A stretch of 64,000 nucleotides of DNA from Candidatus Woesearchaeota archaeon (GTDB taxonomy: Archaea; Nanobdellota; Nanobdellia; Woesearchaeales; JAGVYF01): NCBI GenBank assembly GCA_023264635.1, contig JAHFLT010000002.1, positions 19,139 through 83,138 of the forward strand, read 5' to 3'. The notes under the pieces were generated by a model, which was not told the DNA's origin, made no database searches, and was given only the letters and a program-made list of their open reading frames with translations. Positions 1 through 64,000 of this stretch are shown piece after piece. The position numbers and the translations under genes were made by a program. Each line of letters starts with the position of its first letter. Positions within the stretch are counted from its first letter, which is position 1.

Positions 1-48
1 ACCGGAGAACTGCGCTTTAATTCTGCAATTATTCCTCATCAGGACATT

Positions 49-3000
49 ATGGGTGGAAATGATGTTGTTGATCCGCACAAATTCCAGAGAATTGATGGCA
101 TGAGTCTTGATAGTCCATTCAGGCATCTCTTTATTGAGGTGGCAACAGGCTTTGACACACCTCAAACGCTGAAATATTACAACGATTTAGCACTCTATCC
201 AGAAACTGCTCCGTTAGATAGTACAATTGTTCAGTTCTCAATGACAGGACGTGCATATCTCTTTGTGCATGGCAAGGGACTAGTTGATATCACTAAGAAG
301 TATCAGGAACTAACCTTCCAAAGACCTGCTAATGCCAACCAACAGATACAAAGATTACTGGAAGAAGCAAAAAAATGTGGAGGAAAAATAACAGGTGCTG
401 CAACGTGTCCTGTTGCTGTATTCATAAAATTAGAACAAGCAATGAGAACCAACAATATTAATGATAAATACTATTACTTACGCCAAGCAAGAGAGCTCCT
501 CCAAAAAGTGCAAGATGGAATTCCTGCTACAGAAGCAGCACAAGCGCTTACACCCGAAGACATAGACCAAGTTATTGCAAGCATACGAGAGACAAAGTCT
601 GCATCTCCCCTTGCACAATTGATACAAAAAATTAAGGCCACACCGATAAAGCCAGAAGTAATGGCATTACTTATTGAAATTGATGAGGCACTTTCCAGTT
701 GGAGATATGACACAGTAGCAAGGGCACTTGAGCAATTGAACACTTACGGACCTGATGCACTTCCTGCACTTCCTATAATACATAAAGTGATGCAACAAAC
801 ACCACCGTATCCTGATTTGGTAGAAAGTATTGTAAACATGCAAAGCAATGCTCTGCAGGTTTTAGGGAAAATCGGTTCTATCAGTTATGTTAGCGACTTA
901 CACAATGCACTTGAAAATGCCCACCCACGGATAAGGCTTAATGCAGCGATAGCATTAGGAATAATGGGAGAAAGAAGCAGTAAGAGAGAACAAGAAAAAA
1001 TCATCGCGGCATTAGGATTATTGATAACCGAAGAAAAATATGAGGGTATAAGATCTGCTGCTATCTTCGCATTAGGTAATATAGGTTCACCAGAAGCGAG
1101 AGCAAACTTAGAAGAATTAGTACATCTTAAAGAATACGAAAAAAACGACCGGGATATAGCCAACATCCTTATTTCATTGGGAGAGATGGGGCATGATGCA
1201 ATTGAATCATGGGAAACCATTATTCCTTTTACCAGTATAAACCAGCCCAAGTATGTTAGAGTAACTGCATTAAAAACAATCGGGAGAATTGGTTCTCCGG
1301 AAGGAATACCTGTATTAATAGAAGCACTAGGTGATAAAGATACTGAAATACATGATGCTGCTGAATTCGGGTTACACGTCGCAAGAAAAGAAGCTGTACC
1401 CGCACTTATCAAGGTAATTGACAATAAAAATAGAAATGTCCGACAAAGTGCATCTAAAATATTGAGTGAAGGTGGGATAGATACTATTGCAGCTGTGCCT
1501 GTGCTGATGAAAAAAGGATATTCTGCAGAAGCAATATCTGCAGAAGCAATACTACTTCACGCAAAAAAAGAGATAGAACAAGGCATATCACTCACTGAAG
1601 AACAGAAAGAAACAGCTGCCCAAGCAATAGTCACTGCACTCGCATACAAACTTTCTCCAACAGCACTTCCACTGGGTTTATTCATTCTAAAAGCTACAGG
1701 AGCCACAGCTACTGATGCAGCGATGATGGCATTGAGCGAAGGAAGAATTGGCCCCGAAATTGCGAAAGTCATCGTAGCCCGAACTGCCACAGATGAACAG
1801 CTACAACTTATGCTATTGAGTGAAAATGCGCCTGTTCGTACTGTTGCATTGAGTGTCTTTATACAACAAAAAGGAGCAGAAGCAATCCCTACTCTTATGG
1901 ATGCGCTTCATGACGCTTCTCCTGAAGTTCTCATTGCTTCACTGACATTCTTTTTAGTGGGAAGAATACACCTATTATCATCTGAACAAAAGAGGTTATT
2001 AGGAGAAAGAGTGACTGAATTAGTAGAACATCCCCGTCCAGCAGTAACTGCGAAAGCTATCACAATTCTCGCTGAACTAGGTAATCAAGACTATTTGCCC
2101 ATTATTGTGAAATTTATAGAGGATAATGAATATTCTTTTCGGGCCATCATAAAGCAAGTGAGCAAAGAATGGAGGAGTAGTTTGGGTATTGAGAGATACA
2201 CATTAGAACAGAGTCAAGCAGTGTCCACTGCATTATCCAGTCTTGCTGCATTCGGACATGCTGCAATTCCATCGATTATAGAACGAATAAAGGTCCCCGC
2301 GGTACAAGAAGGCATTTTCAATCGAGCATATAAGTTATTTGATGCAGAGCTTGATGCAACAATAAATAATGACCTAACCGGATTTAGAAATTGGATTGAG
2401 AATGATCCGCAGAATGCTGCGCTGCTTCTCTTTGATAATTATCCAAGACCAGAAGAGATAACGTCACCAGAACAAAGACAAGAAGTGGTTACTGCGATTA
2501 AACAAGACCTCCGGGCTGCAAGGGTAGCACAGACGAAATATAGAGGAGTTGCAGAGCGATATGTAAATGGTCGGGTGGTAGAACGGAAAATGCTTGAATC
2601 CCCTGAATTTGTCAGAGCAAAAGAGCTGAAACTCAAGCGGCTGGCACAAATGCTTAGAAACGTAGGTGAACAGGAAGCTGCCGAACTGCAGGAAGCAGAA
2701 AGATTATTGCAGGGAGAAGCGCCCATCTTTAGAGAAGCTGAAAGGCAAATGGGCACCGTGACAAGCCCAGAAATGGAACAACTTATTGCGCAAGATCCCA
2801 CCGTGACACGAGAGACTGCTTTGGTGGTATTAGACAAACTACAGAGTGAACTACAACTTCCCACTGTTCTCCCAGAAGAGGTTCTGCCTGCAATGCAAAA
2901 AGTAAAACCCATGCTAAAAGAAGAACTAGATATCGATATGGCCATTACCAGAAAACTAGCAATCGCTGCAGGAGACTATATGGGTGCTTTAGTTTCAGTA

Positions 3001-6000
3001 TTTACGTTAAATCCTGTATTTGTGACAGCTGGTCTTTTTGCTGGTACGGCCGTTGGTGGTGAAGCGTTAAAGTTGGCAATGACAACAAGCACAAGACAAA
3101 GAGTTGAAGAAATACTCTCAGCGCTCGAGGAGATATTGAACCTTCCTCCGGATAAAGTGGCAAATAGAGTAGTGCCATTTGAGCATCTCTATACAGTTGC
3201 ACGACAGATACACAATGCACGAGCAGACCTTTCAGATGAATATATAGTCACGAGATTAAAAGAACTGTATAATGCACGAATCTTTGCATGGCAGATCGAG
3301 CAATTAGAAGAATTTTGGGTATTGCCTGACATTGAACAAGCTATAGCCATTGCAAAAAGTAACTTTCCCATAGAATATGCAAAAGCATTCTGGAATAAAG
3401 GAGCAGGAATTCATGATATTGCGGAACTAAGCGAACGCTACAGAACAACAGAAGGGCAGGTTACAGTTGATTTGATGTATCACTTCCTCCCACAAATAGA
3501 AAGGTTCAGGATGGATGATTACAATACATTGGAAAAAAGAGTGATGGATGCTGAGATGGATGTTCTCGCTGAGGCTGTTGCTCTGCCACTTGAAGAAGAT
3601 ACTACCGGAAGAATAAGAGAACTGCTCAGGGGAAGAGAAGCTGAAGTTGTTCCAGAAAATGAAGTCAAACTCATCGAACAAAAGAGGTGTGAAAGCCCAT
3701 GTAAAGAGAGAAATGCATTCATGGCTGCATTGGCACAAGCAGCTGGGTTAGCACTATCAGACGCAGAAAGAGAGAAAGCACAGAGCGAAGGAAAAATTGT
3801 TGTTTCATTGCCGAATGGTGTCTTTGTCACCCAAGAAGCACACAATTTCCTCCAGAAAGTGGTTGATGTGAAATTCTTTGAATCATTATTGGAATATAGT
3901 AATCCCAAACACGCACAATATGATGAGGTAAAGAAAGTATTGCACCAGGCAGAACAAGATGGAAAAGTAAGAACAGCACTGGAAAGAGCGGTTGTCCAAA
4001 TGGCAAAAGCAGGTATTGCCTTGCATGAGAATAATGCTTTTGCTGCGAGAGATGCTATACGTAATGCTGTACGAGAAATGAATGGTGCTGGTGAAGGTAT
4101 AACACAACAACTGAACGCAGCATTGGATGCTAAAGACTATAGAACACTCATGCAATTATTAGCGACGCCAGAGAGTGCAACTCGACAGGCAGTTCTTGGC
4201 GCTATGGGAAAGAGAGGCCTCGCAGGATTAGCACCTCCTTTTGAACCTGCACTCTATCTAAAATATGCATATGCTTATGCAGCAGAGGAAGGAGTACGTT
4301 TCCTCATGGATTATGTCATGCCATTTGCGCAACAGAATGAGCTTCAACCAGGTTGGGCATTATTATATCTTGCTCGTGCATACAGGATGAATCCTGAGCA
4401 TGTCAAAGACATCTTGGGTAAGAAACCACATCTGGCTACTTTGGAGATATTTGCTGACGAAGAATTGAGAATCAGATCAGCCACTGCAGTGACAACAGGA
4501 CAGCTCAAGAAGAATCTTTTAGTAGGCGATCGAATACATGGAACGTCTCTCGGGGCTTTAGAATCCGTGCGTTCTGATGGTCTGGAGTTATCCAAGTCGT
4601 TTGAAGGAGAAGCAGTGGTAGCAGCTACTGAAGTTGATAACCCCATCAAAAACAATCTTAATCTTCTTGACCCGTTAAGTTATGCCATTGGCAGGTCCCG
4701 TGAACGAGGAGATTGGCCCATTCTGCTGCGAATCAGTAGAAATAATCCAGAACAGCCAAAAAGAGAAGGACCAGGCTATAATGAAATCTGGTACCATAAC
4801 AATATCCATCCCGAATATATTGAATATTTCAATCCATTCACCGGAGAATGGAAATCTATTACCAAGCTGACGCCCCTTGAAGGAGACAGTCTCAAAAAAC
4901 AATTCAGTGATGCATGGAAAAAGCAGCAGATGCAGGTGCAAGGACAAGATAAACTATTGGTAACAACTAATCAAATCTATATGGATACTCCACAGTATGA
5001 ACGTGCTTACGAACGTGCTACTGCTGTAAAAACACCTTCATTAGTGGGGGAGCCAACCCGCGCTGAACATGATTTTACAGAAAAAAAGGTCCTTGCTCTC
5101 GGAGAACGACTAAAATGGCCCCAAGAAATGCAGAAAAAGTACAGAAGTAAAATAACCATTCTCAACAATGAAGATGAAGCATTGTACATGTACAATGCTT
5201 ACAAGAAAATATATCCTACTCAAATCGAAGGTGTACAGTTCCAAAGGGATGACTATTTCAAACCATTTAGTGTTCCTGAAAAATATGATGTTGTTACCTT
5301 AAACTTTCCAGATTATGTTGGTATACCAAATTTCGAACAGTTAGTAACGAATATAAAAAATGCATTAAAAGAAGAAGGGAAGTTTTATCTGGTAAGTGAA
5401 GGTGAGCCTGGCGTAGTGAGCGGACATATTACTCAGGGAAATGTTGCTTTGCTTAGAGCATTAAAGGAAAAAGGTTTTATTCTTGTACTCGAGGGGAATG
5501 CAGAAAAAAATCTTAGAGGATATACAGAGGAAGCATCATCACTCCACTTTCCCCTTGATCTCGCATACGTATGGGTTTTCAGAAAATCAATAAATGTTCC
5601 CAAGCAAGCAGACTGCAAAGGTGGATCGCTTGTATGTACAGTGACATTCTCACAACCAATTGAAGACATACTTGTGACAGCAGATAGAATAACAGAAAAA
5701 ATAGAAGAAGCTACCGATGCAATTCTCCCAGCACCGATAACCTCGCTAAGCAATGATAAAAGATCTATCTCTATGACATACAAAACAGAACAACAATTTG
5801 ATTATGATGCTCTTAAAAAAGAAATCGAGAGCGGGTTGCCTTCTGGTGAACGTGTAACTCTAGCCACATCAAGTGAAGAGATACTCAGAAAAGATCCCCA
5901 CATTATTTCATTTGAAACGGGAAGATATACTCTACCTGAAATAGACTATAGCCAGTTCTCAGATCAAGCACGTGCAAAATATCTTGTAAACCGTCTGGAT

Positions 6001-9000
6001 GCATTCCTAAATGGGCCTATCATTAAAGATTCATTTGAGACACACGAAAAAAGAGTTACATGGAGAGAAACACTTCCTCAGGATGTCAGAGCATATTATG
6101 AGACCAATAGTCTTCGGTATAATCTCATAGTAAAACTTACTTTTTCCGGGTGGAGTATTATCCGATTCTATTTGGGTGATGCCTACATTCAGAATAATGA
6201 AGAAGTAAAGACAGCTGTAGAAGAGATAGAAAAATTATACCTTACTATAGATAAATATGACAAATTATCCTTAGAGGATAAAGTTCTTCATGGTAAAGAA
6301 ATAAAAAGAGCTGCGCATAATGTTCTGGGTGCATTAGCAGCCGGGAAAAAGGCGCCGAAAGGAGGAGCAGGAGAGGTCTCACCACTACAAAAAGGAGCGG
6401 AAAAAGCAAAGCCACTTGCTGCATTGACACTTGATATTGGTGGGCAGAGTTTCCCATTACCGAAGGTAAAAGTAGATGAGAACATAGATGCAGAAGGATT
6501 ACTGCGTTTAATAGCAAATACAGCAGACTGGCCACAAGCAGAAAAAAAAATAAAAGATATTCTTGCTGAAAATAATCTGGAAGAAGGTGTTGTTGTGGAT
6601 GGGGATGGTGATCTGGTTCTGTATGTGAAAGATAGTGAGGGAGTAATAAGAAAAGTTGGGGTGAAAGCATTTGAACAAGCAGTTTCTGAACAAGTAGAAC
6701 AACCAGTCTCATGTGGCCTTGGCTCAGGATTCTGCGGGGGGATGAATACGAAAGTACTTCCCTCAATAGGATCAGAGACTGTCCTCAGAGGACAGACCAT
6801 AGACATCAAAAATCCCACAATAGAACTAGCAGGTAAAATAGTGGAAATCAGACTAAGTAAATCTATAATAACACTTCATGAAAAACGAGGGAGATTTTTC
6901 CTGACCTACGAAGGAAGAGACATCCCATTGGATAAACCTGTAACAAAAATAGGAAGAGATTCTGGAAATGATATTGTTATTGAATATCCCTCTGTCTCTC
7001 GAAGGCATCTCGAGATAACATATGACAAGCAAAAAGGCATTTCCATCAGAGACCTCAATTCGCTAAATGGCTTACTTATCAGTGTCGGGAAAGAACTATC
7101 GCCCACGGAGAACGTTGCATCAAAGAATCTTGAAGTAATGAAGAAGAATACCCGAGGTGGAATGCTTGATTTGGTAAACAAAGAGAGTATGGGAGGGAAT
7201 GCTGGTTTTTATCAGGGTTACCCTGCGGTTGCTGCAAATTTTTATTTTAACCCAACAACAGGAGAGATTGTTTATTTCAGAAATATCCAGGATGTGCCTC
7301 CGGATATTCGTGCCTGGCATGCAAAAGGCACGTTTTTGGCTGCTGTAGACATACGAAGCGGGAAGTATAGTATTTTCAAATTTTGGTCAGACACAATTAT
7401 TTCTGGTAAGACTATGCAAGTCATGGAGGAATCAATACAACGCTTCAACAAAGAAGGTGGATTTGAAATACCAAAAGTTACTTCTACGACTCCAAAAGGA
7501 GAGCTCCAGATGTCTCCCATTGCAACAGTAGCTGCGGCAGCTATTGTGTTGATTAATCCCGTTGTAGGCGTGGGAATAATGGTGGGGTATGCATTGTATA
7601 GAGTAGGAACAATAGTGTTTGATACAATTGATGACTGGCTTCACCCAATACGCCCAGAACAGCAAGCACTTATAGACCAACTCAAAGATCCTAACCAGAA
7701 AGAAGAAGCCGCAAACATCCTTCATGGCATGGGAGCAAGAGCAGTTCCTTTTTTGCTCTACTCATTAAAAAAAATGGATAGTGAAACAAGTTATTCAGTA
7801 AGAAACATCATAGTAAATATGGGTGATGAAGCAATTCCCGCATTGCTCAATGCATTGGAGAATAATGATAATGATATCAGAAAGAATGCTGCTAGTATCA
7901 TCCGGAGTATAGAACCAACGGACAAGAAATTGATTCCTGCATTGATTCCTGCACTCTCAGACAATGACTTTAATGTTGGATATGACACCGCAATAACCTT
8001 AGCTAAAATAGGAGCAGATGCTGTTCCTGCCCTGCTGAAAGTGATAAAGAAAGGGGGTCAGAATAGCAAAAGAAATGCCGTATATGCACTAGGTTTTATG
8101 GATTCTGTTCCGCAAGAAGCTGTGCCTATCCTCATAAAAATCCTGCAGAACCAGGACATTTACTACAGGAGTTTTGCTGCAACAGCGCTGGGCAAAAGCA
8201 GAGATCCTCATGCAATTCACGTCTTACGGCAGGCATTGCATGATACAGAAAAAAAGGTGAGGGCGGAAGCTGCAAAAGCATTAGGGAAACTGAATGACAG
8301 AGAAGTAATACCTGAATTAACGAAACTTTTAAAAGATGAATTTATAGAAGTAAGGATTGCTGCTATTGAAGCTATGAGAATAATCGGCATCACGGAAGAT
8401 GATACTGTAACAATCAATAGCCTCATTGAAATAGTACAAACAACAGAGGACTCTGACATAAAACGTGCAGCGATACGAGTTTTAGGGGCAAGCAGTTCTG
8501 AGAGTGCTGTATCTATACTGGTAGCAATTGCAAGAGGTCAAAACCAGCCACAAACAATGAAAATCATAGCACTTGAGGCACTTGGTTCTCTAGGAGCTGT
8601 TGCAAAAACAGCTATTCCTCATCTTGTGGAGATTATAAGAACAGATCCATGGAATAATGGTCATTATGCAGCAAAGGCATTAGGAAACATGGGCAGTGAA
8701 GCGCTTCCTGTGGTGCTTGAGTTGTTAAGAGTTGGGGGAAACATACCCTATACTATTTTTGAAGACTCAGCTGTAAAAATACTGGTGAATGAGGGAATTG
8801 CTGCAATACTACACCAATTGAAAGGCCCAAGATCATATAACAGAAAAGTTGCTATCATGGCTCTGGGAAAGCTTAGCCCGGAAATAGCAAATACTCCTGA
8901 AATAAAAGCAGAATTAGTTAATGCACTTACAGATCATCTATCCTCTGTCCGTGAGAAAGCTGCTGATGCACTTGAACAAATGGGAGAAGCTGCTTTGCCA

Positions 9001-12000
9001 GAATTAATACAACTGCTACGGGGGGAGGATGACAGATTACTTACTCCCGCAATAAAACTCTTGACACGACTTGGAGCAAAAGCAGTGCCTTCGTTGACCC
9101 TCCTTCTTAGCGATGAAAATGCAATTGCCAGAAGAATGGCTGCAAAAATCTTAATAGGATTAGAGGATGACGCAGCTCCAGCAGTAGATGCACTGATAAA
9201 AGCACTGAATGATGAAGATGAAAATGTTCAGGCATTTGCTGCAAGTGCATTGAGTAAGATAAAAAAAGAGAGAAAAAGAATTATCACTGCCATGCTTGCA
9301 CAACTCACAGTAAGTACCTCACCAAGACAAGAAGTTACTCTCATTGAGGCATTAAGCGATATGAAAGCTGAAGAAGCAACTCCCTATCTGATTTCAGCAT
9401 TAGTGAGTGAAACCACAAGACCTGCTGCAACTGAGGCGTTGGGCATGATGGGCAAAAGTGCTGTTTTGCCGCTTATAGACCTGATAGAAAAGACAAATGA
9501 TCTGGACATAAAAACCAGTGCAATTATCGCGCTAGCATCAATTGGTCTTCTTGCAGAAGAAGCCATTCCGACATTAGTCAAGACACTGAAAGACCCACAA
9601 CTGAATATTGTCTCCCTAAATGCATTAATTGCTCTGAAAGATGCTGCACTGCCATCTCTTAAAAAAATTATCGAAGACAGAACAGAAGAACCAACACTAC
9701 GCATCTATGCAATAGAGGGGATGATAAAAATAGGGAAAAATTATAAGGATGTGGGAGAACTACTGTGGGGTATCCTTCTTGACCCTACGGAAAATAGCAA
9801 TGCGAGACATGCTGTTGGTGCTAGGATAACTGCAATAAGTGATGGAGAATCTATTAGCAATAAAATGCAGATAGATCGCAAACTGGCTGAATATATTTCA
9901 CGCCAAACAGATGCGCTAATGGACCTCATCCTGCACCCTGTGAAGAAAGCTGCTCTCAATGCTATTGCAACACAACTTGGAAAAGAGCGTACTGCGCATC
10001 CCAGCGAGAGAAAGATTGGTGAAGATGAGAAACTGACATTATTTGAGTATCTTTTCTCATTGAGCGACGACCAGGTGATGAATGCAAAAGAACTATTTGA
10101 CCAATACTTCAAAAATGACCCAACCCAATATACTATTGACCTTAATTCTCTTACTGAATTGATAAGACATATTGGATTAGATGGTTTAGAGCGATTGATA
10201 GCAATACTAAATGACCCATACCACAGTGTTGAGGATATTCTTGTGCTTGCTCAAGAAAGTCTTGGAGCATTGCCTGAAGCCGAGAGGGAATACACAAAAA
10301 GAAAATTGAGATGGATCATTGAAAACCATCGCATGCTTGAAGAAGAATTACAGGAGATTAAGGAACTCACTGTGGGGATGAGCTCAGAGGATGCTATGGC
10401 ATTATTAGAAGCTATAGATAAAGCAAATACGCCAGATGCGCTTCTTTCATTTACTAGACCAATAGGGCAGATATTCAAAGTCAAGCTGAGCAGCATGCCA
10501 CCAAATGAGGTAACGCCTTTCTTGATAAAAATAATAAATGCGCTTGACAGCATGAAGATTGCAGGAAAAACCAGATTGAATGATGCACAGAAACAGGAGG
10601 TGCTGGCTAAAGTCAGAGAAACAATGCAATCATTGCCAGAACAGGAGCAAAGAAGAGTATTATTCGGCATTCTAACCAAACTAAGCAGGAATAAAGAAGA
10701 TATTCTCACATTCCTGCAGCTATTTGAAGGACAGACGCCATTACAACGATTGGTAAGCGAATTTAGAGATATCCTTAATGATGCCGACATCCAGAATATT
10801 ATTACAACACCATTGCTTACTACTGAGCAAAAGATAGCACTCCTGACGCAGCTAAGCAAAGACCCGATAGACCTAATTCTTAAGAAACTACCACCTGAAG
10901 CAGCAACACTGCAAGAAGATATCAGGAAAATCAGTCAGAAAAGTGCTCCCACAATGGGAACAAAGATTCCCCATGTCTTTTTTGAAACCGTTATGAAGGT
11001 GAGTCAATTTGACTCTTCTGTCATTACGTCATTTCAGCAAGTGATAACTGCTGAGCCTGTTAGAAGGACTGGATTGCTGAAAAACCTGTTGTATGAAAAA
11101 ATGGTTGAGCTGTCCCGAACTGGATATGACAATACGCAACAGATTTTCTCGGGGATACTGAACGCAGTGAAAATCCAGTTTCATGATTTTCGTGATATCT
11201 CCAAAAATGGCAGGGAAGTTGCTGAGACGCTCAAACAACGAATTGAACAGATGATGACAATAAAAGAGGTAAAAGCAAATGCCTTGGGCAATGTGTTTGT
11301 TGATTTTGAGGGGAACCCCTTGCACGAAGAAAACAGAAAACTCAGAGAATTAGCAGAAGTAATTGAAAAAGAGCTGCTTGAAAAGAATATATTCAACAAA
11401 GAAGCATACGAACAGATGCAGAAAATACTCAGCACAATAAAGATTAACGACCTGTTAGCTGCTTTTGGGAATAATGTAAAAATAGAGAATAGGGAAAACG
11501 TCATGAGGAAACTCACAGAATACAGAAATACTCCTGCAGGCAGGCAAAAAGACTATAATGGGTATGACTTGTACAAGTTACTTCAGAAATATCTGAAACA
11601 GAAACATGAAAACATATTCAATACAGTGCTCTACGACGCGCTGATACATGAGATAGAAGGCACATTCTCTCCATGGAGATACCAAAGCCCTGATTACATT
11701 GCAACGCTTGATGCCTTTATTGAAAATGAAATCAAAAAAAATGGGGTTGAGGACGAATTTAAAATCATTGATGGGAAAAATCCCGTAGAAAAATTGGCAA
11801 ACAGTGAGTACAGGGATATCAAACAAAATATGGGGAGAATACGCACATGGGAACAGCCAGCCAGCAAGGCCATAACAATAGGAAAGGAGGAATACACGCT
11901 CTCATTTGCAGATGATTTATTTACACTTATCAACGTAGGAAACAGCCCGTTCTTTTTCAGCTGCCAGAACTGCATAAGCGGTAGCTACAACGAGGGACTG

Positions 12001-12495
12001 CTTGGATACATTGCAAACGGCGCCAATAAGGCAATTGTAGTGAAAAACAAAGATGGTACCATTATCGGCAGACGCATAGTGAGATTACGACTTGTTGACA
12101 ACAGACCAATACTCTTCCTTGAAAAAATGTATGGCAATAAAGGAGAAAAAGAAATGCTTGATTTTGCCAGAGAAATAGCGGCGACAATGGGGCTTCCTCT
12201 TGCAACGCTTGGCCAAGAAGAGCACAAAATGGTGTTATTTGACGGGAGAAGCCCCTACGATTATAGTGATTCATATGGGAGGGTATTAGAAGGGGGTGAT
12301 GTTGGACTTTATAACCATGAAAAACATAACCGCCAAGCTAATCAGGAAGTGACAAAGCCAATAACAATTAGTGTCGGTATGACCATAGAAGAAATCCCTA
12401 TATCTGCGCTTGCAGAGCACATTGCCGCCATACCATTAAATGAAATTATCCCTGCTGCTCAAGCTGCTGCCCAAGAACAGGCAGTAGCTGGATAG
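49..12495 (+). CDS. Giant multidomain protein (>=4148 aa) with two PBS-lyase/HEAT repeat arrays, an FHA domain and a hydrophobic membrane segment. The reading frame is open back to nt 1, so the N-terminus may be truncated by the window
   Basis: Single uninterrupted ORF. HEAT-like repeats (e.g. 'AIFALGNIGSPEA', 'ALKTIGRIGSPEGIPVLIEALGDKD', 'AVYALGFMDSVPQEAVPILIKIL', 'AAKALGNMGSEALP') at aa ~280-480 and ~2560-3230. FHA signature 'KIGRDSGNDIVIEYPSVSRRHLEITYDKQKGISIRDLNSLNGLLI' at aa ~2300. Hydrophobic stretch 'IATVAAAAIVLINPVVGVGIMVGYALYRVG' at aa ~2490. Confidence 0.8.
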   Translation: MGGNDVVDPHKFQRIDGMSLDSPFRHLFIEVATGFDTPQTLKYYNDLALYPETAPLDSTIVQFSMTGRAYLFVHGKGLVDITKKYQELTFQRPANANQQIQRLLEEAKKCGGKITGAATCPVAVFIKLEQAMRTNNINDKYYYLRQARELLQKVQDGIPATEAAQALTPEDIDQVIASIRETKSASPLAQLIQKIKATPIKPEVMALLIEIDEALSSWRYDTVARALEQLNTYGPDALPALPIIHKVMQQTPPYPDLVESIVNMQSNALQVLGKIGSISYVSDLHNALENAHPRIRLNAAIALGIMGERSSKREQEKIIAALGLLITEEKYEGIRSAAIFALGNIGSPEARANLEELVHLKEYEKNDRDIANILISLGEMGHDAIESWETIIPFTSINQPKYVRVTALKTIGRIGSPEGIPVLIEALGDKDTEIHDAAEFGLHVARKEAVPALIKVIDNKNRNVRQSASKILSEGGIDTIAAVPVLMKKGYSAEAISAEAILLHAKKEIEQGISLTEEQKETAAQAIVTALAYKLSPTALPLGLFILKATGATATDAAMMALSEGRIGPEIAKVIVARTATDEQLQLMLLSENAPVRTVALSVFIQQKGAEAIPTLMDALHDASPEVLIASLTFFLVGRIHLLSSEQKRLLGERVTELVEHPRPAVTAKAITILAELGNQDYLPIIVKFIEDNEYSFRAIIKQVSKEWRSSLGIERYTLEQSQAVSTALSSLAAFGHAAIPSIIERIKVPAVQEGIFNRAYKLFDAELDATINNDLTGFRNWIENDPQNAALLLFDNYPRPEEITSPEQRQEVVTAIKQDLRAARVAQTKYRGVAERYVNGRVVERKMLESPEFVRAKELKLKRLAQMLRNVGEQEAAELQEAERLLQGEAPIFREAERQMGTVTSPEMEQLIAQDPTVTRETALVVLDKLQSELQLPTVLPEEVLPAMQKVKPMLKEELDIDMAITRKLAIAAGDYMGALVSVFTLNPVFVTAGLFAGTAVGGEALKLAMTTSTRQRVEEILSALEEILNLPPDKVANRVVPFEHLYTVARQIHNARADLSDEYIVTRLKELYNARIFAWQIEQLEEFWVLPDIEQAIAIAKSNFPIEYAKAFWNKGAGIHDIAELSERYRTTEGQVTVDLMYHFLPQIERFRMDDYNTLEKRVMDAEMDVLAEAVALPLEEDTTGRIRELLRGREAEVVPENEVKLIEQKRCESPCKERNAFMAALAQAAGLALSDAEREKAQSEGKIVVSLPNGVFVTQEAHNFLQKVVDVKFFESLLEYSNPKHAQYDEVKKVLHQAEQDGKVRTALERAVVQMAKAGIALHENNAFAARDAIRNAVREMNGAGEGITQQLNAALDAKDYRTLMQLLATPESATRQAVLGAMGKRGLAGLAPPFEPALYLKYAYAYAAEEGVRFLMDYVMPFAQQNELQPGWALLYLARAYRMNPEHVKDILGKKPHLATLEIFADEELRIRSATAVTTGQLKKNLLVGDRIHGTSLGALESVRSDGLELSKSFEGEAVVAATEVDNPIKNNLNLLDPLSYAIGRSRERGDWPILLRISRNNPEQPKREGPGYNEIWYHNNIHPEYIEYFNPFTGEWKSITKLTPLEGDSLKKQFSDAWKKQQMQVQGQDKLLVTTNQIYMDTPQYERAYERATAVKTPSLVGEPTRAEHDFTEKKVLALGERLKWPQEMQKKYRSKITILNNEDEALYMYNAYKKIYPTQIEGVQFQRDDYFKPFSVPEKYDVVTLNFPDYVGIPNFEQLVTNIKNALKEEGKFYLVSEGEPGVVSGHITQGNVALLRALKEKGFILVLEGNAEKNLRGYTEEASSLHFPLDLAYVWVFRKSINVPKQADCKGGSLVCTVTFSQPIEDILVTADRITEKIEEATDAILPAPITSLSNDKRSISMTYKTEQQFDYDALKKEIESGLPSGERVTLATSSEEILRKDPHIISFETGRYTLPEIDYSQFSDQARAKYLVNRLDAFLNGPIIKDSFETHEKRVTWRETLPQDVRAYYETNSLRYNLIVKLTFSGWSIIRFYLGDAYIQNNEEVKTAVEEIEKLYLTIDKYDKLSLEDKVLHGKEIKRAAHNVLGALAAGKKAPKGGAGEVSPLQKGAEKAKPLAALTLDIGGQSFPLPKVKVDENIDAEGLLRLIANTADWPQAEKKIKDILAENNLEEGVVVDGDGDLVLYVKDSEGVIRKVGVKAFEQAVSEQVEQPVSCGLGSGFCGGMNTKVLPSIGSETVLRGQTIDIKNPTIELAGKIVEIRLSKSIITLHEKRGRFFLTYEGRDIPLDKPVTKIGRDSGNDIVIEYPSVSRRHLEITYDKQKGISIRDLNSLNGLLISVGKELSPTENVASKNLEVMKKNTRGGMLDLVNKESMGGNAGFYQGYPAVAANFYFNPTTGEIVYFRNIQDVPPDIRAWHAKGTFLAAVDIRSGKYSIFKFWSDTIISGKTMQVMEESIQRFNKEGGFEIPKVTSTTPKGELQMSPIATVAAAAIVLINPVVGVGIMVGYALYRVGTIVFDTIDDWLHPIRPEQQALIDQLKDPNQKEEAANILHGMGARAVPFLLYSLKKMDSETSYSVRNIIVNMGDEAIPALLNALENNDNDIRKNAASIIRSIEPTDKKLIPALIPALSDNDFNVGYDTAITLAKIGADAVPALLKVIKKGGQNSKRNAVYALGFMDSVPQEAVPILIKILQNQDIYYRSFAATALGKSRDPHAIHVLRQALHDTEKKVRAEAAKALGKLNDREVIPELTKLLKDEFIEVRIAAIEAMRIIGITEDDTVTINSLIEIVQTTEDSDIKRAAIRVLGASSSESAVSILVAIARGQNQPQTMKIIALEALGSLGAVAKTAIPHLVEIIRTDPWNNGHYAAKALGNMGSEALPVVLELLRVGGNIPYTIFEDSAVKILVNEGIAAILHQLKGPRSYNRKVAIMALGKLSPEIANTPEIKAELVNALTDHLSSVREKAADALEQMGEAALPELIQLLRGEDDRLLTPAIKLLTRLGAKAVPSLTLLLSDENAIARRMAAKILIGLEDDAAPAVDALIKALNDEDENVQAFAASALSKIKKERKRIITAMLAQLTVSTSPRQEVTLIEALSDMKAEEATPYLISALVSETTRPAATEALGMMGKSAVLPLIDLIEKTNDLDIKTSAIIALASIGLLAEEAIPTLVKTLKDPQLNIVSLNALIALKDAALPSLKKIIEDRTEEPTLRIYAIEGMIKIGKNYKDVGELLWGILLDPTENSNARHAVGARITAISDGESISNKMQIDRKLAEYISRQTDALMDLILHPVKKAALNAIATQLGKERTAHPSERKIGEDEKLTLFEYLFSLSDDQVMNAKELFDQYFKNDPTQYTIDLNSLTELIRHIGLDGLERLIAILNDPYHSVEDILVLAQESLGALPEAEREYTKRKLRWIIENHRMLEEELQEIKELTVGMSSEDAMALLEAIDKANTPDALLSFTRPIGQIFKVKLSSMPPNEVTPFLIKIINALDSMKIAGKTRLNDAQKQEVLAKVRETMQSLPEQEQRRVLFGILTKLSRNKEDILTFLQLFEGQTPLQRLVSEFRDILNDADIQNIITTPLLTTEQKIALLTQLSKDPIDLILKKLPPEAATLQEDIRKISQKSAPTMGTKIPHVFFETVMKVSQFDSSVITSFQQVITAEPVRRTGLLKNLLYEKMVELSRTGYDNTQQIFSGILNAVKIQFHDFRDISKNGREVAETLKQRIEQMMTIKEVKANALGNVFVDFEGNPLHEENRKLRELAEVIEKELLEKNIFNKEAYEQMQKILSTIKINDLLAAFGNNVKIENRENVMRKLTEYRNTPAGRQKDYNGYDLYKLLQKYLKQKHENIFNTVLYDALIHEIEGTFSPWRYQSPDYIATLDAFIENEIKKNGVEDEFKIIDGKNPVEKLANSEYRDIKQNMGRIRTWEQPASKAITIGKEEYTLSFADDLFTLINVGNSPFFFSCQNCISGSYNEGLLGYIANGANKAIVVKNKDGTIIGRRIVRLRLVDNRPILFLEKMYGNKGEKEMLDFAREIAATMGLPLATLGQEEHKMVLFDGRSPYDYSDSYGRVLEGGDVGLYNHEKHNRQANQEVTKPITISVGMTIEEIPISALAEHIAAIPLNEIIPAAQAAAQEQAVAG

Positions 12496-12559
12496 ATTTA
12501 AAAGAGTGAAAGATATAGATTACTAAGAGATATAAAAAACGTAGAAAAAAAAGAAAAAA

Positions 12560-13129
12560 ATGGTGCAACAACTAGAAGATTATATAACAAAACTCTTGAA
12601 AAAGGGGTACAGCAAGAATTTCATTAAAGAGCAGCTGCTTAAAGCAGGTTACGATGAGAATGAAGTTTTCCCCCTCATACATGCCCTTGAAGAGCAATTC
12701 TATCCAAAGGATACTGCGAGAAGATGGCACTTCAGTGCTACAGTAATGGGTGTTATCATTATCATATCAATCACCCTCTTTTTTCTATCCAAAGAGAAAC
12801 CAGTGCAGCTCTGCACAGACACATCCTGCTTAACCGCAGCAGCTAATGCATGCCAGCCTGCGCAGTATTATGAGGATATAGATGGCACAAAGATGCTTTA
12901 TGATGTAAGAGGATGTGTTTTAACAAAGAAGTTCACCATTTTTGGCTCAAAAGAACCAAAAGAGATGCAAGACGTTCTTGGAAAAAAGGAAGTTGAATGC
13001 CGTTACCAAGAAGGACGATTTGACAGGGAATGGCTTGATGTGTTTGGTGGACTAGAGAAATGCACTGGTTCTTTAAAAGAGGCTGTTTATGGATTTCGCT
13101 TAGCCCAAGAAGCTCTTCGTACTGTGTAG
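12560..13129 (+). CDS. Hypothetical small membrane protein (one TM helix, Cys-rich C-terminal domain)
   Basis: ORF fills the intergenic gap. TM 'FSATVMGVIIIISITLFFL'; 6 Cys in the predicted extracytoplasmic part. Confidence 0.5.
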   Translation: MVQQLEDYITKLLKKGYSKNFIKEQLLKAGYDENEVFPLIHALEEQFYPKDTARRWHFSATVMGVIIIISITLFFLSKEKPVQLCTDTSCLTAAANACQPAQYYEDIDGTKMLYDVRGCVLTKKFTIFGSKEPKEMQDVLGKKEVECRYQEGRFDREWLDVFGGLEKCTGSLKEAVYGFRLAQEALRTV

Positions 13130-13234
13130 AAATTTTAAGAATTTTGAGCTTTCTACTTCTATATACGACACTGCCATAATCTTTATATAGTAATTACTGC
13201 TGCAAAAAACAGTAAAAATATCGTGAGGGGGTAG

Positions 13235-15076
13235 ATGATGGTGAAAATCAATAACTTTACTGAGCTTGATAGAGTATTACAAAAATCTTTTTCTGCCATT
13301 CGCAAAGACATCGATAAGATAAAGAAAAATACAGAATCACGTGTTGATGACATCAAAAGGGGCTCTGTCCATGAGAAAACCATGGGGGATACGAAAGTCA
13401 AGTTCCTTACATCCGAGATAAGGAAATTGAAGGATGCGCACGCAGACCTTCTTTCGCTGCAGAAGGCACAGATCGATAAGCTTGATAATGTCAACAAAAA
13501 ACATGCAGACGAACTGAAGCATCACCTTTCTCAAGAGCTTTCCAAGACAGAAGTGGAAACAGACCGCCTGAAGAATGACATTGTGAAATTGGTGTCCATG
13601 CTGAAAGACAAGATGGTCACACGGAAACTCTTTGATGAGCGCAATAAAGTCTATGATAATAATCTATGTGAACTCCTTGATGTAAGCAAAGAAATCAAGG
13701 ACTTCAAAGTAAATGCGAGGCTGCAGGTAGACAAGCAGTTGAGCAATACAAAAGAGGATATAGATGTCCTGAAGGAAGAAATTGCATCAATAAACGAGGA
13801 ATTGGGAGAACTAAGGACAACTGCACAGAGCATATCCGGATTGCGAATGGAACTATCAGAATATGTGGGAAAAGATGAATTTTCACAGAAACTCGCGCTT
13901 TTCGACAAAATGAGCACAAGCGTTGAGAAAATTGACCAGACACTTTCAGAATTGACAGAACTAAAGGAACAAGTACAGGGTGCTGGCAAGATAAGAGAGG
14001 ACATTGATTCTGTCAAGAGCCAGCTTGAAAGCGAGCTTACCAGTGTTCGGGACGCAATGCTTGCAAGAAGTGACCTCGATGAAGTACGCGCAAAGGTTGA
14101 TACGCTACAGTCAATGGTATCTAAAGTAGATGAAATAGAAGAAGCAGTAAAGAAAGCAGGCAAAACAGAACAGGATATAGAAGACCTTAAGGATGAGTTA
14201 TTGGCCCTTCCTGAGCTCAGTAAAGAGTTTGAGAAGTTAAAAAAGGATAATGATAAGCTTTCCCTTAAGGTTGATACACAACAGGTAAAATTAGAGTTAT
14301 TGGATGCTACAACACCAAAAAGAAAGGAAGAAAAAGGAAAAAAAATGGAAGAGAAGAACGAACCAGAGCTTCTCATTGAGCAAAAACCAGAAGACTTGCA
14401 AGACACAGAACAGCCTAATGAGCAAGGATTCTTCTCAAAGACGCTTAAAGGCATTGCTGATTTCTTCATAGAGGACGAAGAGGTACAGACGGCGCAGAAC
14501 TCCCCTATAATGGAGCAAACAGAAGAAGTAAAGAGTGAAGTCAAGGAAGAAAAGAAAGATAATGAGCTGTTTATCAAGAATATTGAGAAGATTTTTGATG
14601 AGGAAGAACCATACACCTTCGAGGGAGGACTTCAGCCAGAGATAACAACACAAAAAGCAGGCTTCTTTACAAGGATAAGGAGCGGAGTTGTGAATTTCCT
14701 GTTTGAAGAAGTTGACGATACTGAAGTCGTACCAGAAACGCAACCAGTTGCCCAAGAGGGATTGACTGGTACCTCGGTTGTTGCTGAAACACAACTGGAC
14801 GAGCCTGTTAGTAAAGCAGTGCCAGCACTTGTCAAATCAAAACCGAAGAAAGCAAAGAGGATACAGAAAAAGAGAGAAATCAAAGAAACAAAGGAAGGAA
14901 AGGAAGAACCTCAATACATGCTAAACAAGAAGCCTCATGTCTTTGAAGAGGAAGATGGTGCTGGAGAAACAGAAGAGAATGGCAAAAAGCGCAAATACAA
15001 GAAAATAAAGGGAGATGACCCATTAGCTGAATTTGCAGAAGAGGAAGTGCTTTATCCAGAAGATTATTTTTATTGA
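13235..15076 (+). CDS. Hypothetical acidic coiled-coil protein with basic K/E-rich C-terminal tail
   Basis: 613-aa ORF. Heptad-like, highly charged sequence (E/K/L/D-rich) over ~350 aa. G-rich SD-like 'GAGGGGG' before the ATG. Confidence 0.6.
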   Translation: MMVKINNFTELDRVLQKSFSAIRKDIDKIKKNTESRVDDIKRGSVHEKTMGDTKVKFLTSEIRKLKDAHADLLSLQKAQIDKLDNVNKKHADELKHHLSQELSKTEVETDRLKNDIVKLVSMLKDKMVTRKLFDERNKVYDNNLCELLDVSKEIKDFKVNARLQVDKQLSNTKEDIDVLKEEIASINEELGELRTTAQSISGLRMELSEYVGKDEFSQKLALFDKMSTSVEKIDQTLSELTELKEQVQGAGKIREDIDSVKSQLESELTSVRDAMLARSDLDEVRAKVDTLQSMVSKVDEIEEAVKKAGKTEQDIEDLKDELLALPELSKEFEKLKKDNDKLSLKVDTQQVKLELLDATTPKRKEEKGKKMEEKNEPELLIEQKPEDLQDTEQPNEQGFFSKTLKGIADFFIEDEEVQTAQNSPIMEQTEEVKSEVKEEKKDNELFIKNIEKIFDEEEPYTFEGGLQPEITTQKAGFFTRIRSGVVNFLFEEVDDTEVVPETQPVAQEGLTGTSVVAETQLDEPVSKAVPALVKSKPKKAKRIQKKREIKETKEGKEEPQYMLNKKPHVFEEEDGAGETEENGKKRKYKKIKGDDPLAEFAEEEVLYPEDYFY

Positions 15077-15272
15077 GTAAAAATCAACTGAAAAATGAGA
15101 GATTTAATACCCGCGCTAATTCTGCTTGAGTAATGATTCTACTCTTCTTTTCCATTGATTGGTACAGAATTTCACGAGAGACACGTTCTGCTTGCTTCAT
15201 CTTTCGCTCTGTGCTGCTCTAGATTGATATATCTCTCTCTAAAAATGGAATGGTAACGATGCAAAATAAGAC

Positions 15273-16565
15273 TTATCTTTCTCTCTGTTCCATCCGTCTA
15301 TAAATGAGATATCCCATGACTAGGAGTACGATAAAGATGATAGCACCAACCCAGAACTTTGTTTCTTTCTCAACAGTAGGGGGAGTGGAGGGAGCAGGGG
15401 GTGTTTCCTTCTTCTCTTCTGGTTTTACTTCTTCTTTCTTACCAGTATCTTCTTTCTTTTCATCTGGTTTCGTTTCTTTTGTCCCTTCTTTCTGTTCTTC
15501 AGTGGCAATAATTTCCTCTTTAGTTTCTTTACCAATAATTGCATAATAACTTAGCCCTTGGAAAGTTGACTCATATCCTACGGAAACACCGGAATCACTT
15601 ATTTTGCTTGTTGGCATCTCTTTCCACTCTTTATCAACTAATCTCAGCAGGACAACATTCTCTGACTTAAGCCGCTTATCACTCAACCAGTCCTTCGCCA
15701 CAGTAAAGGTAATAGTAGTGACAGCTACATCTTCATCCTTTATTTTATCATGCTCAACTTTAATATACTCATAAACAGCATTCTTTAATTCTGGCGCATC
15801 TGGTATTTTAGGATTAAATCTCAATATCTTAATTTCTACTTTCTCCAACGTTTTCTTGAGCTTGATAAGTATCTTGGTGAATGCGATAAACTCACTTATA
15901 ATAGGTATCTGAATCACTTTATCAGCCGGAATAATCGCAAAATTCTTAGTGACAGTATATCCTGAAGTTGTCTTAGAAACTCCACCACCGCCAAAACCAT
16001 TACTATCTGTTGTACCAGGTGATTCAACTTGAGTTCTAAAAGTAAAGCCACCAACATATTTACAGAAACCAAACCTATCACAACTAGTCACATTGAAAAA
16101 ATAAGGGGTATTCTGCGCAAGATCAAATAAAGTAACAGAATGTGATGCTACAAAGCTTGAACTAGAAGAACTAAGTGTCAAAGCATTTGCTGCAGTTCCA
16201 TAAGTAACCACACTTGTTGCAACTTCATCAGTGTCCCATGTAACAGTTGCCTGACGCACGAGGACATTACTTGTCGCTACTCGGGTAATAACTGGATTGA
16301 ATACATCTACCGAAAGAATACCATACCGCCCAGAGTTGGAAACATTGTTATATGTCCCTTGGATTAAATCATCTCCCTCAACCCTATTCCACGTTTTTCT
16401 TGAATCTGCATCGGTCATTGTGCCGATATTACCAGTAAGATTTCCTCCAAGATGCCCTGTAGCACTTACTAAAATAAGACTCGTATTTTCTCCAATCCCT
16501 GTAAAAGCTGAGACTGATGTAATCAACACCAAAAATACAACCAATAACACATACACCTTTTGCAT
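15273..16565 (-). CDS. Secreted surface protein with N-terminal signal peptide, PGF-pre-PGF-like domain, T/P/E/K-rich linker and C-terminal TM anchor
   Basis: N-term 'MQKVYVLLVVFLVLITSVSA'. The domain 'ILRFNPKIPDAPELKNAVYEYIKVEHDKIKDEDVAVTTITFTVAKDWL' resembles archaeal PGF-pre-PGF surface-protein domains. C-term 'FWVGAIIFIVLLVMGYLIYRR'. Confidence 0.6.
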   Translation of the reverse strand: MQKVYVLLVVFLVLITSVSAFTGIGENTSLILVSATGHLGGNLTGNIGTMTDADSRKTWNRVEGDDLIQGTYNNVSNSGRYGILSVDVFNPVITRVATSNVLVRQATVTWDTDEVATSVVTYGTAANALTLSSSSSSFVASHSVTLFDLAQNTPYFFNVTSCDRFGFCKYVGGFTFRTQVESPGTTDSNGFGGGGVSKTTSGYTVTKNFAIIPADKVIQIPIISEFIAFTKILIKLKKTLEKVEIKILRFNPKIPDAPELKNAVYEYIKVEHDKIKDEDVAVTTITFTVAKDWLSDKRLKSENVVLLRLVDKEWKEMPTSKISDSGVSVGYESTFQGLSYYAIIGKETKEEIIATEEQKEGTKETKPDEKKEDTGKKEEVKPEEKKETPPAPSTPPTVEKETKFWVGAIIFIVLLVMGYLIYRRMEQRER

Positions 16566-16592
16566 GAATCAACCCTTTTTTATTTTATAAGT

Positions 16593-16934
16593 TTATGTTA
16601 CAACTTTAAATTTGTCCATAATTTTATTGTTTTGATAATCATAAATTACAACTGTATCACCAAATGCAATCATATAATCACCATTTTTTGCATTTTCATA
16701 AAACTGTGGTTGTTGCGCTCGAACCTTATTGATATCATCTATCTTTGCAATCAATGCATCATTAGGTATCTTTACAAACACATTTAGTTTTGCCTTAAAA
16801 TCTGATGGCAAACCGATTGCGGCACCAGTAACTGGCACTGGACTTGACTGCACACCAAACTGTTGTCCCTTTTCATACCAGACACCAGCTGCAAATCCGA
16901 CTAATAACACTACAATCAACCATTTTGCATCCAT
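16593..16934 (-). CDS. Hypothetical small membrane-anchored protein
   Basis: 113-aa ORF; N-terminal TM 'WLIVVLLVGFAAGVWY'. Confidence 0.45.
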   Translation of the reverse strand: MDAKWLIVVLLVGFAAGVWYEKGQQFGVQSSPVPVTGAAIGLPSDFKAKLNVFVKIPNDALIAKIDDINKVRAQQPQFYENAKNGDYMIAFGDTVVIYDYQNNKIMDKFKVVT

Positions 16935-17004
16935 TTCTCATCACCGTTTCGCGCAAACATCACCTCCTTTTTAAATTTTTAGATTGAAAAAATAAAAAAA
17001 ATAC

Positions 17005-19710
17005 TTAGGCACAGACACACATCTGGTAATATTTCGAATCATTTCCAGTAGCACTACAAGCTCCTGTTCGAATAGTTGAATTGGCAGGTCCTAGTCCATC
17101 TGATGCCTGTGTGCTGAAATTTAGCTGCAATGTACATGTTAAACCGTGACTTGTACATACAGTACTACATGTATTGAAAGTAGTGTTCATGAAGAATGGC
17201 AGACCACCCATACTTGGCCCTGCTGTCTTTGCTATAGTTACGTTCTGCTGGCCACCATCTAAATACTCACGGTCAATCTTCGCAAGAGACAGATTACCTT
17301 CCAAAATGCCAGTTGTCACATTAAATCCGCCAGTAACATTTGCACCTGTATTGATGTTTAATGCTGCACTAAATGTTGACACACCTGCAAGAACAGTCAA
17401 TCCACCTGTCTGGACTATCTCTCCGCCAACTACTGTTGATCCCCCGGATGTAACGTTCAAGCCGCCAGTAACATTCGCACCTGTATTGATGTTTAATGCT
17501 GCACTAAATGTTGACACACCTGCAAGAACCGTCAACCCACCAGTCTGAATTGTTTCTCCGCCAACTACCGTTAATCCTCCGGATGTGACGTTCAAGCCAT
17601 TTGTTACGTTAGCGCCTGTTGTTGCACTCAAACCGCCAGATGTTGTAGTCAAACCAGCTGTGATTGTTGCTCCACCTGCAGATACTGTTAATCCGCCAGA
17701 TGCAACTGTTAGTGCACCATTGCTGGTAATGTTTGCTGCCTGAAGAGCTGCTTGCAGACTAACGTTTCCTACGCCAGTTGCAGTCCCTCCAAGAACGCTA
17801 GCATTCCCACCTGCTACTGTGAAAATCACTCTATTGGCAGTACCTGTTCCTTCAGAGAGCGTCATTATATTTCCTGTTCCATTATAAGTAACTGCCAATC
17901 CCGTAAAGCTGTTAGCAATTGGAGTCTGTTGAACTGTTATATTCACACCACTTGCTCCGACGCTTAGACCATTATTTGCAACAGTTGCACCTGTTACAGT
18001 TGCTCCACCTGCAAGAACAGTCAATCCACCTGTCTGGACTATTTGTCCGCCAACTACCGTTAATCCTCCGGATGTAACGTTCAAGCCATTTGTTACGTTA
18101 GCGCCTGTTGTTGCACTCAAACCGCCAGATGTTGTGGTCAAACCAGCAGTAATTGTTGCTCCACCTGCTGTCACTGTCAAACCAGTATCAACCACTGTTA
18201 AACCTCCAGCTATTTGTGCACCGCTAGCCAATGTTGTACCGCCAGATACGCTTAATCCATTACTTACTGTCAAATTTCTGATTGTACCATTATTTTCTAC
18301 AGTTAAGTTTCGGATTGCTACGCCTGCATTGAATCTCACATCGCTATTAAAGGTAGACGCACCGGTTGCTGTAAGTCCACCTGACTCGATTGTTACTCCC
18401 TGCTTCATCACAGATGTTGTTCCTACAGTCAATGAACCTGTCAAATTACTTGGACCAGTAACGTTCAAACCATCTGCTGTAGAGGCTAAACCACCAGTGC
18501 CTACTGTTGTTCTACCAGTGATAGTAGCTCCGCCAGCTAGAACCGTCAACCCACCAGTCTGAATTGTTTCTCCGCCAACTACCGTTAATCCTCCGGATGT
18601 GACGTTTAATCCACCAGTAATATTAGCTCCGCCACCATTTACTCTGAGACCTAATCCAACAACACCTTCACCCAATAAATCAGATCTGGCTGGAGATACT
18701 ACTGTGAGCCCACCGGCTGCCTCTATAGCAACAGCATTTTTAACAGTGATAGAACCTCCCACTACTAATGAACCTGTTAAATTAGTTGGACCAGTGACAT
18801 TGAGACCATCTGCAGTAGAGGCCAAACCACCAGTACCTACTGTTGTTCTGCCAGTGATAGTAGCTCCGCCAGTTAGAATCGTTAACCCGCCTGTCTGAAT
18901 TATAGAGCCACCAACAGTTGTCAAACCACCAGAGGTGATATTCGCACCACCAGTGATATTTACGCCGGCGTTGAGATTAACTGGCCCATTTGCATTCAAA
19001 GTTCCTGCAATAGTTAATGAACCACTGATAACGAGACTATTAATCTGAAGACCATTAGCAGTAATATTACCAACATCATTCACAGAAAAGATAACTGAAG
19101 TTGCGTTTTTAATGAGGATTGGAAAAGAACGATTATTAATGAGGTTTTGCGTCTGTTGTATTTCAAGACCCGTCCCATTACCAGCATTCTGCACCAATAG
19201 ACCAATACCATTGCCAGTACTTGTTTTGTTAATGGCAAACGCATTAGTATTAGCATCCTGATTTACTCTTCTTACATCTCCAATAGATGATTGAAATGCC
19301 TGACGGTCTTGCCCGTTAAAATTGAGGTTTTCGTTATTCACCCACATATCTATATAATAAACAGATTTGTATTCAAGAGAAAGATTATTTGATCCATTAC
19401 CTATCATGATATCAAATCTACCATTATTAATTGAAGTGAAAAAGTCATTTGTTGAATTGTAGACAACACTCCCCCCAGTAGCATTATCAAAAATAACAAC
19501 TTGAAGATTACCATTGTTAATAGGGTTGCCTACAGAATCAACAACATTACCTTGTAATGCCATGATATTATTTCCTCGGAAGTCTGCTGCAAAAACAAGA
19601 GAGCTCACGCTAAGCAATGCAATAACCATAATGATTATTAAGAAGGATAAGCGAGATATCAAAAATGCCTTATTTACCGTCACCACATTGTTATTCATTT
19701 GTTCTATCAC
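17005..19710 (-). CDS. Large secreted adhesin-like protein with Gly/Thr-rich beta-helix-like repeats, many N-x-S/T sequons and a Cys-rich C-terminal domain
   Basis: 901-aa ORF. N-terminal TM/signal 'FLISRLSFLIIIMVIALLSVSSLVFA'. Tandem motif 'SGGLTVVGGETIQTGGLTVLAGGATITG' repeated many times. C-term has 8 Cys ('TCSTVCTSHGLTCT...CSATG...QMCVCA'). Confidence 0.7.
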   Translation of the reverse strand: MIEQMNNNVVTVNKAFLISRLSFLIIIMVIALLSVSSLVFAADFRGNNIMALQGNVVDSVGNPINNGNLQVVIFDNATGGSVVYNSTNDFFTSINNGRFDIMIGNGSNNLSLEYKSVYYIDMWVNNENLNFNGQDRQAFQSSIGDVRRVNQDANTNAFAINKTSTGNGIGLLVQNAGNGTGLEIQQTQNLINNRSFPILIKNATSVIFSVNDVGNITANGLQINSLVISGSLTIAGTLNANGPVNLNAGVNITGGANITSGGLTTVGGSIIQTGGLTILTGGATITGRTTVGTGGLASTADGLNVTGPTNLTGSLVVGGSITVKNAVAIEAAGGLTVVSPARSDLLGEGVVGLGLRVNGGGANITGGLNVTSGGLTVVGGETIQTGGLTVLAGGATITGRTTVGTGGLASTADGLNVTGPSNLTGSLTVGTTSVMKQGVTIESGGLTATGASTFNSDVRFNAGVAIRNLTVENNGTIRNLTVSNGLSVSGGTTLASGAQIAGGLTVVDTGLTVTAGGATITAGLTTTSGGLSATTGANVTNGLNVTSGGLTVVGGQIVQTGGLTVLAGGATVTGATVANNGLSVGASGVNITVQQTPIANSFTGLAVTYNGTGNIMTLSEGTGTANRVIFTVAGGNASVLGGTATGVGNVSLQAALQAANITSNGALTVASGGLTVSAGGATITAGLTTTSGGLSATTGANVTNGLNVTSGGLTVVGGETIQTGGLTVLAGVSTFSAALNINTGANVTGGLNVTSGGSTVVGGEIVQTGGLTVLAGVSTFSAALNINTGANVTGGFNVTTGILEGNLSLAKIDREYLDGGQQNVTIAKTAGPSMGGLPFFMNTTFNTCSTVCTSHGLTCTLQLNFSTQASDGLGPANSTIRTGACSATGNDSKYYQMCVCA
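17330..18900. repeat. Intragenic near-identical DNA repeats (~120-bp units) inside the adhesin-like gene
   Basis: 17340-17460 is almost identical to 17460-17580. 17560-17660 matches 18060-18160. 18480-18600 matches 18790-18900. Confidence 0.7.
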
Positions 19711-19722
19711 CTCAAAACCACC

Positions 19723-20019
19723 TCATGGCCCCCCAATTCGAAAATTTGTAATTGCTATATTTTTCCCTGAAGACGTGATGTTTTGTGTTTCAGCTACTAG
19801 TGAGCCTGTTGATAAGCCAGTCAGAACATATGAAGATGTATTTTGGTGTTTGACCACAGAAGAGGTAACAATATTGCTCTTTTCTATTAAGCTACTTTTG
19901 AAAATAGTAACAAGACCCAGTATACTTAACAATGATAATAATAATACTTTCACATCTCTTTGCATTAATTCACCTTTTTTTGTTGCTAAATCTGATGGGG
20001 TTTCGAGTGGTAAATCCAT
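19723..20019 (-). CDS. Hypothetical small secreted/membrane protein immediately upstream of, and co-directional with, the adhesin gene
   Basis: 98-aa ORF with hydrophobic N-region 'VLLLSLLSILGLVTIF'. Its stop lies 12 nt before the adhesin start. An overlapping + strand ORF is judged spurious. Confidence 0.3.
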   Translation of the reverse strand: MDLPLETPSDLATKKGELMQRDVKVLLLSLLSILGLVTIFKSSLIEKSNIVTSSVVKHQNTSSYVLTGLSTGSLVAETQNITSSGKNIAITNFRIGGP

Positions 20020-20104
20020 ATATAAATATTTCGTTTTTACTTGTTTTTTCCAATTAAAAGTAATATTAACCTATTTTTTAAGTAATTGATGATAAATATC
20101 CCCC

Positions 20105-20215
20105 AAATAGTCTCAATTTGAGATTGTATTGCGATTTTGAGACAAATTGAGACCCCCTTATTTCCAGTGGAGATATAAGTGAAGATATAGATAGTCTCAA
20201 AAAGTCTCTAAGACA
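20105..20215. promoter_or_regulatory. Cluster of GTCTCA/TGAGAC motifs (one inverted repeat, two direct-repeat pairs) in the upstream region of the adhesin operon; candidate operator
   Basis: 'agtctcaatttgagat' (6-bp arms) at ~20109-20124. 'ttgagac' twice at 20137-20153. 'agtctcaaaaagtctc' at 20193-20208. Confidence 0.35.
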
Positions 20216-20218
20216 GGA

Positions 20219-20626
20219 TTACTTAGTCGCATGCACAGATCGTGAGACAAAGAAAACTCCATCTGTTTCGACGAGGAGCAAATTTCCGCTTAGTCTCAAT
20301 TCCTCGATATAACGATAGAAAGAAGCTTTTGAACAACAGTGCTCAGTGTCAACGACTATTTCCTTGAGCTCCACTAGTGGTCTAGAGCCTGCAGATAGCG
20401 TTTCAATAATCTTTTGCTTGGAATAGAGCTTGTTACGACGACTTGGTATATGTAGAACCTCATTTCGCTGCGTTTGTTCTGTTTTTTCTGCCAGACGTTG
20501 CAGGTGCATTTTTAGCAGCTCAATCTCTGCACGGAGAGCTTGTATATACGCATCATGTGTTTTGATATCAGATTTCACTTTTTCAAAGCTGCGCCTCACT
20601 ACCAGAAGTAGTTCTTCCTGATCCAT
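20219..20626 (-). CDS. Putative transcriptional regulator (N-terminal coiled-coil, C-terminal winged-helix-like segment)
   Basis: 135-aa ORF; heptad region 'IQALRAEIELLKMHLQRLAEKTEQTQ'; C-term 'SKASFYRYIEELRLSGNLLLVETDGVFFV' is wHTH-like. Confidence 0.4.
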   Translation of the reverse strand: MDQEELLLVVRRSFEKVKSDIKTHDAYIQALRAEIELLKMHLQRLAEKTEQTQRNEVLHIPSRRNKLYSKQKIIETLSAGSRPLVELKEIVVDTEHCCSKASFYRYIEELRLSGNLLLVETDGVFFVSRSVHATK

Positions 20627-20655
20627 ACACTAGACAAACTCAGGAAAAGATATAA

Positions 20656-21024
20656 ATGTTTTTACGCTGTGTTTCGGAAATGAACATCAGAAACAAAAAA
20701 ACTGGAAATATAGTGAGAGATGTCAGATGTGCACAGTCTTTTTTTTCAAAGGTAACCGGTTTAATGCTTTCTACGCAAAGGCCATTGCTTATGATCTTTT
20801 CTAAACCTGAAAAGATTTCTCTTCATACCTGGCTGGTTTTTTTTTCATTGCGGATTTATTACCTGGATGCTACGGGAGTCGTGATAGAAAACACATTGAT
20901 GCATCCATTCTCATTTTATAGACCAAAAGAATTTGCCACCTATGTCTTGGAAGTGCCTGCTTCATATGATTTCCGCGCTGATTGTGGAGACTATTTATTG
21001 CTTAGTACTAATAACTCACGATAA
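20656..21024 (+). CDS. DUF192 (COG1430) family protein
   Basis: 'GLMLSTQRPLLMIF...LHTWLVFFSLRIYYLDATGVVIEN...YVLEVPASY' matches the DUF192 pattern (GLM...GMLF...FWM.NT.IPLDI.F.D..G.V..I......A..VLE...G). Confidence 0.55.
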   Translation: MFLRCVSEMNIRNKKTGNIVRDVRCAQSFFSKVTGLMLSTQRPLLMIFSKPEKISLHTWLVFFSLRIYYLDATGVVIENTLMHPFSFYRPKEFATYVLEVPASYDFRADCGDYLLLSTNNSR

Positions 21025-21719
21025 AGAGAACGATGAACATGCCATGTATACGTTGCGTGGACAGTGTATCCTGTTTTGCGCGCTATAATGGGTCCTGAGA
21101 CAAAATGAGGAAAGCAAATAATCATTCTGCCGTAAAGAAGAGATTTTGTGTGCAACAAGAAGGAAAGATACAATGAAATAAGTGACTTGACAGAAGTGCT
21201 CTTGCCGTAAGGTAAATCAGTAACAATAGCATTTATTTTTTGTGATAATGAACATGCATCCTTGTATGCGAACGTTGCCGGGAATCCTGCGAGCCGTTTT
21301 TTGGCAATGGCTATCGCTACCTTGTCAACATCATAACCTACAACAGGATGTCCTAGTTTAGCTGCTTCTAATAAGATTCCTCCAGTACCACAGAATGGAT
21401 CCACTATCTCTGTCGAGCGCGGAACCTGTGTGAGATTAACCATCACACGCGCAAGTTTGGGTGGAAGACCGTTTGGCCGTGCTCTTTCTCTTTTTACAAA
21501 GATGCTTTTTTTACGTCGCTGGAGAGGCACCTGTTTATCATTAGTTATAATGAAGACATCTTTAACCAGCCCAAGATCTTTATTGTAGACAAAACCGTTT
21601 ACTAGAAGCCTTTCACCTTCCTCTGCAAGAATCCTTAGTGTGGGGTAAACACTGAACAGTTCTGCCTTTGCAAGACATACATTTTCACCAGATAAGATAA
21701 TAAGATACTTATTTTCCAT
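20991..21719 (-). CDS. Trm11/UPF0020-like RNA (guanine-N2) methyltransferase
   Basis: SAM-binding 'DPFCGTGGILLEAAKLG', acidic 'GYDVD', catalytic 'DLPYG'. The 3' end overlaps the DUF192 gene by 34 nt, convergently. Confidence 0.6.
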   Translation of the reverse strand: MENKYLIILSGENVCLAKAELFSVYPTLRILAEEGERLLVNGFVYNKDLGLVKDVFIITNDKQVPLQRRKKSIFVKRERARPNGLPPKLARVMVNLTQVPRSTEIVDPFCGTGGILLEAAKLGHPVVGYDVDKVAIAIAKKRLAGFPATFAYKDACSLSQKINAIVTDLPYGKSTSVKSLISLYLSFLLHTKSLLYGRMIICFPHFVSGPIIARKTGYTVHATYTWHVHRSLYRELLVLSNK

Positions 21720-22641
21720 GGAGATATATTTTTATCACTGCCTGTTTTCGTAGCTGATTCGCATGACTCAGAATTGCTTTGTTTTGTTTCTGCATGAGAA
21801 GCATCCTCTGCAACTTGCCTTTTACTTCAAAATAGCTCAATGGTCTTGATGACCGCTTATCATATACCTTGAGTATATGAAAGCCATATGTAGTCTTAAA
21901 AGTAGGAGAGGTTCCGTTGACTGGAGTTGTGAAAACAAACTTATCGAATTCCGGAACAGTTTGACCTTTGTATATATAACCCAAATTACCACCGAGCGGG
22001 GCTGAGAAAGAGTCTTCAGAATATTGTTTCGCCAACTCATCAAATGAGATTCCCTTTTTTATCTTATCGATAATTTGTTGCAGCGTCTCATCAAGCTCAA
22101 GACTTGTTTTTCCATTGAGCTTAATCAGAATATGAGCAACATGCACGCTTTCCGGTAGTACAAACTCTTGCGAATTATTATCGTAGTACTCTTTTTCTTC
22201 TTCTGGGGAGACAGTGACGTTGGTCAGGACAGTTTTGTTCAGATATTTTGCAATAAGTAATTGCGCCCGTAGGTGTTCTTTGGATGGGGAATATCCGAGG
22301 AGGGTAAACGTTTCATTGGCAGATATGTTTGCTTGCTCCAAAGCCAGTCCAAGCTCATTGTCTTTTACGCTTATTCCTAATTTTGCTGCTTGCTGCAAGA
22401 ATAGCTTCTGTAAGATAAGGTGTTCTAATGTATCTTGTTTGAGAACTGCATTTTCGATATCAGAAAGGAGAATTGGTTCTCCATTAATGAGAGCCGCATA
22501 TCCTTTTATCTTATCAAGTGGCAGCGCTGCATAAAGCTGTTCCCGGAAGAGAACTCCCCCGAGGAGAAGGAAAAATACACCGAATAGTACAATTCTCCCA
22601 TATCTGCATTGCATTTTTTTCATCGGAGGTGTTACGGACAA
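21709..22641 (-). CDS. Membrane-anchored parvulin-type peptidyl-prolyl cis-trans isomerase (SurA/PrsA-like)
   Basis: N-terminal TM 'IVLFGVFFLLLGGVLF'. PpiC domain 'VHVAHILIKL...FDELAKQYSED..SAPLGGNLGYIYKGQTVPEFDKFVF...GFHILKV'. Confidence 0.65.
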   Translation of the reverse strand: MSVTPPMKKMQCRYGRIVLFGVFFLLLGGVLFREQLYAALPLDKIKGYAALINGEPILLSDIENAVLKQDTLEHLILQKLFLQQAAKLGISVKDNELGLALEQANISANETFTLLGYSPSKEHLRAQLLIAKYLNKTVLTNVTVSPEEEKEYYDNNSQEFVLPESVHVAHILIKLNGKTSLELDETLQQIIDKIKKGISFDELAKQYSEDSFSAPLGGNLGYIYKGQTVPEFDKFVFTTPVNGTSPTFKTTYGFHILKVYDKRSSRPLSYFEVKGKLQRMLLMQKQNKAILSHANQLRKQAVIKIYLHGK

Positions 22642-22699
22642 CTCCTGTTAATAAGCTTTACTCAACAATATTTATATTGTCTAAGAATGTTTACATGAC

Positions 22700-24016
22700 A
22701 TGGTTGTAGAGATCATTATTGGCCGTTCAGAAGCTGACCGTAAAAAATACGGAACACGCGGAACTATCTTTCTGGCGAAGCAGTATATCAAGATGGCACA
22801 ATTCATGACGTTAGCCAATAAGGTTTTCATGGATGTGACGAGATCGCATGTTGTATTTGTGTGTGGCAAGCGTGGTGGAGGCAAATCGTACACTCTTGGA
22901 GTTATTGCTGAGGGCATGGCATCATTGGAACAAGATATCTCAAAAAATCTCAGTTGCATTATTCTCGATACAATGGGGATCTATTGGACGATGAAGTATC
23001 CCAATCACAAGGAGGAGGAACTTCTTAGAAGATGGGATATTGAAGGGAAAAGCCTTGATGTGCAGATATTCACACCTGTAGGCTACTTCAATGAATATAG
23101 GGAAAAGGGTATTCCCACTGATTACCCATTTGCTATCAAACCAAGTGAGTTAGCACCGGAGGATTGGTGCTTGAGCTTCGGCGTCTCTCCGCTTGAACCC
23201 ATTGGCGTGCTTATTGAAAAAGTTATCAATGAACTGCGTGGAAGGGGAGAGTTTTCAGTTGAGGACATCACCAAACGTATTGAGAAAGAAGAGCTAATAA
23301 GCGCGGAGGTGCGCGCAGCCGCCATTAACCGTTTCCGTAATGCTGAGCGATGGGGTCTTTTTAGCGAAGAGGGCACACCACTAGAAAGTTTAGTCATCGG
23401 GGGTAAAGTTACGGTGCTAGACGTAAGTTGTTATGCAACTGAAGCAAGAGGATGGGCGATTAAATCATTAGTCATCGGTCTTGTCGCAGAGAAATTATTC
23501 CTGGAACGCATGAAGATACGAAAGGAAGAGGAATTTGATGCTATTGAGAGTGCTGAGCATTTCTTTCGCTTGGATGAGCAGCACAAAATCAAGAAACCGT
23601 TGGTGTGGCTTGTCATAGATGAAGCCCACGAGTTTCTGCCAAAGGATGAAAAGACACCTGCGACAGACGCCCTCATCACACTCCTCAGAGAAGGAAGACA
23701 ACCGGGCATCTCGCTCGTCTTGGCATCCCAGCAACCCGGAAAAATTCATACAGATGTTATGACACAATCAGACATTATTATCTGTCACCGTATCACCACA
23801 AAAATAGATGTTGATGCTTTGGGTCTGCTTGCGCAATCTTATTTACGTACGAGCATTGACAAGGAAGTCCAAATGCTCCCTCCTGAACCTGGCTCTGCTC
23901 TGCTGATGGATGACCAGAATGAGCGTATCTACATTATCTGCGTAAGACCGCGCTTCTCATGGCATGGCGGGGAAGCTCCCACTGCTTTGGAAGAGAAAAA
24001 GACGCTTTTTGGATAA
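22700..24016 (+). CDS. HerA/FtsK-superfamily P-loop ATPase (DUF87-like); orphan, with no adjacent NurA
   Basis: N-term 'VVEIIIGRSEADRKKYGTRGTIFL' (HerA-barrel-like). Walker A 'VCGKRGGGKSYTLG'. Walker B 'LVWLVIDEAHEFLP'. 'SLVLASQQP...DIIICHRIT' is typical of DUF87/HerA. Confidence 0.55.
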   Translation: MVVEIIIGRSEADRKKYGTRGTIFLAKQYIKMAQFMTLANKVFMDVTRSHVVFVCGKRGGGKSYTLGVIAEGMASLEQDISKNLSCIILDTMGIYWTMKYPNHKEEELLRRWDIEGKSLDVQIFTPVGYFNEYREKGIPTDYPFAIKPSELAPEDWCLSFGVSPLEPIGVLIEKVINELRGRGEFSVEDITKRIEKEELISAEVRAAAINRFRNAERWGLFSEEGTPLESLVIGGKVTVLDVSCYATEARGWAIKSLVIGLVAEKLFLERMKIRKEEEFDAIESAEHFFRLDEQHKIKKPLVWLVIDEAHEFLPKDEKTPATDALITLLREGRQPGISLVLASQQPGKIHTDVMTQSDIIICHRITTKIDVDALGLLAQSYLRTSIDKEVQMLPPEPGSALLMDDQNERIYIICVRPRFSWHGGEAPTALEEKKTLFG

Positions 24017-24049
24017 GTTTAAATAAAAAATAGATTCTGCTGTTTAGAA

Positions 24050-25252
24050 ATGGCTGAGAAAAACAGCTTAGACAATATTGTCATTGCAACTGTTTCCAGC
24101 ACGCATGCTGACTTTTCTGAAAGAATTGCTGAATATGCTGGACAAAATGGTTCTATTCTTAACATAATGGACCCGCATAAATTCTCAGGAAAAGAATACT
24201 GCCCAAGATTTAAGGTCCCGGTAATTGAAAAAAATGTATATCTCATAGCAACACAAGGTCCTTTCCAGAATCCTCAGGAGATGATGGCACGCATTGCATT
24301 TGCCGCGAGCGCTGCGAAAACAAATGGAGCTAGGCGTGTTACGGCAGTGATGACTGATCTTCCGTTCTCACGACAAGACAGGGGACCAAAAGAAGATAGT
24401 CGGATGATTGGGCAGCCATTGAGCGCTGAAGTTCAGGCTGCGATATTTGCAGCCACTGGTGTTGACCGTGTCCTTACAATGCACTTGCACTCAGAAAAAT
24501 TGTACAGCATATACGCAAATGTATACAGGCAGGAAGGGAAAAATGTGCTCTATGGCATTGTGCCAGATTTCATCACTGCGCACTACTTTAGATCCTGTGC
24601 GAGCTTGAACATCAAAGAAAATGGCTCAGATATTGTTTTTATTGCTGTTGATAAGGGAAGTATTCCTTATATTAGGCGGATAAAAAAACTCATTGGCCTT
24701 CCATATGCAGGAATACTCTGTTTTTCGAAAAAGAGGAAAGAGCCAAATAAGGAAACAGGTCTTCTTATTGATATAGATTCACATGAGAATGTGACTTTAT
24801 TAGAAAATAAAATAGGTATCATAGCAGATGACATCGTTGACACAGGAGGCACGCTTGGTGTGATTGGTGATGCGCTCAATACAAACAAGTTTGGTCTGGG
24901 AAAAATGAAAGGACTCTACATTTATTTTACGCACCCGGTTCTTGCAGCAGATTCATATAAACAAAAACAGTCAGACTTGATTAAGATAGGAGCACGAGAG
25001 ATTATCTGTACAAATACGCGACCATACATTGCAGAGATTGAGAAACAGGATGAGGAATTCAAGAAAAGAGCAACTATTCTGTTGATAGAAAAGCTTTTTG
25101 CCCATGCCATTATTAACTGTTGTGAGAGAAACAAACATCCTGAAGAAGTCTACACATTCGCGACAGGAAATGATGGTGATGAACAGGCAAGCAAACTATA
25201 TGAAATCAAACGTTCCGAGTTATTTATAGAAAAAGATATAGAAAAAAAATAA
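24050..25252 (+). CDS. prs: Ribose-phosphate pyrophosphokinase (PRPP synthetase) homologue with ~80-aa C-terminal extension
   Basis: 'ARRVTAVMTDLPFSRQDRG' (cf. RITAVIPYFGYARQDRK). 'VLTMHLHSEKLYSIY' (cf. DLHA.QIQGFF). PRPP-binding 'IIADDIVDTGGTL'. Confidence 0.65.
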   Translation: MAEKNSLDNIVIATVSSTHADFSERIAEYAGQNGSILNIMDPHKFSGKEYCPRFKVPVIEKNVYLIATQGPFQNPQEMMARIAFAASAAKTNGARRVTAVMTDLPFSRQDRGPKEDSRMIGQPLSAEVQAAIFAATGVDRVLTMHLHSEKLYSIYANVYRQEGKNVLYGIVPDFITAHYFRSCASLNIKENGSDIVFIAVDKGSIPYIRRIKKLIGLPYAGILCFSKKRKEPNKETGLLIDIDSHENVTLLENKIGIIADDIVDTGGTLGVIGDALNTNKFGLGKMKGLYIYFTHPVLAADSYKQKQSDLIKIGAREIICTNTRPYIAEIEKQDEEFKKRATILLIEKLFAHAIINCCERNKHPEEVYTFATGNDGDEQASKLYEIKRSELFIEKDIEKK

Positions 25253-25266
25253 CGGCGAAATAATGA

Positions 25267-26448
25267 TTAGAGTCTTAATTCTTTCCGTAAGACTTCTGCT
25301 TTGTCCCTATTTTCCCATGTGAGATTGGGCTGTTCCCTGCCAAAGTGCCCATAGTTAGTTGTTTCTCTGTAAATAGGTCGCAGTAAATCAAGCATCTCGA
25401 TAATCCCCCGTGGCCGCAAATCAAAATGTTTGATGATAAGCTTCTCGATCTTCCGTTCATCAACCTTGTTGGTTCCAAAAGTATCAACATAAACAGAAAC
25501 GGGTTCAGCAATTCCAATGGCATATGCAATCTGCACTTCGCATACGTCTGCCAGTCCGGCAGCAACAACATTCTTTGCAACGTAGCGTGCTGCATATGCT
25601 CCGCTCCTGTCTACTTTGCTGGGATCTTTTCCAGAAAATGCGCCACCGCCATGCCGTGCCCAGCCGCCGTAGCTGTCAACGATAATCTTTCTCCCCGTAA
25701 CCCCGGAATCCCCTAGTGGCCCCCCGATTTCAAAACGGCCAGTCGGATTTATGTGAATCTTGGTTTTGTCATCAACATATTCTTTCAACGTAGGGAGGAT
25801 GACATATTCGTAGAGCACAGCACGCAACTCTTCCAGCGAGATCTCATCACTGTGATGTGCAGAAAGTACGACAGCATCAACCCTTTTAGGTGTACCATCT
25901 TCAAATTCAACAGTAACTTGACTTTTACCATCCGGTCGTAAATAAGATCCCCCATAATACTTATTGTCGCTATAATTAGAAAGCGCACATGTTAACGCAT
26001 GTGCTAATTTAATGGGGAGTGGCATGAGTTCTGGGGTGTGATTTATTGCATAGCCGAACATCATCCCCTGATCTCCAGCTCCTTGCTCCTTGTCATCACG
26101 AGCAGATACGCCCATATCAATATCAGGGCTCTGCGGAGTAATAAACGTATTAACATTTACTGTTTTGTAATTAAATCCTTTTTCATCAGCATCATAACCA
26201 ATACTATCGAGTGCGTGCCGCACCACGTGTTCCAGATTTATTTCTGCGCGAGTTGTCAACTCTCCTGCGAGATTGACATAATGATGATACCCAAGTTTAT
26301 CTCGTACACACTTGACTTCCGTTTCCACAGCAACACGGGAATGCTTGTCCTGTTCTAAACATGCATCCAGTATGCTATCAGAAATGTAATCACAAACTTT
26401 GTCCGGATGTCCCCCTGTCACACTCTCAGACGTAAATAACTTTTTCAT
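25267..26448 (-). CDS. metK: S-adenosylmethionine synthetase, bacterial/eukaryotic (MetK) type
   Basis: '[13 protein letters not shown]', '[12 protein letters not shown]', '[27 protein letters not shown]', 'VQIAYAIG'. Confidence 0.9.
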
Positions 26449-26555
26449 ATGAATCCCCCCGTCTAGTAATACATATGCTGCGTGCAGCTGACTTTTAAAC
26501 TTTTGTATACTTCATTAAACAAATTGATAAGAAAAAAAAAGGGGGATAAAGCGCA

Positions 26556-27512
26556 TTAAACAAGTTTTTTAAGTATCTCTTTAATAGGTGCTGCTTTGTT
26601 CATACTGTAAAAGTGCAATGCAGGGACACCATAATACAGGAGTTCCTTGCATTGCGCAACAGCCCATTCTATGCCTATTTGTTTCACTGCTGCATCATCC
26701 TGCGATAATGTCATCTCAACCAATTCTTGAGGGAGCTCAATATGGAACTTCCGTGGAAGAACTGTCAATTGTTTTTTTGAATCCAATGGTTTAATCCCCG
26801 GAACAATTGGAATTTTTATCCCCACCTTCCTTGCCTTCTCAACAAATGCAAAATAGTTCTTGGTGTCAAAAAACATTTGGGTGACAATGTAGTCAGCACC
26901 TTTATCCACTTTGTTTTTCAGCATCTGCATATCGTAGTCTCTGTTCGGTGCTTCATAGTGCTTATCAGGATAACCTGCTACCCCTATACAAAATTTTGTT
27001 GGTGTTGGGTCTTCTATGGGAAAAAGATATTTCCCGTTGTTGAGATTAACTATTTGCTCTACTAACCCAGAAGCATGGTGATGTCCTTCTGGATGGGGAA
27101 CAAACCCTTTTTCTAAGTCTTGCGGATCTCCACGCAGTGCGAGTACCGTGCGAATATTTGCGACATTTAAGTCTATCAGTGCTTCTTCGCACTCCTTTAT
27201 CGAAAAGCCACCACAAATAAGGTGAGGCGTTATCTCAACATCATCTTTTCCATGATAGTATCCCTTCAAATAGGAACAAAGAGGCACTGTTCCTGGATTC
27301 CTCCTGAGGGGATAACCTATCTGCATTCCGTTTTCATTTTTAGATACGATTTTCTCTTGGTGATACGTCACTTCTATGCCAATGGGATGATACTCAAGAA
27401 GCTGGTCGAGCGTCGCACAGACGTCATCTACGGTTTTTCCCAAGGTGGGAGGAAGTATCTCAAGCGACCACTTCAGTTCTCCTGGCTTTGTAGCGAATTT
27501 ATCAGTATACAT
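26556..27512 (-). CDS. metF: 5,10-methylenetetrahydrofolate reductase (MetF). The computed ORF extends to 27620 from a TTG; the internal ATG near 27512 ('MYTDKF') fits the family N-terminus better
   Basis: 'LKWSLEILPPTLGKT', 'EITPHLICGGFSIKECEEALIDLNVANIRTVLALRGDP', 'IGVAGYPDKHYEA', 'GADYIVTQMFFD', 'GVPALHFYSMNKAAPIKEI'. Confidence 0.75.
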   Translation of the reverse strand: MYTDKFATKPGELKWSLEILPPTLGKTVDDVCATLDQLLEYHPIGIEVTYHQEKIVSKNENGMQIGYPLRRNPGTVPLCSYLKGYYHGKDDVEITPHLICGGFSIKECEEALIDLNVANIRTVLALRGDPQDLEKGFVPHPEGHHHASGLVEQIVNLNNGKYLFPIEDPTPTKFCIGVAGYPDKHYEAPNRDYDMQMLKNKVDKGADYIVTQMFFDTKNYFAFVEKARKVGIKIPIVPGIKPLDSKKQLTVLPRKFHIELPQELVEMTLSQDDAAVKQIGIEWAVAQCKELLYYGVPALHFYSMNKAAPIKEILKKLV

Positions 27513-27888
27513 GCAGTGCCTGAGAGTAACATGACCATTAAAAAGATTGCGGAAAAACAGTTCGTATAATAATCGTTTCTGGTGACTGCTACTGGCAGTG
27601 ATTAGTAATGCGTTCTGCAAGAGTTTTGATTGTTGAGGGATAGAATTCCATAATTAATGAATATTCCTTCCTTTGCTTTTTCCTCGATAGCTGAAGCAAA
27701 GCCATAGTTGATAACGAAAACTCGCCTACTCGGAGCTCTCCACGCACAAAGAAATGTGCGGCATTTCTTGTGCAAGAAATTCCTTTGAAACCTCTTTGCA
27801 CTAAAGTCAGAGGTATTAAACCCGGCAATTTTCAATAAGCTAATTTTATTTTCTCGTCTGGTTTTTCCAGCCTAAAATAATGCTCCAC

Positions 27889-28659
27889 TTAATTTTCACC
27901 TTTTGGCGGTTCACCTTTCGTCCCTTTCACAACAATCTTCCGCAATTCTGCAAGATGCCTGTCAATAGCATCAAGATTATCTGACACCGCATGCATCATA
28001 TAATTTGTCCCTTCCGCAACGTAAGGTGGAAGTTTCTTAAAATCTGTGTTTTTGTAAAATGTATCGTGAGATACTTCAGCCCATGCATGCTGCAGTGTTG
28101 TGCGCAACTGTAATTCTCCTTCCAGAGAAAGTCCTATCTCTGGTCTAAGGTAAACAAATGCGAAATCACATGATCTATAGCCCGATTCCGGCACTTTATC
28201 AATCCAATCCCCGTTCTCATCACGCGGGTATCTGCTTTGTAGCGAGAATGGTGGCAACTGAATCTCTGCATCTAAGATACTCCGCAACTCCTTGCACTCA
28301 TCTGCAAACCTGCAGATAATACGATAGCCGACAGTATCATCCAACGGAAGATTTTCCCACGTAATGCTGCCTTCGCATAACTTTCTGTAAATGCTTTCTA
28401 GGGATTTCACACGGCTCACGACTTTAAGGGAATATGCTTTGTCAAGAAGATGGAGTTCTGCACTAATCGGTGACTTTATCACCGCCCTGTTCACTAGTCG
28501 CTGTAAATCCCTCTGGATATCCGTATCGTATTCACGGAGTTTCTGGATTATTTCCTCGTAGCACTCGCTAAGCTGGCCATGTGCTGTATAGTCCTTACGC
28601 AATGTATCATATGAGGGAAATGATTGCAAGATCGCATTAAGGTTTGTTGGTAATTTCAT
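27889..28659 (-). CDS. RelA/SpoT-family nucleotidyltransferase (small alarmone synthetase, SAS-like)
   Basis: Synthetase motifs 'SRVKSLESIYRKL', 'DDTVGYRIICRF', 'GYRSCDFAFV', 'GELQLRTTLQHAWAEVSHDTFYK'. Confidence 0.75.
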   Translation of the reverse strand: MKLPTNLNAILQSFPSYDTLRKDYTAHGQLSECYEEIIQKLREYDTDIQRDLQRLVNRAVIKSPISAELHLLDKAYSLKVVSRVKSLESIYRKLCEGSITWENLPLDDTVGYRIICRFADECKELRSILDAEIQLPPFSLQSRYPRDENGDWIDKVPESGYRSCDFAFVYLRPEIGLSLEGELQLRTTLQHAWAEVSHDTFYKNTDFKKLPPYVAEGTNYMMHAVSDNLDAIDRHLAELRKIVVKGTKGEPPKGEN

Positions 28660-29492
28660 TTTTCCTCTCCCCTATTTCTCCTCTCTATGAAATAGGTAAT
28701 ACATTCTTTTTGTTCGCTCTCTGTGAATTCCCTCCTAAGTGTTGTGGAAGTGAACGTAAGATGCTTGGTTATGGATGCAGCATATGAGGATTGAAGAAAA
28801 ATAGGCTGTGAAAGAAGGCAGTACTCAATCTCGAAGAAGTACGCATAAATCCAGAACCTGCTTTCGTCATGCCGCATCTCATTAAAACGAGTAATGCATG
28901 CTTCAAGATTAGCCAGTAGGTCAGCAGTCTTAGTTATCAGTGCTAGTGGATGTGAACATAAACAAGAGTAGTAATCACGCGTCTTTGTTATTCCAGAGTA
29001 TTGGTTCCTGTCCAAAAGCATGAGGGATAACAATAACTTCTCTGGAGTTTGAAGGAACTTGTACTGCTTTAATAGGGAGAGAATCTCTTCTTTCGTAGCA
29101 CGTTTGTCTTCAAGCAAGTCATGCCACAAAGCAGTGATTATTGCTACAGGATCTTCTGAAAATGTCTGGACATACCGCGCTGTCTTCGCACAATGAAAAG
29201 TATAAGGAAGAACAGTGTCATTTTCCCATTTGTAGAATTGACCACCGTGCCGCGTAAGTGCAAAAAGAAATGCATCAACAAGGATACGCTGAATTTCTGT
29301 GGAATAGCCAGCTATATTAATAATGAATTTTTCGTATTCTTCTACTGCAGTAACATACGCCACCAGCTTAGTTGGTTTTTGTGCGAGAAACAAAGATTGC
29401 CTAAGCAGTGCTTTTCCCTTCGTATCAGCAACCAACGATAACGCGTCTTCAAAAATCGCCGTGTGAACCATACAATAGGAATCCATTAGCAT
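28656..29492 (-). CDS. HD-domain hydrolase of the RelA/SpoT/Mesh1 type (small alarmone hydrolase, SAH-like). Overlaps the downstream SAS gene by 4 nt
   Basis: 'TFHCAKTARYV' (HxxxVA-like), 'AIITALWHDLLEDKRATKEEI' (cf. AALLHDVVEDT..T.EEI), 'ITKTADLLANL' (cf. KLADRLHNM). Confidence 0.55.
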   Translation of the reverse strand: MLMDSYCMVHTAIFEDALSLVADTKGKALLRQSLFLAQKPTKLVAYVTAVEEYEKFIINIAGYSTEIQRILVDAFLFALTRHGGQFYKWENDTVLPYTFHCAKTARYVQTFSEDPVAIITALWHDLLEDKRATKEEILSLLKQYKFLQTPEKLLLSLMLLDRNQYSGITKTRDYYSCLCSHPLALITKTADLLANLEACITRFNEMRHDESRFWIYAYFFEIEYCLLSQPIFLQSSYAASITKHLTFTSTTLRREFTESEQKECITYFIERRNRGEEK

Positions 29493-29602
29493 ATACTTAT
29501 TTTCTTTTGACGTTTTAATTCGTTAAAGAATTATTCCGATAAGAATATTAAAAAATATTATTATGAATATGTTTATATACAAGAGTAAACAATGAGTGAC
29601 GT

Positions 29603-30163
29603 ATGGACATAGAACTTAATGAGATAAAGTACATCAGAAAAAAGTTGGGACTGACACAAAAACAGCTGGCAGACCGAGCTGATGTAAGCCAAAGCTTGAT
29701 TGCTAAGGTAGAGGCTGGAGCGATTGAACCAACATATTCCAAGGCAAAAGGAATCCTGCATGCGTTAGACAAACTGAGCATGACAATGGAACTGACAGCA
29801 CAAGAGTTAATGAAAAAAAAACTTGTAACGGCACAGGAAAATGATGATATTGCAACTATCGCAAAAATGATGAAAAAACATGAAATCTCTCAAGTCCCCG
29901 TAGTTCGTCAAAAGATACCTATTGGTCTGGTAACCGAATCAATCATCTTAGAGAAGATGATGGAAACCAAAGACCCACAAAAGATTGCACTGCTCAAAGC
30001 AAAAGATATCAAGAACGAATGTCCACCAGTTATTTCTCCGGATACAAAACAAAGCACAATAATAGGATTATTAAAATACTTCCAGGTGGTGCTTGTCGCA
30101 GAGCAGGGAGAGATCATTGGGCTCATCACGAAAGCAGATTTGCTTGAATTGATAAAGAAATAG
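29603..30163 (+). CDS. XRE-family HTH regulator fused to tandem CBS domains
   Basis: 'LGLTQKQLADRADVSQSLIAKVEAG' HTH; two CBS-like modules ('ISQVPVV...GLVTESIILEKM', 'VVLVAEQGEIIGLITKADLLELI'). Confidence 0.7.
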   Translation: MDIELNEIKYIRKKLGLTQKQLADRADVSQSLIAKVEAGAIEPTYSKAKGILHALDKLSMTMELTAQELMKKKLVTAQENDDIATIAKMMKKHEISQVPVVRQKIPIGLVTESIILEKMMETKDPQKIALLKAKDIKNECPPVISPDTKQSTIIGLLKYFQVVLVAEQGEIIGLITKADLLELIKK

Positions 30164-30183
30164 AAATTTCTCACTTTTAGTAA

Positions 30184-30651
30184 TTAGGGATATCTTTTCG
30201 CTGACACAAAACGTACCCCGCGGGAAACCTTGAAGTTGGAGTTGAAGTCGATAACATACCTGTTAATGTAGTTGCCGCGACTAACAGGCAACAAACTATT
30301 TTCTGATGGAATCAAAAGCCACGCCTTCTGCCTAACCTCTTCTGGTAGTATTGCATAATGACGAGACCAGAGCTTCTCTACCAAAGCAGGATTTATTTCG
30401 TTCACGTCTTTAATAGAAACCCATCTATTCATTGAACCAATAGAATACACTTCCTCTCCTGCGTGTTTCAGTTTTTCCCCTTGCGCAGTGTATTTGTTTC
30501 CATCCCACACGAGATTCTCAGGGTCAAAATAGCAATGCAGCAGATTTCCTTCCCGCAGCATTGCCATGCTTAGCCATTCGCCATAACTATTCACCCTATC
30601 GTCAGCAGTTGCTTTCTGTTCTGGTTGCAGTCTCCCTCCAGTCTTCTGCAA
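30184..30651 (-). CDS. Hypothetical protein; possibly the 3' part of a frameshifted gene together with ORF 30591-30860
   Basis: 155-aa ORF from a TTG. The upstream 89-aa ORF in another frame overlaps it by 61 nt. The two translations read like one ~230-aa protein. Confidence 0.35.
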   Translation of the reverse strand: MQKTGGRLQPEQKATADDRVNSYGEWLSMAMLREGNLLHCYFDPENLVWDGNKYTAQGEKLKHAGEEVYSIGSMNRWVSIKDVNEINPALVEKLWSRHYAILPEEVRQKAWLLIPSENSLLPVSRGNYINRYVIDFNSNFKVSRGVRFVSAKRYP

Positions 30652-30860
30652 ATAAGGTCAAACACTTCTGCTGGAAGCGGATGGCGCTCGTAGCCGCGCG
30701 CTCGCAATGCTTGTAGGCTGGCGTCGAATGTGTAGAGTTTTTTCTCTTTCCTTTCGTACACCGCTCTCGGCTCGAAAACAATATCTGAAAGTGCTGGCTT
30801 TACAGTAATCTCCTTTTTATTACCGGGTTTGCCGAGACCAAAGTAGCTGTCGAGGGACAT
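30591..30860 (-). CDS. Hypothetical protein; possible 5' part of a frameshifted gene
   Basis: 89-aa ORF starting with ATG and lying in the gap after FtsZ. Confidence 0.3.
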   Translation of the reverse strand: MSLDSYFGLGKPGNKKEITVKPALSDIVFEPRAVYERKEKKLYTFDASLQALRARGYERHPLPAEVFDLICRRLEGDCNQNRKQLLTIG

Positions 30861-30922
30861 CCAAATGAGGAAAAAGGAGTATTATTTAAGATTTTGTTGT
30901 TCAGTTCAAGAAAAAGAAAAAA

Positions 30923-31939
30923 TCAGCGAACGAGCTCAATACCCAGTTCGCTTTCGATAATGTTCTGAGACTTTAGCTTTGTTTCCCTTCCAAGAATCCA
31001 TGGTGAATGAACACCCGTTATAATGGTCATCACTGTTAACTTTCCCATCATGTCGTCTACAACACGTGCTCCCCAGATGACATTTGCATCCTCATCAAGA
31101 GACTGTGTCACACGTTCTCCAACCCGATTGATTTCTTCAAGTGTCATGTCGGGACCGCCGATAACGTGAAGCAATGCTCCTGTTGCTCCTTCATAATTTA
31201 TATCCAACAAGGGATTGCTTAACGCACCGTTCACCGCTTCTTCAACACGGTTCTTGGTGTCTGAACTTCCAACACCAATAGCAGCAACTCCGCCGTTTGA
31301 CATGATCGCCTTCACGTCTGCATAATCCAGATTAACAAGACTGGGTATTGCGATTGTCTCAACAATTCCCTTGATCATTGTGCTGATGAGTTCGTTAGCA
31401 ACAGCAAATGCCTGCTTCACTGGCAGATTTCCAGCAATTGAAACAAGACGATTATTATCTATCACAATCACTGTGTCTGACACATTCCGCAGCTGTTGCA
31501 GCCCAAACTCTGCCTTGTCAACACGCGCGCGCTCAATCTTGAATGGCATCGTCACTGTTCCGATGACAATGGCTCCTGTGTCCTTAGCCACTTGTGCAAT
31601 AACTGGCGCAGCTCCAGTACCAGTGCCACCACCCATTCCTGCACAGACAAAAACCATATCTGAACCAGTCAAAGCTGTCTTTATATCTGACAAGCTTTCC
31701 TTTGCAGACTCTGCACCTTTTTCTGGGAATCCTCCACAACCAAGACCTCGTGTCACGTTCTTTCCCAATAAGAATCTTTTATCAGCATTTGTTATCTGCA
31801 GATGTTGCTGATCTGTATTGCATGCAAGAATCTCTGCACCTTTCACCCCGCGTTCATACAACCAGCTGACCATATTGTTACCAGCTCCTCCAATGCCAAT
31901 AACCTTGATATTTGCTTGTAAGTCTTCCATAGTAACCAC
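30923..31939 (-). CDS. ftsZ: Cell division GTPase FtsZ
   Basis: 'VIGIGGAGNNMV', tubulin signature 'GGGTGTGAAPVIAQ', 'NLDYADVKAIM'. Confidence 0.9.
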   Translation of the reverse strand: MVTMEDLQANIKVIGIGGAGNNMVSWLYERGVKGAEILACNTDQQHLQITNADKRFLLGKNVTRGLGCGGFPEKGAESAKESLSDIKTALTGSDMVFVCAGMGGGTGTGAAPVIAQVAKDTGAIVIGTVTMPFKIERARVDKAEFGLQQLRNVSDTVIVIDNNRLVSIAGNLPVKQAFAVANELISTMIKGIVETIAIPSLVNLDYADVKAIMSNGGVAAIGVGSSDTKNRVEEAVNGALSNPLLDINYEGATGALLHVIGGPDMTLEEINRVGERVTQSLDEDANVIWGARVVDDMMGKLTVMTIITGVHSPWILGRETKLKSQNIIESELGIELVR

Positions 31940-32753
31940 CCCTACTCCAGCTTGACCACGTATTTTTTCCGTCCCTTTTTGATAGATATGTGTCGTGGTT
32001 CTGGGACGTATCTCCTAGTTGTCTCCTGCACTGCAAGGACTATCCAAAACAATAACAATATGTACGCCGCCACCAAAATTGCTAAATACAGCCATACCAT
32101 AGTTACCACCTATGTAAGGGGGACACCATACAAGTCCTCCTCGTTTTGTATCTCCTCAATAATGATTTTTCTGCGTGAAAAATAAGCAAGCAGACTGTTC
32201 CTGCACTGTCCTGAGCACCTCTTTATGCTTCCTGATGAAAGCTGCGCCCCGCACACAATACATGATTTTTGTTCAGACAGTTTGTGGTGAATTATTCTGG
32301 TAATTGGTGTACGGGGCGCATAAAGTCTGCAAGAATAACAAGTCGCGAGAAATGGCCGTTTGTATCCAATTTTTTCACAGCATGGTTTTGGATAAATGCT
32401 TGTGCTCTGCCTAAAGAAATGACAAGAATCCCTTTTTGCCTTCGCCCGTGCATAGTCTATCATTTCAACCACCCCGACCTGGAGAGATAGCTATTTATAT
32501 GCACGAGAACTATAGCACACGTACACATCGCGTGATAGTCCTCGGTTCCCTCCCCGGAGCCGGGGATTATCCTCTTACCCCACCATAAGCGCATATTACC
32601 CATTATACTACCCATGAATGGGGTATACGCCACATATGATATACTGCAATAGATATTTCTTTTAATATATATTGTAGTATTACAAGTATTTAAACATTTT
32701 GTTTTCGTTTCATTTTCTCAGATACATTTATATAGAAAATCAAAATCAGCGTC

Positions 32754-32957
32754 ATGATAATTTTAGAGAAAGCCTACCAACAAAAAATGACACGAACAAT
32801 GTGCATATCATGCAACAAAGAAATAACGAATATTACAGGAAGCGTGAGCTTTCCATGCCCGCAGTGCGCGAAGCATGAGATAATCAGATGCAAACACTGC
32901 AGGGAGATTGTTACAAAGTACACCTGTCCACAATGTGGATTCTGCGGGCCAAATTAG
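32754..32957 (+). CDS. Small Zn-ribbon RNA-binding protein (COG2888 family) that typically precedes aEF-1beta in archaea
   Basis: Four CxxC pairs: 'CISCNKEI...FPCPQCAKHEIIRCKHCREIVTKYTCPQCGFCGP'. Confidence 0.7.
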   Translation: MIILEKAYQQKMTRTMCISCNKEITNITGSVSFPCPQCAKHEIIRCKHCREIVTKYTCPQCGFCGPN

Positions 32958-32958
32958 A

Positions 32959-33237
32959 ATGGCGCGAGTGATTGTTACATTACAGATTATGCCCGAATCT
33001 CCAAATGAAAATTTGAAAAATATTGAGCAGCATACGCTGGCCTCTATCCAGCGATTTGCCGGAGAGGGAGAAACAAAAGTAACGATAGAACCTATTGCGT
33101 TTGGCCTTTCTGCAGTAAAGATTGTATTCGTTATGGACGAGAAAATTGGCTCGACAGAACCACTTGAAAAGGACATTGCGAAGATTCGTGGTGTCTCATC
33201 TGTAGAGGTTACCGACATCAGGCGTGCTGTCGGATAA
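32959..33237 (+). CDS. Translation elongation factor aEF-1beta
   Basis: 'MARVIVTLQIMPESP...IEPIAFGLSAVKIVFVMDE...IRGVSSVEVTDI' closely parallels the archaeal EF-1beta consensus. The computed ORF (32908) starts upstream of this, but the family N-terminus fits the Met at 32959. Confidence 0.8.
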   Translation: MARVIVTLQIMPESPNENLKNIEQHTLASIQRFAGEGETKVTIEPIAFGLSAVKIVFVMDEKIGSTEPLEKDIAKIRGVSSVEVTDIRRAVG

Positions 33238-34336
33238 AAAGTTTTTCTATCTCGCTCACTGGAGCAGTCGTTCGCACTCCATAAGGAGAGAGATGTGTAC
33301 GTGCAGCGTGAAACCCTTTTTCTTTGAGAAGCTGCACAGAATCAGTAATGCGCGGTATGAAACTACTATGCCTGCTTTCAGCATATGCATGCATATCAAA
33401 AAATCCGACAATGCTTATTCCCGCTTCATCCATTATTGTACCAAGCAGATGTTTTCGCTCTTTCCACACATTGTTTTTAGCCATTTGCTCAGCAATCTCT
33501 TTGTTCCAGAGATGACCCAGCCACAGGGGACCAGCTTGCATCAGCAGCGTGCATGAACATGAGGGTTCTAGAGAAGCCATACAACACGATCTGCAATAAA
33601 TAATGTGACCATGTTGTCTTACTATGGCCTCTGTTCCTGATTTGCTATCAAGCAATTGTACAAAAACACGATAATAATGCTGAGCTGAATACGAGAAAAC
33701 AGGTATAGCTGCTTTGTCGTATTGCGCTGCGATGAGTTGTATCTTACGCAATAATATCCTCAGCCCAACTTCATGCATAATATGCGCACGCAAAGGTGTA
33801 GCCCAGTATTTGCGCAGAGTTGCCTTAGGGTACGTTCCAGCCAATGCAGCCGTATCTGTAGCTGTAACTCCAAGAATTCCCGCATGCTTACACTTTTTGA
33901 TTGCCGCATCAAGAAAGGAATTTGGTGTCCCAAACGGGTCTATGTCTATGTAATCCCAAGCATGCCCCGACAGTAAAAACAATGAAGCTTCAACCGTCGT
34001 GAGCAAGTAATTGTTTTGAGGTATGGTGTTGGCATCCAGATTTTTTTTAATCAGCTTTGTCGCGTTTGGGTTTCCATCATTGATTGCAATAAATTTCAAT
34101 AAAGGAACTTCCTTGAGTAAACGCACTTCGCGCACACCAGTACCAGCCATTATCGATGCTGCTGAAAACTGCCGCACAAAAAAGGCGTTGAGAAACAGAA
34201 TGGTAATGTCCCTGTTCTCCTTCATCGCTGGATTATAGAATACCTCCATCTTTGCGCTGATCTTTTTAGCGAGAGGAACTGTGCATCGTGCATCTCCTTC
34301 CTGGATTTGTTGCATCATGTGATGGTCGCTTGCCAC
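33218..34336 (-). CDS. trm1: tRNA (guanine26-N2)-dimethyltransferase Trm1
   Basis: 'FYNPAMKENRDITIL', 'VLDAAIKKCKHAGILGVTATD', Cys cluster 'CRSCCMASLEPSCSC'. Confidence 0.85.
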   Translation of the reverse strand: MASDHHMMQQIQEGDARCTVPLAKKISAKMEVFYNPAMKENRDITILFLNAFFVRQFSAASIMAGTGVREVRLLKEVPLLKFIAINDGNPNATKLIKKNLDANTIPQNNYLLTTVEASLFLLSGHAWDYIDIDPFGTPNSFLDAAIKKCKHAGILGVTATDTAALAGTYPKATLRKYWATPLRAHIMHEVGLRILLRKIQLIAAQYDKAAIPVFSYSAQHYYRVFVQLLDSKSGTEAIVRQHGHIIYCRSCCMASLEPSCSCTLLMQAGPLWLGHLWNKEIAEQMAKNNVWKERKHLLGTIMDEAGISIVGFFDMHAYAESRHSSFIPRITDSVQLLKEKGFHAARTHLSPYGVRTTAPVSEIEKLFIRQHA

Positions 34337-34594
34337 AATATATACCTAATTGTTTTTAACTTGTGAGTAGTAAATATATGGGAAGATTTATATATAAGTG
34401 TTTTACTACCAAGAGGTAGCTATCATACAAATGGAAGGAAGGCCAGGAGAGTTCACTTTTCTTTCAATCCCCTCACACCATTCTCTTGCGCCTTCTTTAC
34501 TTCCATTTATTTTGTAAGCGCACAACAAGAGAACACTTATATAACGTATAACAATGGGAAATAGATTTGAAAAAGAACTTTCGGAGTTTGACCA

Positions 34595-36355
34595 ATGGCA
34601 AAGATACGCAGCCCTATATGTGTTGTGGTTGGCCATGTTGACCACGGAAAAAGCAGCCTCCTGGATAGAATAAGGGGAACAACTATTGTAGAGACTGAAG
34701 CAGGACGTATTACCCAAGCTATTGGGGCATCCATTGTCCCTCTCGAGACCATTAAGAGAATATGTGGCACTCAACTTGCTGCTTTGAAGTTAAACTTCAC
34801 GATCCCTGGCCTGATGTTCATAGATACTCCAGGTCATGCTGCATTTGCAAGTCTTAGGAAACGCGGTGGAAACATTGCAGACATCGCAATTCTTGTTGTT
34901 GACATTAATGAGGGGTTCAAACCACAGACAGTGGAATCTATCGAAATTTTGAGGGCATTTAAGACTCCATTTATTATCGCTGCCAACAAGATAGATCTAA
35001 TTTCTGGCTGGAAAAGCAAGGATGAATCTCTGCTTGCCACTATCAAAGTACAAGACCAGAGAGTGATAAACACGCTCGAGACAAAAATGTATGAGCTTGT
35101 AGCCCGATTGAGTGAGATGGGATTGCAGGCAGAACGCTTTGACAGGGTTGAAGACTATACTAAGCAGATTTCTATCATCCCATTGTCTGCTGCAACAGGA
35201 GAGGGAATTTCGGAATTGCTTATGATTTTGGCAGGACTTGCGCAACGCTATCTCGAGCTGAGCCTCAGAGTGGACGTGAACGAACGCGCGCAGGGGATTG
35301 TTTTGGAGGTAAAAGAAGAGAAAGGTCTGGGAAAAACGCTTGATGTTATTATCCATAATGGAACTCTGAGGGTAAATGATACTATTGTTATTGGTGGGTT
35401 AGAGAAACCAATCATCACCAAAGTGCGTTCCCTTTTCGAGCCAGCTCTCCTTACAGAAATGCGCGACAAGAAGACAAAATTCCACTCCGTGAAAGAGGCG
35501 CGCGCCGCGATTGGCATTAAGATTTCAACGCCTACGTGTGAAGATGTTGTTGCTGGGATGCCCCTTCGTGCATGCGAGAAGAATGAGTGCACAAAAACAT
35601 GCGTTGAGATAATGAAGGAAGTGCAGGAAGTTCTTATTGCAACAGATAAGGAAGGCGTTGTGATAAAAGCAGACACCATTGGAGGCCTTGAAGCACTGAC
35701 AATGATGCTCCGACAGCGAAAGATACCGATAAAGCGCGCTGAGATCGGCGCAATTACGAAGAAGGACCTTGCAGAAGCAGAGGCAAATAGAGAGAAAGAG
35801 CCACGCTACGCTACAATAATGGGCTTTAATGTGACTACGGATATTACAGAAACGGGCGAGGTAAAAATATTTCTTAGTAATATTATCTACCGTTTGCTTG
35901 AAGATTATGAACAATGGGTGGCAGAAGAGACAAAGAAGAAAGAACAAACGGTTTTGGCGCAAATTGTCCGACCATGTAAGCTTCGGGTTATACCCGGTTA
36001 TGTCTTCAGACAGAAAAATCCCGCTGTTTGTGGAGTAGAGATAGTAGCTGGAAAAGCACATGCTGGCATTTCTCTGATAAATGTGCAGGGAGAAAATATT
36101 ACTACTATCAAAGGTATGCAGAAAGAACGTGAAAACGTGATGAGCGCAAAAGAAAACGACCAGATTGCGATGTCTCTTGACAAGGTAACCATGGGTAGGA
36201 ACTTGCATGAGGGAGACATTCTCTACAGTAATATAGAAGAGGCAGGATATCGAAAGCTTAAAGAGATGAAAAAGTTCTTAAGCGACAAGGAGATCGATGT
36301 CCTCAAGGAGATCGCTGCTATCAAGCGTAAAGAAAATCCGACATGGGGACTCTAA
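34595..36355 (+). CDS. infB: Translation initiation factor aIF5B (IF-2 homologue)
   Basis: 'RSPICVVVGHVDHGKSSLLDRIRGT', 'FIDTPGHAAF', 'ANKIDL'; 586 aa. Confidence 0.9.
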   Translation: MAKIRSPICVVVGHVDHGKSSLLDRIRGTTIVETEAGRITQAIGASIVPLETIKRICGTQLAALKLNFTIPGLMFIDTPGHAAFASLRKRGGNIADIAILVVDINEGFKPQTVESIEILRAFKTPFIIAANKIDLISGWKSKDESLLATIKVQDQRVINTLETKMYELVARLSEMGLQAERFDRVEDYTKQISIIPLSAATGEGISELLMILAGLAQRYLELSLRVDVNERAQGIVLEVKEEKGLGKTLDVIIHNGTLRVNDTIVIGGLEKPIITKVRSLFEPALLTEMRDKKTKFHSVKEARAAIGIKISTPTCEDVVAGMPLRACEKNECTKTCVEIMKEVQEVLIATDKEGVVIKADTIGGLEALTMMLRQRKIPIKRAEIGAITKKDLAEAEANREKEPRYATIMGFNVTTDITETGEVKIFLSNIIYRLLEDYEQWVAEETKKKEQTVLAQIVRPCKLRVIPGYVFRQKNPAVCGVEIVAGKAHAGISLINVQGENITTIKGMQKERENVMSAKENDQIAMSLDKVTMGRNLHEGDILYSNIEEAGYRKLKEMKKFLSDKEIDVLKEIAAIKRKENPTWGL

Positions 36356-36398
36356 GGTCTTTCCCATTATGATTACTCTCTTATTACTTCTTAAGAAA

Positions 36399-37373
36399 TT
36401 ACTTTTGTAGAATAACAAAAGCTGCGAGCAGCAATGCTGGAAAAAATAATAAGGCAAAAAGCTGTAGTGGAAGTGGCTCATTTGGTGGTGTGTGTCGTAT
36501 TGGAAAATGAGTAATGTGTGTGCTTTCTTCTGCGGGAGGTGACTCCGCTTTTGATGGTCCATGGAGAAAGAGTGAATATAATTTTTTCTTTTCAAACCCA
36601 GTAACTTCAATAGTATACAACCCCTCCTTTTCAGGGATAATGGGAAGCACTATTGTAGTAACTGTTTTAGGAAAAGAAGAGGAAAAAATCTTTTTCGTGC
36701 CTTTTCGCAATGAGAGTGTAAATGATTGAGACGTATTAACCAAAAGAGAAACTGTTGCATTTTCTGCCTGCGTGATATTCACATGGAAAAATGTGTTTGA
36801 CGGCTTATTTTGTTTGGTATCGCGCTTAGTAATATCATAACTAATTGATTGTTCAACTTGTTTTTTCCCTAGTGAAGAGTCTTCGTTTTCAGATGTCTCA
36901 GTCTCTTCACCGTGGTATTCTGCATCAACCACATGAATAGTTTTACATGCTTCATTGTTTGATGTATCACTATCAGTATTACGGATATGCCCACACAAGA
37001 CATATATTCCGGTCTCATTGACAAGAAGAAAACCCGTATCTGTTGTTGTATATCTATTAATGGACTTCCTGAATGACCCCGTCAGGACAACTTCTCCGTT
37101 CTTCCTTAGTGCATATAATATAGTAACATCTTCCTTTCCTAAAGAAGGATGCCTGTTGCTGACTTTGAACAATTTAGTGTAAGGAATATGAATTGTGATT
37201 GTGTCATTGAGAACTATCGACAATGCCACATCTGGTTCTAATGAAAAGACAGGCTGCACAAGAAACAGCAACAGTAAGACACATAGTTCTTTCATGCACT
37301 GACGCGCAATACCACAATTATATAAAAGTCTCGATTCAGAGCCCGAAAACCACAAAACTCTAAAATCAACCAT
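36399..37373 (-). CDS. Hypothetical secreted/surface protein (signal peptide, C-terminal TM anchor)
   Basis: N-term 'LCVLLLLFLVQPVFS'; C-term 'LQLFALLFFPALLLAAFVILQK'. Confidence 0.5.
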   Translation of the reverse strand: MVDFRVLWFSGSESRLLYNCGIARQCMKELCVLLLLFLVQPVFSLEPDVALSIVLNDTITIHIPYTKLFKVSNRHPSLGKEDVTILYALRKNGEVVLTGSFRKSINRYTTTDTGFLLVNETGIYVLCGHIRNTDSDTSNNEACKTIHVVDAEYHGEETETSENEDSSLGKKQVEQSISYDITKRDTKQNKPSNTFFHVNITQAENATVSLLVNTSQSFTLSLRKGTKKIFSSSFPKTVTTIVLPIIPEKEGLYTIEVTGFEKKKLYSLFLHGPSKAESPPAEESTHITHFPIRHTPPNEPLPLQLFALLFFPALLLAAFVILQK

Positions 37374-37387
37374 ACTTACTACCTGTT

Positions 37388-38245
37388 ATGCTTACTGCCG
37401 TAATTACTGTACCTGTGGCAGATGTCTTTTCTGAGCCACAACCATCTTCGTTAGAGCACCAACTTCTTCTCGGGGAAAGTGTTACCGTTCAGGAGAAGAA
37501 TGGGGGTTATTGCCGCATAACATCCTACAATGAGCAATATCCGGGGTGGATAAGAAAAGAGCAATGCAGAATATATGATATTTGTGAAGCATTGTATGCG
37601 GAAAAAAACGTCGTTATGGTAGCTGACAAACATATCAGGTGTTACATACCAAACCAGAGAAATTTTCTTTCTTTATTAGCGGGGACAAAAGTGGAAGCCT
37701 GTGATAACAAAGGAAGCTATCTTGAAGTTCTGTTACCTTCGCATGATAATGGGTTGATTGATCCAGAAGGAGTTATTTACCATCAACATTGTTCTTCACC
37801 ACAGCAGATAATTTCAACAGCGCGAGAAATTAGTACGTGGGAGATCCCTTATCTCTGGGGAGGCATGACGCCGAAAGGTATAGACTGCTCCGGGTTAATG
37901 AAACTTATTCTGCGTCTTAATGGGACAGAAACATTTCCACGGGATTCATGGCAACAATATGCATGTACTACTGGTGCCCAATATGATGAGCGCACTGTTG
38001 CGCACAAGATAACTGACCACACTACACTGCAGCCAGGTGACATGGTTTTTTTTACTGCACCAGAAAAAGAACCACGAGTAACACACGTAGGTATGATGCT
38101 CAATTCAACCCATTTTCTTCACGCATCTAAAAGAGTGCATGATGCAACTGGTGGAAGAAACGCGCTTGCACTATCGACATTTGTCAGAGATTCATTCTTT
38201 GATGATTATTACGAGAAGTATTTTGTAGGGGGAAGGAGGTTTTGA
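37388..38245 (+). CDS. NlpC/P60 (C40) family peptidase with N-terminal SH3-like region
   Basis: Catalytic Cys context 'WGGMTPKGIDCSGLMKLI'; His in 'VTHVGMM'. Confidence 0.65.
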   Translation: MLTAVITVPVADVFSEPQPSSLEHQLLLGESVTVQEKNGGYCRITSYNEQYPGWIRKEQCRIYDICEALYAEKNVVMVADKHIRCYIPNQRNFLSLLAGTKVEACDNKGSYLEVLLPSHDNGLIDPEGVIYHQHCSSPQQIISTAREISTWEIPYLWGGMTPKGIDCSGLMKLILRLNGTETFPRDSWQQYACTTGAQYDERTVAHKITDHTTLQPGDMVFFTAPEKEPRVTHVGMMLNSTHFLHASKRVHDATGGRNALALSTFVRDSFFDDYYEKYFVGGRRF

Positions 38246-38883
38246 ATGTAATGAACACGAAGTTATATTTCCTGGACATTTTTTCAAAAGCAGAAAAGAA
38301 GTATGGACACTCTATAAAGCGACTAGCAGCAGAAGGATGGAAGCTTCACTGGCAAACGCTTATTGTCACGATAATGAGCGCACAATCCCGTGATGAGACA
38401 ACAATTCCTATTGCTGAAAAATTGTTTGAGAGATATCCTACGCTCCCAGCATTAGCATCTGCACTGTATGATGATGTTTTTGCTATTCTGAAACCTCTTA
38501 ATTATAACAAAACAAAGAGTAAGCATGTTATTGCAACTGCGTACCATTTGCTTCAGCATCATAGAGGGAATGTTCCTCATACAATGGATGAATTACTTTG
38601 CATTCCGGGAGTTGGTCGTAAAACCGCAAATCTTGTGTTGAGTGAGTGTCATAGTAAAGATGCGATTTGTATTGATACTCATTGCCACCGTATTCTCAAT
38701 GTTTTAGGCATTGTGAAAACGAAAAATCCCCATCAAACAGAAGGAGCAATGATGAAGATAGCTCCGAGAGAGTATTGGTCTCGCATTAACAGGATTCTTG
38801 TCCTCTGGGGGAAGGATTGTCCTGGGAGAGACAAAAAAAGATTGCTGGAGAAACTGGAAGAAAAAAAGAGAAAAGAACATTAA
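38242..38883 (+). CDS. HhH-GPD base-excision DNA glycosylase (endonuclease III-like, apparently without the [4Fe-4S] Cys cluster)
   Basis: 'LLCIPGVGRKTANLVLSECHSKDAICIDTHCHRILNVLGIV' HhH-GPD motif with catalytic Asp; only one Cys in the C-terminal tail. Confidence 0.65.
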   Translation: MNVMNTKLYFLDIFSKAEKKYGHSIKRLAAEGWKLHWQTLIVTIMSAQSRDETTIPIAEKLFERYPTLPALASALYDDVFAILKPLNYNKTKSKHVIATAYHLLQHHRGNVPHTMDELLCIPGVGRKTANLVLSECHSKDAICIDTHCHRILNVLGIVKTKNPHQTEGAMMKIAPREYWSRINRILVLWGKDCPGRDKKRLLEKLEEKKRKEH

Positions 38884-39896
38884 CGTTTCAGTCCGTATTT
38901 TTTTAAGAATCCTTGGGGGTTATCCTGATATTCTTGAGTAGTTGCAATCTGTGGCGCATAAAAGTCGCTAACACAATATTTTCCATTGGTTTCTACAATA
39001 GTCCAATGGTAGAATCCCACTTTATCGTGATTGCTCAGATTGACACATCGCAGTATGTCTGGTGCATTTTCAAGAATGGACTCGACATTGTCTGGGGTCA
39101 CTTCTCGTGCTCCTCTACTTCTTCTGTCGCTTCTCCACAGGGGGAAATGTTTTTCGATCAAATCATTATACCCATCAATGACTGTTTTACCATATGCTTC
39201 TACTTCAGATGTCACTCTCCAATCAATTGTTGGTGGCTGGTGAACACTCGTAACTACTGCCCACTTCATGGCAGACAAAACAGTTGTTTCCCGTGCCATG
39301 CATGTCGCTACAGGATTATATTTCCCTTTTTCTTTGTGGAGTTTGTCCACCAAGGCAGCTAATCCTACCAGGCATGTTCCCTTTGGAATTTTTTCCACTT
39401 CCTGCATGATATTTTCCGTTGTCCAGTTAGGTAATGTATTAGATGGCGCTAATCTTTGCGTGGCGATTGTGACGGCGTCAACCGCAGGAGAAATGGTGAC
39501 AGGATCCAAAAGAGGATAATAAACGTCTGTTGGATTGAGTGCGGTACGCACTCCCTGTTTTAACCCAAAGATAGGATGCGTGTAAACAGCATGGAGGTGC
39601 TTAATCGCTGATGTTACCTTGTCTGTGTATTGCTCCTGCAGTGTTCGAATGCAGTCGAAATATCTGCTTAGTTCTTTTGTTTCATGATAATACCCTTCTT
39701 TGGGATGATCTTTAACAGTGAATCCGCTGTCTTTCACTGCTTGTTCAGCAATGGGTAATAAGCCTGCTTCAAACTGCTTCATTGCATCACGTACTTCTGA
39801 TTCTAGTGCTCGATAATATTGGACATCCTCGATAATTAGGTGGTGTGATTTCATTTTTATCCTCCTATGGCACAATACGTTTGTTGACAAAGACAA
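38880..39896 (-). CDS. Hypothetical protein, possible transglutaminase-like cysteine peptidase fold (speculative)
   Basis: 'GTCLVGLAALVDKL' (G-x-C...A..L) and 'YHWTIVETNGKYCVSD' (cf. H.W.EVY..G.W...D of TGase-like cores). Confidence 0.4.
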   Translation of the reverse strand: MSLSTNVLCHRRIKMKSHHLIIEDVQYYRALESEVRDAMKQFEAGLLPIAEQAVKDSGFTVKDHPKEGYYHETKELSRYFDCIRTLQEQYTDKVTSAIKHLHAVYTHPIFGLKQGVRTALNPTDVYYPLLDPVTISPAVDAVTIATQRLAPSNTLPNWTTENIMQEVEKIPKGTCLVGLAALVDKLHKEKGKYNPVATCMARETTVLSAMKWAVVTSVHQPPTIDWRVTSEVEAYGKTVIDGYNDLIEKHFPLWRSDRRSRGAREVTPDNVESILENAPDILRCVNLSNHDKVGFYHWTIVETNGKYCVSDFYAPQIATTQEYQDNPQGFLKKYGLKR

Positions 39897-39936
39897 GGAA
39901 CATTTATATATTTATCGTCAAGAAACAGCCAATCCC

Positions 39937-42534
39937 ATGATTACGTATAAGACTGTTCCAAACAAGCCAGAGGATTTGGTAGGGATACTTAATCCTACCA
40001 TCTTGAGGTGGTTCTACTCCAAGTTCAAAGAGTTCTCGCTTCCGCAACTATTTGGCGTTTTTGAGATCCATTGCAGGAGGAATATTCTTGTCAGCGCGCC
40101 AACAGGTGCAACAAAAACACTCACTGGTTTTCTTTCCATCCTCAATGAGCTTGTTGACTCTTCACAAAAAAATATTCTCGAAGATAAGGTGTACTGTGTG
40201 TATATTTCTCCGCTTAAGGCACTTTCAAACGATATTGAAAAGAACTTGCTAGAGCCACTGAAGGAAATTGAAAAGATAAATGGAAAACCATTAGGTATCC
40301 GCATTGGTGTACGTACTGGAGATACAACGCCTGCGCAGAAGCAAAGGATGCTTGCCAAGCCCCCGCACATTCTCATAACAACGCCAGAATCATTAGCCAT
40401 TATGCTCACATCATTGCGCTTCCGCGATGCATTACGAAATGTGGATTGGTGTATTCTTGACGAGATCCATGCTCTTGCAGAGAATAAGCGCGGAGTCCAT
40501 CTGTCATTATCTCTTGAGCGCCTCCAGAGGATTTCCCCAGCTATATGCAGAATAGGCCTATCTGCAACAGTAGCCCCCCTGGATGATGTTGCACAGTTCC
40601 TTGTCGGAACAAACAGAGATTGCATGGTGGTGGATGTGCACTTCGTCAAGAGCCTTGACCTAAAAGTGCTTTCACCAGTGAAAGATGTTCTTGAAGCCAC
40701 ATACGATGAGCTCAACAGGAAAACATATGCACTTATTGACGACCTTATCCACCAGCATAAGACAACACTAATTTTTACAAATACCCGCGCAGGCACAGAA
40801 AGAGTGGTTCACAATCTGAAAACACTTTTCCCAAAGAAATACATCGAAGCGACTGATGATGATCCTACGCATGTAAGCACGCTGATTGGCGCGCATCATG
40901 GCAGCCTCTCAAAACGTCACCGGTTAATGATAGAGGAAAAACTCAGGAGGGGAGAACTAAAAGCATGCGTCTCTTCAACAAGCCTGGAATTGGGGCTCGA
41001 CATCGGATACATAGACTTGGTGATTTGCTTGGGTTCACCAAAATCAGTTGCACGGTTTTTACAGCGTGCAGGACGTGCTGGCCACAAGTTGCATGAGACG
41101 GTGAAAGCGCGGATGATAGTACTGGACCGTGATGATTTGGTGGAATGCGCAGTGCTACTCAAAAGCGCGATTGAACGGAAGATTGACAAACTGCACATTC
41201 CTAAAAATTGCCTTGACGTATTGGCGCAGCAGATAGTTGCCATTGCGCTTGAGGATGTCATAGAGGTCAAAACGTTATACGATTTAATCAGACAGAGCTA
41301 TTGTTATAGGAACCTTCCTTATGACCAGTTCATGCAGATCATTGAGTACCTTGCAGGTGAATTCGTTTCCTTGGAAGACAGACATGTCTATGCAAAGATC
41401 TGGCACAATGAAGGGAAAATAGGCAAGAGAGGTAAGATGACGCGTGTCATTTTCATGACAAACAATGGCACCATCCCCGATGAGACGGGTGTTGTTGTGA
41501 AGCTCGGCACTGAACCAATTGGGATGATAGATGAGCAATTTCTTGAAAAGCTGAAGAAAGGAGACATCTTTGTGCTTGGGGGGGATTGCTATGAATTCCT
41601 GCACGCCAAAGGAATGGTCGCTTATGTGCATGCTGCTGTGGGAAAAAAACCAACAGTTCCTTCATGGGTATCAGAGATGCTCCCATTATCATTTGACCTT
41701 GGTGTTGAGATTCAGCGCTTCTTCGGCAACGTCAATGACATAATCACAGCAAACACATCGAAAAAGGAAACTATCTCTTTCATCAACAACAACCTTTACG
41801 TTGATGAAAAAGCGGCAGAGGCGATTTACAATTACGTAAAGGAACAATATGATTTCGCTGCCTTGCCACACACAAAGCGTCTGCTTGTAGAACATTATTT
41901 TGATGGAGAGAAGCATTACTCTATTTTCCATGCTGCTTACGGAAGAAGAGTAAATGATGTCCTTTCTCGTGCCATAGCATTTTCTATCGGAAGAAGCCAG
42001 CACAAGGATGTTGAGGTTGGAATTAATGATCACGGCTTCTATGTCGCATACGAGGGCAGCATCAATGTAATGAGAGCGTTATCTCTGCTAAAAGCAAATG
42101 ATTTACGGACTGCATTGGAAATGGCGATTGACCAAAGTGAAGTGCTCCGACGGCGCTTTCGGCATTGCGCATGCCGCTCACTCATGATATTAAGGAATTA
42201 TATGGGCTACACAAAAAGAGTTGGCAGACAACAGGTAAGCAGTATGATCCTGATGAATGCCGTCAAGCGCATAAGCAACAATTTCTGCATTTTACAGGAA
42301 GCAAAACGAGAAGTACTGGAAGATGTGATGGACATCGAGAACGCCAACAAAGTTTTGCAGGCGATGGAAGATAAAACTATTTCGCTGAAAGAGATAGAAA
42401 CCAAGATTCCAAGCCCATTCGCACATACGCTTATCTTACAGGGATATTCTGATGTTCTACGAATCGAAGACAAGCATGAATTCCTTAAGAAAATGCATGC
42501 ACTAGTGTTGGCTAAGATAGGTCTAAAGAGGTGA
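39937..42534 (+). CDS. lhr: Lhr-core type DEAD/DEAH-box ATP-dependent helicase
   Basis: Walker A 'SAPTGATKT', 'ILDEIHAL' (DEIH), 'SAT', 'QRAGRAGH'; 865 aa including the C-terminal Lhr-specific region. Confidence 0.85.
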   Translation: MITYKTVPNKPEDLVGILNPTILRWFYSKFKEFSLPQLFGVFEIHCRRNILVSAPTGATKTLTGFLSILNELVDSSQKNILEDKVYCVYISPLKALSNDIEKNLLEPLKEIEKINGKPLGIRIGVRTGDTTPAQKQRMLAKPPHILITTPESLAIMLTSLRFRDALRNVDWCILDEIHALAENKRGVHLSLSLERLQRISPAICRIGLSATVAPLDDVAQFLVGTNRDCMVVDVHFVKSLDLKVLSPVKDVLEATYDELNRKTYALIDDLIHQHKTTLIFTNTRAGTERVVHNLKTLFPKKYIEATDDDPTHVSTLIGAHHGSLSKRHRLMIEEKLRRGELKACVSSTSLELGLDIGYIDLVICLGSPKSVARFLQRAGRAGHKLHETVKARMIVLDRDDLVECAVLLKSAIERKIDKLHIPKNCLDVLAQQIVAIALEDVIEVKTLYDLIRQSYCYRNLPYDQFMQIIEYLAGEFVSLEDRHVYAKIWHNEGKIGKRGKMTRVIFMTNNGTIPDETGVVVKLGTEPIGMIDEQFLEKLKKGDIFVLGGDCYEFLHAKGMVAYVHAAVGKKPTVPSWVSEMLPLSFDLGVEIQRFFGNVNDIITANTSKKETISFINNNLYVDEKAAEAIYNYVKEQYDFAALPHTKRLLVEHYFDGEKHYSIFHAAYGRRVNDVLSRAIAFSIGRSQHKDVEVGINDHGFYVAYEGSINVMRALSLLKANDLRTALEMAIDQSEVLRRRFRHCACRSLMILRNYMGYTKRVGRQQVSSMILMNAVKRISNNFCILQEAKREVLEDVMDIENANKVLQAMEDKTISLKEIETKIPSPFAHTLILQGYSDVLRIEDKHEFLKKMHALVLAKIGLKR

Positions 42535-42563
42535 TTCTTAAAATGATTCTTAAAGAATTACTT

Positions 42564-42962
42564 TTACAGTAAAGACGATAGTTTGCAAATACTATCTCTC
42601 AGTTGGTAGCGTGGAACAGTTGAAGACTGAGAGTTCATTCTAGCTTGATTCATAACCTTTGTCACAAACCGGGCTAATCTCTCTGGCACATCATCTTCCT
42701 CAGCTATTCTTATATTCACAAAGCTTGCCAATGGGTCATCTGGTGAAAATGCGACGCTATGCATGCCTTTCTCGAGCCGCCTGGTTTCGAGGATGATATT
42801 CTCAGCAAGCTTAACGATATCTCGGTCATCCTTAGTGATATGTTTTACCAGCTGTTTCTGCTTGCCATCTATTTCATAGACAACTCTCACATCAAAAGAC
42901 TGATTATCAAAATAGTAGTTAACGGCTTCTGCTTTTACAAACGTAAGTGAGATATCCTTCAT
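42564..42962 (-). CDS. Hypothetical protein
   Basis: 132-aa ORF exactly filling the gap between convergent neighbours. Confidence 0.4.
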   Translation of the reverse strand: MKDISLTFVKAEAVNYYFDNQSFDVRVVYEIDGKQKQLVKHITKDDRDIVKLAENIILETRRLEKGMHSVAFSPDDPLASFVNIRIAEEDDVPERLARFVTKVMNQARMNSQSSTVPRYQLRDSICKLSSLL

Positions 42963-43039
42963 GTGTCCATTGAAGAAGCAAAATTCAGTTTATATATGTT
43001 ATGGCATAAATTTTAAAAGTTGGTTATCATCGTCTCCTT

Positions 43040-43864
43040 ATGCTTATTCCTCTTGCCGCTACTCTAGCAGGGACATTTTCATTAGTCTACACTAAATACC
43101 TTATGAGCCAAAGAAAAATGGGCTATCTCCCATACACGGTCCAGTCTTTTTGGGCAATCTTACTGGTGCTTCTGCCGGGCATATTTTTCATCCCTCCTCC
43201 GCAAGCCATCTCCCTGCAGGATATCATCCTCTTCATTCTTATGGTTGTGCTGGCATGCTTCTGGAACATTATCTTCTATCACGGTATCAAGGAAGAATCT
43301 CTGATAGAGTCTCAACTAGTCGTTATGCTGGTTCCTCTATTGGCTGCTCTGTTTGGTTTTGTCTTTTTTCAGGACGAGAGAAAAATAGCCACCCTATTGT
43401 TTCTTGTAATGGGAGTTGCTGCCATAGCGTGGGCACACATAAGCCACCACCAATTGAAGTTCCACAGCGGCTCATGGCTCATTATAATCGCCAGTATCTT
43501 TATTGCCTTTGAGTCTGTCCTTGTCAAACTCATTCTCCCCGCATTCACTATCTATTGGCTGTATTTCATGCGTGTCGTAGCCATTACTCTTATCCTAACA
43601 ATATTTTTTCCAAAAGCAGCAAAACCTGACAGAAGCACGATAGTACACATGATAGCAATAGGAATCCTGGTGGCGTTCCAATTTATCATGACCTACTGGT
43701 CATTTATCGTCTATGGTATTGTCTTTTCAAACCTTATTTTTTCACTTCTCCCCCTTTTTACAGCAACTGCAGGGTATTTTATCTTTCATGAGCACGTATC
43801 ACGAAAACAGCTTCTTGCGGGGATTATTCTGCTTGTCTGCGTTGTCATTGCCACAATTTTTTAA
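43040..43864 (+). CDS. EamA/DMT-superfamily membrane transporter
   Basis: ~10 hydrophobic helices in 274 aa; duplicated 5-TM architecture. Confidence 0.6.
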   Translation: MLIPLAATLAGTFSLVYTKYLMSQRKMGYLPYTVQSFWAILLVLLPGIFFIPPPQAISLQDIILFILMVVLACFWNIIFYHGIKEESLIESQLVVMLVPLLAALFGFVFFQDERKIATLLFLVMGVAAIAWAHISHHQLKFHSGSWLIIIASIFIAFESVLVKLILPAFTIYWLYFMRVVAITLILTIFFPKAAKPDRSTIVHMIAIGILVAFQFIMTYWSFIVYGIVFSNLIFSLLPLFTATAGYFIFHEHVSRKQLLAGIILLVCVVIATIF

Positions 43865-43887
43865 AATCACCTGACTTCCTTTAGGAT

Positions 43888-44598
43888 ATGCAGCTTACAA
43901 AAGGTATCAGCATCATGGACTTAGGCTTATGCATAGAAAGTAACCTTATCCTGGCAGATATCCACCTTGGCTATGAGGAATCACAGAACAGGAAAGGTGT
44001 CCTTATTCCGCGCGTGTTTTACAAAGCACTTACCGAACGATTAGCTAAAAGTCTGGAAGGAAAACACTTCACATCAATCATTCTAAATGGAGATGTGAAA
44101 CACGAATTCGGCAGCATTGCACCATCTGAATGGCGGACAATCCTCAGCTTCATTGATTTCTTAAGGAGATACACAGATAAAATTGTTATAATAGAAGGAA
44201 ACCACGACCCACTCTTGAAGCACATCACTGCGAAACGTAACGTTTCTTTGGTAGAGCATGTCTCACTGGGGAATACGTATATCACACACGGAGACGTCAT
44301 TCCAAAGGATAAAGAGTATGAAGCAGCCGAAATAATTGTTATTGGGCACGACCACCCCGCAATCTCATTGCGTAAGATGGCGCGTGTTGAAACGTACAAA
44401 TGCTTTCTGAAGGGAAAGTGGAAAGGGAAGACACTTATCGTCATGCCAAGCTGTAATCTTTTAACTGAAGGAAGTAATGTGCTTTCCAGAAAAGCGTTGA
44501 GTCCATTTCTAAAAGACAGAGAAGATTGTGAATTGTATGTTGTAGGAGATAATATATACCGCTTTGGAAAGATTAAGGATATACGCGAGAAAATGTGA
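43888..44598 (+). CDS. Calcineurin-like metallophosphoesterase (SbcD/Mre11-related small phosphoesterase)
   Basis: 'ILADIHLG' (D-x-H), 'ILNGDVKHEF' (GD), 'IIEGNHD' (GNHD), 'THGDV', 'IGHDHP'. Confidence 0.7.
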   Translation: MQLTKGISIMDLGLCIESNLILADIHLGYEESQNRKGVLIPRVFYKALTERLAKSLEGKHFTSIILNGDVKHEFGSIAPSEWRTILSFIDFLRRYTDKIVIIEGNHDPLLKHITAKRNVSLVEHVSLGNTYITHGDVIPKDKEYEAAEIIVIGHDHPAISLRKMARVETYKCFLKGKWKGKTLIVMPSCNLLTEGSNVLSRKALSPFLKDREDCELYVVGDNIYRFGKIKDIREKM

Positions 44599-44807
44599 CT
44601 ATTTTCCACAGATTACTATGTAAAGCGACGCAAAAACAGAAGTGGTTCCGCAACCGAAGATTGCAATGAGTTGTTTCTTTTTCCCAGGTTTTTGTGTTGA
44701 GCTGAAGTGAGTGAGAAGAACTGAAGGAGAAATCACAAAAAAGCTGACACTGGACACTGGTCAAGTGTGCATAGAACTTTTAAACAAGAACTAATTTTCT
44801 ATAAGCT

Positions 44808-47027
44808 ATGCTCAAAGATTTCACCCCTCGCTTGTATCAGGAAACTATCTTTGCAACCTGCACAAAAGATAATACGCTCGTTGTGCTACCGACGGGGTTG
44901 GGGAAAACTAATATATTTCTTATGGTGGCAGCATACAGACTGCTGCAGCATCCAAACTCAAAGGTTCTTCTTCTGGGTCCCACACGCCCACTAATCAAAC
45001 AATATTTTGATGTTTTTTCCCGACATCTCCAAATTAGTCAGGATGACATGGCTGTTTTCACTGGACAAGTCAGTCCGGAAAAAAGAGAAGAGCTGTGGAA
45101 AAAGGCACGCGTCATTTTCTCAACCCCGCAGGGATTGGAAAATGATATCATCAATAAGAGAATCACATTTGAGGACGTCTCTCTTCTTGGCATTGATGAG
45201 GCACACCGTGCAGTGGGAGATTATAGTTATGTCTGGCTGGCAAAGCAGTATGCTGAAAAGGCACAGTACCCCCGTATCGTTGCTTTGACCGCGTCTCCCG
45301 GTTCTGAGTTGGAGCATATCCAAGAAGTCTGTACAAATCTGAGTATAGACGAAATAGAAGTCAGGACAGAACGTGACAATGATGTTGAACCATATATCCA
45401 ACAGGTGAAGATAACGTGGGTCAGTGTCTCGTTGCCTGATGAATTACAACAGGTAAGAAAATATTTCAAGCTCGCGTGCGTCACAAAATATGATGAGCTC
45501 AAAAGCATTGGTTTTGTGCCGTATTTTCCACTTGACAGAGCTTCACGAAAAGACTTACTGGGTTTTCAGACAGAGTTACATGGCCAAGTCGCATCTGGTG
45601 ACAGGAGTAAGGATTTGTTGAGAGCAATCTCGCTGATGGCTGAAGTGATGAAGATACAGCATGCACTGGAGCTTGTAGAAACCCAAGGAATAACTGCAGT
45701 AAATAAGTATCTGTCACACCTTGAAGAGGAATCACGCATAACACGTGTCAAAGCAACCCAGAACGTCGTTGCTGACAGTTATGTCCGCATGGCTATTGCG
45801 AAATGCCAACTGCTGATGCAACAGAAGATTGAGCATCCAAAAATAGGAGAAGCAAAGAGAATCATTGCCAAGTGCATTGAAGTGAACCCATCAGCAAAAT
45901 TCATTCTTTTCAGCCAATACCGAGACTCTGTCACAAAGCTTGTCAGCGAGCTGAATACGCTCCAGGGTATACAGGCGCGTGTCTTTGTCGGTCAGGTGAA
46001 AAAGAGAGACACAGGTCTTTCCCAGAAGGAGCAGCTTGCATTGTTGGATGAGTTTAAGGAAGGAAAATTCAATGTGCTTGTCAGTTCATCTGTCGGTGAA
46101 GAAGGATTAGACATCCCTGCTGTTGACACAGTCATGTTCTATGAGCCTGTACCAAGTGCCATTCGTCACATTCAGCGCAGAGGGAGAACAGCGCGTCAAG
46201 AGAAAGGGAATGTCATTGTGTTGGTGACAAAGGATACGAGGGATGAGAGCTACCGCTGGAGTGCCTTCCACAAGGAAAAAAAAATGTACCGCTTGCTGGC
46301 AGAACTGAAAGGTAAACTCAAACTAGGCCAGAGACAGATTGTGCTCCAAACCAAAATAGAACAACCCTCCGAACTAAAACTAGTAAAAGTATATGCAGAT
46401 TTTCGTGAACGGGGAAGTAACATAGTCAAAGAGCTTATTGCATTGGGTGCAGACGTAAGATTGGAACAGTTGGATGTTGGAGACTATATTGTATCTGCCA
46501 GAGTCAGCATAGAATACAAGTCAGTGCAGGATTTCGTCCAATCGCTGATAGATGGAAGATTGCTTCCGCAGCTAAAGAGATTGAAGGATAATTTTGAGAG
46601 GCCAGTAGTCATTATAGAGGGCATTGAAGATCTCTACACAGTGCGTAATATTCATCCAAATGCGTTGCGGGGGATGTTAGCAACGATTGCAGTGAGTTTC
46701 GGAATCCCATTGTTGTTCACAAAGACAAACAAGGATACTGCACAAATGATAGCCACTATCGCACGCCGCGAGCAGGACGAGGATGACACTCTGCCTTCCC
46801 TGCATACGAGTAAAAAGCCAACATCAACCAAAGAATCGCAAGAGTATATCGTATCGGCACTACCCGGAGTTGGTGCTACGTTATCAAGACCGCTACTTGC
46901 TCAGTTTAAAACGATAAAGAATTTAGTTAATGCTCCTGAGGAAGAATTAATGAAGATTGATAATATAGGTATTGGCAAGGCAAAAAGGATTAGGGAAGTA
47001 TTGGATAATGAATATAGCGAAGGATAG
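44808..47027 (+). CDS. hef: Hef helicase-nuclease (archaeal FANCM/XPF homologue): SF2 helicase + ERCC4 nuclease + HhH2
   Basis: 'VLPTGLGKT', 'DEAH' ('GIDEAHRA'), 'SAIRHIQRRGRTAR', ERCC4 'ERPVVIIEGIEDL', HhH2 'LPGVGATLSRPLL...IDNIGIGKAKRI'. Confidence 0.85.
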   Translation: MLKDFTPRLYQETIFATCTKDNTLVVLPTGLGKTNIFLMVAAYRLLQHPNSKVLLLGPTRPLIKQYFDVFSRHLQISQDDMAVFTGQVSPEKREELWKKARVIFSTPQGLENDIINKRITFEDVSLLGIDEAHRAVGDYSYVWLAKQYAEKAQYPRIVALTASPGSELEHIQEVCTNLSIDEIEVRTERDNDVEPYIQQVKITWVSVSLPDELQQVRKYFKLACVTKYDELKSIGFVPYFPLDRASRKDLLGFQTELHGQVASGDRSKDLLRAISLMAEVMKIQHALELVETQGITAVNKYLSHLEEESRITRVKATQNVVADSYVRMAIAKCQLLMQQKIEHPKIGEAKRIIAKCIEVNPSAKFILFSQYRDSVTKLVSELNTLQGIQARVFVGQVKKRDTGLSQKEQLALLDEFKEGKFNVLVSSSVGEEGLDIPAVDTVMFYEPVPSAIRHIQRRGRTARQEKGNVIVLVTKDTRDESYRWSAFHKEKKMYRLLAELKGKLKLGQRQIVLQTKIEQPSELKLVKVYADFRERGSNIVKELIALGADVRLEQLDVGDYIVSARVSIEYKSVQDFVQSLIDGRLLPQLKRLKDNFERPVVIIEGIEDLYTVRNIHPNALRGMLATIAVSFGIPLLFTKTNKDTAQMIATIARREQDEDDTLPSLHTSKKPTSTKESQEYIVSALPGVGATLSRPLLAQFKTIKNLVNAPEEELMKIDNIGIGKAKRIREVLDNEYSEG

Positions 47028-47061
47028 GCAGAAAGGCTAGACAAGGGAGGACAAGATGCCA

Positions 47062-47076
47062 TTTTTATATTTTTAT
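47062..47076. terminator. Oligo-T tract between convergent hef and htpX (archaeal-type terminator candidate)
   Basis: 'tttttatatttttatt'. Confidence 0.25.
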
Positions 47077-47080
47077 TCCC

Positions 47081-47935
47081 TCACACGTTGTCTCTCAATG
47101 CATGTAGCCGAGCAACCCTATCTTCTGTTGCTGGATGCGTACTGAAAAGCGTAAAGAGCCCTTTTGCAGTGAATGGATTAGTGATAAAGAGGCTTGACGT
47201 TGCTTCTGAACCAAAAGGCATTGGATGACGCATAACATTGCGCTCTATTTTTTCCAATGCACGAGCGAGCGCCTCGGGGTCTTTGGCTAAGCGAGCTCCG
47301 CTTTCATCAGCAAGATACTCACGGCTACGTGAGATGGAGAACTGAATGATTGTGGCAATGATTGGTGTGAGAACCGCCAAGACGAGTAACCCAATCATAT
47401 TTCCGTTCCCACGATCTTCATCCCTCCCACCTGTACCAAATAGCGCTGCCCATTGTGCCATGTTGGCAAGATAACTAATAACGCCTGCAATGGTTGCTGC
47501 AATGGTTGTAATGAGAATATCCCGATTTTTCACATGAGAGATTTCATGCGATAGCACGCCACGTAATTCGTCTTTATCGAGGATGCGCAATATTCCTTCA
47601 GTAGCTGCTACTGCTGCATGCATTGGATTTCTCCCCGTAGCAAAAGCATTCGGTGTTTCCGTCGGAATGATATAGACTCGTGGCATTGGAATGCGTGCAA
47701 GATGTGCAACTTCTGCGACTGCTTTGTACAACGGATGCGTTTTGTCTACTTCCTGCGCACGGTACATCATCAGGACAATTTTGTCGGAGAAGAAATAACT
47801 AAACAAGTTTATCATTAGTGCAAATACCAGCCCTATGAAGAGACCTGCCTTCCCACCCAACAACTGCCCGGCACCAAGCATAAGACCTGTAAGCAAACCT
47901 AATAGGATAATGGTCTTGATTTGATTCTTTACCAT
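47081..47935 (-). CDS. htpX: HtpX-like M48 zinc metalloprotease
   Basis: 'HEISHVKNRD' HExxH; N-terminal TM helices; 'FSTHPATEDRV'. Confidence 0.85.
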   Translation of the reverse strand: MVKNQIKTIILLGLLTGLMLGAGQLLGGKAGLFIGLVFALMINLFSYFFSDKIVLMMYRAQEVDKTHPLYKAVAEVAHLARIPMPRVYIIPTETPNAFATGRNPMHAAVAATEGILRILDKDELRGVLSHEISHVKNRDILITTIAATIAGVISYLANMAQWAALFGTGGRDEDRGNGNMIGLLVLAVLTPIIATIIQFSISRSREYLADESGARLAKDPEALARALEKIERNVMRHPMPFGSEATSSLFITNPFTAKGLFTLFSTHPATEDRVARLHALRDNV

Positions 47936-47968
47936 AAAAGGTATAAAAGCTGAGACGAGTATAAAAAA

Positions 47969-49198
47969 TTATCTTTTATTTTTTTTCTCTTTGACAGTAA
48001 ACTCCTTATACATCTGCAATGTGTCAAACTGGACAAAAAACCGATACTCACCAGCTTCAGTAAAAGTAAAGTCTGCTTTCTGGTTCCAGAATGATGCAAC
48101 ATCAAAATAAGAGTATGGTTGAATTGTAATTCGCCTTGGGTCTATGCTGTAGACTTCCCCCCATTTCCCGCTCTTTTTCTTCTCCAGCGCAATAAACACC
48201 TTACCTTTTTTCTCTTCGTGAAACGGATTGGAGACAAAACTTGAGAACACTGGTTTTGGCCTGGTAACGGTGCATCCGCCTTTTCCATCACATCCATTTA
48301 TAAGACTACACACTGTTCCTTCTGGTAGGAAATTGTATGAACATTCACCTTGATGGCATGTTCCAACTGCGGAAAAGCAGCTGTCTGGTGGAGATGAACA
48401 AGCAACATTGCTGCACGGATCTGGAACATAGTTAACATGAACCTCTTTTTTTGTTTCATCGAACGACTCATCTTTGTGCGCGAATTGGAACACGATTGTA
48501 TTTTTACCTTCTTGCAGGTACACATTGAATGGTGACTGTACATTATGTTTGACCAGCTCCCCGTTAAGGAAAGCGTCAACGTGCATTGTCGAAGGCATAT
48601 TGTACGCCGTGAACGTAACCTGCATTTCAGGGTCATGGACAAGAGAAGACGACTCGACAAATAGTGTTGGGCCTGTAATGGCTGTAGCACTTACAGTAAA
48701 CGAGATGCTCTTCTCCAGTTGCTGCAGGACTTTATGGTCACGGTTGACGACAGCTACAGATGATACATGCTTGCCAGAGCCCAATGAACCTAAAGACGTG
48801 GGAGAAACTGCGTCATGATGAACAAGACCATCTATTGTGACATCTATGTGCGATCCTTCTGGCGGATGTGCTGTCTCAAAAAGGACCTCTATGCTGTCCT
48901 TCCGTCCATAGAAACCATTCTCAGTAGGCGCTGTGATGTGCAATGTAGATAGGGACGGTTCAACACACTTGGCATGTTCACATGCTAATGGAGGTTGACA
49001 TTCCTCCTCTACAGAATAAATGCACTTTGGCTTTTCACTTGACCCTGCTTTTTTTCCAATGACTATTTGATTGTCATCACAATGGCGTGTTGCGCATTGC
49101 CCGAGAAGTTTAACGCTAATCTGGTGGGCAAAGACTAAGTGAACAAAGACTGTTCCCATAAGCAACAGAAAACACAAAATAATAAAGAGGTTTTTCAT
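47969..49198 (-). CDS. Hypothetical secreted Cys-rich protein
   Basis: Signal 'LFIILCFLLLMGTVFVHLVFA'; ~24 Cys in N- and C-terminal clusters. Confidence 0.5.
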   Translation of the reverse strand: MKNLFIILCFLLLMGTVFVHLVFAHQISVKLLGQCATRHCDDNQIVIGKKAGSSEKPKCIYSVEEECQPPLACEHAKCVEPSLSTLHITAPTENGFYGRKDSIEVLFETAHPPEGSHIDVTIDGLVHHDAVSPTSLGSLGSGKHVSSVAVVNRDHKVLQQLEKSISFTVSATAITGPTLFVESSSLVHDPEMQVTFTAYNMPSTMHVDAFLNGELVKHNVQSPFNVYLQEGKNTIVFQFAHKDESFDETKKEVHVNYVPDPCSNVACSSPPDSCFSAVGTCHQGECSYNFLPEGTVCSLINGCDGKGGCTVTRPKPVFSSFVSNPFHEEKKGKVFIALEKKKSGKWGEVYSIDPRRITIQPYSYFDVASFWNQKADFTFTEAGEYRFFVQFDTLQMYKEFTVKEKKNKR

Positions 49199-49206
49199 AG
49201 TTACCG

Positions 49207-49488
49207 TTACCTTAGTTTTGGTTTATCCTCAACAGAATAGCTTTCTTTGTCAGGAGAAATGACGATACTGATAGCATTTAGTAGGACATCTGGTTCTCCT
49301 TGTGGTTTAGGGGGGGGAGGGAGTGTGGTGGATGGAGTATATGACGTTGAGGGAGTAGAGATTTCTTTCGTAACACTTTCTTTTGCGAGACGCTTTTCAA
49401 CCACTTTCTTCAGGCTGCACCCAGTAATAATCCCAGTAATAATAAGTCCTGCCATAATCCCAATCAGAATAAATACCACCCATCTCAT
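49207..49488 (-). CDS. Hypothetical small membrane protein (lipoprotein-like N-terminus)
   Basis: 'VVFILIGIMAGLIITGIITGC'; P/T-rich linker. Confidence 0.35.
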   Translation of the reverse strand: MRWVVFILIGIMAGLIITGIITGCSLKKVVEKRLAKESVTKEISTPSTSYTPSTTLPPPPKPQGEPDVLLNAISIVISPDKESYSVEDKPKLR

Positions 49489-49527
49489 ACGCTATGCTGA
49501 ATGTTTCATGCTTATCTATTTTTCCAA

Positions 49528-49896
49528 TTAGTTTTCCAATGTTTGTATATAATGAGGTAACCCCTCAATCTGTCTTAGGGGTGTGTAACGAAAGAGGAAT
49601 AGTCTGAATCGGTTATCAATTCTCACCCCTCTCTCAGACAACGCCCTCCTGAAATATGCAAAAAGTTTTTTCCCTTCTTTGTCTAGATCAACAAGGATAA
49701 TGCAATCCACATATTGGTCCGCAATGAATTCTACTGTTTGATAGTGCGGCCTTCCCTTTACAACATGCACATTGTGAATACCAAGCATTGCCAGCGCTGC
49801 GACGTCTTTTTTTCCTTCGACAAGAATAATACCTGTGCTGTCCCTTAGTTTATCTACCCACGCACCCATGCATGCTTCTACCTCTACTGTTTTCAT
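49528..49896 (-). CDS. Small Toprim-domain protein (UPF0292-like)
   Basis: 'IILVEGKKDVAAL' (conserved Glu) and 'CIILVDLDKEGKK' (DxD) define a Toprim fold. Confidence 0.55.
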   Translation of the reverse strand: MKTVEVEACMGAWVDKLRDSTGIILVEGKKDVAALAMLGIHNVHVVKGRPHYQTVEFIADQYVDCIILVDLDKEGKKLFAYFRRALSERGVRIDNRFRLFLFRYTPLRQIEGLPHYIQTLEN

Positions 49897-50000
49897 TCTG
49901 CTGTTTCCATTGGTATTTCCATTTTAGTAAGAGTAATAATTGGTATCCAAGGGGTAAATGTAATTAATAGGAGATATAAAGGTAGTATGCGCAATTGTCG

Positions 50001-50020
50001 GAAAAAATTTAAATAATTAC
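50001..50020 (+). promoter_or_regulatory. Candidate BRE/TATA box for the primase gene
   Basis: 'gaaaaaatttaaataattac' ~40 nt upstream of the ATG at 50055. Confidence 0.35.
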
Positions 50021-50054
50021 AGAAAAAGAATTAAACTGTAGCATCGTTCTTTCT

Positions 50055-51482
50055 GTGATGTTAGATCCAAGGATAGCATTGGAATATTACTCTAGACCAG
50101 AGATAAGGGAAGCAATCGTCGAACATGCAAAAGATAAGGAAGCTGTGGGCTCGATTAATAATGAGGTATTTCGAAAACGTCCTGATGTTCTCCAGTACCC
50201 GGCAGATGTCTACGAATTGGCAAAACAGGGTGTGACGAGCTTCCATGCCTCTGAAGAGAGATGGAGCAACCCTCTGTTTCTACAGCCCGGCATGCAGAGA
50301 AAAGTGATAAATGAATTACGAATTGGATGGGATTTGGTGCTGGATATTGACTGCCCTGACCTGGATCTTTCACGATTGGCTGCTGTCCTGTTGATACAGG
50401 CAATAAGATACCACGATGTAAAAGCAGTGACAATTAAATTCTCTGGTAACCATGGGTTTCACCTTGGCATTCCATTTGAAGCTTTCCCGGAAAAGATTGG
50501 TGACAAGGAAACATGTCTCATTTTTCCGGAAGCGCCCAGAATAATTGCCGCATATCTAAAAGACTTCATCGCGAGCCATTTGAGAAAAGATATGCTCCAA
50601 AGATACTCCCTGCAGGAATTGGCAGTGAGAGGAAAAAAGAAAGAAGAGGACATTGTAAAAAACGGGGAATTTGATCCGTATGCTGTACTTTCTCTAGATA
50701 CAGTCCTCATCTCATCACGCCATCTCTATAGGATGCCTTACTCATTCAATGAGAAATCTAATCTTATCTCTGTGCCCATTCTGCCAGAAGAAGTGATGAC
50801 ATTTTCTAAGGAAGATGCACAGCCGGACAAAGTATTTCCAAAAGCATTTCCCCATATGAAATTTCTTGACAGAGAAGTGATTCCTTTTGAAGCACGCCGC
50901 TTTGTACAGGAGGCATACGATCACAGGACACCATCTGAAGAGATATATACTATTGAAAAAAAAACACAGCGCGTAGAGCCCCAGGATGCTGTTTCCGAGC
51001 AGTTTTTTCCACCATGTGTACATAATATACTCAAAGGGCTGCCAGACGGCAAGAAAAGAAGTCTCTTCATCTTATTAAATTTCCTGCGGTGCTGTCATTG
51101 GCCAAATGAAAATGTTGAAGATCTTATCAATGAATGGAACAAGCGTAATCCAGAACCTGTCAGGGATATTTTCCTGCTTGGGCAACTGCGCTATTTCAAG
51201 CAAAAAAAAGAGAAAATCCCTCCTCCAAATTGTACGAATATACAGCAGAATCACCACGACATTGGTATCTGCACACCAGATAATTTTTGCCGGAAGATAA
51301 AGAATCCCGTGCAGTATGCAAAATGGAGAGCACGTAGCGCACGTCGTGAAACAGAAAAAGAAACAGCAAAGCCGAGAGAGAAACTTACTGAAGAACAAAA
51401 AGAAATGAGACGTCGCTATAGGCTGTCTGTGATAGACATGCCACCGGTATCACCGACGACAAATGTAAACTATTCTGAGTAA
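50055..51482 (+). CDS. priS: DNA primase catalytic subunit PriS, with a C-terminal Cys-rich region that may be a fused PriL-CTD-like module
   Basis: PriS motifs 'LVLDIDCPDLD' and 'FSGNHGFHLGIP'. C-terminal 'PPCVHNIL...LRCCHW...NCTN...GICTPDNFC' (6 Cys). Confidence 0.6.
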   Translation: MMLDPRIALEYYSRPEIREAIVEHAKDKEAVGSINNEVFRKRPDVLQYPADVYELAKQGVTSFHASEERWSNPLFLQPGMQRKVINELRIGWDLVLDIDCPDLDLSRLAAVLLIQAIRYHDVKAVTIKFSGNHGFHLGIPFEAFPEKIGDKETCLIFPEAPRIIAAYLKDFIASHLRKDMLQRYSLQELAVRGKKKEEDIVKNGEFDPYAVLSLDTVLISSRHLYRMPYSFNEKSNLISVPILPEEVMTFSKEDAQPDKVFPKAFPHMKFLDREVIPFEARRFVQEAYDHRTPSEEIYTIEKKTQRVEPQDAVSEQFFPPCVHNILKGLPDGKKRSLFILLNFLRCCHWPNENVEDLINEWNKRNPEPVRDIFLLGQLRYFKQKKEKIPPPNCTNIQQNHHDIGICTPDNFCRKIKNPVQYAKWRARSARRETEKETAKPREKLTEEQKEMRRRYRLSVIDMPPVSPTTNVNYSE

Positions 51483-51500
51483 CCTTTATATATCAGTGGA
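51480..51500 (+). promoter_or_regulatory. Candidate TATA box for the r-protein operon (~85-nt leader)
   Basis: 'cctttatatatca'. Confidence 0.3.
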
Positions 51501-51580
51501 CTTCCCTCCCGGTTACGGGTAAATAAGAGCCTGCAAGTGCGAGGACCATTGTCCTTAGCGTTTGGTACTCTTTCCAAACA

Positions 51581-52549
51581 ATGCCAACAAGAAGAAGTCC
51601 ACGTAGAGGAAGTATGCAATTCTGGCCCAGAAGGAGGGCTGAACGGGAATACCCGCGCATTAGACGCTGGCCTGCCCTTAAAGTAATCAAACCTTTGGCA
51701 GTTGGTGGTTATAAGGCAGGCATGACACATTGCCTAGTTATTGACAAACGACCTAACTCTCCCACAAAAGGAGAACAAATTTCTATCCCAACAACAATCG
51801 TTGAATGCCCACCGATGGTTTTATGCGGAGTCAGATTCTATAAAAATGCTCCAGAGGGCAAAAAAACAGTGACGCAGCTGTCTATGGAAAACCCAAAAAA
51901 AGATTTGTCAAGAAAAATTTCTTTACCGAAGAAAACAAAGACATGGGATACTATTCCCGAGTGGGATGATCTTGTTATCTTGGTTCATACGCAACCACGC
52001 AAAACAGGCATTGGAAAAAAGAAGCCGGAGGTATTTGAGATTGCACTCGGTGGCTCAAAAGAAGAGAAGCTTGCCTATGCAAAAGAAAAGCTTGGCAAAG
52101 AGATTTCTTTGCAGGATGTTTTTAAGAATGGGCAGATAGTGGATGTTCACGCAGTGACGACAGGAAGGGGATTTGTAGGCGCTGTCAAAAGGTTCGGTGT
52201 TGCCATAAGGCACCATAAATCAGAAAAAAGCAGGCGTGTGGCTATTATAGGTCCTGAGGGATATGCAAAGGTCAAGCACACTGTTTGTCAACATGGAAAA
52301 AAGGGGTATAATCTGAGAACTACTTATAATCTTCAAATGATTCTTCTCTCTGACAAAGTAGAGCAGGTGAACCAATCTGGTGGTATCAACAGATATGGCA
52401 TGATAAAGAATCCGTATGTCCTTTTGAAAGGCTCAGTGCCAGGACCAAAGAAGCGTTTTGTCCTTCTCACAGAACCAATCAGACCAGACAAGACGATGGA
52501 CACAAGACCGATGGAGATTTCATACATCAGTTCAGCATCGAAACAATAA
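51581..52549 (+). CDS. rpl3: Ribosomal protein uL3
   Basis: 'RRGSMQFWPRRRA', 'GYKAGMTH'. Confidence 0.9.
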   Translation: MPTRRSPRRGSMQFWPRRRAEREYPRIRRWPALKVIKPLAVGGYKAGMTHCLVIDKRPNSPTKGEQISIPTTIVECPPMVLCGVRFYKNAPEGKKTVTQLSMENPKKDLSRKISLPKKTKTWDTIPEWDDLVILVHTQPRKTGIGKKKPEVFEIALGGSKEEKLAYAKEKLGKEISLQDVFKNGQIVDVHAVTTGRGFVGAVKRFGVAIRHHKSEKSRRVAIIGPEGYAKVKHTVCQHGKKGYNLRTTYNLQMILLSDKVEQVNQSGGINRYGMIKNPYVLLKGSVPGPKKRFVLLTEPIRPDKTMDTRPMEISYISSASKQ

Positions 52550-52623
52550 ACATGATAAATGAAACAAGAAAAACAATACAATATCTAAACACAATACACA
52601 CATAAGTAGAATAAATCAACACA

Positions 52624-53427
52624 ATGAAAGCCATTGTAGTAAACACAGAAGGGAATGATGTGGGCAATGTCAATTTGCCAGATCAGTTTGATGAAGAATA
52701 TAGACCTGATATTATTAGCAGAGCAGTACTTACCATAGAAAGTAATAACCGACAGCCATTCGGCGCAGACCCGATGGCCGGGAAGCGTGCCGCTGCAAAA
52801 CTTTCACGTCGAAGAAGAGATTACAAAAGTGGTTATGGCAAAGGAATTAGCAGAGTGCCGCGTAAGACACTCTCTAAGCGTGGTGCACAGATGAACTGGG
52901 CAGGAGCATTTGCACCGGGAACAGTGAAAGGCAGGAAAGCTCATCCTCCAAAAGCAGAGAAAGACTGGAAAAAAAAGATCAACAAAAAAGAAAACAGAAA
53001 AGCTATTCGCAGCGCCTTGCACGCGGTCGCCAACAAAATGATTGTTGCTGCAAGGGGTTATGATATGCCAAAAACATATCCTGTTGTATTAGATGGTTCA
53101 TTTGAGAAGCTTGCAAAAACAAAAGAAGTCAAGGCGAGCTTTGAGAAATTAGGTTTTGCAGGGGAACTCCTTAAAGTAGCTGAGCATCATGTGCGTGCTG
53201 GACGCGGGAAGATGCGCGGACGCCGCTACAAAAGAAAAACTGGTCCACTCATCGTCATAGGAGATGTATGTCCTCTAAGAAACGCTGCAAAGAATCTTGG
53301 CATGGATGTCGTTGTTGTGAAGAATCTCAATGCAAAAGATCTTGCACCTGGCGCATTGCCCGGGAGACTGACGCTTTTCACCCAAAGTGCACTTGAGCGT
53401 ATGCAAAAGGAGAGGTTATTTGTCTGA
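52624..53427 (+). CDS. rpl4: Ribosomal protein uL4
   Basis: Operon position; 'GRGKMRGRRYKRKTGPLIV'. Confidence 0.85.
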   Translation: MKAIVVNTEGNDVGNVNLPDQFDEEYRPDIISRAVLTIESNNRQPFGADPMAGKRAAAKLSRRRRDYKSGYGKGISRVPRKTLSKRGAQMNWAGAFAPGTVKGRKAHPPKAEKDWKKKINKKENRKAIRSALHAVANKMIVAARGYDMPKTYPVVLDGSFEKLAKTKEVKASFEKLGFAGELLKVAEHHVRAGRGKMRGRRYKRKTGPLIVIGDVCPLRNAAKNLGMDVVVVKNLNAKDLAPGALPGRLTLFTQSALERMQKERLFV

Positions 53428-53687
53428 TGGACTCATACACAATAATCAAATATCCAGTAGCTTCGGAAAAGGCAATCCGCCTGATGGAAGCAGAAAACAA
53501 ACTTCTTTTCCGCGTTGACATGAAAGCAAAAAAAGATGACATAAAAAAAGCTGTTGAGAACATGTTTAAGACAAAAGTCATGCGTGTGCGGACACTTATC
53601 ACGGCACGCAGTGAGAAAAGGGCATATGTCACATTCAGCAAAGAAACACCGGCAATTGACATTGCAACACAATTAGGTCTGCTCTAA
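53427..53687 (+). CDS. rpl23: Ribosomal protein uL23
   Basis: 'IIKYPVASEKAIRLMEAENKLLFRVD'. Confidence 0.85.
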   Translation: MDSYTIIKYPVASEKAIRLMEAENKLLFRVDMKAKKDDIKKAVENMFKTKVMRVRTLITARSEKRAYVTFSKETPAIDIATQLGLL

Positions 53688-53688
53688 A

Positions 53689-54405
53689 ATGGGAAAATCA
53701 CTTGTACAACAAGCAAGAGGCCGGGGAGGCCCGACATACCGTGCACCGAGCTTTAATTATCTTGGAGAGGTAAAATATGTAGGTGCACAATTTTTGATGG
53801 GGACCGTTGTAGATATAGTCCATTGCCCTGGACATTCTGCTCCTCTTGCATCAGTAGTCTATGAAAATAAAGAAACAGGATTGTTGATAGCCCCAGAAGG
53901 TATAAAAGTTGGAGATCATGTTACTATGGGTGGTGACCCTCAATTGGGGAACACCTTGCTGCTGCGGGATATACCTGAAGGCACACTTATCTGTAATGTT
54001 GAAAGCAATCCGGGTGACGGTGGAAAATTTGCACGCGCCTCGGGGATATTTGCCAAGATACTGACAAAAGGGAAAAAAATTACTGTCATGCTTCCATCAA
54101 AAAGGCAACGTGAATTCTCGCCAGCGTGCCGGGCGACTATTGGCGTTGTGGCCGGTGGCGGAAGAACTGAAAAACCTTTTATGAAAGCGGGTATACGGTA
54201 TTATAAGATGAAGCAACGTAATAAATATTGGCCACGTACATCTGGCACAAGCCAGAATGCAGTTGATCATCCATTCGGTGGCAAGCGCTCAAGCAGGAAG
54301 GGAAGGCCTACTGTTGCACCGAGATTTGCACCAGCAGGTCGTAAAGTCGGTAAACTGCATCCACGGAAGACCGGCCGCTTCAAGATGAAGAAGGTGACTG
54401 CATAA
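53689..54405 (+). CDS. rpl2: Ribosomal protein uL2
   Basis: '[11 protein letters not shown]', '[15 protein letters not shown]'. Confidence 0.9.
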
Positions 54406-54788
54406 TGGTCAAGAAAGAATTCACCTATCGCGGAAAAACAGAAACTGAACTGAAGAATATGTCACTGCCGGAATTGTCATTGTTGCTCACTGCACGCCCG
54501 AGACGAACACTCAAGCGGGGATTCAACGACTACCAGAAAACCTTGCTGAAAAAGATAAGAAACGGTGAAAAAAACATCAAGACACACGATCGCGATATGC
54601 TTATACTTCCAGAGATGTTCGGTGCAATGGTTAAAGTATATAATGGCAAAGAATTCCAATTAGTAACAATTATACCGGATATGCTTGGGCATTATCTTGG
54701 GGAATTTGCCATGACGAGAAAATCAGTTAGGCACAATGCGCCCGGCATTGGAGCAACTAAGTCCAGTGCCAGCGCTTCGGTGAAGTAA
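54405..54788 (+). CDS. rps19: Ribosomal protein uS19
   Basis: '[30 protein letters not shown]'. Confidence 0.85.
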
Positions 54789-54814
54789 ATGGAGTACAAG
54801 TAAGTGAAGTAAAA

Positions 54815-55273
54815 ATGGCATACCACTATGCAACACAGGTCGCTAATGAACACACGGCTCGCGCTGTGGGAAAAGAACTAAACATTTCGTCAAAAATAGC
54901 TGTTGAAGTGTGCAGCTATCTCCGCAATCGCCGGTTGCAGGATGCGAAGAGGCGCCTAGGCAACGTCCTTGCCAAGCAGGAAGCGATTCCTGTCAAACGC
55001 TATAATTTTGATTTAGCTCACAAAAAAGGGGGAGTTGGTCCTGGTAGATATCCTATTAAAACATGCAAAGCCATCTTGGGTATTTTGGAATCTGCTGAAG
55101 CAAATGCTCAATTCAAGGGCTTGAACACATCACTGTTACAGATAATCCATATTTGTTCGCACAATGCGGGAAAGAGTATCCATTACGGCAGGAGAAGCGG
55201 CAGGGAAATGAAAAAAACCCACGTGGAAGTTGTAGTGGAAGAGAAAGGAGAGAAAGAAGAGATCAAAAAATGA
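54815..55273 (+). CDS. rpl22: Ribosomal protein uL22
   Basis: Operon position; 'ARAVGKELNISSKIAVEVCSYLR'. Confidence 0.8.
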   Translation: MAYHYATQVANEHTARAVGKELNISSKIAVEVCSYLRNRRLQDAKRRLGNVLAKQEAIPVKRYNFDLAHKKGGVGPGRYPIKTCKAILGILESAEANAQFKGLNTSLLQIIHICSHNAGKSIHYGRRSGREMKKTHVEVVVEEKGEKEEIKK

Positions 55274-56061
55274 TTGAGCGAAAGTTCGTCCAGCAAAATA
55301 TGAAAGAATTCCAGATTCAGGAGTATGTAGAAAAGAATCTGAGCAAGGTAGGCCATTCACAGACCAAGTTAAAGAAGACTCCTTTGGGAGAGAAGATAAT
55401 CATCACAGCATTCAGACCAGGATTAATTGTTGGTAAGGGTGGAGCTGCCATCAAGAAGCTCACGAAGGTATTGAAGGTGCAATTTGGCTTGGAGAATCCA
55501 CAAGTAGAGATAGAAGAAGTGAATAATCCTAATCTTGATGTGAAAATTGTTGCAGAGCGCATCGCTAACTCATTGGAAAGATTTGGCTCAAACAGATTTA
55601 AGGGAGTGATGCACAAAACCCTGGCAGAAGTAATGAGTGCTGGTGCGCTTGGTGTTGAAATTCTTTTAGCAGGCAAGATTCCCGGGGCGCGCGCTAAGTC
55701 ATGGCGAGTGTATGATGGCTACCTGAAGAAATGCGGGGATGTAGCTATTGTTGGTGTAAAAACAGCTAAGACAGAAGCACGCTTAAAATCAGGTATTATT
55801 GGTATACAAGTACGTATCATGCCACCAGATGTTTTCCTCCCGGATAGCATCACTATCAAAGAAGAAGCTCCTCCTCTTGAGCAAGCAAAACCTGAGCAAC
55901 TAAAATTAGGGAAGAATGTAGGAGAGAAAAAGAGTGAAGAGAAGAAAGAGGATAAACCAAAAAGAGCCAGAAAACCTAGGGTTAAGCAGGAAAAACCACC
56001 AGAAGAACAAAAAGAAGAACAGAGTAAGGAACAAAAAGAAAAACCGAGTGAGGGTGTATGA
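55270..56061 (+). CDS. rps3: Ribosomal protein uS3 (KH domain) with K/E-rich C-terminal extension. The start is taken at the ATGA overlap with the uL22 stop
   Basis: 'IITAFRPGLIVGKGGAAIKKLT' KH motif. The computed ORF starts earlier at 55153, inside uL22. Confidence 0.85.
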   Translation: MIERKFVQQNMKEFQIQEYVEKNLSKVGHSQTKLKKTPLGEKIIITAFRPGLIVGKGGAAIKKLTKVLKVQFGLENPQVEIEEVNNPNLDVKIVAERIANSLERFGSNRFKGVMHKTLAEVMSAGALGVEILLAGKIPGARAKSWRVYDGYLKKCGDVAIVGVKTAKTEARLKSGIIGIQVRIMPPDVFLPDSITIKEEAPPLEQAKPEQLKLGKNVGEKKSEEKKEDKPKRARKPRVKQEKPPEEQKEEQSKEQKEKPSEGV

Positions 56062-56282
56062 AACTCAGAAAAAAGGAATACAAAAACATGAAAACAGAAG
56101 AGCTTGAGGCAAAGCTGCTCGAGGCAAGGAAGGAACTTATGAAGGAAAATGCCCAGGTTGCCCGCGGCACAACACCGAAAAGCCCAGGAGCATTGCGGCT
56201 GCTCAAGAAAAGTATCGCACGCATTCACACTCTCATAGGAGAAAAGCAAAGAGCCCGCTCTTTGCCCCAAAAAAAAGAGTAA
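56058..56282 (+). CDS. rpl29: Ribosomal protein uL29
   Basis: 'MKTEELEAKLLEARKELMKENAQVARG'. Confidence 0.8.
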   Translation: MKLRKKEYKNMKTEELEAKLLEARKELMKENAQVARGTTPKSPGALRLLKKSIARIHTLIGEKQRARSLPQKKE

Positions 56283-56291
56283 AGGAGGAAC

Positions 56292-56600
56292 ATGCCAGAA
56301 GTTTGCACACAATGTGGCCTACCCAAGGAGCTTTGTGCTTGTGAGACTATAGCAAAAGAAAGGCAAGTCATTGCAGTGACGAGTGCCAAAAAGAAATTTG
56401 GCAAGATCTGCACCGTAGTAGAAGGCATTAACGAAAAAGAGATAAACATCAAGGAGGTCCTTAAAAACCTCAAAAACAGCCTCGCATGCGGTGGCACGGT
56501 CAAAGAGGGCGTCATCGAACTGCAGGGTGATCACAAGCAAAAAGTGAAAAAGCTTTTAATAGAAATGGGGTTTGCCCCAGAAAGCATAGAAGTGAAATAA
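56292..56600 (+). CDS. Translation initiation factor aSUI1 (eIF1 family)
   Basis: N-terminal 'CTQCGLPKELCAC'; SUI1 core 'ACGGTVKEGVIELQGDHKQKVKKLLIEMGF'. Confidence 0.8.
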   Translation: MPEVCTQCGLPKELCACETIAKERQVIAVTSAKKKFGKICTVVEGINEKEINIKEVLKNLKNSLACGGTVKEGVIELQGDHKQKVKKLLIEMGFAPESIEVK

Positions 56601-56604
56601 GCAC

Positions 56605-56847
56605 ATGAGCATCCTTGGTTATGAGCTCATCGGAGAAACCGCTACGCTCGTGAAAGCAAAGAACAAGCTGCAGGTCGGAATGACCGGCATCGTGGTGGAT
56701 GAGACCAAACATACTATCCTCCTTGAGGTGGATGGAAAGAAAAAAAGAGTGATCAAAAAGGATATCACGCTGCACATCGGCAAGTATATCATAGACGGGA
56801 AACTTCTCGTCGGAAGGTCAGAAGAAAGAATCAAGGTGAATAAATGA
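56605..56847 (+). CDS. rnp1: RNase P protein component Rpp29 (Pop4/Rnp1)
   Basis: 'ELIGETATLVKAKNKLQVGMTGIVVDETKHTILL'; position between L29/SUI1 and S17. Confidence 0.75.
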   Translation: MSILGYELIGETATLVKAKNKLQVGMTGIVVDETKHTILLEVDGKKKRVIKKDITLHIGKYIIDGKLLVGRSEERIKVNK

Positions 56848-57218
56848 ACTGTGAAGATGAACATTGCCCAACGCACGGCAACCTGAGGATAAAAGGACGC
56901 GTCTTTTTAGGTACTGTTATTGCTGACAAGATGCAGAGGACAGCGACAGTACAATGGGAAAGGCGATTGTATGTTCCAAAATATGAAAGATACATGAAAG
57001 CATGGACACGCGTGAAAGTGCATAATCCCCCTTGCATCAATGCAAAAACTGGTGACTATGTTCGCATCATTGAGTGCAGACCTTTATCCAAGACCAAAAA
57101 TTTTGTGGTAGAAAAAGTCCTGGGCAAGAAAGATATCATGGTTCCAACACACGAACAATTCGAAAAGAAGGAAAAAGAAGATGAAAAAAAAGGTGAGGTA
57201 AATAATGAAGGATCTTAA
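56844..57218 (+). CDS. rps17: Ribosomal protein uS17
   Basis: 'GRVFLGTVIADKMQRTATVQWERR'. Confidence 0.85.
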   Translation: MNCEDEHCPTHGNLRIKGRVFLGTVIADKMQRTATVQWERRLYVPKYERYMKAWTRVKVHNPPCINAKTGDYVRIIECRPLSKTKNFVVEKVLGKKDIMVPTHEQFEKKEKEDEKKGEVNNEGS

Positions 57219-57606
57219 GGCAAGAATTACGAGAAGTCTCCCTTTGGGGGCGCATGTTGAAACCTGTGATAATAGTGGAGCGAAAGTAATTAAGATATTT
57301 TCCGTAATCGGGCACAAAACCGTCAAAGGCAGGCTTCAAGCAGCAGGAATTGGGGATATGGTCGTTGCTTCAGTAAAGAAAGGAAAACCTGACATGAGAA
57401 AACAGGTTGTCTATGCTGTTATTGTCAGACAAAAGAAGGAATTTAGGAGACCTGATGGGATGCGGGTTTCTTTTGAAGATAATGCAGCAGTTGTGTTGAA
57501 AGATGAAAAAGGGAATCCTAAGGGAACTCTTATAAAAGGCCCATTAGCAAAAGAAGTTTCAATCAGATGGCCTCAGGTAGCAAAGATTGCGAGGTTGATT
57601 GTATAA
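57205..57606 (+). CDS. rpl14: Ribosomal protein uL14
   Basis: 'CDNSGAKVIKIFSVIG', 'FEDNAAVVL'. Confidence 0.9.
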   Translation: MKDLKARITRSLPLGAHVETCDNSGAKVIKIFSVIGHKTVKGRLQAAGIGDMVVASVKKGKPDMRKQVVYAVIVRQKKEFRRPDGMRVSFEDNAAVVLKDEKGNPKGTLIKGPLAKEVSIRWPQVAKIARLIV

Positions 57607-57631
57607 AAAAAGTATATGAAAATAAAAAAAG

Positions 57632-58042
57632 ATGCAATATATAATGAATAATAAGAAAATGAAAACAACGCCAAAGACATGGAACAGGAGTGTACAGCCA
57701 CGCAAGCAGCGCAAATGGTTGGCTCAGCTACCGCTCCATCTGCGTAATCGTATTATGTCTTCTCTACTGACCAAGGAATTGCGCAAAAAACTGCAAAGAC
57801 GAAACGTGGCAGTGAGAAAAGGTGACAAGGTAAAAGTGCTACGAGGTCAGGACAAAGGAAAAATCGGTTCTGTGCTGCGGGTGGACACAAAAAAGCACAG
57901 GTTGTTTGTGGAAGGGCTTGAATTAGAAAGGAGAAATGGCATGAAGGTGCAGTACAGTATTCACCCTTCAAAAGTTATGATCACTGAATTACATGAAGAC
58001 AAGAAACGATTCAAGCGCAGAGGATATGAGGAGAAAAGATAA
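57632..58042 (+). CDS. rpl24: Ribosomal protein uL24 (KOW). The true start may be the Met at ~57659
   Basis: 'QPRKQRKW', KOW 'VRKGDKVKVLRGQDKGKIGSV'. Confidence 0.85.
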   Translation: MQYIMNNKKMKTTPKTWNRSVQPRKQRKWLAQLPLHLRNRIMSSLLTKELRKKLQRRNVAVRKGDKVKVLRGQDKGKIGSVLRVDTKKHRLFVEGLELERRNGMKVQYSIHPSKVMITELHEDKKRFKRRGYEEKR

Positions 58043-58051
58043 GAGGAGAAA

Positions 58052-58744
58052 ATGGCACACTCACTGACAATCAAAAGATTGGCTGCACCCATGACATGGA
58101 AGATGAAGCGCAAGGGTATCACCTTTGTCACAAGGCCGTTGCCTGGTGCACACCCATACAAGCTAGGTGTATCACTTTCATTCCTCCTTCGTGATGTGCT
58201 CAATGTGGCTGAGACAGCAAGAGAAGCAAGATATATCATCAACAACAAGGAGATTCTTATCAATTGCTCAAAGCAGAAAGAACATAAATTTCTGGTTGGA
58301 TTTTTGGATTCAATATCATTTACTCCCCTAAATCAGCATTACCGTGTTGTGTTATCGACAAAAGGTACATTGGCTGCTATCAGCATTGACGCTGATGAAG
58401 CAAAGAAAAAACTGGCAAAGATTATTGGAAAGCAGGCAATCAACACTGGCCATCTCCAATTGAATCTCAGCGATGGGCGTAATATTTTGGTAGAAAAAGA
58501 CACATACAAATGTGGAGACTCATTGCTTCTCGAGGTTCCGGAACAAAAAATAATCAGCCATTTCAGACTTGAAAAAGGAGTTCCTGTCATGTTGACTGAT
58601 GGAAAGCACCGTGGCAAGCTTGGCATTGTTGAAGAAATTATCAAAGATATCATTGTTTTCAGAGTGGACAAAGAACTGTATCGTACAAAGAGAGAATATG
58701 CATTTGTGCTTGGCAAGGAAACACCGGCACTGAAGATAGTATAG
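58052..58744 (+). CDS. rps4e: Ribosomal protein eS4
   Basis: 'LKRLAAPMTWKMKRKGITFVTRPLPGAHP'. Confidence 0.9.
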   Translation: MAHSLTIKRLAAPMTWKMKRKGITFVTRPLPGAHPYKLGVSLSFLLRDVLNVAETAREARYIINNKEILINCSKQKEHKFLVGFLDSISFTPLNQHYRVVLSTKGTLAAISIDADEAKKKLAKIIGKQAINTGHLQLNLSDGRNILVEKDTYKCGDSLLLEVPEQKIISHFRLEKGVPVMLTDGKHRGKLGIVEEIIKDIIVFRVDKELYRTKREYAFVLGKETPALKIV

Positions 58745-58755
58745 TGTGACAAAAG

Positions 58756-59274
58756 ATGAACATCATGCGTACAATCAGGATGGAGAAAATCACGCTGAAT
58801 TTCGGCGCTGGAAAAGAGAACACTAAACTTGAGAAGGGTGTGAAGCTACTGAAAAAACTCACTGGTATTGACCCAGTCAAGACAGTAACGATGAAAAGAA
58901 TCCCTACATGGGGATTGAGACCGGGGTTGCCTATTGGGTGCAGACTCACACTTCGCAGAACCCATGCACATGAGCTGCTGAACCGGCTTGTTACTGCACG
59001 TGAGCACAAGCTGGATGCGAGACAGTTTGACAATAACGGCAATGTCTCTTTTGGAGTGCCTGAGTATATCGAAGTGCCGGGAATGAAGTACGATCCTGAG
59101 CTGGGAATTCTCGGTTTCGAAGTCTGTGTCACGCTGGAAAGACCGGGTTTCAGGATAAAGAAGCGACGTATCAGGACACAACGAGTACCACATCGGCATC
59201 GCATCACTAAGGAAGAGGCCATGACCTTTATGGCAAAGGCATACAATGTCAATGTTATCAAAGAAGAGGCATAA
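58756..59274 (+). CDS. rpl5: Ribosomal protein uL5
   Basis: '[13 protein letters not shown]', '[25 protein letters not shown]'. Confidence 0.9.
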
Positions 59275-59276
59275 GA

Positions 59277-59507
59277 ATGACGTATAGCGATTATAAAAAA
59301 GTTTTTAAACAGCTACGCACGAAGCAGCTGAAACTTGCCAAATTTATGAAGTACAACGCACCGAAGGAGCGGAGTTGCGGTGCAGCAAAAAAAAGATGCG
59401 GGAGATGCGGGAGAATAGGCGCGCACGTTGGGAAGTACGGGCTTGATTACTGTCGCCAGTGCTTTCGCGAAGTTGCTCCATTGATAGGATTCAAGAAATA
59501 TAATTAG
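59277..59507 (+). CDS. rps14: Ribosomal protein uS14 (Zn-ribbon type). The start may be the internal Met at ~59346
   Basis: '[25 protein letters not shown]'. Confidence 0.8.
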
Positions 59508-59515
59508 GTGTAACT

Positions 59516-59908
59516 ATGACAATGAATGACCCACTTGCATCTGCCTTGTCAAAGATAGGCAATGCAGAAAAGATTGGAAAGAAGATAATCACCATTAAGC
59601 CGGTATCGAGAGTCATTAAAAATATACTGACTATGATGCAGGAAAATCATTATGTTGGTGAATACAAGGAGATTGAAGATGGAAAAGGTAATTTCCTTGA
59701 GCTCTCACTTGTAGGAAAAATAAACAAATGCGGCTCTATCAAGCCACGCTATCCTGTCAAAAAGGATATGATAGAGAAGTTTGAAAAAAGATACTTGCCA
59801 TCAAAGGATTTTGGCATCATTGTTGTCTCAACCCCAAAAGGGATGATGACTCATAAAGAAATGAAAAAGAATGGTCTTGGCGGCAAACTTGTCGCATACT
59901 GTTACTAA
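59516..59908 (+). CDS. rps8: Ribosomal protein uS8
   Basis: 'DPLASALSKIGNAEKIGKK', 'IIVVSTPKGMMTHKEMKKNGLGGKLVAY'. Confidence 0.9.
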   Translation: MTMNDPLASALSKIGNAEKIGKKIITIKPVSRVIKNILTMMQENHYVGEYKEIEDGKGNFLELSLVGKINKCGSIKPRYPVKKDMIEKFEKRYLPSKDFGIIVVSTPKGMMTHKEMKKNGLGGKLVAYCY

Positions 59909-59933
59909 AATAACTAAAACGATTGACACTAAA

Positions 59934-60488
59934 ATGAAACTGGCAGAATTGAAATATGAAGTACAAATCCCAGAGGGGATAAACGTAGATATAGCGCAAG
60001 ATATGATGCTGACGATGACGATGAAGGGGAAAAAGGGTGAAGTCAGACGCTCGTTCAGATCAATCGGTATAACCATCAGCAAAGAAGATAACACAGTTGT
60101 GTTCAGCGCAAAAAAGGCCACTAAAAAAGTGAAGAGGTTACTCGGCTCATTCCGAGCGCATGTAAAGAATATGATAAAGGGTATTGCTCATGGCCATACG
60201 TACAAGCTCAAGATATGTTCTGGGCATTTTCCAATGACAGTCACTCTCAAAGGTGTGGAGTTCTCAATCAAGAACTTCCTCGGTGAAAAAGTTCCCAGGA
60301 TAACGCAATTGCTAGAGGGAGTTGCAGTCAAAATTGAAGGAAATGACGTTACTGTCGAGAGCCCAGACCTGGAGAAAGCAGGGATTGTCGCATCGCGCAT
60401 TGAATTGCTTACATTCATCTCAAAAAGAGACCGGCGTATTTTTCAGGATGGAATTTATATCGTTCAGAAGCCGGGGGTACACGCATGA
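59934..60488 (+). CDS. rpl6: Ribosomal protein uL6 (start taken at 'MKLAELKYEV')
   Basis: Two uL6 repeats; 'VTLKGVEFSIKN'. Confidence 0.85.
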   Translation: MKLAELKYEVQIPEGINVDIAQDMMLTMTMKGKKGEVRRSFRSIGITISKEDNTVVFSAKKATKKVKRLLGSFRAHVKNMIKGIAHGHTYKLKICSGHFPMTVTLKGVEFSIKNFLGEKVPRITQLLEGVAVKIEGNDVTVESPDLEKAGIVASRIELLTFISKRDRRIFQDGIYIVQKPGVHA

Positions 60489-61078
60489 GTGACAAGAAAA
60501 CGCTTCTTGCAGTAAGAAAAACACTGAAAGCAAAGAAGCCGAATTTCCTGAGAGAGGATTATGATAAAAAAAGCCTTGGCCATAAATGGCGCAAGCCAAC
60601 AGGGAGACATTCAAAAATCAAGCATCAGTTTAAAGGGAGTAGAAAAATGCCTGCTTGTGGCTACCGTTCTCCTGTTTTGGTCAGAGGATTTACGAGAGAT
60701 GGATACGTACCGATTATTGTGCATACAATGAAAGATATCGAAGGAGTTCGTGCGCATCACACTGTTGTTATCGGAAGCACCGTTGGCAACAGAAAGCGTG
60801 CACAGCTGCTAAAAAATATAATTGAAAAGAAACTGCACTTCTCTACCAATATCTCTACAAAGAAAGATGCTGTTACCATTCTGAAAGCTATTGAGGATAA
60901 CTGGTCTGCAAAGAAGGTAAAGCATGAACAGCACGAGAAGGCTGTACCAGTGCCAAAGGTGACTCCAAAAGAAGACAATCTCAAAGAGAAGGACACTGTT
61001 AAGGAAGAGACAAAAGAGACTATAGTAAGTGAGGGTATCGTAAGTAAAGAGACAAGAAAAACAGGTGGCAACATATGA
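60485..61078 (+). CDS. rpl32e: Ribosomal protein eL32 with C-terminal extension
   Basis: 'KKPNFLREDYDKKSLGHKWRKPTGRHSKIKHQFKGS', 'GYRSPVLVRG'. Confidence 0.85.
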   Translation: MSDKKTLLAVRKTLKAKKPNFLREDYDKKSLGHKWRKPTGRHSKIKHQFKGSRKMPACGYRSPVLVRGFTRDGYVPIIVHTMKDIEGVRAHHTVVIGSTVGNRKRAQLLKNIIEKKLHFSTNISTKKDAVTILKAIEDNWSAKKVKHEQHEKAVPVPKVTPKEDNLKEKDTVKEETKETIVSEGIVSKETRKTGGNI

Positions 61079-61518
61079 TGCTCCAAAGACGTCTGGCAGG
61101 TGCAGTGATGAAGTGCTCGCCTAAGCGAGTGAGATTTGACCCCAACAAGCTTGCAGAGATAAAAGAGGCAATTACACATCAGGACATCAGGGGGCTTGTT
61201 GGTGCGGGTGTTATTGCAAGGACTCCAAAGAAGGGTATTTCGCGGAGCCGTGCGAAAAAACGTGCGCTTCAGAGGCAGAAGGGAAGACAAAAGAATAGCG
61301 GAAGCAGGAAAGGCACACATAATGCCCGGTTTCCTGCAAAGCGTGAGTGGATAAACAGGATTCGCAAACAGCGGGCATTCATCAGTGAGCTGAAAGAAAA
61401 AGGCATAATCCAGACAACGATGGTCAAAGAATTATACCAAAAGGCAAAAGGCGGCTATTTCAGAAGCAAAGGACATTTGAAGCTATACCTTAATGAACGG
61501 TTGCCCAAACAAAAATAA
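61075..61518 (+). CDS. rpl19e: Ribosomal protein eL19
   Basis: 'LQRRLAGAVMKCSPKRVRFDPNKL'. Confidence 0.9.
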   Translation: MMLQRRLAGAVMKCSPKRVRFDPNKLAEIKEAITHQDIRGLVGAGVIARTPKKGISRSRAKKRALQRQKGRQKNSGSRKGTHNARFPAKREWINRIRKQRAFISELKEKGIIQTTMVKELYQKAKGGYFRSKGHLKLYLNERLPKQK

Positions 61519-61533
61519 AAGAGCAAAGATAAA

Positions 61534-62118
61534 ATGAAAAGCAGATTATCTGTTCCATTTCGGAGAAAGCGTGAAAGGATAACGAATTATCGCAAGAGAT
61601 TAGTTGTCCTCAGAAGTAAGTTTCCACGCACAGTAGTGAGAACATCCCTAAAGAATATAATTATACAACTAACTACATACAATTCGGAAGGGGATAAAGT
61701 CTTGTTACATGCTGACTCAAAAGAATTATCCAAATATGGCTGGCTTGCCAGTGGTGGCAATGTGCCTGCTGCATATCTGACCGGATACTTATTTGGCATG
61801 CGCGCAAAAAAACATGATATGTGTGAGGCTATCCTTGACATAGGATTGCATGTCTCCACAAAAGGGAGTAGGGTTTATGCAGCTCTCCGGGGAATGCTTG
61901 ATGGGGGCATGAATATCCCACACGACAAAGAATGCTTGCCAGACGAAGGACGTGTTTCTGGAAAGCATATTACGGATTATGCTGCTACGCTTCCAAAGGA
62001 ACAATACCAAACTAGATTCAGTGGGTACATTAAAGCAGGGATAGAGCCTGCTTCTCTGGAGAAGTATGTTACCGCAACAAAAAAACATATTGAAGGAGCA
62101 CGCCATGGAAAAGAATGA
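61534..62118 (+). CDS. rpl18: Ribosomal protein uL18
   Basis: 'TNYRKRLVVLRSKFPRTVVRTSLKNIIIQL'. Confidence 0.9.
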   Translation: MKSRLSVPFRRKRERITNYRKRLVVLRSKFPRTVVRTSLKNIIIQLTTYNSEGDKVLLHADSKELSKYGWLASGGNVPAAYLTGYLFGMRAKKHDMCEAILDIGLHVSTKGSRVYAALRGMLDGGMNIPHDKECLPDEGRVSGKHITDYAATLPKEQYQTRFSGYIKAGIEPASLEKYVTATKKHIEGARHGKE

Positions 62119-62899
62119 AACAGAAGAGCTTGTTGTACAGCCTGCAGCAGAACTTATAGCAGTTCCTGTTGCAGAGGAGGAAGTGGTTGTCCATGTCAAA
62201 ACCAGCATCGACAAATGGCAGCCGAAGACCTCTCTTGGGAAAAAGATAAAGATGAGGGACATTACGGATGTAGATGTTATCTTCGATGCGGGCATGAAAA
62301 TCCTTGAAGTGGAGATTGTTGATATGTTATTTCCAGACTTAAAGAATGAGCTCCTCCTGATAGGACAGGCAAAAGGAAAATTCGGCGGCGGCCAGCGTAG
62401 GGTCTTTAGGCAAACACAAAAAAAGACTAATGAAGGCAATAAACCGCACTTCGGCACATTAGCTGCTGTTGGTAATGAAAATGGCTTTATTGGTGTAGGC
62501 TATGGAAAGAGCAAGGAGACAGTTCCGTCTAGAGAAAAAGCAGTGCATAAAGCAAAACTTAATCTTGTCAAGATTCGTAGGGGATGCGGTTCATGGCAAT
62601 GCGTCTGTAAAGAGCCACATTCCATACCCTATAAAGTAAGTGGCAGATGCGGGTCTGTTCGTATTTCCCTTTTACCTGCGCCAAAAGGAACAGGTCTTCG
62701 TATTGACAGGGAAGTTGCAAAAATATTACGCTTGGCTGGCATCCGCGATATATGGTCAGAGACCACTGGCCAGACAAGAACCAAAATAAATCTTATAGCA
62801 GCAACAATGAAGGCGCTCATGTCTGCACTACAGACGAAAGTTAAACCAGATGAAATGGAATTTCTCGGCGTCATGGATGGCAAGGTGAAAGCACAATGA
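62105..62899 (+). CDS. rps5: Ribosomal protein uS5 (start taken at 'MEKNETEEL')
   Basis: 'FGGGQRRVFRQTQKKT', 'AAVGNENGFIGVGYGKSKE'. Confidence 0.9.
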   Translation: MEKNETEELVVQPAAELIAVPVAEEEVVVHVKTSIDKWQPKTSLGKKIKMRDITDVDVIFDAGMKILEVEIVDMLFPDLKNELLLIGQAKGKFGGGQRRVFRQTQKKTNEGNKPHFGTLAAVGNENGFIGVGYGKSKETVPSREKAVHKAKLNLVKIRRGCGSWQCVCKEPHSIPYKVSGRCGSVRISLLPAPKGTGLRIDREVAKILRLAGIRDIWSETTGQTRTKINLIAATMKALMSALQTKVKPDEMEFLGVMDGKVKAQ

Positions 62900-63327
62900 G
62901 TCAGTTGGCTGCCATTAGGGTGCGAGGAGTGAATCGCATAAGCCACACAATGGAACGCACATTGCAGCAGCTCCACCTCTATCGCAAGAACTTTTGTGTA
63001 GTTGTACCTGATACGCTATCATTCCGGGGGATGCTCGCAAAAGTGAAAGATTATATTACCTACGGCCTTATAGATGATAGCACGCATAAAGCGCTCATCG
63101 AGAAGAAGGGAGAGAAATACAATGGGTTGGAAGAAGACAAGAAAGGAAAAATAACATACGATACCAGATATATAGAAATAGATAACAAGAAATATAAACC
63201 GTTCTTCCGCCTGCAACCGCCACGTGGAGGTTTTGAACGAAAGGGGACCAAAAAGGCCTTCGCAGTAGGGGGAGCATTAGGCTTCCGCGGAGAGAATATG
63301 AAGAAGTTACTAGAACGCATGATGTGA
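62896..63327 (+). CDS. rpl30: Ribosomal protein uL30
   Basis: 'LAAIRVRGVNRISHTMERTLQQLHLYRKNFCVVV'. Confidence 0.85.
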   Translation: MSQLAAIRVRGVNRISHTMERTLQQLHLYRKNFCVVVPDTLSFRGMLAKVKDYITYGLIDDSTHKALIEKKGEKYNGLEEDKKGKITYDTRYIEIDNKKYKPFFRLQPPRGGFERKGTKKAFAVGGALGFRGENMKKLLERMM

Positions 63328-63794
63328 TTATTATGGTTGTCAACAAACGAAGTAAAAACTCGAGGCATCGTGGATCAAAAACCCATGGATGGGGCGAAAA
63401 GAAAAAGCACCGTGGCTCTGGACACAGAGGCGGTGTTGGGAATGCAGGATCTGGCAAGAAAGCAGACTGCAAGAAACCTCGCTTCTGGAAAGACCCATAT
63501 TATATGGGTAAATTTGGTTTTGTCAGGCAGAATACAGTATACATTTCAGATATCAATATCCGCACGCTCGAAAGTCGCTTGCAAACCCTTCTGTCACAGC
63601 AATTTGTACAAGAGAATGACGGAGCATATGTAGTTGACTTGCATAAGATGGGGTATGGTAAATTGTTGTCAAAAGGTAACGTTACAAGGAAATGGCAGAT
63701 AACATGTAAGCAGGTGAGCGCCACAGCCAAGAAAAAAGTAGAGGACGCTGGTGGCACAGTAAGAACGCTACAAAAAGAGGTAGTGACAGAATAG
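63324..63794 (+). CDS. rpl15: Ribosomal protein uL15
   Basis: 'RHRGSKTHGWGEKKKHRGSGHRGGVGNAG'. Confidence 0.9.
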   Translation: MIIMVVNKRSKNSRHRGSKTHGWGEKKKHRGSGHRGGVGNAGSGKKADCKKPRFWKDPYYMGKFGFVRQNTVYISDINIRTLESRLQTLLSQQFVQENDGAYVVDLHKMGYGKLLSKGNVTRKWQITCKQVSATAKKKVEDAGGTVRTLQKEVVTE

Positions 63795-63885
63795 GAGTAG
63801 AAGAACGCTCTGCTTAATGATGGATAACCTTCCTAAATTTTTATAACCTAAATATTTATAAAATAGGTGCGCCTTTGTTCAATCC

Positions 63886-64000
63886 ATGATTTCATTCGAC
63901 AAAATTGCGGGGTACTTACCAGAAGTTGCCGGAGCAAAAGGAAGAAGACTCTCATTTAAGGAAAAGGCAACGTGGACTTTGGTCACTTTGGTGTTGTTCT
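63886..64000 (+). CDS. secY: Preprotein translocase SecY (5' fragment; continues past the window end)
   Basis: 'MISFDKIAGYLPEVAGAKGRRLSFKEKATWTLVTLVLF' at the canonical position after uL15. Confidence 0.7.
   Translation, partial: MISFDKIAGYLPEVAGAKGRRLSFKEKATWTLVTLVLF

Follow-up and report, generated by a model that had tools for sequence, protein, structure and literature searches.

The window analysed here, a 64,000-nt stretch of DNA, opens inside a giant gene whose reading frame (frame 1) is free of stop codons from nt 1 to nt 12492, with the first ATG at nt 49 and a stop at 12493-12495. Two further genes follow on the same strand, and the locus comprises these features (residues numbered along the window ORF from nt 1):

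1..12495, + strand: C-terminal 4,164 codons plus stop of one giant gene, open to the window edge; 7,969-8,771 aa in full
718..2118 (aa 240-706; gap at ~aa 505-610), + strand: HEAT array 1, ~9 PBS-type repeats, from a self-trained repeat HMM
2980..3054 (aa 994-1018), + strand: hydrophobic segment H1, MGALVSVFTLNPVFVTAGLFAGTAV, Kyte-Doolittle peak 1.81, central L-N-P-V
4285..4956 (aa 1429-1652), + strand: "HGTS" domain, whose sole detectable relative is the secreted 1,877-aa protein P0004
5053..5691 (aa 1685-1897), + strand: degenerate methyltransferase-like module 2, from sub-threshold profiles, with a paralogue upstream
5869..6342 (aa 1957-2114), + strand: 160-aa domain of an undescribed family, with relatives found by HMMER
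6910..7101 (aa 2304-2367), + strand: FHA domain (PF00498, 45.9-51.1 bits; cut-off 20.7)
7513..7620 (aa 2505-2540; 36 residues), + strand: hydrophobic segment H2, SPIATVAAAAIVLINPVVGVGIMVGYALYRVGTIVF, Kyte-Doolittle peak 2.41, central I-N-P-V
7687..9672 (aa 2563-3224), + strand: HEAT array 2, ~21 PBS-type repeats, from the self-trained repeat HMM
9673..11820 (aa 3225-3940), + strand: C-terminal region without a family match in profile and database searches
11863..12210 (aa ~3955-4070), + strand: alpha/beta domain near the C-terminus, bearing a CxxC pair and perhaps, with low confidence, GNAT-like
12560..13129, + strand: 189-aa single-pass membrane protein, 64 nt downstream of the giant gene
13235..15076, + strand: 613-aa highly charged protein that reads as a coiled coil (40% K+R+D+E, net charge -32)

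An earlier note on this DNA had described one uninterrupted 12.4-kb ORF reaching nt 1 and encoding at least 4,148 aa. The open frame was confirmed, also by an independent Logan contig that is 100% identical across window positions 7713-17371; the protein is indeed giant, but its real size is far larger. Extending the gene upstream, a check that the same note had proposed, led to a product of 8,771 aa on ENA contig ERZ27297570 (109,571 bp). The database protein P0001 (7,969 aa), 802 aa shorter at the N-terminus than this gene call, ends in 4,164 aa identical to the window ORF and adds 3,805 aa upstream of the window, so that the window holds the C-terminal 47% of the giant gene. That the ORF arose through misassembly or is a decaying pseudogene is exceedingly improbable: the three agreeing assemblies may all derive from one sample, and GC3 is lower than in housekeeping genes (0.32 versus 0.41), but 4,164 (to 8,771) codons are stop-free against 89-345 stops in each of the other five frames (ln P of no stop in 4,164 codons ~ -289 from base composition), the assemblies are concordant, the window ORF contains no direct DNA repeats of at least 30 nt, relative synonymous codon usage tracks that of housekeeping genes (r=0.75), and strong domain matches together with compositional selection on sequons and cysteines require an expressed, selected protein. 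The giant gene is real, archaeal and single.

The lineage of the source was read from uL3, uL4 and uL2, all archaeal ribosomal proteins, together with a PriL-like gene: for each, the best match (46-57% identity) came from a Nanoarchaeota MAG in which the genes are arranged in the same order. On these markers the source is a Nanoarchaeota-related, DPANN-like archaeon, in line with the earlier note's mention of DPANN episymbionts. The proposal made there that giant genes of this composition are a hallmark of DPANN and CPR genomes was not supported by comparison. HMMER, run exhaustively over 1.84 billion cluster representatives with aa 1020-2200 as query, returned only the protein itself, P0004, which has one domain in common with the query, and ~60 small proteins sharing another; GTDB representatives, JGI metagenomes, IMG/VR, phages and plasmids yielded no relatives. 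On these searches the giant gene counts as an orphan, not as one of a conserved hallmark type. A polyvalent protein of a phage or conjugative element was also considered and rejected, as tblastn against phages and plasmids, PHROGs and IMG/VR were all empty; a mobile-element origin was set aside because the flanking genes are housekeeping genes.

The domain content is a mosaic. Approximately 30 tandem HEAT repeats were mapped in the window ORF, and the two PBS-type arrays scored far above family cut-offs for HEAT_2 (PF13646; E=2.9e-101, 332 bits versus 27.7) and HEAT_PBS (PF03130; E=1.7e-44, 145.6 bits versus 20.9). Array 1, previously placed at nt ~900-1500, is present but extends beyond those limits on both sides. 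Equivalogs of the phycobiliprotein lyases and NblB (CpcE, CpcF, NblB) reached 83-103 bits against cut-offs of 220-330, a likeness at the level of the repeat only. The FHA domain, expected at nt ~6900-7110, was recovered there with its phosphothreonine signature intact — GR (IGRDS), SxxH (SRRH, 2333-2336) and NG (NSLNG, 2353-2357) — and is thus an FHA domain with predicted phosphothreonine-binding residues. An FHA domain near a membrane segment is also found in YscD of the type III secretion system and in FhaB/FipA (Rv0019c), which differ in being small parts of defined machines; no such machine lies near the giant gene, and the Yop-YscD_cpl and FhaB_Rv0019c profiles matched weakly, below their family cut-offs. 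Upstream of the window, the protein contains helical, apparently coiled-coil regions, a DEAD-like ATPase (a weak match, 23.3 bits versus a cut-off of 26), a TPR stretch and methyltransferase-like module 1. The ATPase, FHA and methyltransferase-like modules are classically intracellular, which counts against the export and delivery favoured below. At the C-terminus, the GNAT-like reading of the alpha/beta domain is a lead only. Two structure models were of low confidence (pLDDT 31.5 and 41.3).

Module 2 resembles class I methyltransferases, as had been noted, at sub-threshold scores: Methyltransf_31 matched at E=0.006 (16.7 bits versus a cut-off of 27), MTS and Methyltransf_25 at E ~0.09, and PADLOC mad2 at E=1.5e-5, and an hhalign comparison with the UPF0020 methyltransferase of the window itself fell short of significance (probability 0.2%). 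A paralogue of the module lies upstream of the window at P0001 aa 3306-3516 (E=1.5e-25), and both copies carry VLALGER-x-x-W in place of the GxGxG of motif I, whose absence the earlier note had recorded correctly. Its assignment of motifs II-III would give way to motif IV: by inspection, D-V-V-T-L-N-F-P-D-Y in module 2 (D-x-V-T-L-N-F-P-D-Y) fits the N-P-P-Y type better. A single-sequence AlphaFold2 model of the methyltransferase-like module gave pLDDT 31.5. Membership of the class I SAM-dependent methyltransferases is disfavoured by the profile scores, below the gathering score, and by the missing GxGxG; lacking this motif, the modules may be inactive.

The HGTS domain carries the conserved motifs GD-x-[IV]-HGTSL, PILLR and E-x-WY. 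Its HGT... and ...NEIWY elements are reminiscent of PARP and Tpt1 motifs, and an ADP-ribosyltransferase-like fold (with an H-Y-E or R-S-E catalytic pattern) would be a lead only: a profile search against the PDB gave no sequence match, and phmmer gave one match to a PARP13 domain at E=0.034, out of register. Elsewhere the family of the 160-aa domain is represented by free-standing proteins of ~165 aa, by a single fusion in which it precedes a response-regulator receiver domain, and by the C-terminal part of P0004.

The two hydrophobic segments share a central (L/I)-N-P-V. The more hydrophobic, H2, had been predicted at nt ~7500-7600 and was recovered there, with an N-terminal arm of only ~13 residues ahead of the N-P. 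Its Kyte-Doolittle peak is high enough for a genuine membrane span, which counts against a hairpin. H1, absent from the earlier note, lies between the paralogous methyltransferase-like modules, one on each side.

We then asked what the composition of the chain says about its location. In the 7,969 aa of P0001, where 38.6 N-x-[ST] sequons would be expected, there are 3, each of them N-P-T. Since oligosaccharyltransferase strictly excludes proline at position x, according to PMC8342417, the number of glycosylatable sequons is zero. In 500 shuffles of P0001 the mean was 37.0 and the minimum 19. All other X-x-[ST] and N-x-X classes were close to expectation, as were the control motifs (31 [ST]-x-N, 38 N-[ST] and 34 N-x-x-[ST], each versus 38.6). 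Sequons are absent from every region, where composition predicts ~3.6 before H1, ~7.0 between H1 and H2, ~8.9 after H2 and ~18.7 in the upstream half. The other 51 genes of the window have 56 sequons versus 55.1 expected, and its two clear surface proteins 39 versus 20 (a neighbouring 901-aa protein) and 4 versus 3.0. The sequon-rich 901-aa protein suggests that N-glycosylation operates in the source organism; because no oligosaccharyltransferase gene was identified within the window, the presence of AglB in the genome is deduced from that surface protein only.

Cysteines are depleted ~8-fold in P0001 (14, or 0.18%, versus 1.4% in other genes), and 14 of 14 fall into seven pairs spaced 3-10 residues apart, an arrangement seen in none of 200,000 random placements. 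P0004, which has a canonical Sec signal peptide (MQKKWMIVLVIMLFCITSSIPSAFA, followed by V), likewise contains no sequons (7.4 expected); leaving aside a Cys-rich domain at its N-terminus, its cysteines form three close pairs, with one left unpaired. Conservation of the sequon purge could be compared with this one distant protein alone. Overall charge and S+T content of the giant protein are like those of the window's cytoplasmic proteins, and the start of the 7,969-aa version shows no visible signal peptide.

Of the explanations considered, the one we favour, and to which we give an even chance, has the entire protein leaving the cell and staying free of glycans where symbiont and host meet, perhaps as a multi-effector for delivery. 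From the composition we infer export of the entire polypeptide, including both flanks of H1 and H2, and an exported chain of this kind would have to remain without N-glycans and without long-range disulfides. On this reading H1 and H2 would form short hairpins, kinked at N-P, that enter a membrane without crossing it and leave both flanks on the same side; the most likely role would be in symbiont-host contact, with the HEAT arrays serving as binding scaffolds. More speculatively, at least part of the chain could be threaded into the host cell, a step under which the cytoplasm-type modules (ATPase, FHA, methyltransferase-like and receiver-linked 160-aa domain) would make most sense, although nothing was found showing a delivery machine. 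The purge would follow if the chain met the extracellular glycosylation machinery after exit and then crossed a second, host membrane, beyond which the ATPase, FHA, methyltransferase-like and signalling-type modules would act. Whether DPANN archaea have a whole class of such exported mega-effectors, purged of N-glycosylation sites and long-range disulfides for threading across the host membrane, is a tentative extension that we think is probably wrong.

Closest to the favoured reading is an exported but undelivered static surface structure, an adhesive fibre or intercellular tether in which glycans would block HEAT packing or partner binding. Its export signatures would be identical, ~30 HEAT repeats suit a binding surface, and surface proteins are encoded in the neighbourhood; but both clear surface proteins of the window stand at or above sequon expectation, which makes a blanket ban unusual, and ATPase, FHA and SAM-type modules have no obvious extracellular substrate. 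We consider this reading possible but rather doubtful. A wholly cytoplasmic giant scaffold lining the inner membrane face through two monotopic hairpins, with the FHA domain in phospho-signalling and HEAT and TPR regions binding partners, would accommodate the recognisable modules (DEAD-like ATPase, TPR, FHA, methyltransferase-like, HEAT), all of cytoplasmic type, as well as the lack of a visible signal peptide at the start of P0001 and the cytoplasm-like charge and S+T composition. It leaves unexplained the complete and specific loss of N-x-S/T with N-P-T kept, when the window's cytoplasmic proteins have as many sequons as expected, and the cysteine depletion with exclusive close pairing, and the only large homologue is secreted; we judge it unlikely.

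Less likely still is a stable integral membrane protein that H2 spans once, with the FHA and enzyme-like modules in the cytoplasm and HEAT array 2 and the C-terminus outside, or the reverse. This is close to the topology proposed in the earlier note (~2,480 aa and ~1,650 aa on opposite sides of a single span). H2 is long and strongly hydrophobic, the FHA domain near a membrane segment recalls YscD and FhaB/FipA despite sub-threshold profiles, and for the HEAT repeats in giant proteins of Omnitrophota an extracellular position has been predicted (bioRxiv 10.1101/2023.11.21.568195). However, a second hydrophobic segment exists, paralogous methyltransferase-like modules straddle it, and the arm of H2 before the N-P is short. 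An in/out split is also unlikely because sequon depletion spans both flanks of H1 and H2, when cytoplasmic parts should show the neutral rate of the 51 other genes; on the same grounds a single-pass (bitopic) protein is a class to which the giant protein probably does not belong.

We next compared the giant protein with known systems. SPEARE proteins of Nanohaloarchaeota (up to 8,553 aa; Hamm et al. 2019, PMC6642349), for which host attachment and pore formation have been proposed, are likewise giant, lineage-restricted mosaics of DPANN symbionts, mostly extracytoplasmic with a helicase/restriction-type ATPase part. The serine protease, laminin-G adhesion and type III restriction enzyme domains that define SPEARE were not detected in the giant protein, whose recognisable parts are HEAT arrays, an FHA domain and methyltransferase-like modules. 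The sequences showed no similarity, and SPEARE membership was rejected as the defining Pfam domains gave no hits in the window part or the upstream 3,805 aa, leaving the weak DEAD match only. Archaeovorins, giant proteins of Omnitrophota often >30,000 aa long (West-Roberts et al., bioRxiv 10.1101/2023.11.21.568195), are also giant mosaics of an ultra-small predatory or parasitic lineage, with HEAT_2 as the commonest domain (as HEAT is in the giant protein) predicted to be extracellular, and with methyltransferase-type and other "cytoplasmic" enzyme domains in apparently extracellular regions separated by membrane segments; sequon or cysteine purging is not mentioned in the passages of that preprint considered here. 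They differ in being bacterial and glycosyltransferase-rich, and membership was rejected for a protein from an archaeal genome with no glycosyltransferase domains and, for aa 1020-2200, no giant homologue by HMMER.

Large secreted toxins offer an analogy. MARTX and large clostridial toxins are single, very large secreted chains that carry several effectors acting in the cytoplasm and hydrophobic or Gly-rich delivery regions that insert into membranes. The likeness would lie in the proposed hydrophobic hairpins and the cytoplasm-type modules, as an analogy only: the giant protein is archaeal, its delivery is purely hypothetical, and no RTX repeats, cysteine-protease autoprocessing domain, glucosyltransferase or T1SS signal were detected in its accessible sequence, nor was a protease or a secretion signal. 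Autotransporter passengers, which must cross a second membrane, are reported to tolerate only disulfides between closely spaced cysteines (PMC3546941, citing Leyton et al. 2011). There too a constraint on translocation has left its mark on composition, resembling the close cysteine pairs seen here; secretion system, domain of life and fold differ, and the sequon purge has no known bacterial counterpart.

At 8,771 aa the giant protein would rank in size with those given in 2019 as the largest of archaea (halomucin, ~9,000 aa, and SPEARE, 8,553 aa; PMC6642349), and its ~26-kb gene would occupy ~2-3% of the genome at the usual DPANN size of ~1 Mb. In DPANN archaea, suspicion of host manipulation usually falls on the giant genes, for whose function little evidence exists. 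Sequon absence, with the three N-P-T as a built-in control, and close cysteine pairs together form a strong and cheap compositional signal of protein destination, which replaces a loose notion of scaffolding by predictions open to test: export, no glycosylation and possibly a second translocation. Should the signature be general, metagenomes could be screened for secreted or injected archaeal proteins without homologues or recognisable domains; if the delivery reading is true, a sequon-free, paired-cysteine signature would find host-injected proteins of uncultured archaea by sequence alone.

Finally, we examined the genes around the giant gene, described before as the head of a cluster of surface or secreted proteins. 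Surface proteins do lie nearby, but the two clear ones are on the opposite strand. In the 613-aa coiled-coil-like protein no hydrophobic stretch passes the membrane-segment threshold and no signal peptide is seen by eye; it is a possible partner of the giant protein. The 189-aa membrane protein has six cysteines C-terminal to its membrane segment, a part that in our reading would face outside; its gene accompanies the giant gene on both retrievable contigs, and it too is a possible partner.

The giant gene at window 1-12495 (+) is a single open reading frame: frame 1 of the plus strand is stop-free from nt 1 to 12492 and closes with TAG at 12493-12495, giving 4,164 codons with a first ATG at nt 49, versus 89-345 stops in the remaining five frames over this stretch, and the minus-strand ORFs beneath it are short shadows. 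Given the base composition, ln P for 4,164 codons without a stop is approximately -289. The ORF contains no direct DNA repeats of at least 30 nt, so the HEAT arrays pose no assembly hazard, and a Logan contig (run SRR14366766) matches window 7713-17371 at 100% identity. P0001, a 7,969-aa NCBI protein from a 95,942-bp contig, was recovered by exhaustive HMMER searching, and the window ORF is identical to its C-terminal 4,164 residues; moreover, on ENA contig ERZ27297570 (109,571 bp), which also carries the first gene downstream, the gene upstream of that neighbor is called as an 8,771-residue product. The gene therefore extends well beyond the window, which covers its C-terminal 47-52% only. 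We read the 3,805 residues upstream of the window from P0001, and the ENA call extends a further 802 residues N-terminally. Frame analysis thus upheld the earlier note's uninterrupted ~12.4-kb ORF, open at nt 1, which grows to 7,969-8,771 aa. GC3 is 0.32 in the giant gene, below the 0.41 of 15 housekeeping genes elsewhere in the window, and the giant gene's coding strand has a strong purine (A) excess with an AT skew of 0.16-0.23, features that could reflect low expression or foreign origin.

Within the window part of the protein, whose residue numbers we use unless P0001 is specified, profile searches recovered HEAT_2 (E=2.9e-101) and HEAT_PBS (E=1.7e-44), and a repeat HMM trained on the giant protein placed ~9 repeats between aa 240 and 706 and an uninterrupted run of ~21 at aa 2563-3224, matching the two PBS-type HEAT arrays first seen by eye. 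Matches to phycobiliprotein lyase and NblB models fell far under the cut-offs of those models and read as repeat-level similarity only. The proposed FHA domain was equally clear, at aa 2304-2367, with 45.9-51.1 bits against a cut-off of 20.7 and the GR, SxxH and NG residues in place. For a third proposed element, a methyltransferase-like stretch without GxGxG, similarity proved weak and sub-threshold (Methyltransf_31, E=0.006; MTS, E=0.09; PADLOC mad2, E=1.5e-5). The module (aa 1685-1897) is paralogous to P0001 aa 3306-3516, upstream of the window (E=1.5e-25), and both copies carry VLALGER-x-x-W at the GxGxG position. A second shared stretch, D-[VA]-V-T-L-N-F-P-D-Y, looks on inspection more like the N-P-P-Y motif IV of amino-methyltransferases than like motifs II-III, the label it had been given. 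When the module's profile was compared with that of a genuine methyltransferase encoded in the window, the match was not significant.

The rest of the window part matched nothing in Pfam, NCBIfam or PHROGs, and PADLOC returned only mad2 and a borderline HEAT-type match (E=0.0049). Upstream of the window, Pfam found only a TPR stretch and a weak DEAD-like ATPase whose motifs, read by eye, are AAGIGKTS and DEAQ; a SecA-like reading of this ATPase (DEAQ... / GFTGTPG by eye) was dropped, with neither a SecA_DEAD Pfam match nor a PDB match. The domain at aa 1429-1652, here termed 'HGTS', has motifs that we took to be ADP-ribosyltransferase-like, a reading unsupported by PDB profile and phmmer searches. 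Single-sequence AlphaFold2 models, built without alignments, reached a pLDDT of 31.5 for aa 1480-1880, for which the fold search yielded noise, and 41.3 for aa 3889-4164, where a GNAT-like fold is a possible lead only.

Searching 1.84 billion cluster representatives by HMMER, with aa 1020-2200 as the query, returned 66 proteins, including the giant protein itself. One of them, P0004 (1,877 aa; L013:243-5960 from Logan SRR22387934, on a contig of 39.8% GC), is predicted to be secreted, with a canonical Sec signal peptide (MQKKWMIVLVIMLFCITSSIPSAFA followed by V) when the upstream in-frame ATG is taken as the start. Its layout comprises a 16-Cys N-terminal domain, coiled-coil-looking stretches, a Gly/Ala-rich region, an 'HGTS' domain (29-33% identity to aa 1429-1652, depending on alignment) and, at the C-terminus, a copy of the 160-aa domain found at aa 1957-2114 of the giant protein. 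P0004 may be a smaller member of the functional class to which the giant protein belongs. Its Gly/Ala-rich region resembles that of P0001 in composition alone (24% identity; pairwise E=0.004, computed with no correction for composition).

Another ~60 small proteins (~165 aa) align to aa 1957-2114 with E-values down to 2e-15, sharing the motifs DPHI, IDYS, PYI-x-DDF-x-x-H-x-x-RR-x-WR and YD...EKI. They form an undescribed, cytoplasmic-looking family without a Pfam or PDB match. In one member, P0059, the 160-aa domain is followed by a response-regulator receiver domain. Members (P0002-P0066; loci L014-L018) lie on contigs of 34-46% GC that are short and uninformative, and one member adjoins a Fic-protein gene.

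Further searches for relatives were empty: none emerged from GTDB representative genomes scanned with aa 1-290, from JGI metagenomes scanned with a ~165-aa family member and aa 1020-2290, or from IMG/VR. Word-indexed queries built from aa 1020-2290, from aa 3281-4164 and from an alignment of three sequences gave zero matches and also missed the giant protein itself. Membership among phage/plasmid 'polyvalent proteins' was dropped because three regions used as tblastn queries against phages and/or plasmids had no match, nor did the giant protein in PHROGs. The gene thus reads as a lineage-specific orphan mosaic outside any conserved giant-gene family, and its earlier description as a 'hallmark' giant-gene type was not borne out by the HMMER search or by the GTDB, JGI, IMG/VR, phage and plasmid scans.

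The window part has two strong hydrophobic segments, H1 (aa 994-1018, MGALVSVFTL-NP-VFVTAGLFAGTAV) and H2 (aa 2505-2540, SPIATVAAAAIVLI-NP-VVGVGIMVGYALYRVGTIVF). H2 corresponds to the membrane segment that the earlier note placed at nt ~7500-7600 and treated as the only one. Both share a central (L/I)-N-P-V, with an arm of only 10-13 residues ahead of the N-P, and their flanking charges are uninformative.

To judge where the protein resides, we counted N-glycosylation sequons (N-x-S/T). P0001, with 354 Asn among 7,969 aa and 10.9% Ser+Thr, contains 3 N-x-[ST] against 38.6 expected, and all 3 are N-P-T; according to PMC8342417, archaeal and other oligosaccharyltransferases strictly exclude Pro at x. 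Shuffles of P0001 (n=500) averaged 37.0 with a minimum of 19, and the window part has 0 sequons versus a shuffle mean of 19.1 and minimum of 9. The depletion is specific: [ST]-x-N (31), N-[ST] (38) and N-x-x-[ST] (34) were near expectation in P0001, as were all other X-x-[ST] and N-x-X classes. Sequons are absent from every region, where composition predicts ~3.6 before H1, ~7.0 between H1 and H2, ~8.9 after H2 and ~18.7 in the upstream half. The remaining 51 window genes contain 56 sequons versus 55.1 expected, a rate at which the giant protein would carry 32, with a probability of zero of ~1e-14. P0004 likewise has 0 sequons versus 7.4 expected, and the free-standing ~165-aa family shows no depletion (43 versus 56 expected).

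Cysteine is also depleted ~8-fold in the giant protein relative to the other genes (0.18% versus 1.4%), and all 14 cysteines fall into 7 pairs with spacings of 3, 7, 10, 4, 7, 7 and 3 residues, the pairs lying hundreds of residues apart. None of 200,000 random placements reproduced this close pairing. Beyond its N-terminal Cys-rich domain, P0004 has three close cysteine pairs and one unpaired cysteine. This compositional signature is striking and statistically overwhelming, and as far as we searched the literature on archaeal giant proteins, a sequon-free, paired-cysteine signature has not been described.

These counts show directly that selection has acted, strongly and specifically, to keep N-glycan acceptor sites out of the whole chain and to exclude cysteines that are unpaired or distant. 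Archaeal N-glycosylation by AglB takes place on the membrane's outer face, and such selection is needed only where a protein is exposed there. Because the purge is chain-wide and the window's cytoplasmic proteins show no such selection, we infer that the polypeptide leaves the cytoplasm in its entirety, including the sequence before and after each of H1 and H2. The earlier proposal that one membrane segment divides the chain between inside and outside conflicts with this chain-wide absence, and the paralogous methyltransferase-like modules that flank H1 on both sides likewise speak against it. N-P-kinked hairpins with both flanks on the same side would fit H1 and H2 better than single spans.

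In autotransporter passengers, which have another membrane still to cross, the reported footprint is that only short disulfide loops are tolerated (PMC3546941); by analogy, a blanket ban on glycans combined with short-loop-only disulfides would be a footprint of this kind. The chain also has modules that need cytoplasm, namely the ATPase, FHA and SAM-type modules and the domain that is joined to a receiver domain elsewhere. A contact-dependent, delivered multi-effector or scaffold, with a logic as in MARTX or large clostridial toxins, would reconcile the export signature with the cytoplasm-needing modules, delivery itself being speculative. A surface tether that is glycan-free and stays in place has to be taken seriously as a rival. 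The signature makes localization and mode of action testable; overall, the original observation was confirmed and extended, and its interpretation supported in part only.

The nearest archaeal precedents are the SPEARE proteins of Nanohaloarchaeota, which reach 8,553 aa, are mostly extracytoplasmic and were detected by proteomics (PMC6642349); the protease, laminin-G and restriction-enzyme domains that define them were not detected in the giant protein. Archaeovorins of Omnitrophota, as characterized in bioRxiv 10.1101/2023.11.21.568195, are likewise HEAT-dominated giant mosaics with enzyme-type domains in apparently extracellular regions, but they are bacterial and glycosyltransferase-rich, and the HMMER search with aa 1020-2200 gave no sign of homology to them. 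The largest archaeal proteins cited in 2019 were halomucin (~9,000 aa) and the 8,553-aa SPEARE protein (PMC6642349), a size range within which the giant protein would fall at 8,771 aa; Asgard proteins of >10,000 aa have been reported since then. The gene is an orphan variant of the giant mosaic protein known from episymbiotic microbes.

The genes adjoining the giant gene are as follows.

12560-13129 (+): 189-aa single-pass membrane protein, six cysteines C-terminal to the membrane segment; first gene downstream
13235-15076 (+): 613-aa strongly acidic protein, apparently coiled coil, weak SMC/LmuB-like matches; second gene downstream
15273-16565 (-): 430-aa protein with signal peptide, Lys/Glu/Pro-rich stalk and C-terminal membrane anchor; weak fibronectin-III-like match (Pur_ac_phosph_N)
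16593-16934 (-): 113-aa protein with N-terminal anchor, adjoining the 430-aa protein gene
17005-19710 (-): 901-aa protein with N-terminal signal/anchor and long imperfect repeats (e.g. GGLTVVGGxIVQTGGLTVLAGGATITG)

Spacers of 64 and 105 nt precede the 189-aa and 613-aa genes; both are A-rich, carry TATA-like boxes and lack a T-run terminator. The 189-aa and 613-aa proteins are possible partners of the giant protein. The 430-aa and 113-aa protein genes are convergent with the giant gene. The 901-aa protein has no Pfam match; with only 6.5% charged residues and 39 sequons versus 20 expected, it is a probable surface or S-layer-type protein with heavy N-glycosylation.

Elsewhere, the window encodes archaeal-type ribosomal proteins (L3, L4, L2, S19, L22, L14, S4e and S5) together with Hef, a PriL-like protein, FtsZ, aIF5B, Trm1 and Lhr; scans of the window found no tRNA and no Rfam family. 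Among GTDB representative genomes covered by the pattern scan, Nanoarchaeota MAG JBBSWF010000016.1 was closest throughout (uL3 46%, uL4 57%, uL2 57% and PriL-like 46% identity), and there, as in the window, the PriL-like gene lies <3 kb from the uL3 gene. This gene set and nearest genome support a DPANN (GTDB Nanoarchaeota-related) origin, far from any represented species. A 409-aa protein (47969-49198, minus strand) has 15 cysteines and no Pfam match. Bacterial-type genes are present as well, for MetK and a SurA-like PPIase, and three genes lying together were probably acquired horizontally.

25267-26448 (-): MetK, bacterial-type S-adenosylmethionine synthetase
26556-27620 (-): MTHFR
27889-28659 (-): small RelA/SpoT-domain (alarmone synthetase-like) protein

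The SurA-like parvulin PPIase (21709-22641, minus strand) is of the bacterial periplasmic-chaperone type, and its 6 sequons versus 1.5 expected suggest a secreted, glycosylated chaperone.

What the first reader, a model, noticed from the sequence alone, without database searches (positions are those of the whole stretch)
12560..20019. Contiguous cell-surface / secretome locus downstream of the giant gene
Six consecutive ORFs after the giant gene all carry signal peptides or TM anchors. They are a type-II membrane Cys-rich protein, an acidic coiled-coil protein, a PGF-pre-PGF-like surface protein with a T/P/E/K-rich stalk and C-terminal anchor, a small membrane protein, a 901-aa adhesin-like beta-helix protein and a 98-aa leader-like protein. 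Together with the giant protein this forms a ~20-kb block devoted to envelope and host-interaction functions, typical of accessory regions in episymbiotic archaea. The adhesin has >25 N-x-S/T sequons, so it is probably heavily N-glycosylated.
Basis: partly seen in the sequence, partly recalled or inferred. Interest (0 to 1): 0.6.

Follow-up and report, generated by a model that had tools for sequence, protein, structure and literature searches.

The report
Conserved archaeal surface-protein gene neighbourhood
Next to a giant gene, a small symbiont-type archaeon encodes a cluster of cell-surface proteins that is real and conserved in relatives rather than variable; the surprise is that the giant protein has no sugar-attachment (N-glycosylation) sites at all, while the neighbouring fibre protein has about twice the expected number.

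Summary
All six ORFs exist at the stated coordinates. Five of the six have a hydrophobic signal peptide or membrane anchor, against 6 of 49 other ORFs in the window (P about 1.5e-4). The 613-aa acidic coiled-coil protein has none, so "all six" is wrong. The ORFs are not one downstream run. They form two convergent units: giant-g1-g2 on the + strand and g6-g5-g4-g3 on the - strand.

The PGF-pre-PGF call is confirmed (60.8 bits, cutoff 28), but there is no PGF-CTERM signal. The 901-aa protein has 39 sequons against about 20 expected, and its relatives are also enriched. "Beta-helix" is unproven.

The "variable accessory region" reading fails. GC content is ordinary, the flanks are core genes, and four related contigs (g2 47-66% identical) keep large-protein/g1/g2. 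Two of them also keep g3-g4-g5.

The archaeon is probably close to Woesearchaeota. The giant protein (7969 aa) has zero N-x-S/T sequons against 37 expected. Its named Woesearchaeota homologues are equally purged, and its named bacterial homologues (Omnitrophota, Elusimicrobia) are not; many of the unpurged homologues carry signal peptides. This suggests the giant protein is exported but kept unglycosylated. That supports an envelope role for the whole block, although export itself is not shown.

The parts
1..12495 (+). 3' 12.5 kb of the giant gene. The full product is 7969 aa (P0033) or 8771 aa in the ENA call. In the window it carries HEAT arrays (about nt 598-1950 and 7708-9600), an FHA domain (about nt 6943-7098), a hydrophobic hairpin (about nt 7528-7617) and an uncharacterised conserved module (about nt 11878-12330). 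It has no N-x-S/T sequon.
   Evidence: The ORF runs off the left edge of the window. Sequon counts are 0 against 19 expected in the window and 0 against 37 for the full length.
12560..13129 (+). g1, 189 aa, single-pass membrane protein. It has an N-terminal three-helix domain (residues 1-47), a TM at 58-76 and a C-terminal domain with six invariant cysteines, presumed to be outside the cell.
   Evidence: Alignment with 3 relatives (55-61% identity) shows C85, C90, C98, C119, C147 and C168 invariant. A fourth relative, L006, is 55% identical by tblastn. In the AF2 model only residues 1-47 are confident, at pLDDT 85-92. No family match.
13235..15076 (+). g2, 613 aa, acidic coiled-coil protein with no signal peptide or TM. 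It has two conserved G-[FIV]-F-[ST]-[KR] motifs followed by acidic runs, and an invariant C-terminal YPEDYFY.
   Evidence: Only one 14-residue window in the protein (400-413) combines a high helical hydrophobic moment with positive mean hydrophobicity. The only weak matches are to coiled-coil chains.
15273..16565 (-). g3, 430 aa surface protein. It has a signal peptide, an fn3-like domain (about residues 99-162), a Gly-rich linker, a PGF-pre-PGF domain (229-345), an E/K/T/P stalk (about 349-400), a C-terminal TM (404-422) and a basic tail. There is no PGF motif.
   Evidence: TIGR04213 at 60.8 bits against a cutoff of 28. Pur_ac_phosph_N at 28.9 bits against a cutoff of 30, and a weak fn3 hit. 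Relatives are 51-71% identical by tblastn (alignment).
16593..16934 (-). g4, 113 aa, with an N-terminal hydrophobic anchor and a conserved C-terminal domain of about 60 residues of unknown family.
   Evidence: Relatives are 42-69% identical by tblastn (alignment). No family match.
17005..19710 (-). g5, 901 aa (897 aa if translation starts at the ATG at 19698). It has a signal peptide, an N-terminal region, G/T/N-rich repeats with a period of about 6.5 residues carrying regularly spaced N-[VI]-T sites, and a C-terminal domain with six conserved Cys. It has 39 sequons.
   Evidence: DNA repeats of about 200 nt at 60-87% identity lie at 17375-17711, 17999-18200, 18431-18631, 18524-18725 and 18767-18967. 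The repeats resemble those of Peptidase_S74-bearing fibre-like proteins at 30-37% identity, but g5 lacks that domain.
19723..20019 (-). g6, 98 aa, small membrane protein with a hydrophobic segment at 22-40. The real start may be Met19 (nt 19965), which would give an 80-aa protein with a classical N-terminal signal or anchor.
   Evidence: An atttatata TATA-like box abuts the annotated ATG, and a GGGAG lies 8 nt before the Met19 codon (inference). Conservation could not be tested because all related contigs break inside the g5 repeats.
15077..15272 (.). Convergent intergenic gap of 196 nt between the two units. In relative L002 this position holds an extra gene for a 132-aa Nuc_deoxyrib_tr-like protein.
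21709..22641 (-). Neighbouring gene outside the stated range. It encodes a membrane-anchored PpiC/SurA-type peptidyl-prolyl isomerase, likely an extracytoplasmic foldase, with 6 sequons against 1.5 expected.
   Evidence: TM at residues 14-32.

Best explanation
The region is a conserved envelope gene neighbourhood in the core genome of a Woesearchaeota-like archaeon. It is made of two convergent units, not a variable island.

Unit B (- strand: g6, g5, then an oligo-T run, then g4 and g3) encodes Sec-exported surface components:
- g5 is a long G/T/N-repeat, beta-rich fibre-like protein. Its regularly spaced N-[VI]-T sites are substrates for the archaeal oligosaccharyltransferase, and it ends in a disulfide-bonded Cys-rich knob.
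- g3 is a PGF-pre-PGF protein held above the membrane on a charged stalk by a plain C-terminal TM anchor.
- g4 and g6 are two small single-pass partner proteins.

Unit A (+ strand) is the end of a giant HEAT/FHA protein gene followed by two invariably linked partners:
- g1 is a single-pass protein with a small cytoplasmic helical domain and a three-disulfide ectodomain.
- g2 is a cytoplasmic coiled-coil protein that probably sits on the inner face of the membrane through amphipathic helices.

The giant protein is probably exposed outside the cell but must stay free of N-glycans. g1 and g2 are proposed to be its membrane-associated partners.

Shown here: gene structures, domains, hydrophobic segments, conservation and synteny, and the sequon statistics. 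Inferred: export, glycosylation, topology, and physical association of the products.
For: - Hydrophobic signal or anchor segments occur in 5 of 6 ORFs against 6 of 49 in the rest of the window.
- The PGF-pre-PGF domain scores above its cutoff.
- g5 sequons are enriched: 39 against 20 expected, 0 of 20,000 shuffles. Its relatives show 20 against 5.5 and 9 against 2.1, and the six-Cys C-terminal domain is conserved.
- Synteny: large protein-g1-g2 is kept in L002, L003, L005 and L006, and g3-g4-g5 converge on it in L002 and L005. In L003 the convergent gene is an S_layer_C protein, which is also a surface protein.
- All residues that look functional are invariant across relatives.
- GC content is ordinary and the flanks are core genes.
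- Giant protein: N-x-S is 0 against 9.6 expected. N-x-T is 2 against 10.2, and both are N-P-T. Control motifs are normal. The full length has 0 against 37, P about 8e-17.
- Purged homologues with a source name are Candidatus Woesearchaeota: 1 against 36, 1 against 20.5 and 2 against 17.6.
- The named bacterial homologues, from Omnitrophica and Elusimicrobia, are not purged. 22 of 42 homologues with a complete N-terminus have a classical signal peptide by a hydropathy rule.
- P0078 has a signal peptide, and its 8 sequons all lie in the first 1115 of 5341 residues.
- In Omnitrophota giant proteins, HEAT repeats are reported only in predicted extracellular regions, and a Rotamase_2 PPIase is conserved nearby (bioRxiv 10.1101/2023.11.21.568195). 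This window has a membrane-anchored PpiC-type PPIase 9 kb downstream of the giant gene.
Against: - g2 has no export signal, so unit A is not simply 'secretome'.
- HEAT, FHA and a weak DEAD-like region (24 bits, below the cutoff) are typical of cytoplasmic proteins.
- The 7969-aa gene model has no N-terminal signal peptide. The 8771-aa model could not be read.
- The purge covers both sides of the internal hydrophobic hairpin, which does not fit a simple single-TM topology.
- No aglB, archaeosortase or secretion genes lie in the 64-kb window.
- Only four short related contigs were found, and none reaches g6.
- Signal peptides were judged by hydropathy only.
- Both AF2 models were poor.
- A physical or functional link between the two convergent units is not shown.
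Confidence: 0.6

Rival explanations
1. Only unit B (g3-g6) is a surface locus. The giant HEAT/FHA protein and g2 are cytoplasmic scaffold or cytoskeleton-like proteins, g1 is an unrelated membrane protein, and the adjacency of the two units is incidental. The sequon purge would then have a cause unrelated to export.
For: - HEAT, FHA and DEAD-like domains and a duplicated module inside the giant protein are classically intracellular.
- g2 has no signal peptide or TM.
- The 7969-aa model has no N-terminal signal peptide.
- In L003 the convergent neighbour is a different gene, so the two units are separable.
Against: - The purge is exact for the glycosylation motif. N-P-T is tolerated, while S/T-x-N, N-S/T and N-x-x-S/T are all at expected levels.
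- The purge is confined to this protein in the window. The other 54 ORFs have 63 sequons against 60 expected.
- It is confined to the homologues named as archaeal.
- No cytoplasmic process that reads N-x-S/T is known in archaea (established knowledge).
- Many bacterial homologues carry signal peptides.
- HEAT repeats are predicted to be extracellular in Omnitrophota giant proteins.
Confidence: 0.3
2. One reading: a roughly 20-kb variable accessory region typical of episymbiotic archaea, devoted to host interaction and differing between related genomes.
For: - g5 diverges much faster than its neighbours: 38-44% identity against 42-71%.
- g5 contains internal DNA repeats that break assemblies.
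- L002 has an inserted gene and L003 a different convergent gene.
- The upstream large protein in L003 is a mosaic with a different C-terminus.
Against: - Gene order of g1-g2, and in two contigs g3-g4-g5, is kept across relatives at about 50-70% identity.
- There is no GC anomaly.
- No mobile-element genes are present.
- The surroundings are core genes.
Confidence: 0.15
3. g5 is a tail-fibre-like protein of viral origin, and the locus is a prophage or viral remnant.
For: The best database hits (30-37% identity over the repeats) are proteins that carry the Peptidase_S74 tail-fibre chaperone domain.
Against: - g5 itself lacks that domain.
- There is no PHROG match for any of the six proteins.
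- There is no tblastn match in 50,697 phage records.
- No viral genes lie nearby.
- The similarity is confined to low-complexity G/T repeats.
Confidence: 0.03

Closest known systems
Archaeal PGF-pre-PGF / PGF-CTERM surface glycoproteins (archaeosortase A substrates such as the Haloferax volcanii S-layer glycoprotein)
   Same: g3 has a signal peptide, a PGF-pre-PGF domain above its cutoff, a Thr/Pro/Glu/Lys-rich stalk, and a C-terminal hydrophobic helix followed by basic residues.
   Different: The PGF tripeptide is absent (K-F/L/V-W-V/I-G in its place) and there is no PGF-CTERM model match at E<=1. No archaeosortase gene is visible in the window. g3 is probably anchored by an uncleaved TM helix.
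Omnitrophota giant 'Archaeovorin' proteins (West-Roberts et al., bioRxiv 10.1101/2023.11.21.568195)
   Same: The protein is very large (about 8,000 aa) with many HEAT_2 repeats. It shares sequence modules with giant proteins of Omnitrophica and Elusimicrobia bacteria, for example P0076 at E=1.3e-15 and P0080 at 2.1e-14; unnamed signal-peptide-bearing homologues score down to 1.7e-78. A rotamase-type PPIase is encoded nearby.
   Different: The host is an archaeon. No glycosyl-transferase, glycosyl-hydrolase or peptidase domains were detected in the in-window half. No T2SS or pilus genes lie nearby. No signal peptide is present in the available gene model. The total sequon purge is specific to the archaeal members.
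Nanohaloarchaeal giant surface proteins (SPEARE; SVXNc_0300 / BNXNv_0298, PMC10266531)
   Same: These are giant proteins (8,880-9,409 aa) of DPANN archaea proposed to mediate host interaction. A P-loop ATPase gene lies in the neighbourhood; here it is a HerA/DUF87-type ATPase at 22700-24016.
   Different: No Ig-like, beta-propeller or VirB4/TraG domains were found here. The architecture is HEAT/FHA-based. No homology between the two was detected.
Fibre-like repeat proteins with a C-terminal Peptidase_S74 intramolecular chaperone domain (phage tail spikes; algal and metagenomic homologues)
   Same: The G/T-rich 'GGLTVxxGGxTV' repeats of g5 align at 30-37% identity over hundreds of residues. This suggests an extended beta-rich fibre.
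   Different: g5 has no S74, EGF or other recognised domain and instead ends in its own six-Cys domain. It has a signal peptide and twofold sequon enrichment. It has no phage matches.

Membership tests
PGF-pre-PGF domain proteins (TIGR04213) | Match to the domain model above its trusted cutoff | tested here: met
   60.8 bits against a cutoff of 28, E=1.4e-16, g3 residues 229-345. The domain is nearly invariant in relative L002.
PGF-CTERM / archaeosortase A substrates | C-terminal Pro-Gly-Phe motif followed by a TM helix and a basic tail (TIGR04126) | tested here: not met
   No PGF-CTERM hit at E<=1. The C-terminus reads ...EKETKFWVGAIIFIVLLVMGYLIYRRMEQRER. A TM helix and a basic tail are present but PGF is absent, also in the relatives.
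PGF-CTERM / archaeosortase A substrates | Archaeosortase (ArtA) encoded in the genome | not testable with these tools
   Only 64 kb of the genome is available. None of the ORFs scanned is an archaeosortase.
Sec-exported / membrane-anchored proteins | N-terminal n/h/c signal peptide or a hydrophobic TM segment | tested here: met
   A Kyte-Doolittle 19-residue window of at least 1.7 is reached in g1, g3, g4, g5 and g6 but not in g2. This is a heuristic only; SignalP and DeepTMHMM were not available.
Right-handed beta-helix adhesins | Recognisable beta-helix repeat family or a confident beta-solenoid model | tested here: inconclusive
   No Pfam, NCBIfam or PDB match. The single-sequence AF2 model has mean pLDDT 44 and only short strands. 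The repeat period is about 6.5 residues.
Archaeal N-glycoproteins | N-x-S/T sequons on an exported polypeptide | tested here: met
   g5 has 39 against 20 expected (P<5e-5), and its relatives are 3.6- to 4.3-fold enriched. The PPIase has 6 against 1.5.
Archaeal N-glycoproteins | AglB oligosaccharyltransferase present and glycans actually attached | not testable with these tools
   aglB is not in the window. No proteomic data are available.
Omnitrophota-type giant HEAT-repeat proteins | More than 5000 aa with multiple HEAT arrays and sequence homology to bacterial giant proteins | tested here: met
   7969 aa. HEAT_2 E=3e-101 with 15 stretches. Homologues include Omnitrophica and Elusimicrobia proteins.
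Omnitrophota-type giant HEAT-repeat proteins | N-terminal signal peptide and predicted extracellular HEAT regions | tested here: inconclusive
   The 7969-aa model has no signal peptide. The 8771-aa ENA model was unreadable. Indirect support comes from the sequon purge.
Nanohaloarchaeal SPEARE giant proteins | Ig-like or beta-propeller ectodomains and a VirB4/TraG-like ATPase domain | tested here: not met
   Pfam scans of the in-window 4164 aa found only HEAT, Arm and FHA.
Genomic island / accessory region | Atypical composition, mobility genes, and absence from related genomes | tested here: not met
   GC is 0.39-0.41 against a window range of 0.39-0.45. No integrase or transposase genes are present. 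Synteny holds in 4 related contigs.

The most novel reading that the evidence does not exclude
Woesearchaeotal giant HEAT-repeat proteins are exported, or delivered towards a host cell, and have been purged of every N-glycosylation sequon so that they pass the AglB-bearing membrane unglycosylated. The fibre protein encoded a few kb away is selected for dense glycosylation. g1 and g2, always encoded immediately downstream, would be dedicated membrane partners of the giant protein. Sequon purging would then be a new, sequence-only marker for archaeal proteins that are exposed outside the cell but must stay glycan-free, for example effectors that have to be threaded through a channel.
Probability: 0.4. 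Interest if true: 0.75.

Novelty: new variant of a known kind. Interest (0 to 1): 0.5.

Why it matters
How DPANN archaea build their surface and engage hosts is largely unknown, and their giant genes have no assigned mechanism. This work contributes three things.

- It defines a conserved gene set (large protein-g1-g2, plus a glycosylated fibre, a PGF-pre-PGF protein and small anchors) that can be targeted experimentally.
- It provides a cheap and very strong statistical signature: 0 of 37 expected sequons in the archaeal giant protein, normal counts in the named bacterial homologues, and enrichment in the neighbouring fibre.

If the signature reflects exposure to the oligosaccharyltransferase, it gives a testable handle on the localisation of giant proteins in uncultivated archaea. 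It could also be applied proteome-wide.

Tried and rejected
- Two genome-contig scans (methyltransferase neighbour; g2 alignment), two metagenome-contig scans (g2 and g3 alignments) and two viral-contig scans found no related locus. The lineage is rarely sampled, and every window protein tested is a singleton at 90% identity.
- The search for homologous proteins timed out on the giant protein and found nothing with its C-terminal part. The exhaustive representative search was used instead.
- Single-sequence AF2 models of g5 (pLDDT 44) and g1 (pLDDT 48; only residues 1-47 confident) were too poor for fold searches.
- PHROGs, a phage tblastn search and PDB sequence or profile searches gave nothing useful.
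- The giant protein's C-terminal module has no Pfam, NCBIfam or PDB match.
- The sigma-70 promoter and intrinsic terminator scans were at chance level and do not apply to archaea.
- No tRNA or Rfam hit occurs in the window.
- A literature search for the sample accessions found nothing.
- Similarity between g7 and the N-terminus of g2 was tested and rejected.
- Asn deamidation as the cause of the purge was rejected, because N-S/N-T dipeptides are at the expected frequency.
- A prophage origin for g5 was rejected.
Full report
**Observation**

The six ORFs lie exactly where the finding says: g1 12560-13129(+), g2 13235-15076(+), g3 15273-16565(-), g4 16593-16934(-), g5 17005-19710(-) and g6 19723-20019(-). 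All are called as genes on the source contig.

A Kyte-Doolittle scan finds strong hydrophobic segments in five of them. g1 has a TM at residues 58-76. g3 has a signal peptide (...VSA|F) and a C-terminal TM at 404-422. g4 has a hydrophobic segment at 1-19, g5 at 23-41 (...VFA|AD), and g6 at 22-40. g2 has none at all. By the same criterion only 6 of the 49 other ORFs in the window score, so 5 of 6 is unlikely by chance (binomial P about 1.5e-4). 'All six' is therefore wrong, but the clustering is real.

The six are also not a single run downstream of the giant gene. g1 and g2 follow it on the + strand. g6-g5-g4-g3 lie on the - strand and converge on g2 across a 196-nt gap.

**Anatomy of the six proteins**

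g1 (189 aa) has a confidently modelled N-terminal three-helix domain (pLDDT 85-92 for residues 1-47), one TM, and a 110-residue C-terminal domain. Its six cysteines are invariant in three relatives. This fits an N-in, C-out topology with a disulfide-bonded ectodomain, which is an inference.

g2 (613 aa) is acidic, with 138 D+E against 106 K+R. Its only weak similarities are to coiled coils: an SMC-related protein, the reovirus sigma-1 tail and GCN4. Across five homologues it keeps two G-[FIV]-F-[ST]-[KR] motifs followed by acidic runs, and an invariant C-terminal YPEDYFY. The first motif is the only stretch in the protein that combines a high helical hydrophobic moment with positive mean hydrophobicity. 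This suggests an amphipathic helix that binds the membrane surface, again an inference.

g3 (430 aa) has a genuine PGF-pre-PGF domain (TIGR04213, 60.8 bits against a cutoff of 28). An fn3-like domain sits just below its cutoff. These are followed by an E/K/T/P stalk, a TM helix and a basic tail. It has no PGF motif and no PGF-CTERM match.

g4 (113 aa) and g6 (98 aa) are small single-pass proteins with no family. The true start of g6 may be Met19, because a TATA-like box abuts the annotated ATG and a GGGAG precedes Met19.

g5 (901 aa) has a signal peptide and G/T/N-rich repeats with a period of about 6.5 residues. Part of the repeat region is encoded by DNA repeats of about 200 nt at 60-87% identity. 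It ends in a six-Cys domain that is conserved in relatives. It has no Pfam, NCBIfam, PHROG, PDB or phage match. Its only database relatives are repeat proteins that carry a Peptidase_S74 chaperone domain, which g5 lacks. The AF2 model is unreliable at pLDDT 44, so 'beta-helix' is unproven.

g5 carries 39 N-x-S/T sequons against 19.98 expected, and 0 of 20,000 shuffles reach 39. Fragments of its relatives carry 20 against 5.5 and 9 against 2.1. Many of the sites sit in the repeated G-A-N-V-T / G-L-N-V-T motif.

**Conservation**

A protein search with g2 found only four homologues among 5.8 billion sequences, at 47-65% identity. Their contigs show the following:

- L002: large-protein C-terminus, g1, g2, an extra gene, then convergent g3, g4 and g5.
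- L005: the same order without the extra gene.
- L003 and L006: large protein, g1, g2.

Identities to the window proteins are:

| Protein | Identity |
|---|---|
| giant C-terminus | 52% |
| g1 | 55-61% |
| g2 | 47-66% |
| g3 | 51-71% |
| g4 | 42-69% |
| g5 | 38-44% |

There is some variation. L002 has an inserted Nuc_deoxyrib_tr-like gene. In L003 the convergent gene is an S_layer_C protein instead of g3. The upstream large ORF in L003 is a mosaic relative that shares 148 aa at 51% identity, has its own FHA domain and has a different C-terminus. All related contigs break inside the g5 repeats, so the conservation of g6 is unknown.

**Context**

The window is archaeal: aIF2, S4e, Hef and PriL are present. 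The block is flanked by core genes. These include a UPF0020 methyltransferase, a membrane-anchored PpiC/SurA-type PPIase, a HerA/DUF87 ATPase, PRPP synthetase, MetK, MTHFR, FtsZ, Trm1 and a ribosomal protein cluster. GC content is unremarkable. No tRNA or Rfam feature is present. Taken with the synteny, this contradicts the 'variable accessory region' reading. The fast-evolving, repeat-bearing g5 is the only clearly plastic element.

**The giant gene**

The giant gene runs off the left edge of the window. The full product is 7969 aa (P0033), or 8771 aa in another gene call. The in-window half has two HEAT arrays, an FHA domain, a hydrophobic hairpin, an internally duplicated 190-aa module and an uncharacterised conserved C-terminal module.

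While checking the sequon claim for g5 I found that the giant protein has no sequon at all. N-x-S is 0 against 9.6 expected. N-x-T is 2 against 10.2, and both are the non-glycosylatable N-P-T. The controls are normal: S-x-N 13 against 9.6, T-x-N 8 against 10.2, N-[ST] 19 against 19.8, N-x-x-[ST] 17 against 19.8, and D-x-[ST] 19 against 22. Over the full length the count is 0 against 37.1, a Poisson P of about 8e-17. The other 54 ORFs in the window have 63 against 60 expected.

An exhaustive search with the C-terminal 964 aa found 573 related proteins. Five large homologues are similarly purged:

| Homologue | Observed | Expected |
|---|---|---|
| P0057 | 1 | 36 |
| P0047 | 1 | 20.5 |
| P0052 | 0 | 15 |
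| P0034 | 2 | 17.6 |
| P0078 | 8 | 31 |

The three of these that carry source names are all 'Candidatus Woesearchaeota archaeon'. Nearly all the remaining homologues have normal counts. The two that carry names are from Omnitrophica and Elusimicrobia bacteria. Of the 42 homologues with a complete N-terminus, 22 begin with a classical signal peptide by a hydropathy rule. In P0078, which has a signal peptide, all 8 sequons lie in the first 1115 residues and none in the remaining 4226. The giant-protein fragments in L002 and L003 also have no sequon, against 4.3 and 2.6 expected.

The motif specificity, the restriction to one protein family, and the archaea-versus-bacteria contrast together point to selection against N-glycosylation. 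That implies exposure to the outward-facing oligosaccharyltransferase.

Published work on Omnitrophota giant proteins reports HEAT repeats exclusively in predicted extracellular regions, and a Rotamase_2 PPIase conserved near the giant genes (bioRxiv 10.1101/2023.11.21.568195). This window likewise has a membrane-anchored PpiC-type PPIase 9 kb downstream of the giant gene, with 6 sequons against 1.5 expected.

**Mechanism**

The best-supported model has two parts. Unit B supplies Sec-exported surface components: a glycosylated fibre (g5), a stalked PGF-pre-PGF protein (g3) and two small anchors (g4, g6). Unit A supplies a giant HEAT-repeat protein that reaches the cell exterior unglycosylated, together with its two constant partners. 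g1 spans the membrane and g2 sits on the cytoplasmic face.

Export, glycosylation, topology and physical association are all inferred.

The main rival is that the giant protein and g2 are cytoplasmic scaffolds and only unit B is surface-related. HEAT, FHA and DEAD-like domains, the lack of a visible signal peptide, and the fact that the purge spans both sides of the hydrophobic hairpin all favour that rival. The exactness and the taxonomic pattern of the purge argue against it.

**Comparison and novelty**

g3 is a member of the PGF-pre-PGF domain family but not of the PGF-CTERM sorting class. The giant protein is an archaeal relative of the bacterial giant HEAT-repeat proteins. It is unrelated in architecture to the nanohaloarchaeal SPEARE proteins (PMC10266531). 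g1, g2, g4, g5 and g6 belong to no described family.

The block as flagged is a fairly ordinary, though uncharacterised, archaeal surface locus. The opposite sequon selection in neighbouring genes is the unusual feature, and I found no report of it in the papers I searched.

**Limits**

The lineage of the window was not determined directly. Only four short related contigs exist. No dedicated signal-peptide or topology predictor was available. No usable structure model was obtained. The rest of the genome, including aglB, was out of reach.

Noticed in passing
window 1-12495 (+), and full-length protein P0033: The giant HEAT/FHA protein has no N-x-S/T sequon: 0 against 19 expected in the window and 0 against 37 over 7969 aa. 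The only N-x-T occurrences in the in-window part are N-P-T. Control motifs are at expected levels. Homologues named as Woesearchaeota are equally purged, and homologues named as Omnitrophica and Elusimicrobia are not.
   Followed up: yes
window 1-48: The giant ORF has no stop codon before the left edge of the window. The window holds only the 3' 12.5 kb of a gene of 24-26 kb (7969 or 8771 aa depending on the gene call).
   Followed up: yes
window ~11878-12330 (+): A conserved module of about 150-225 aa (F-x-D-D-x-x-T-L-x-N-x-G-N ... C-Q ... R-R-I-V-R-L ... Y-S-D-x-Y-G) is shared with hundreds of proteins. These include Omnitrophica and Elusimicrobia giant proteins and many proteins of 800-1400 aa. 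It has no Pfam, NCBIfam or PDB match, and it occurs twice in one homologue (P0043).
   Followed up: partly
window ~5074-5613 (+) and P0033 residues 3305-3480: There is an internal duplication within the giant protein: two copies of a module of about 190 aa, 34.5% identical (E=7e-30). It contains a VLALGER...TLNFPDY...GKF(F/Y)LVSE pattern. It has no Pfam match.
   Followed up: partly
window 21709-22641 (-): This gene encodes a PpiC/SurA-type peptidyl-prolyl isomerase with an N-terminal membrane anchor (residues 14-32) and 6 sequons against 1.5 expected. It is probably an extracytoplasmic foldase. A rotamase gene is also reported near Omnitrophota giant genes.
   Followed up: partly
window 22700-24016 (+): A HerA/DUF87-type P-loop ATPase (438 aa) lies 10 kb downstream of the giant gene. 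Nanohaloarchaeal giant genes are followed by VirB4/TraG-type ATPases. Whether there is any link here is unknown.
   Followed up: no
window 37388-38245 (+): An NlpC/P60 peptidase with an SH3 domain, which is a bacterial-type cell-wall endopeptidase, is encoded in an archaeal genome. It could be relevant to interaction with a bacterial partner.
   Followed up: no
window 25267-26448 (-): The S-adenosylmethionine synthetase is of the bacterial/eukaryotic MetK type (PF00438, PF02772, PF02773) rather than the archaeal type.
   Followed up: no
window 19965-20019 (-): The annotated start of g6 is directly preceded by a TATA-like atttatata. An SD-like GGGAG precedes Met19. The protein may therefore be 80 aa long with a classical N-terminal signal or anchor.
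   Followed up: partly
window 16935-17004 (-): An oligo-T run (tatttttttatttttt) directly follows the g5 stop codon, and is followed by an AGGAGG. g6-g5 and g4-g3 may therefore be separate transcripts rather than one four-gene operon.
   Followed up: no
L002:5109-5507 (+); L003:4958-5389 (-): The relatives differ at the convergence point. L002 has an inserted gene for a 132-aa Nuc_deoxyrib_tr-like protein. L003 has an S_layer_C family gene (PF05124, 33.9 bits) in place of g3.
   Followed up: partly
L003:2-2140 (+): The large ORF upstream of g1/g2 in this relative is a mosaic. It shares 148 aa at 51% identity with P0033 residues 5911-6051. It has its own FHA-like segment and a different C-terminus with a Cys...His...Asp pattern that resembles a papain or transglutaminase-like core. 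That last point is by eye only.
   Followed up: partly
window 20219-20626 (-): g7 (135 aa) lies upstream of g6 on the same strand. It has an N-terminal coiled coil and a C-terminal region that resembles a winged helix (by eye), so it could be a regulator. It has no family match and no similarity to g2.
   Followed up: partly
whole window: There are no tRNA genes and no Rfam matches in 64 kb. All ten proteins looked up (nine from the window) are singletons at 90% identity, which points to a very sparsely sampled lineage.
   Followed up: yes

Follow-up and report, generated by a model that had tools for sequence, protein, structure and literature searches.

The ATP-donor and catalytic residues of the single-domain alarmone synthetases are known from Staphylococcus aureus RelP, where they are R78, K80, S84, K88, D107, R112, Y151, E174 and H190 (PMC5794853), and alarmone synthetases usually carry a large positive patch beside the acceptor Tyr (PMC11782079). 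Small alarmone hydrolases (SAHs) are universal neutralisers of the toxSAS toxins (PMC7229694, PMC11782079); they can also undo tRNA pyrophosphorylation, and no sequence signature reliably tells alarmone synthetases and tRNA-targeting toxSAS apart (Kurata et al. preprint). In Treponema denticola a small alarmone synthetase (SAS) and an SAH, probably acquired horizontally, have been shown by experiment to synthesise as well as degrade (pp)pGpp and (p)ppApp (PMC10434055, PMC3153485). Surveys have recorded sporadic archaeal SAS/SAH genes in Methanosarcina, Natronomonas and Methanococcoides (PMC3153485), and archaeal RSH genes have so far been regarded as occasional acquisitions from bacteria whose use is not known. 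Alarmones of the (p)ppGpp type have yet to be detected in any archaeon (PMC8646023). The original prediction stated that archaea generally lack (p)ppGpp metabolism; this holds for the cultured models (PMC8646023), but among MAGs RelA/SpoT homologues were found in 41.7% of the Woesearchaeota and 69% of the Diapherotrites, with a bacterial origin proposed for the Woesearchaeota annotations (PMC8407392). RelA/SpoT genes in DPANN archaea are already known at the level of annotation.

The locus described here lies in a 64-kb stretch of DNA (the window), in which Rfam and tRNA scans gave no matches. The host is archaeal, because S4e, L32e, L19e, an L24e-type protein, aEF-1beta and Trm1 are encoded on the same contig. 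The two predicted minus-strand genes are present, and their description as a tightly coupled SAH/SAS pair in an archaeon is borne out. The SAS gene (27889–28659, 256 aa) encodes a protein with the RelA/SpoT pyrophosphokinase fold and the SAH gene (28656–29492) one of 278 aa, or of 271 aa from an M8 start at 29471; public gene calls begin at M8 (271 aa) or give a 276-aa protein. The junction, ...GGAGAGGAAAAATGAAA, contains an ATGA stop/start overlap of 4 nt (28656–28659, minus strand) with the purine-rich stretch GGAGAGGAAAA just before it. SAH is directly upstream of SAS in all 13 distinct related archaeal loci that include upstream sequence, with junctions of −23 to +1 nt. This is the arrangement of toxSAS systems, conserved operons of two or three genes in which the antitoxin gene sits beside the SAS gene and often overlaps it.

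Based on sequence comparisons and on its predicted fold, the downstream gene encodes a RelA/SpoT synthetase that is nearest to RelQ and RelP. Residues 82–205 match PF04607 (RelA_SpoT) with 55 bits against a cut-off of 27 (E = 1.2e-14), as had been anticipated, and the domain is found in all 20 clusters of the family. Invariant among 19–20 family members are the donor motif R83-x-K85-x3-S89-x3-K93; D108-x2-G111-x-R113, with the Mg-binding Asp and the second adenine-stacking Arg; G160-Y161-R162-S163, which keeps the acceptor-stacking Tyr of G-Y-[RKQ]-S; and the catalytic E182-x-Q184-x-R186-T187 together with H198. The donor and catalytic residues correspond to those of RelP (PMC5794853). The motifs on which the original prediction relied are real and invariant, but the set is not complete as claimed, since the canonical His of G-Y-R-S-x-H is an Asp in GYRSCDFAF.

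In a search of the PDB with the SAS profile the best matches were RelQ and RelP (E = 2.8e-13 to 1e-8). The AlphaFold2 (AF2) model (pLDDT 87, pTM 0.82) gave the same answer in Foldseek, with RelQ (5ded/5dec) and RelP on top (1.7e-9, TM 0.64–0.74); the first 39 matches are RelQ/RelP-type chains, two of them unnamed GTP pyrophosphokinase structures, and the long RSHs come next. The model and the Foldseek matches place the family in the nucleotide pyrophosphokinase fold. SAS scores just 38.7 bits on the RelQ/YjbM equivalog NF053588, which has a cut-off of 320, and therefore represents a separate subfamily. In an exhaustive HMM search the family scored 429 and 297 bits, followed by a gap to 108 bits for the next protein. 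The family is acidic, with a mean pI of 5.7 (range 5.1–6.5). Its nearest outgroups are bacterial, in line with the horizontal acquisition that the original prediction had allowed for, and consist of stand-alone or tandem-SYNTH proteins that lack HD domains.

The upstream protein has an RSH-type HD core at about residues 65–200, conserved helical N- and C-terminal extensions that are specific to the family, and an invariant R212-F-W-I-Y. H100, H124, D125, E128, D129, K188, D191 and N195 are invariant in alignments of 8 and 11 sequences and align with the Rel equivalents, namely the metal ligands H...HD...D, the catalytic ED dyad and K-x-x-D-x3-N. The HD-hydrolase signature that had been read in this gene is thus present as a full H..HD..ED..D..N set. 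The suggested check against HD_4 (PF13328) came out below threshold (15.4 bits against 27.2; 19.4 bits for the orthologue at locus L010), whereas homology to the RSH hydrolases was recovered with the family profile in the PDB. The best match was a long-RSH HD domain, that of S. aureus Rel (7oiw, 6.7e-11), followed by Leptospira SAH (2.2e-9), Bacillus subtilis Rel (1.8e-7), Thermus thermophilus Rel (1.1e-6), SpoT (1.8e-6), RelH/SAH (2e-5) and Mesh1 (9e-5), and the protein has the RSH-type HD fold. In a search of 5.8 billion proteins the first matches beyond the family were HD_4 proteins. Precomputed Pfam assignments are blank for every family member and the public annotation is 'hypothetical protein'. 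SAH genes can therefore sit below Pfam thresholds, and calls of 'SAS without SAH' in genome surveys may be wrong.

A divergent gene at 29603–30163 (plus strand, 186 aa), present as predicted, encodes a transcription regulator with an N-terminal XRE-type HTH (HTH_3, 49.8 bits, residues 8–56) and a C-terminal pair of CBS domains forming a Bateman module (67.5 bits in two stretches), the latter closest to the CBS pairs of MJ1225 and MJ0100. It adjoins the pair, in divergent orientation, in six of the eight informative loci (the window, L001, L004, L005, L006/L007 and L016) and is absent from beside the pair at L010 and L002. The 110-bp control region between the operon and this gene (29493–29602) is AT-rich and was aligned for five loci. 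It contains a candidate operator, ATTCTTATCGGAAT (29533–29546, minus strand; consensus ATTCYTATNGGAAT, core ATTC-N6-GAAT), which, upstream of both genes, starts 54 nt from the SAH ATG and ends 57 nt from that of HTH-CBS; the 64-kb window has no other exact match. Of the 12 loci whose upstream sequence is long enough, 11 have the ATTC-N6-GAAT palindrome 18–74 nt upstream of SAH, a count that takes in L010 (no adjacent regulator; two mismatches). Each related locus has one copy at the same position, except L006/L007, which has two. At L002, which also has no adjacent regulator, merely a related palindrome, ATTCTTTAAAGAAT, was read by eye in the upstream sequence. Between the operator and the SAH start is a TATA-box-like A/T-rich element, GAATTAAAA (29513–29521, minus strand), which forms a conserved block of the alignment (AATAATTATTAAGA in other loci) and is the inferred archaeal promoter of the SAH-SAS operon. 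The link between pair and regulator that had been suspected from their proximity is upheld by conserved synteny and the conserved candidate operator, and is a positional one.

The phylogenies of the two proteins are congruent. Neighbour-joining trees of SAS and SAH contain the same two clades and pairwise identities in the two families are correlated (r = 0.91, 45 pairs), with SAH evolving faster (mean identity 43% versus 61% for SAS). Identity of SAS to the window protein is 65–75% where that of MetK is 72–78% and that of MTHFR 63–75%. The flanking genes are housekeeping genes that differ between clades (FtsZ, Trm1, aIF5B, MTHFR, MetK, PRPP synthetase, ArgRS, PCNA and GatCA), and those 3' of SAS vary from MTHFR, ArgRS and PCNA to a 47-aa ORF followed by an amidase, or a 686-aa protein. 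No third gene of the pZFD, Tis1-like, PanA or GepA antitoxin type is conserved beside the pair in the related loci, and no defence or mobile genes were seen in the neighbourhood. The view of the module as recent cargo was not sustained: in the window its GC content is that of the DNA around it, and the host loci and genomes span 32–49% GC. The MAG with 32% GC, which contains L010, carries a 'Methanosarcinales' label (label only).

Members of the SAS/SAH family were absent from IMG/VR viral contigs, phage records and plasmids. These searches returned just generic RelA_SpoT or SAH relatives of 24–33% identity, and an origin from mobile elements was therefore rejected. The SAS family comprises about 20 clusters in 5.8 billion proteins and was found by motif scan in 4 of 185,579 species genomes, so it is not a general archaeal system. 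The module is a stable chromosomal unit in a small group of DPANN (Woesearchaeota-like) archaea. The pair was probably acquired once from bacteria and later inherited vertically under strong purifying selection.

On balance we lean towards an alarmone make-and-break module of old bacterial origin, which is three-part, vertically inherited, transcriptionally controlled and chromosomally fixed in a Woesearchaeota-like (DPANN) clade. Because its donor and catalytic site is complete and its fold RelQ-like, SAS would move the beta,gamma-pyrophosphate of ATP onto the 3'-OH of a purine-nucleotide acceptor. SAH, a putative Mn-type RSH HD hydrolase judging by its fold and full H..HD..ED..D..N residue set, would take off the 3'-pyrophosphate made by SAS. 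As the hydrolase gene is first and the synthetase gene overlaps it, co-transcription and translational coupling would follow; the synthetase would never be made in a cell without the hydrolase, and it would be substrate supply or allostery that fixes the net alarmone level. The conserved position and domain content of the HTH-CBS protein suggest that it may bind ATTC-N6-GAAT just upstream of the TATA-like element of the operon, and tune transcription via an adenosine-type CBS ligand such as energy charge, SAM/MTA or the product of the module itself. The module looks like regulated "magic-spot" signalling rather than a toxin-antitoxin pair.

The original prediction had raised a toxSAS-antitoxin system, and the locus could be viewed as a toxSAS/SAH type IV toxin-antitoxin or abortive-infection module. 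SAS would then be a growth-arresting toxin that makes (pp)pApp or pyrophosphorylates tRNA CCA ends, the co-translated SAH would detoxify its product continuously, and the balance would be tipped by the HTH-CBS regulator or by a phage trigger. The overlapping bicistron with SAH upstream is the architecture of aTfaRel-faRel (PMC7229694, PMC11782079), SAH evolves faster than SAS (43% versus 61% mean identity), and both the ability of SAHs to reverse tRNA pyrophosphorylation and the want of a clear toxSAS sequence signature (Kurata et al. preprint) are consistent with such a role. SAS also matches the PADLOC candidate model PDC-S33 (2.2e-16), but at model positions 63–175 of 349 only and with a bit score like that of Pfam (58 versus 55); this is the generic RelA_SpoT core, and the system was rejected as a domain-only match. 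Among the solved toxSAS compared with the SAS profile (FaRel2, CapRel and Tas1/Apk1), FaRel2 reached E = 1e-3 and CapRel 1e-2, against 1e-13 for RelQ/RelP, and Tas1/Apk1 gave no match; no toxSAS structure is among the best 50 Foldseek matches of SAS. There is no conserved third gene of the AT2faRel/Tis1/pZFD-like kind, as the downstream genes differ in every clade. The housekeeping neighbourhood without defence or mobile genes, the vertical, congruent inheritance with a putative toxin conserved like MetK, and the absence of the family from viral, phage and plasmid data all differ from the patchy, mobile or prophage-borne distribution of toxSAS, and an acidic SAS (pI 5.1–6.5) is unfavourable for tRNA binding. 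A toxSAS function is accordingly disfavoured and we regard it as unlikely. It is much less probable still that gene fission split the N-terminal region of a bacterial bifunctional Rel into an HD and a SYNTH half, which would now pair non-covalently as a Rel-like heterodimer and regulate each other. The gene order does reproduce the domain order of Rel, HD then SYNTH, and the best SAH profile match is a long-RSH HD domain (S. aureus Rel 7oiw, 6.7e-11; B. subtilis Rel, 1.8e-7), but the SAS profile has no long-RSH match at E ≤ 1 compared with 1e-13 for RelQ/RelP, long RSHs are four orders of magnitude below RelQ in Foldseek, the nearest SAS outgroups, whether stand-alone or tandem-SYNTH, have no HD domain, and none of the loci has a fused orthologue. 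Mis-assembly of a bacterial fragment into an archaeal contig, or a pair of decaying pseudogenes, might be suspected from the bacterial type of the RSH genes and of the neighbouring three-domain MetK. The same gene order, however, recurs in more than 10 assemblies made independently from different samples, the contig also carries an archaeal ribosomal operon and FtsZ/Trm1/aEF-1beta, GC is uniform, and the two ORFs are uninterrupted and keep their invariant catalytic residues. Such an artefact has a negligible chance of being the explanation and is effectively refuted by the recurrence of the locus.

A further alternative concerns the identity of the molecule and is compatible with the signalling module that we prefer. 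The canonical His of G-Y-R-S-x-H probably contacts the acceptor phosphates. The residue at this position in SAS, four past the G-loop Tyr, is D165 in 20/20 members, while in the 153 nearest outgroups it is His in 134 and Asp in only 2. E180, two residues before the catalytic Glu, is likewise Glu in 20/20 members and Lys/Arg in 83/153 outgroups. An invariant R117 stands where Tyr was, and in the lengthened G-loop P145, R146, W152 and K155 are invariant. Given H165D, K180E and the expanded G-loop, the canonical GDP/GTP acceptor is not to be assumed; the SAS acceptor may differ from GDP/GTP, and the product from (p)ppGpp. In the papers on RSH enzymes that we consulted we found no explicit role for the His of G-Y-R-S-x-H and no determinants of A-versus-G specificity, so what we infer about H165D is our own functional reading. 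The pair may reversibly 3'-pyrophosphorylate something other than GDP/GTP, with candidates including adenosine nucleotides, a nucleoside monophosphate, a dinucleotide or cofactor, and an RNA 3' end, and with synthetase and hydrolase co-adapted to that substrate. In SAH the H-x-G-Q-x-R segment is replaced by H-x-G-Q-[FYW]-Y-x-W with a 4-residue insertion, which together with D165, E180, R117 and the longer G-loop of SAS points this way, and a smaller positive patch goes with non-nucleotide acceptors (PMC11782079). Against it, the acceptor-stacking Tyr161, R162 and S163 are still present and the invariant R117, R146, K155 and R172 could rebuild a phosphate-binding patch; we hold it to be a minority possibility, a little ahead of the toxin. 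On a par with it, and just as tentative, is the proposal of a genuinely archaeal alarmone circuit in the Woesearchaeota clade that signals not through (p)ppGpp but through another 3'-pyrophosphorylated adenosine-type nucleotide or cofactor. The messenger would be made by the remodelled, less basic SAS site (H165D, K180E, expanded G-loop with W152) and broken by a private SAH with a co-varying pocket, and the CBS pair would sense that molecule or SAM/energy charge, closing the feedback on ATTC-N6-GAAT and linking the signal with the neighbouring genes of the methionine/SAM cycle and of PRPP.

The locus brings together a synthetase, a previously unrecognised hydrolase, a predicted ligand-sensing, repressor-like regulator and a candidate operator as one unit of a DPANN lineage, in which selection acts on the synthetase as strongly as on the core metabolic genes nearby. 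The invariant replacements of His by Asp and of Lys/Arg by Glu are a natural experiment on acceptor specificity in RelA/SpoT enzymes, a property that workers in the field say sequence does not yet reveal. The locus is a compact system of four components that lends itself to reconstitution in vitro and in E. coli, and can answer whether archaea use magic-spot signalling, with which molecule, and how an archaeal transcription factor couples to it. Our literature search found no description of the SAH partner, operon, regulator/operator or acceptor-site changes in this family.

By sequence and modelled structure, the closest characterised relatives of SAS are the non-toxic housekeeping enzymes RelQ (SAS1/YjbM) and RelP (SAS2/YwaC) of the Firmicutes, which share with it the single-domain RelA_SpoT fold, a similar size and the same ATP-donor, Mg and catalytic residues at just ~20–24% identity. 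Unlike them, the archaeal SAS has Asp for His, Glu for Lys/Arg, a longer G-loop and an acidic pI, is always paired with SAH, is linked to an HTH-CBS regulator and has an archaeal host. The aTfaRel-faRel-aT2faRel system of Cellulomonas marina also has an SAH gene directly upstream of, and coupled to, the SAS gene (PMC7229694, PMC11782079), and in both cases the hydrolase is expected to undo the product of the synthetase. The archaeal module differs in having no second Tis1/pZFD-like antitoxin gene, in its vertical inheritance and housekeeping flanks, and in its separate dedicated transcription factor and candidate operator; its SAS has no detectable specific similarity to the solved toxSAS FaRel2, CapRel and Tas1/Apk1. 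The archaeal SAH has the same H..HD..ED..D..N residues as the stand-alone SAHs, which include Corynebacterium glutamicum RelH, Leptospira SAH, Pseudomonas aeruginosa SAH, T. denticola ActSpo2, metazoan MESH1 and the Bacteroides (p)ppApp hydrolase. It is, however, about 80–100 residues longer, with helical extensions, the RFWIY motif and an altered H-x-G-Q-x-R, and unlike them it falls below the HD_4 threshold and is annotated 'hypothetical protein'. Earlier reports from archaea, including DPANN, are presence/absence calls, and the present SAS family is far rarer than the homologues they record. T. denticola, which has no long RSH, also builds its alarmone system solely from a small synthetase and a small hydrolase, but its genes, TDE1711 and TDE1690, lie apart and its SAS carries a TPR domain, whereas the archaeal genes overlap and encode proteins without extra domains.

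The two overlapping minus-strand genes of the original prediction were borne out by the ORF listing. The upstream gene (28656-29492, minus strand) encodes a putative small alarmone hydrolase (SAH) of 278 aa and the downstream gene (27889-28659, minus strand) encodes a small alarmone synthetase (SAS) of 256 aa; the junction is an ATGA stop/start overlap, with a purine-rich tract just before it. Around the pair the GC content is 0.40, in line with 0.39-0.445 elsewhere in the window. The contig is archaeal: a cluster of ribosomal-protein genes, among them S4e, L32e, L19e and L24e-type, is found at 57-62 kb, and genes for aEF-1beta, Trm1 and FtsZ lie less than 5 kb from the pair. The neighbourhood is one of housekeeping genes; MTHFR, a three-domain MetK and a PRPP-synthetase-like gene occupy one flank, and an HTH_3-CBS gene, two ORFs without a family assignment, FtsZ, aEF-1beta, Trm1 and aIF5B the other. 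Rfam and tRNA scans of the 64-kb window detected no Rfam families and no tRNAs.

Three other features of the window were recorded. The two unassigned ORFs (30184-30860, minus strand; 155 and 89 aa, the longer one starting at TTG) overlap, have no family match and fill the approximately 750 bp from the HTH-CBS gene to FtsZ; this stretch, possibly inserted DNA or a gene disrupted by a frameshift, is missing from the related loci L006/L007, where HTH-CBS adjoins FtsZ. The MTHFR ORF (26556-27620, minus strand) is 354 aa from a TTG start, compared with 318 aa in the public call and 275-325 aa in orthologues, so that the true start is probably downstream and the SAS-MTHFR spacer longer. At 49-12495 (plus strand) there is a single ORF of 4148 aa; it contains numerous HEAT/Arm repeats and, at approximately residues 2290-2344, an FHA domain, and it resembles the giant proteins reported from DPANN genomes.

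The SAS scores 55 bits against PF04607 (cut-off 27), which places it in the RelA_SpoT family as predicted. Its best solved relatives are of the RelQ/RelP type (2e-8 with the single sequence, 2.8e-13 to 1e-8 with the family profile); the same profile barely detects the toxic SAS (toxSAS) proteins FaRel2 (1e-3) and CapRel (1e-2) and gives no match to Tas1/Apk1. The AF2 model (pLDDT 87) has RelQ and RelP as its best Foldseek matches (1.7e-9, target TM 0.64-0.74), and no toxSAS structure is among the best 50. Long RSHs rank four orders of magnitude behind RelQ/RelP in this search; an origin by gene fission from a long Rel is unlikely. The ATP-donor and catalytic-Mg residues of Staphylococcus aureus RelP are R78, K80, S84, K88, D107, R112, E174 and H190, and its G-loop Tyr is Tyr151 (PMC5794853); the counterparts of all of these are invariant across the 19-20 family members. 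The predicted motif set holds for the donor and catalytic residues, but the acceptor side departs from it, with Asp for His at the G-Y-R-S-x-H position in 20/20 members (His in 134 of the 153 nearest outgroup proteins). Two residues before the catalytic Glu, all 20 members have Glu, where 83/153 outgroups have Lys or Arg. In addition, R117 replaces the usual Tyr, and the G-loop is lengthened and contains the invariant residues P145, R146, W152 and K155. The family is acidic throughout (pI 5.1-6.5), compared with a median pI of 8.5 for the nearest short SAS outgroups.

The upstream protein is a hypothetical protein with no domain in public records. The prediction of an HD hydrolase fell short in the Pfam search, where the protein is under the HD_4 threshold (15.4 against 27.2 bits), but a profile built from eight orthologues matches the HD domains of solved RSH proteins, including S. 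aureus Rel (6.7e-11), the Leptospira SAH (2.2e-9), Bacillus subtilis Rel, Thermus thermophilus Rel, SpoT, RelH, Mesh1 and a (p)ppApp hydrolase. As the metal ligands and catalytic residues (H100, H124-D125, E128-D129, K188, D191 and N195) are invariant, the protein is apparently a cryptic, active SAH. It is approximately 80-100 residues longer than stand-alone SAHs, with extensions at both termini that are helical and well predicted in the model, and an RFWIY motif that does not vary. In place of the usual H-x-G-Q-x-R it has H-x-G-Q-[FYW]-Y-x-W, with a four-residue insertion.

Among 5.8 billion proteins the SAS family comprises approximately 20 clusters (46-75% identity), followed by a gap to E ~3e-4; in an exhaustive HMM search, only two of 1.84 billion representatives fell below 1e-30 (429 and 297 bits), the next scoring 108 bits. 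The closest outgroups are short bacterial-looking SAS proteins and proteins of approximately 430 aa that carry RelA_SpoT twice in tandem; one cluster of the latter is named from a Bacilli bacterium. Also among the outgroups is a protein of 1475 aa that combines a TIR domain with RelA_SpoT matched in two stretches; to our knowledge, neither architecture has a characterised example. The named family members are from MAGs designated Candidatus Woesearchaeota or unclassified 'archaeon', with one MAG labelled Methanosarcinales. In the latter (locus L010, CAYHXI010000004.1, 'uncultured Methanosarcinales archaeon', 32% GC) the SAH-SAS pair has no adjacent HTH-CBS gene, and either the label is unreliable or the module is present outside DPANN. 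An assembly artefact was ruled out, as the locus recurs in more than 10 assemblies.

The SAH family has 11 members, with ordinary HD_4 proteins coming next at 1e-8. SAH is directly upstream of SAS in all 13 distinct loci that have sequence upstream of SAS, with junctions of -23 to +1 nt. The pairwise identities of SAS and SAH correlate (r = 0.91, 45 pairs) and the neighbour-joining trees of both contain the same two clades. In the loci that share the MTHFR-MetK-Prs neighbourhood, SAS (65-75% identity) is conserved to the same degree as MetK (72-78%) and MTHFR (63-75%), with SAH at 46-55%. The GC content of the host loci is 32-49%. The flanking genes vary by clade (MTHFR/MetK, ArgRS, PCNA or GatCA), and no mobile-element or defence genes flank the module in the loci examined. 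Searches of IMG/VR, phage records and plasmids recovered no member of either family and only generic relatives (24-33% identity). Taken together, these findings indicate that the module was acquired once, long ago and probably from bacteria, and has since been passed on vertically under purifying selection.

The predicted divergent regulator is present (29603-30163, plus strand), and an HTH_3 plus double-CBS gene divergently adjoins SAH in six of the eight loci with enough upstream sequence (the window, L001, L004, L005, L006/L007 and L016); other genes stand at this position in L002 and L010. Alignment of the divergent intergenic regions revealed a conserved palindrome, ATTCYTATNGGAAT (core ATTC-N6-GAAT), followed by a conserved A/T-rich, TATA-like block. 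In the window the only exact match is at 29533-29546, and the related loci have one copy at the corresponding place, or two in L006/L007. In 11/12 loci with enough upstream sequence, including L010 (ATTCCTCTTCGAAT, two mismatches), the palindrome precedes the SAH start by 18-74 nt. In L002 the search gave only weak, differently placed matches (two mismatches, 157 and 89 nt upstream), and a related palindrome, ATTCTTTAAAGAAT, was read there by eye. We infer from this arrangement that the HTH-CBS protein may bind the palindrome and control both the operon and its own gene. Its CBS portion is similar to the CBS pairs of MJ1225 and MJ0100, which bind adenosine ligands (SAM and MTA in the case of MJ0100). 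Methionine/SAM-cycle genes (MTHFR, a bacterial/eukaryotic three-domain MetK, two Meth_synt_2 and AdoHcyase) recur beside the module (window 24050-27620; L003 1647-4980; L006 7700-11109; L008 1732-3944; L002 1742-4622; L005 9364-10671), as does a divergent PRPP-synthetase-like gene, beside which L003 (Woesearchaeota MAG JACQSS010000028) has an intein-containing gene of 868 aa (5012-7618, minus strand; Intein_splicing and LAGLIDADG_3). Given the CBS pair and these neighbours, a link of the module to SAM/MTA is conceivable; alternatively, the recurrence could be plain synteny among relatives.

The simplest reading that fits all of the evidence, and one we hold to be somewhat better than even, is that the genes form a regulated make-and-break module. 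In it, the SAS would use ATP to pyrophosphorylate a purine nucleotide at its 3'-OH and the SAH would hydrolyse the product, while hydrolase-first translational coupling would ensure that the synthetase is never made alone; in bacteria an SAS needs a hydrolase (PMC3153485). The HTH-CBS protein would couple transcription of the operon to an adenosine-type metabolite. Partly overlapping with this is a non-canonical chemistry, which we consider doubtful. Alarmone synthetases bear an extensive patch of positive charge beside the acceptor Tyr, which is smaller in enzymes with other acceptors (PMC11782079), and the charge reversals at the SAS acceptor site agree with this observation; the SAH pocket is altered as well.

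The suggestion that the pair is a toxSAS/SAH toxin-antitoxin module has one strong argument, its aTfaRel-faRel-like architecture, and the toxSAS class is not recognisable from sequence. Against it, the loci have no second antitoxin, the context is housekeeping and inheritance vertical, the supposed toxin is acidic, has MetK-like conservation and is closest to RelQ/RelP, and the family was not found in mobile DNA; we therefore judge it improbable.

The make-and-break module can be set against what is known of archaea. Archaeal RSH genes were catalogued as sporadic imports (PMC3153485), and a DPANN survey reported RelA/SpoT annotations, ascribed to bacteria, in 41.7% of Woesearchaeota (PMC8407392), so the presence of an archaeal RelA/SpoT protein alone is not new. 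The premise that (p)ppGpp metabolism is generally absent from archaea has to be qualified accordingly. Detection of an alarmone has not been reported for any archaeon (PMC8646023), and the literature searched contained no functional studies of archaeal SAS or SAH proteins. What appears to be new is the recognition of a hidden SAH, the strict conservation of the operon, its putative link to an HTH-CBS regulator and candidate operator, and acceptor-site changes that are invariant throughout a subfamily standing well apart from all others.
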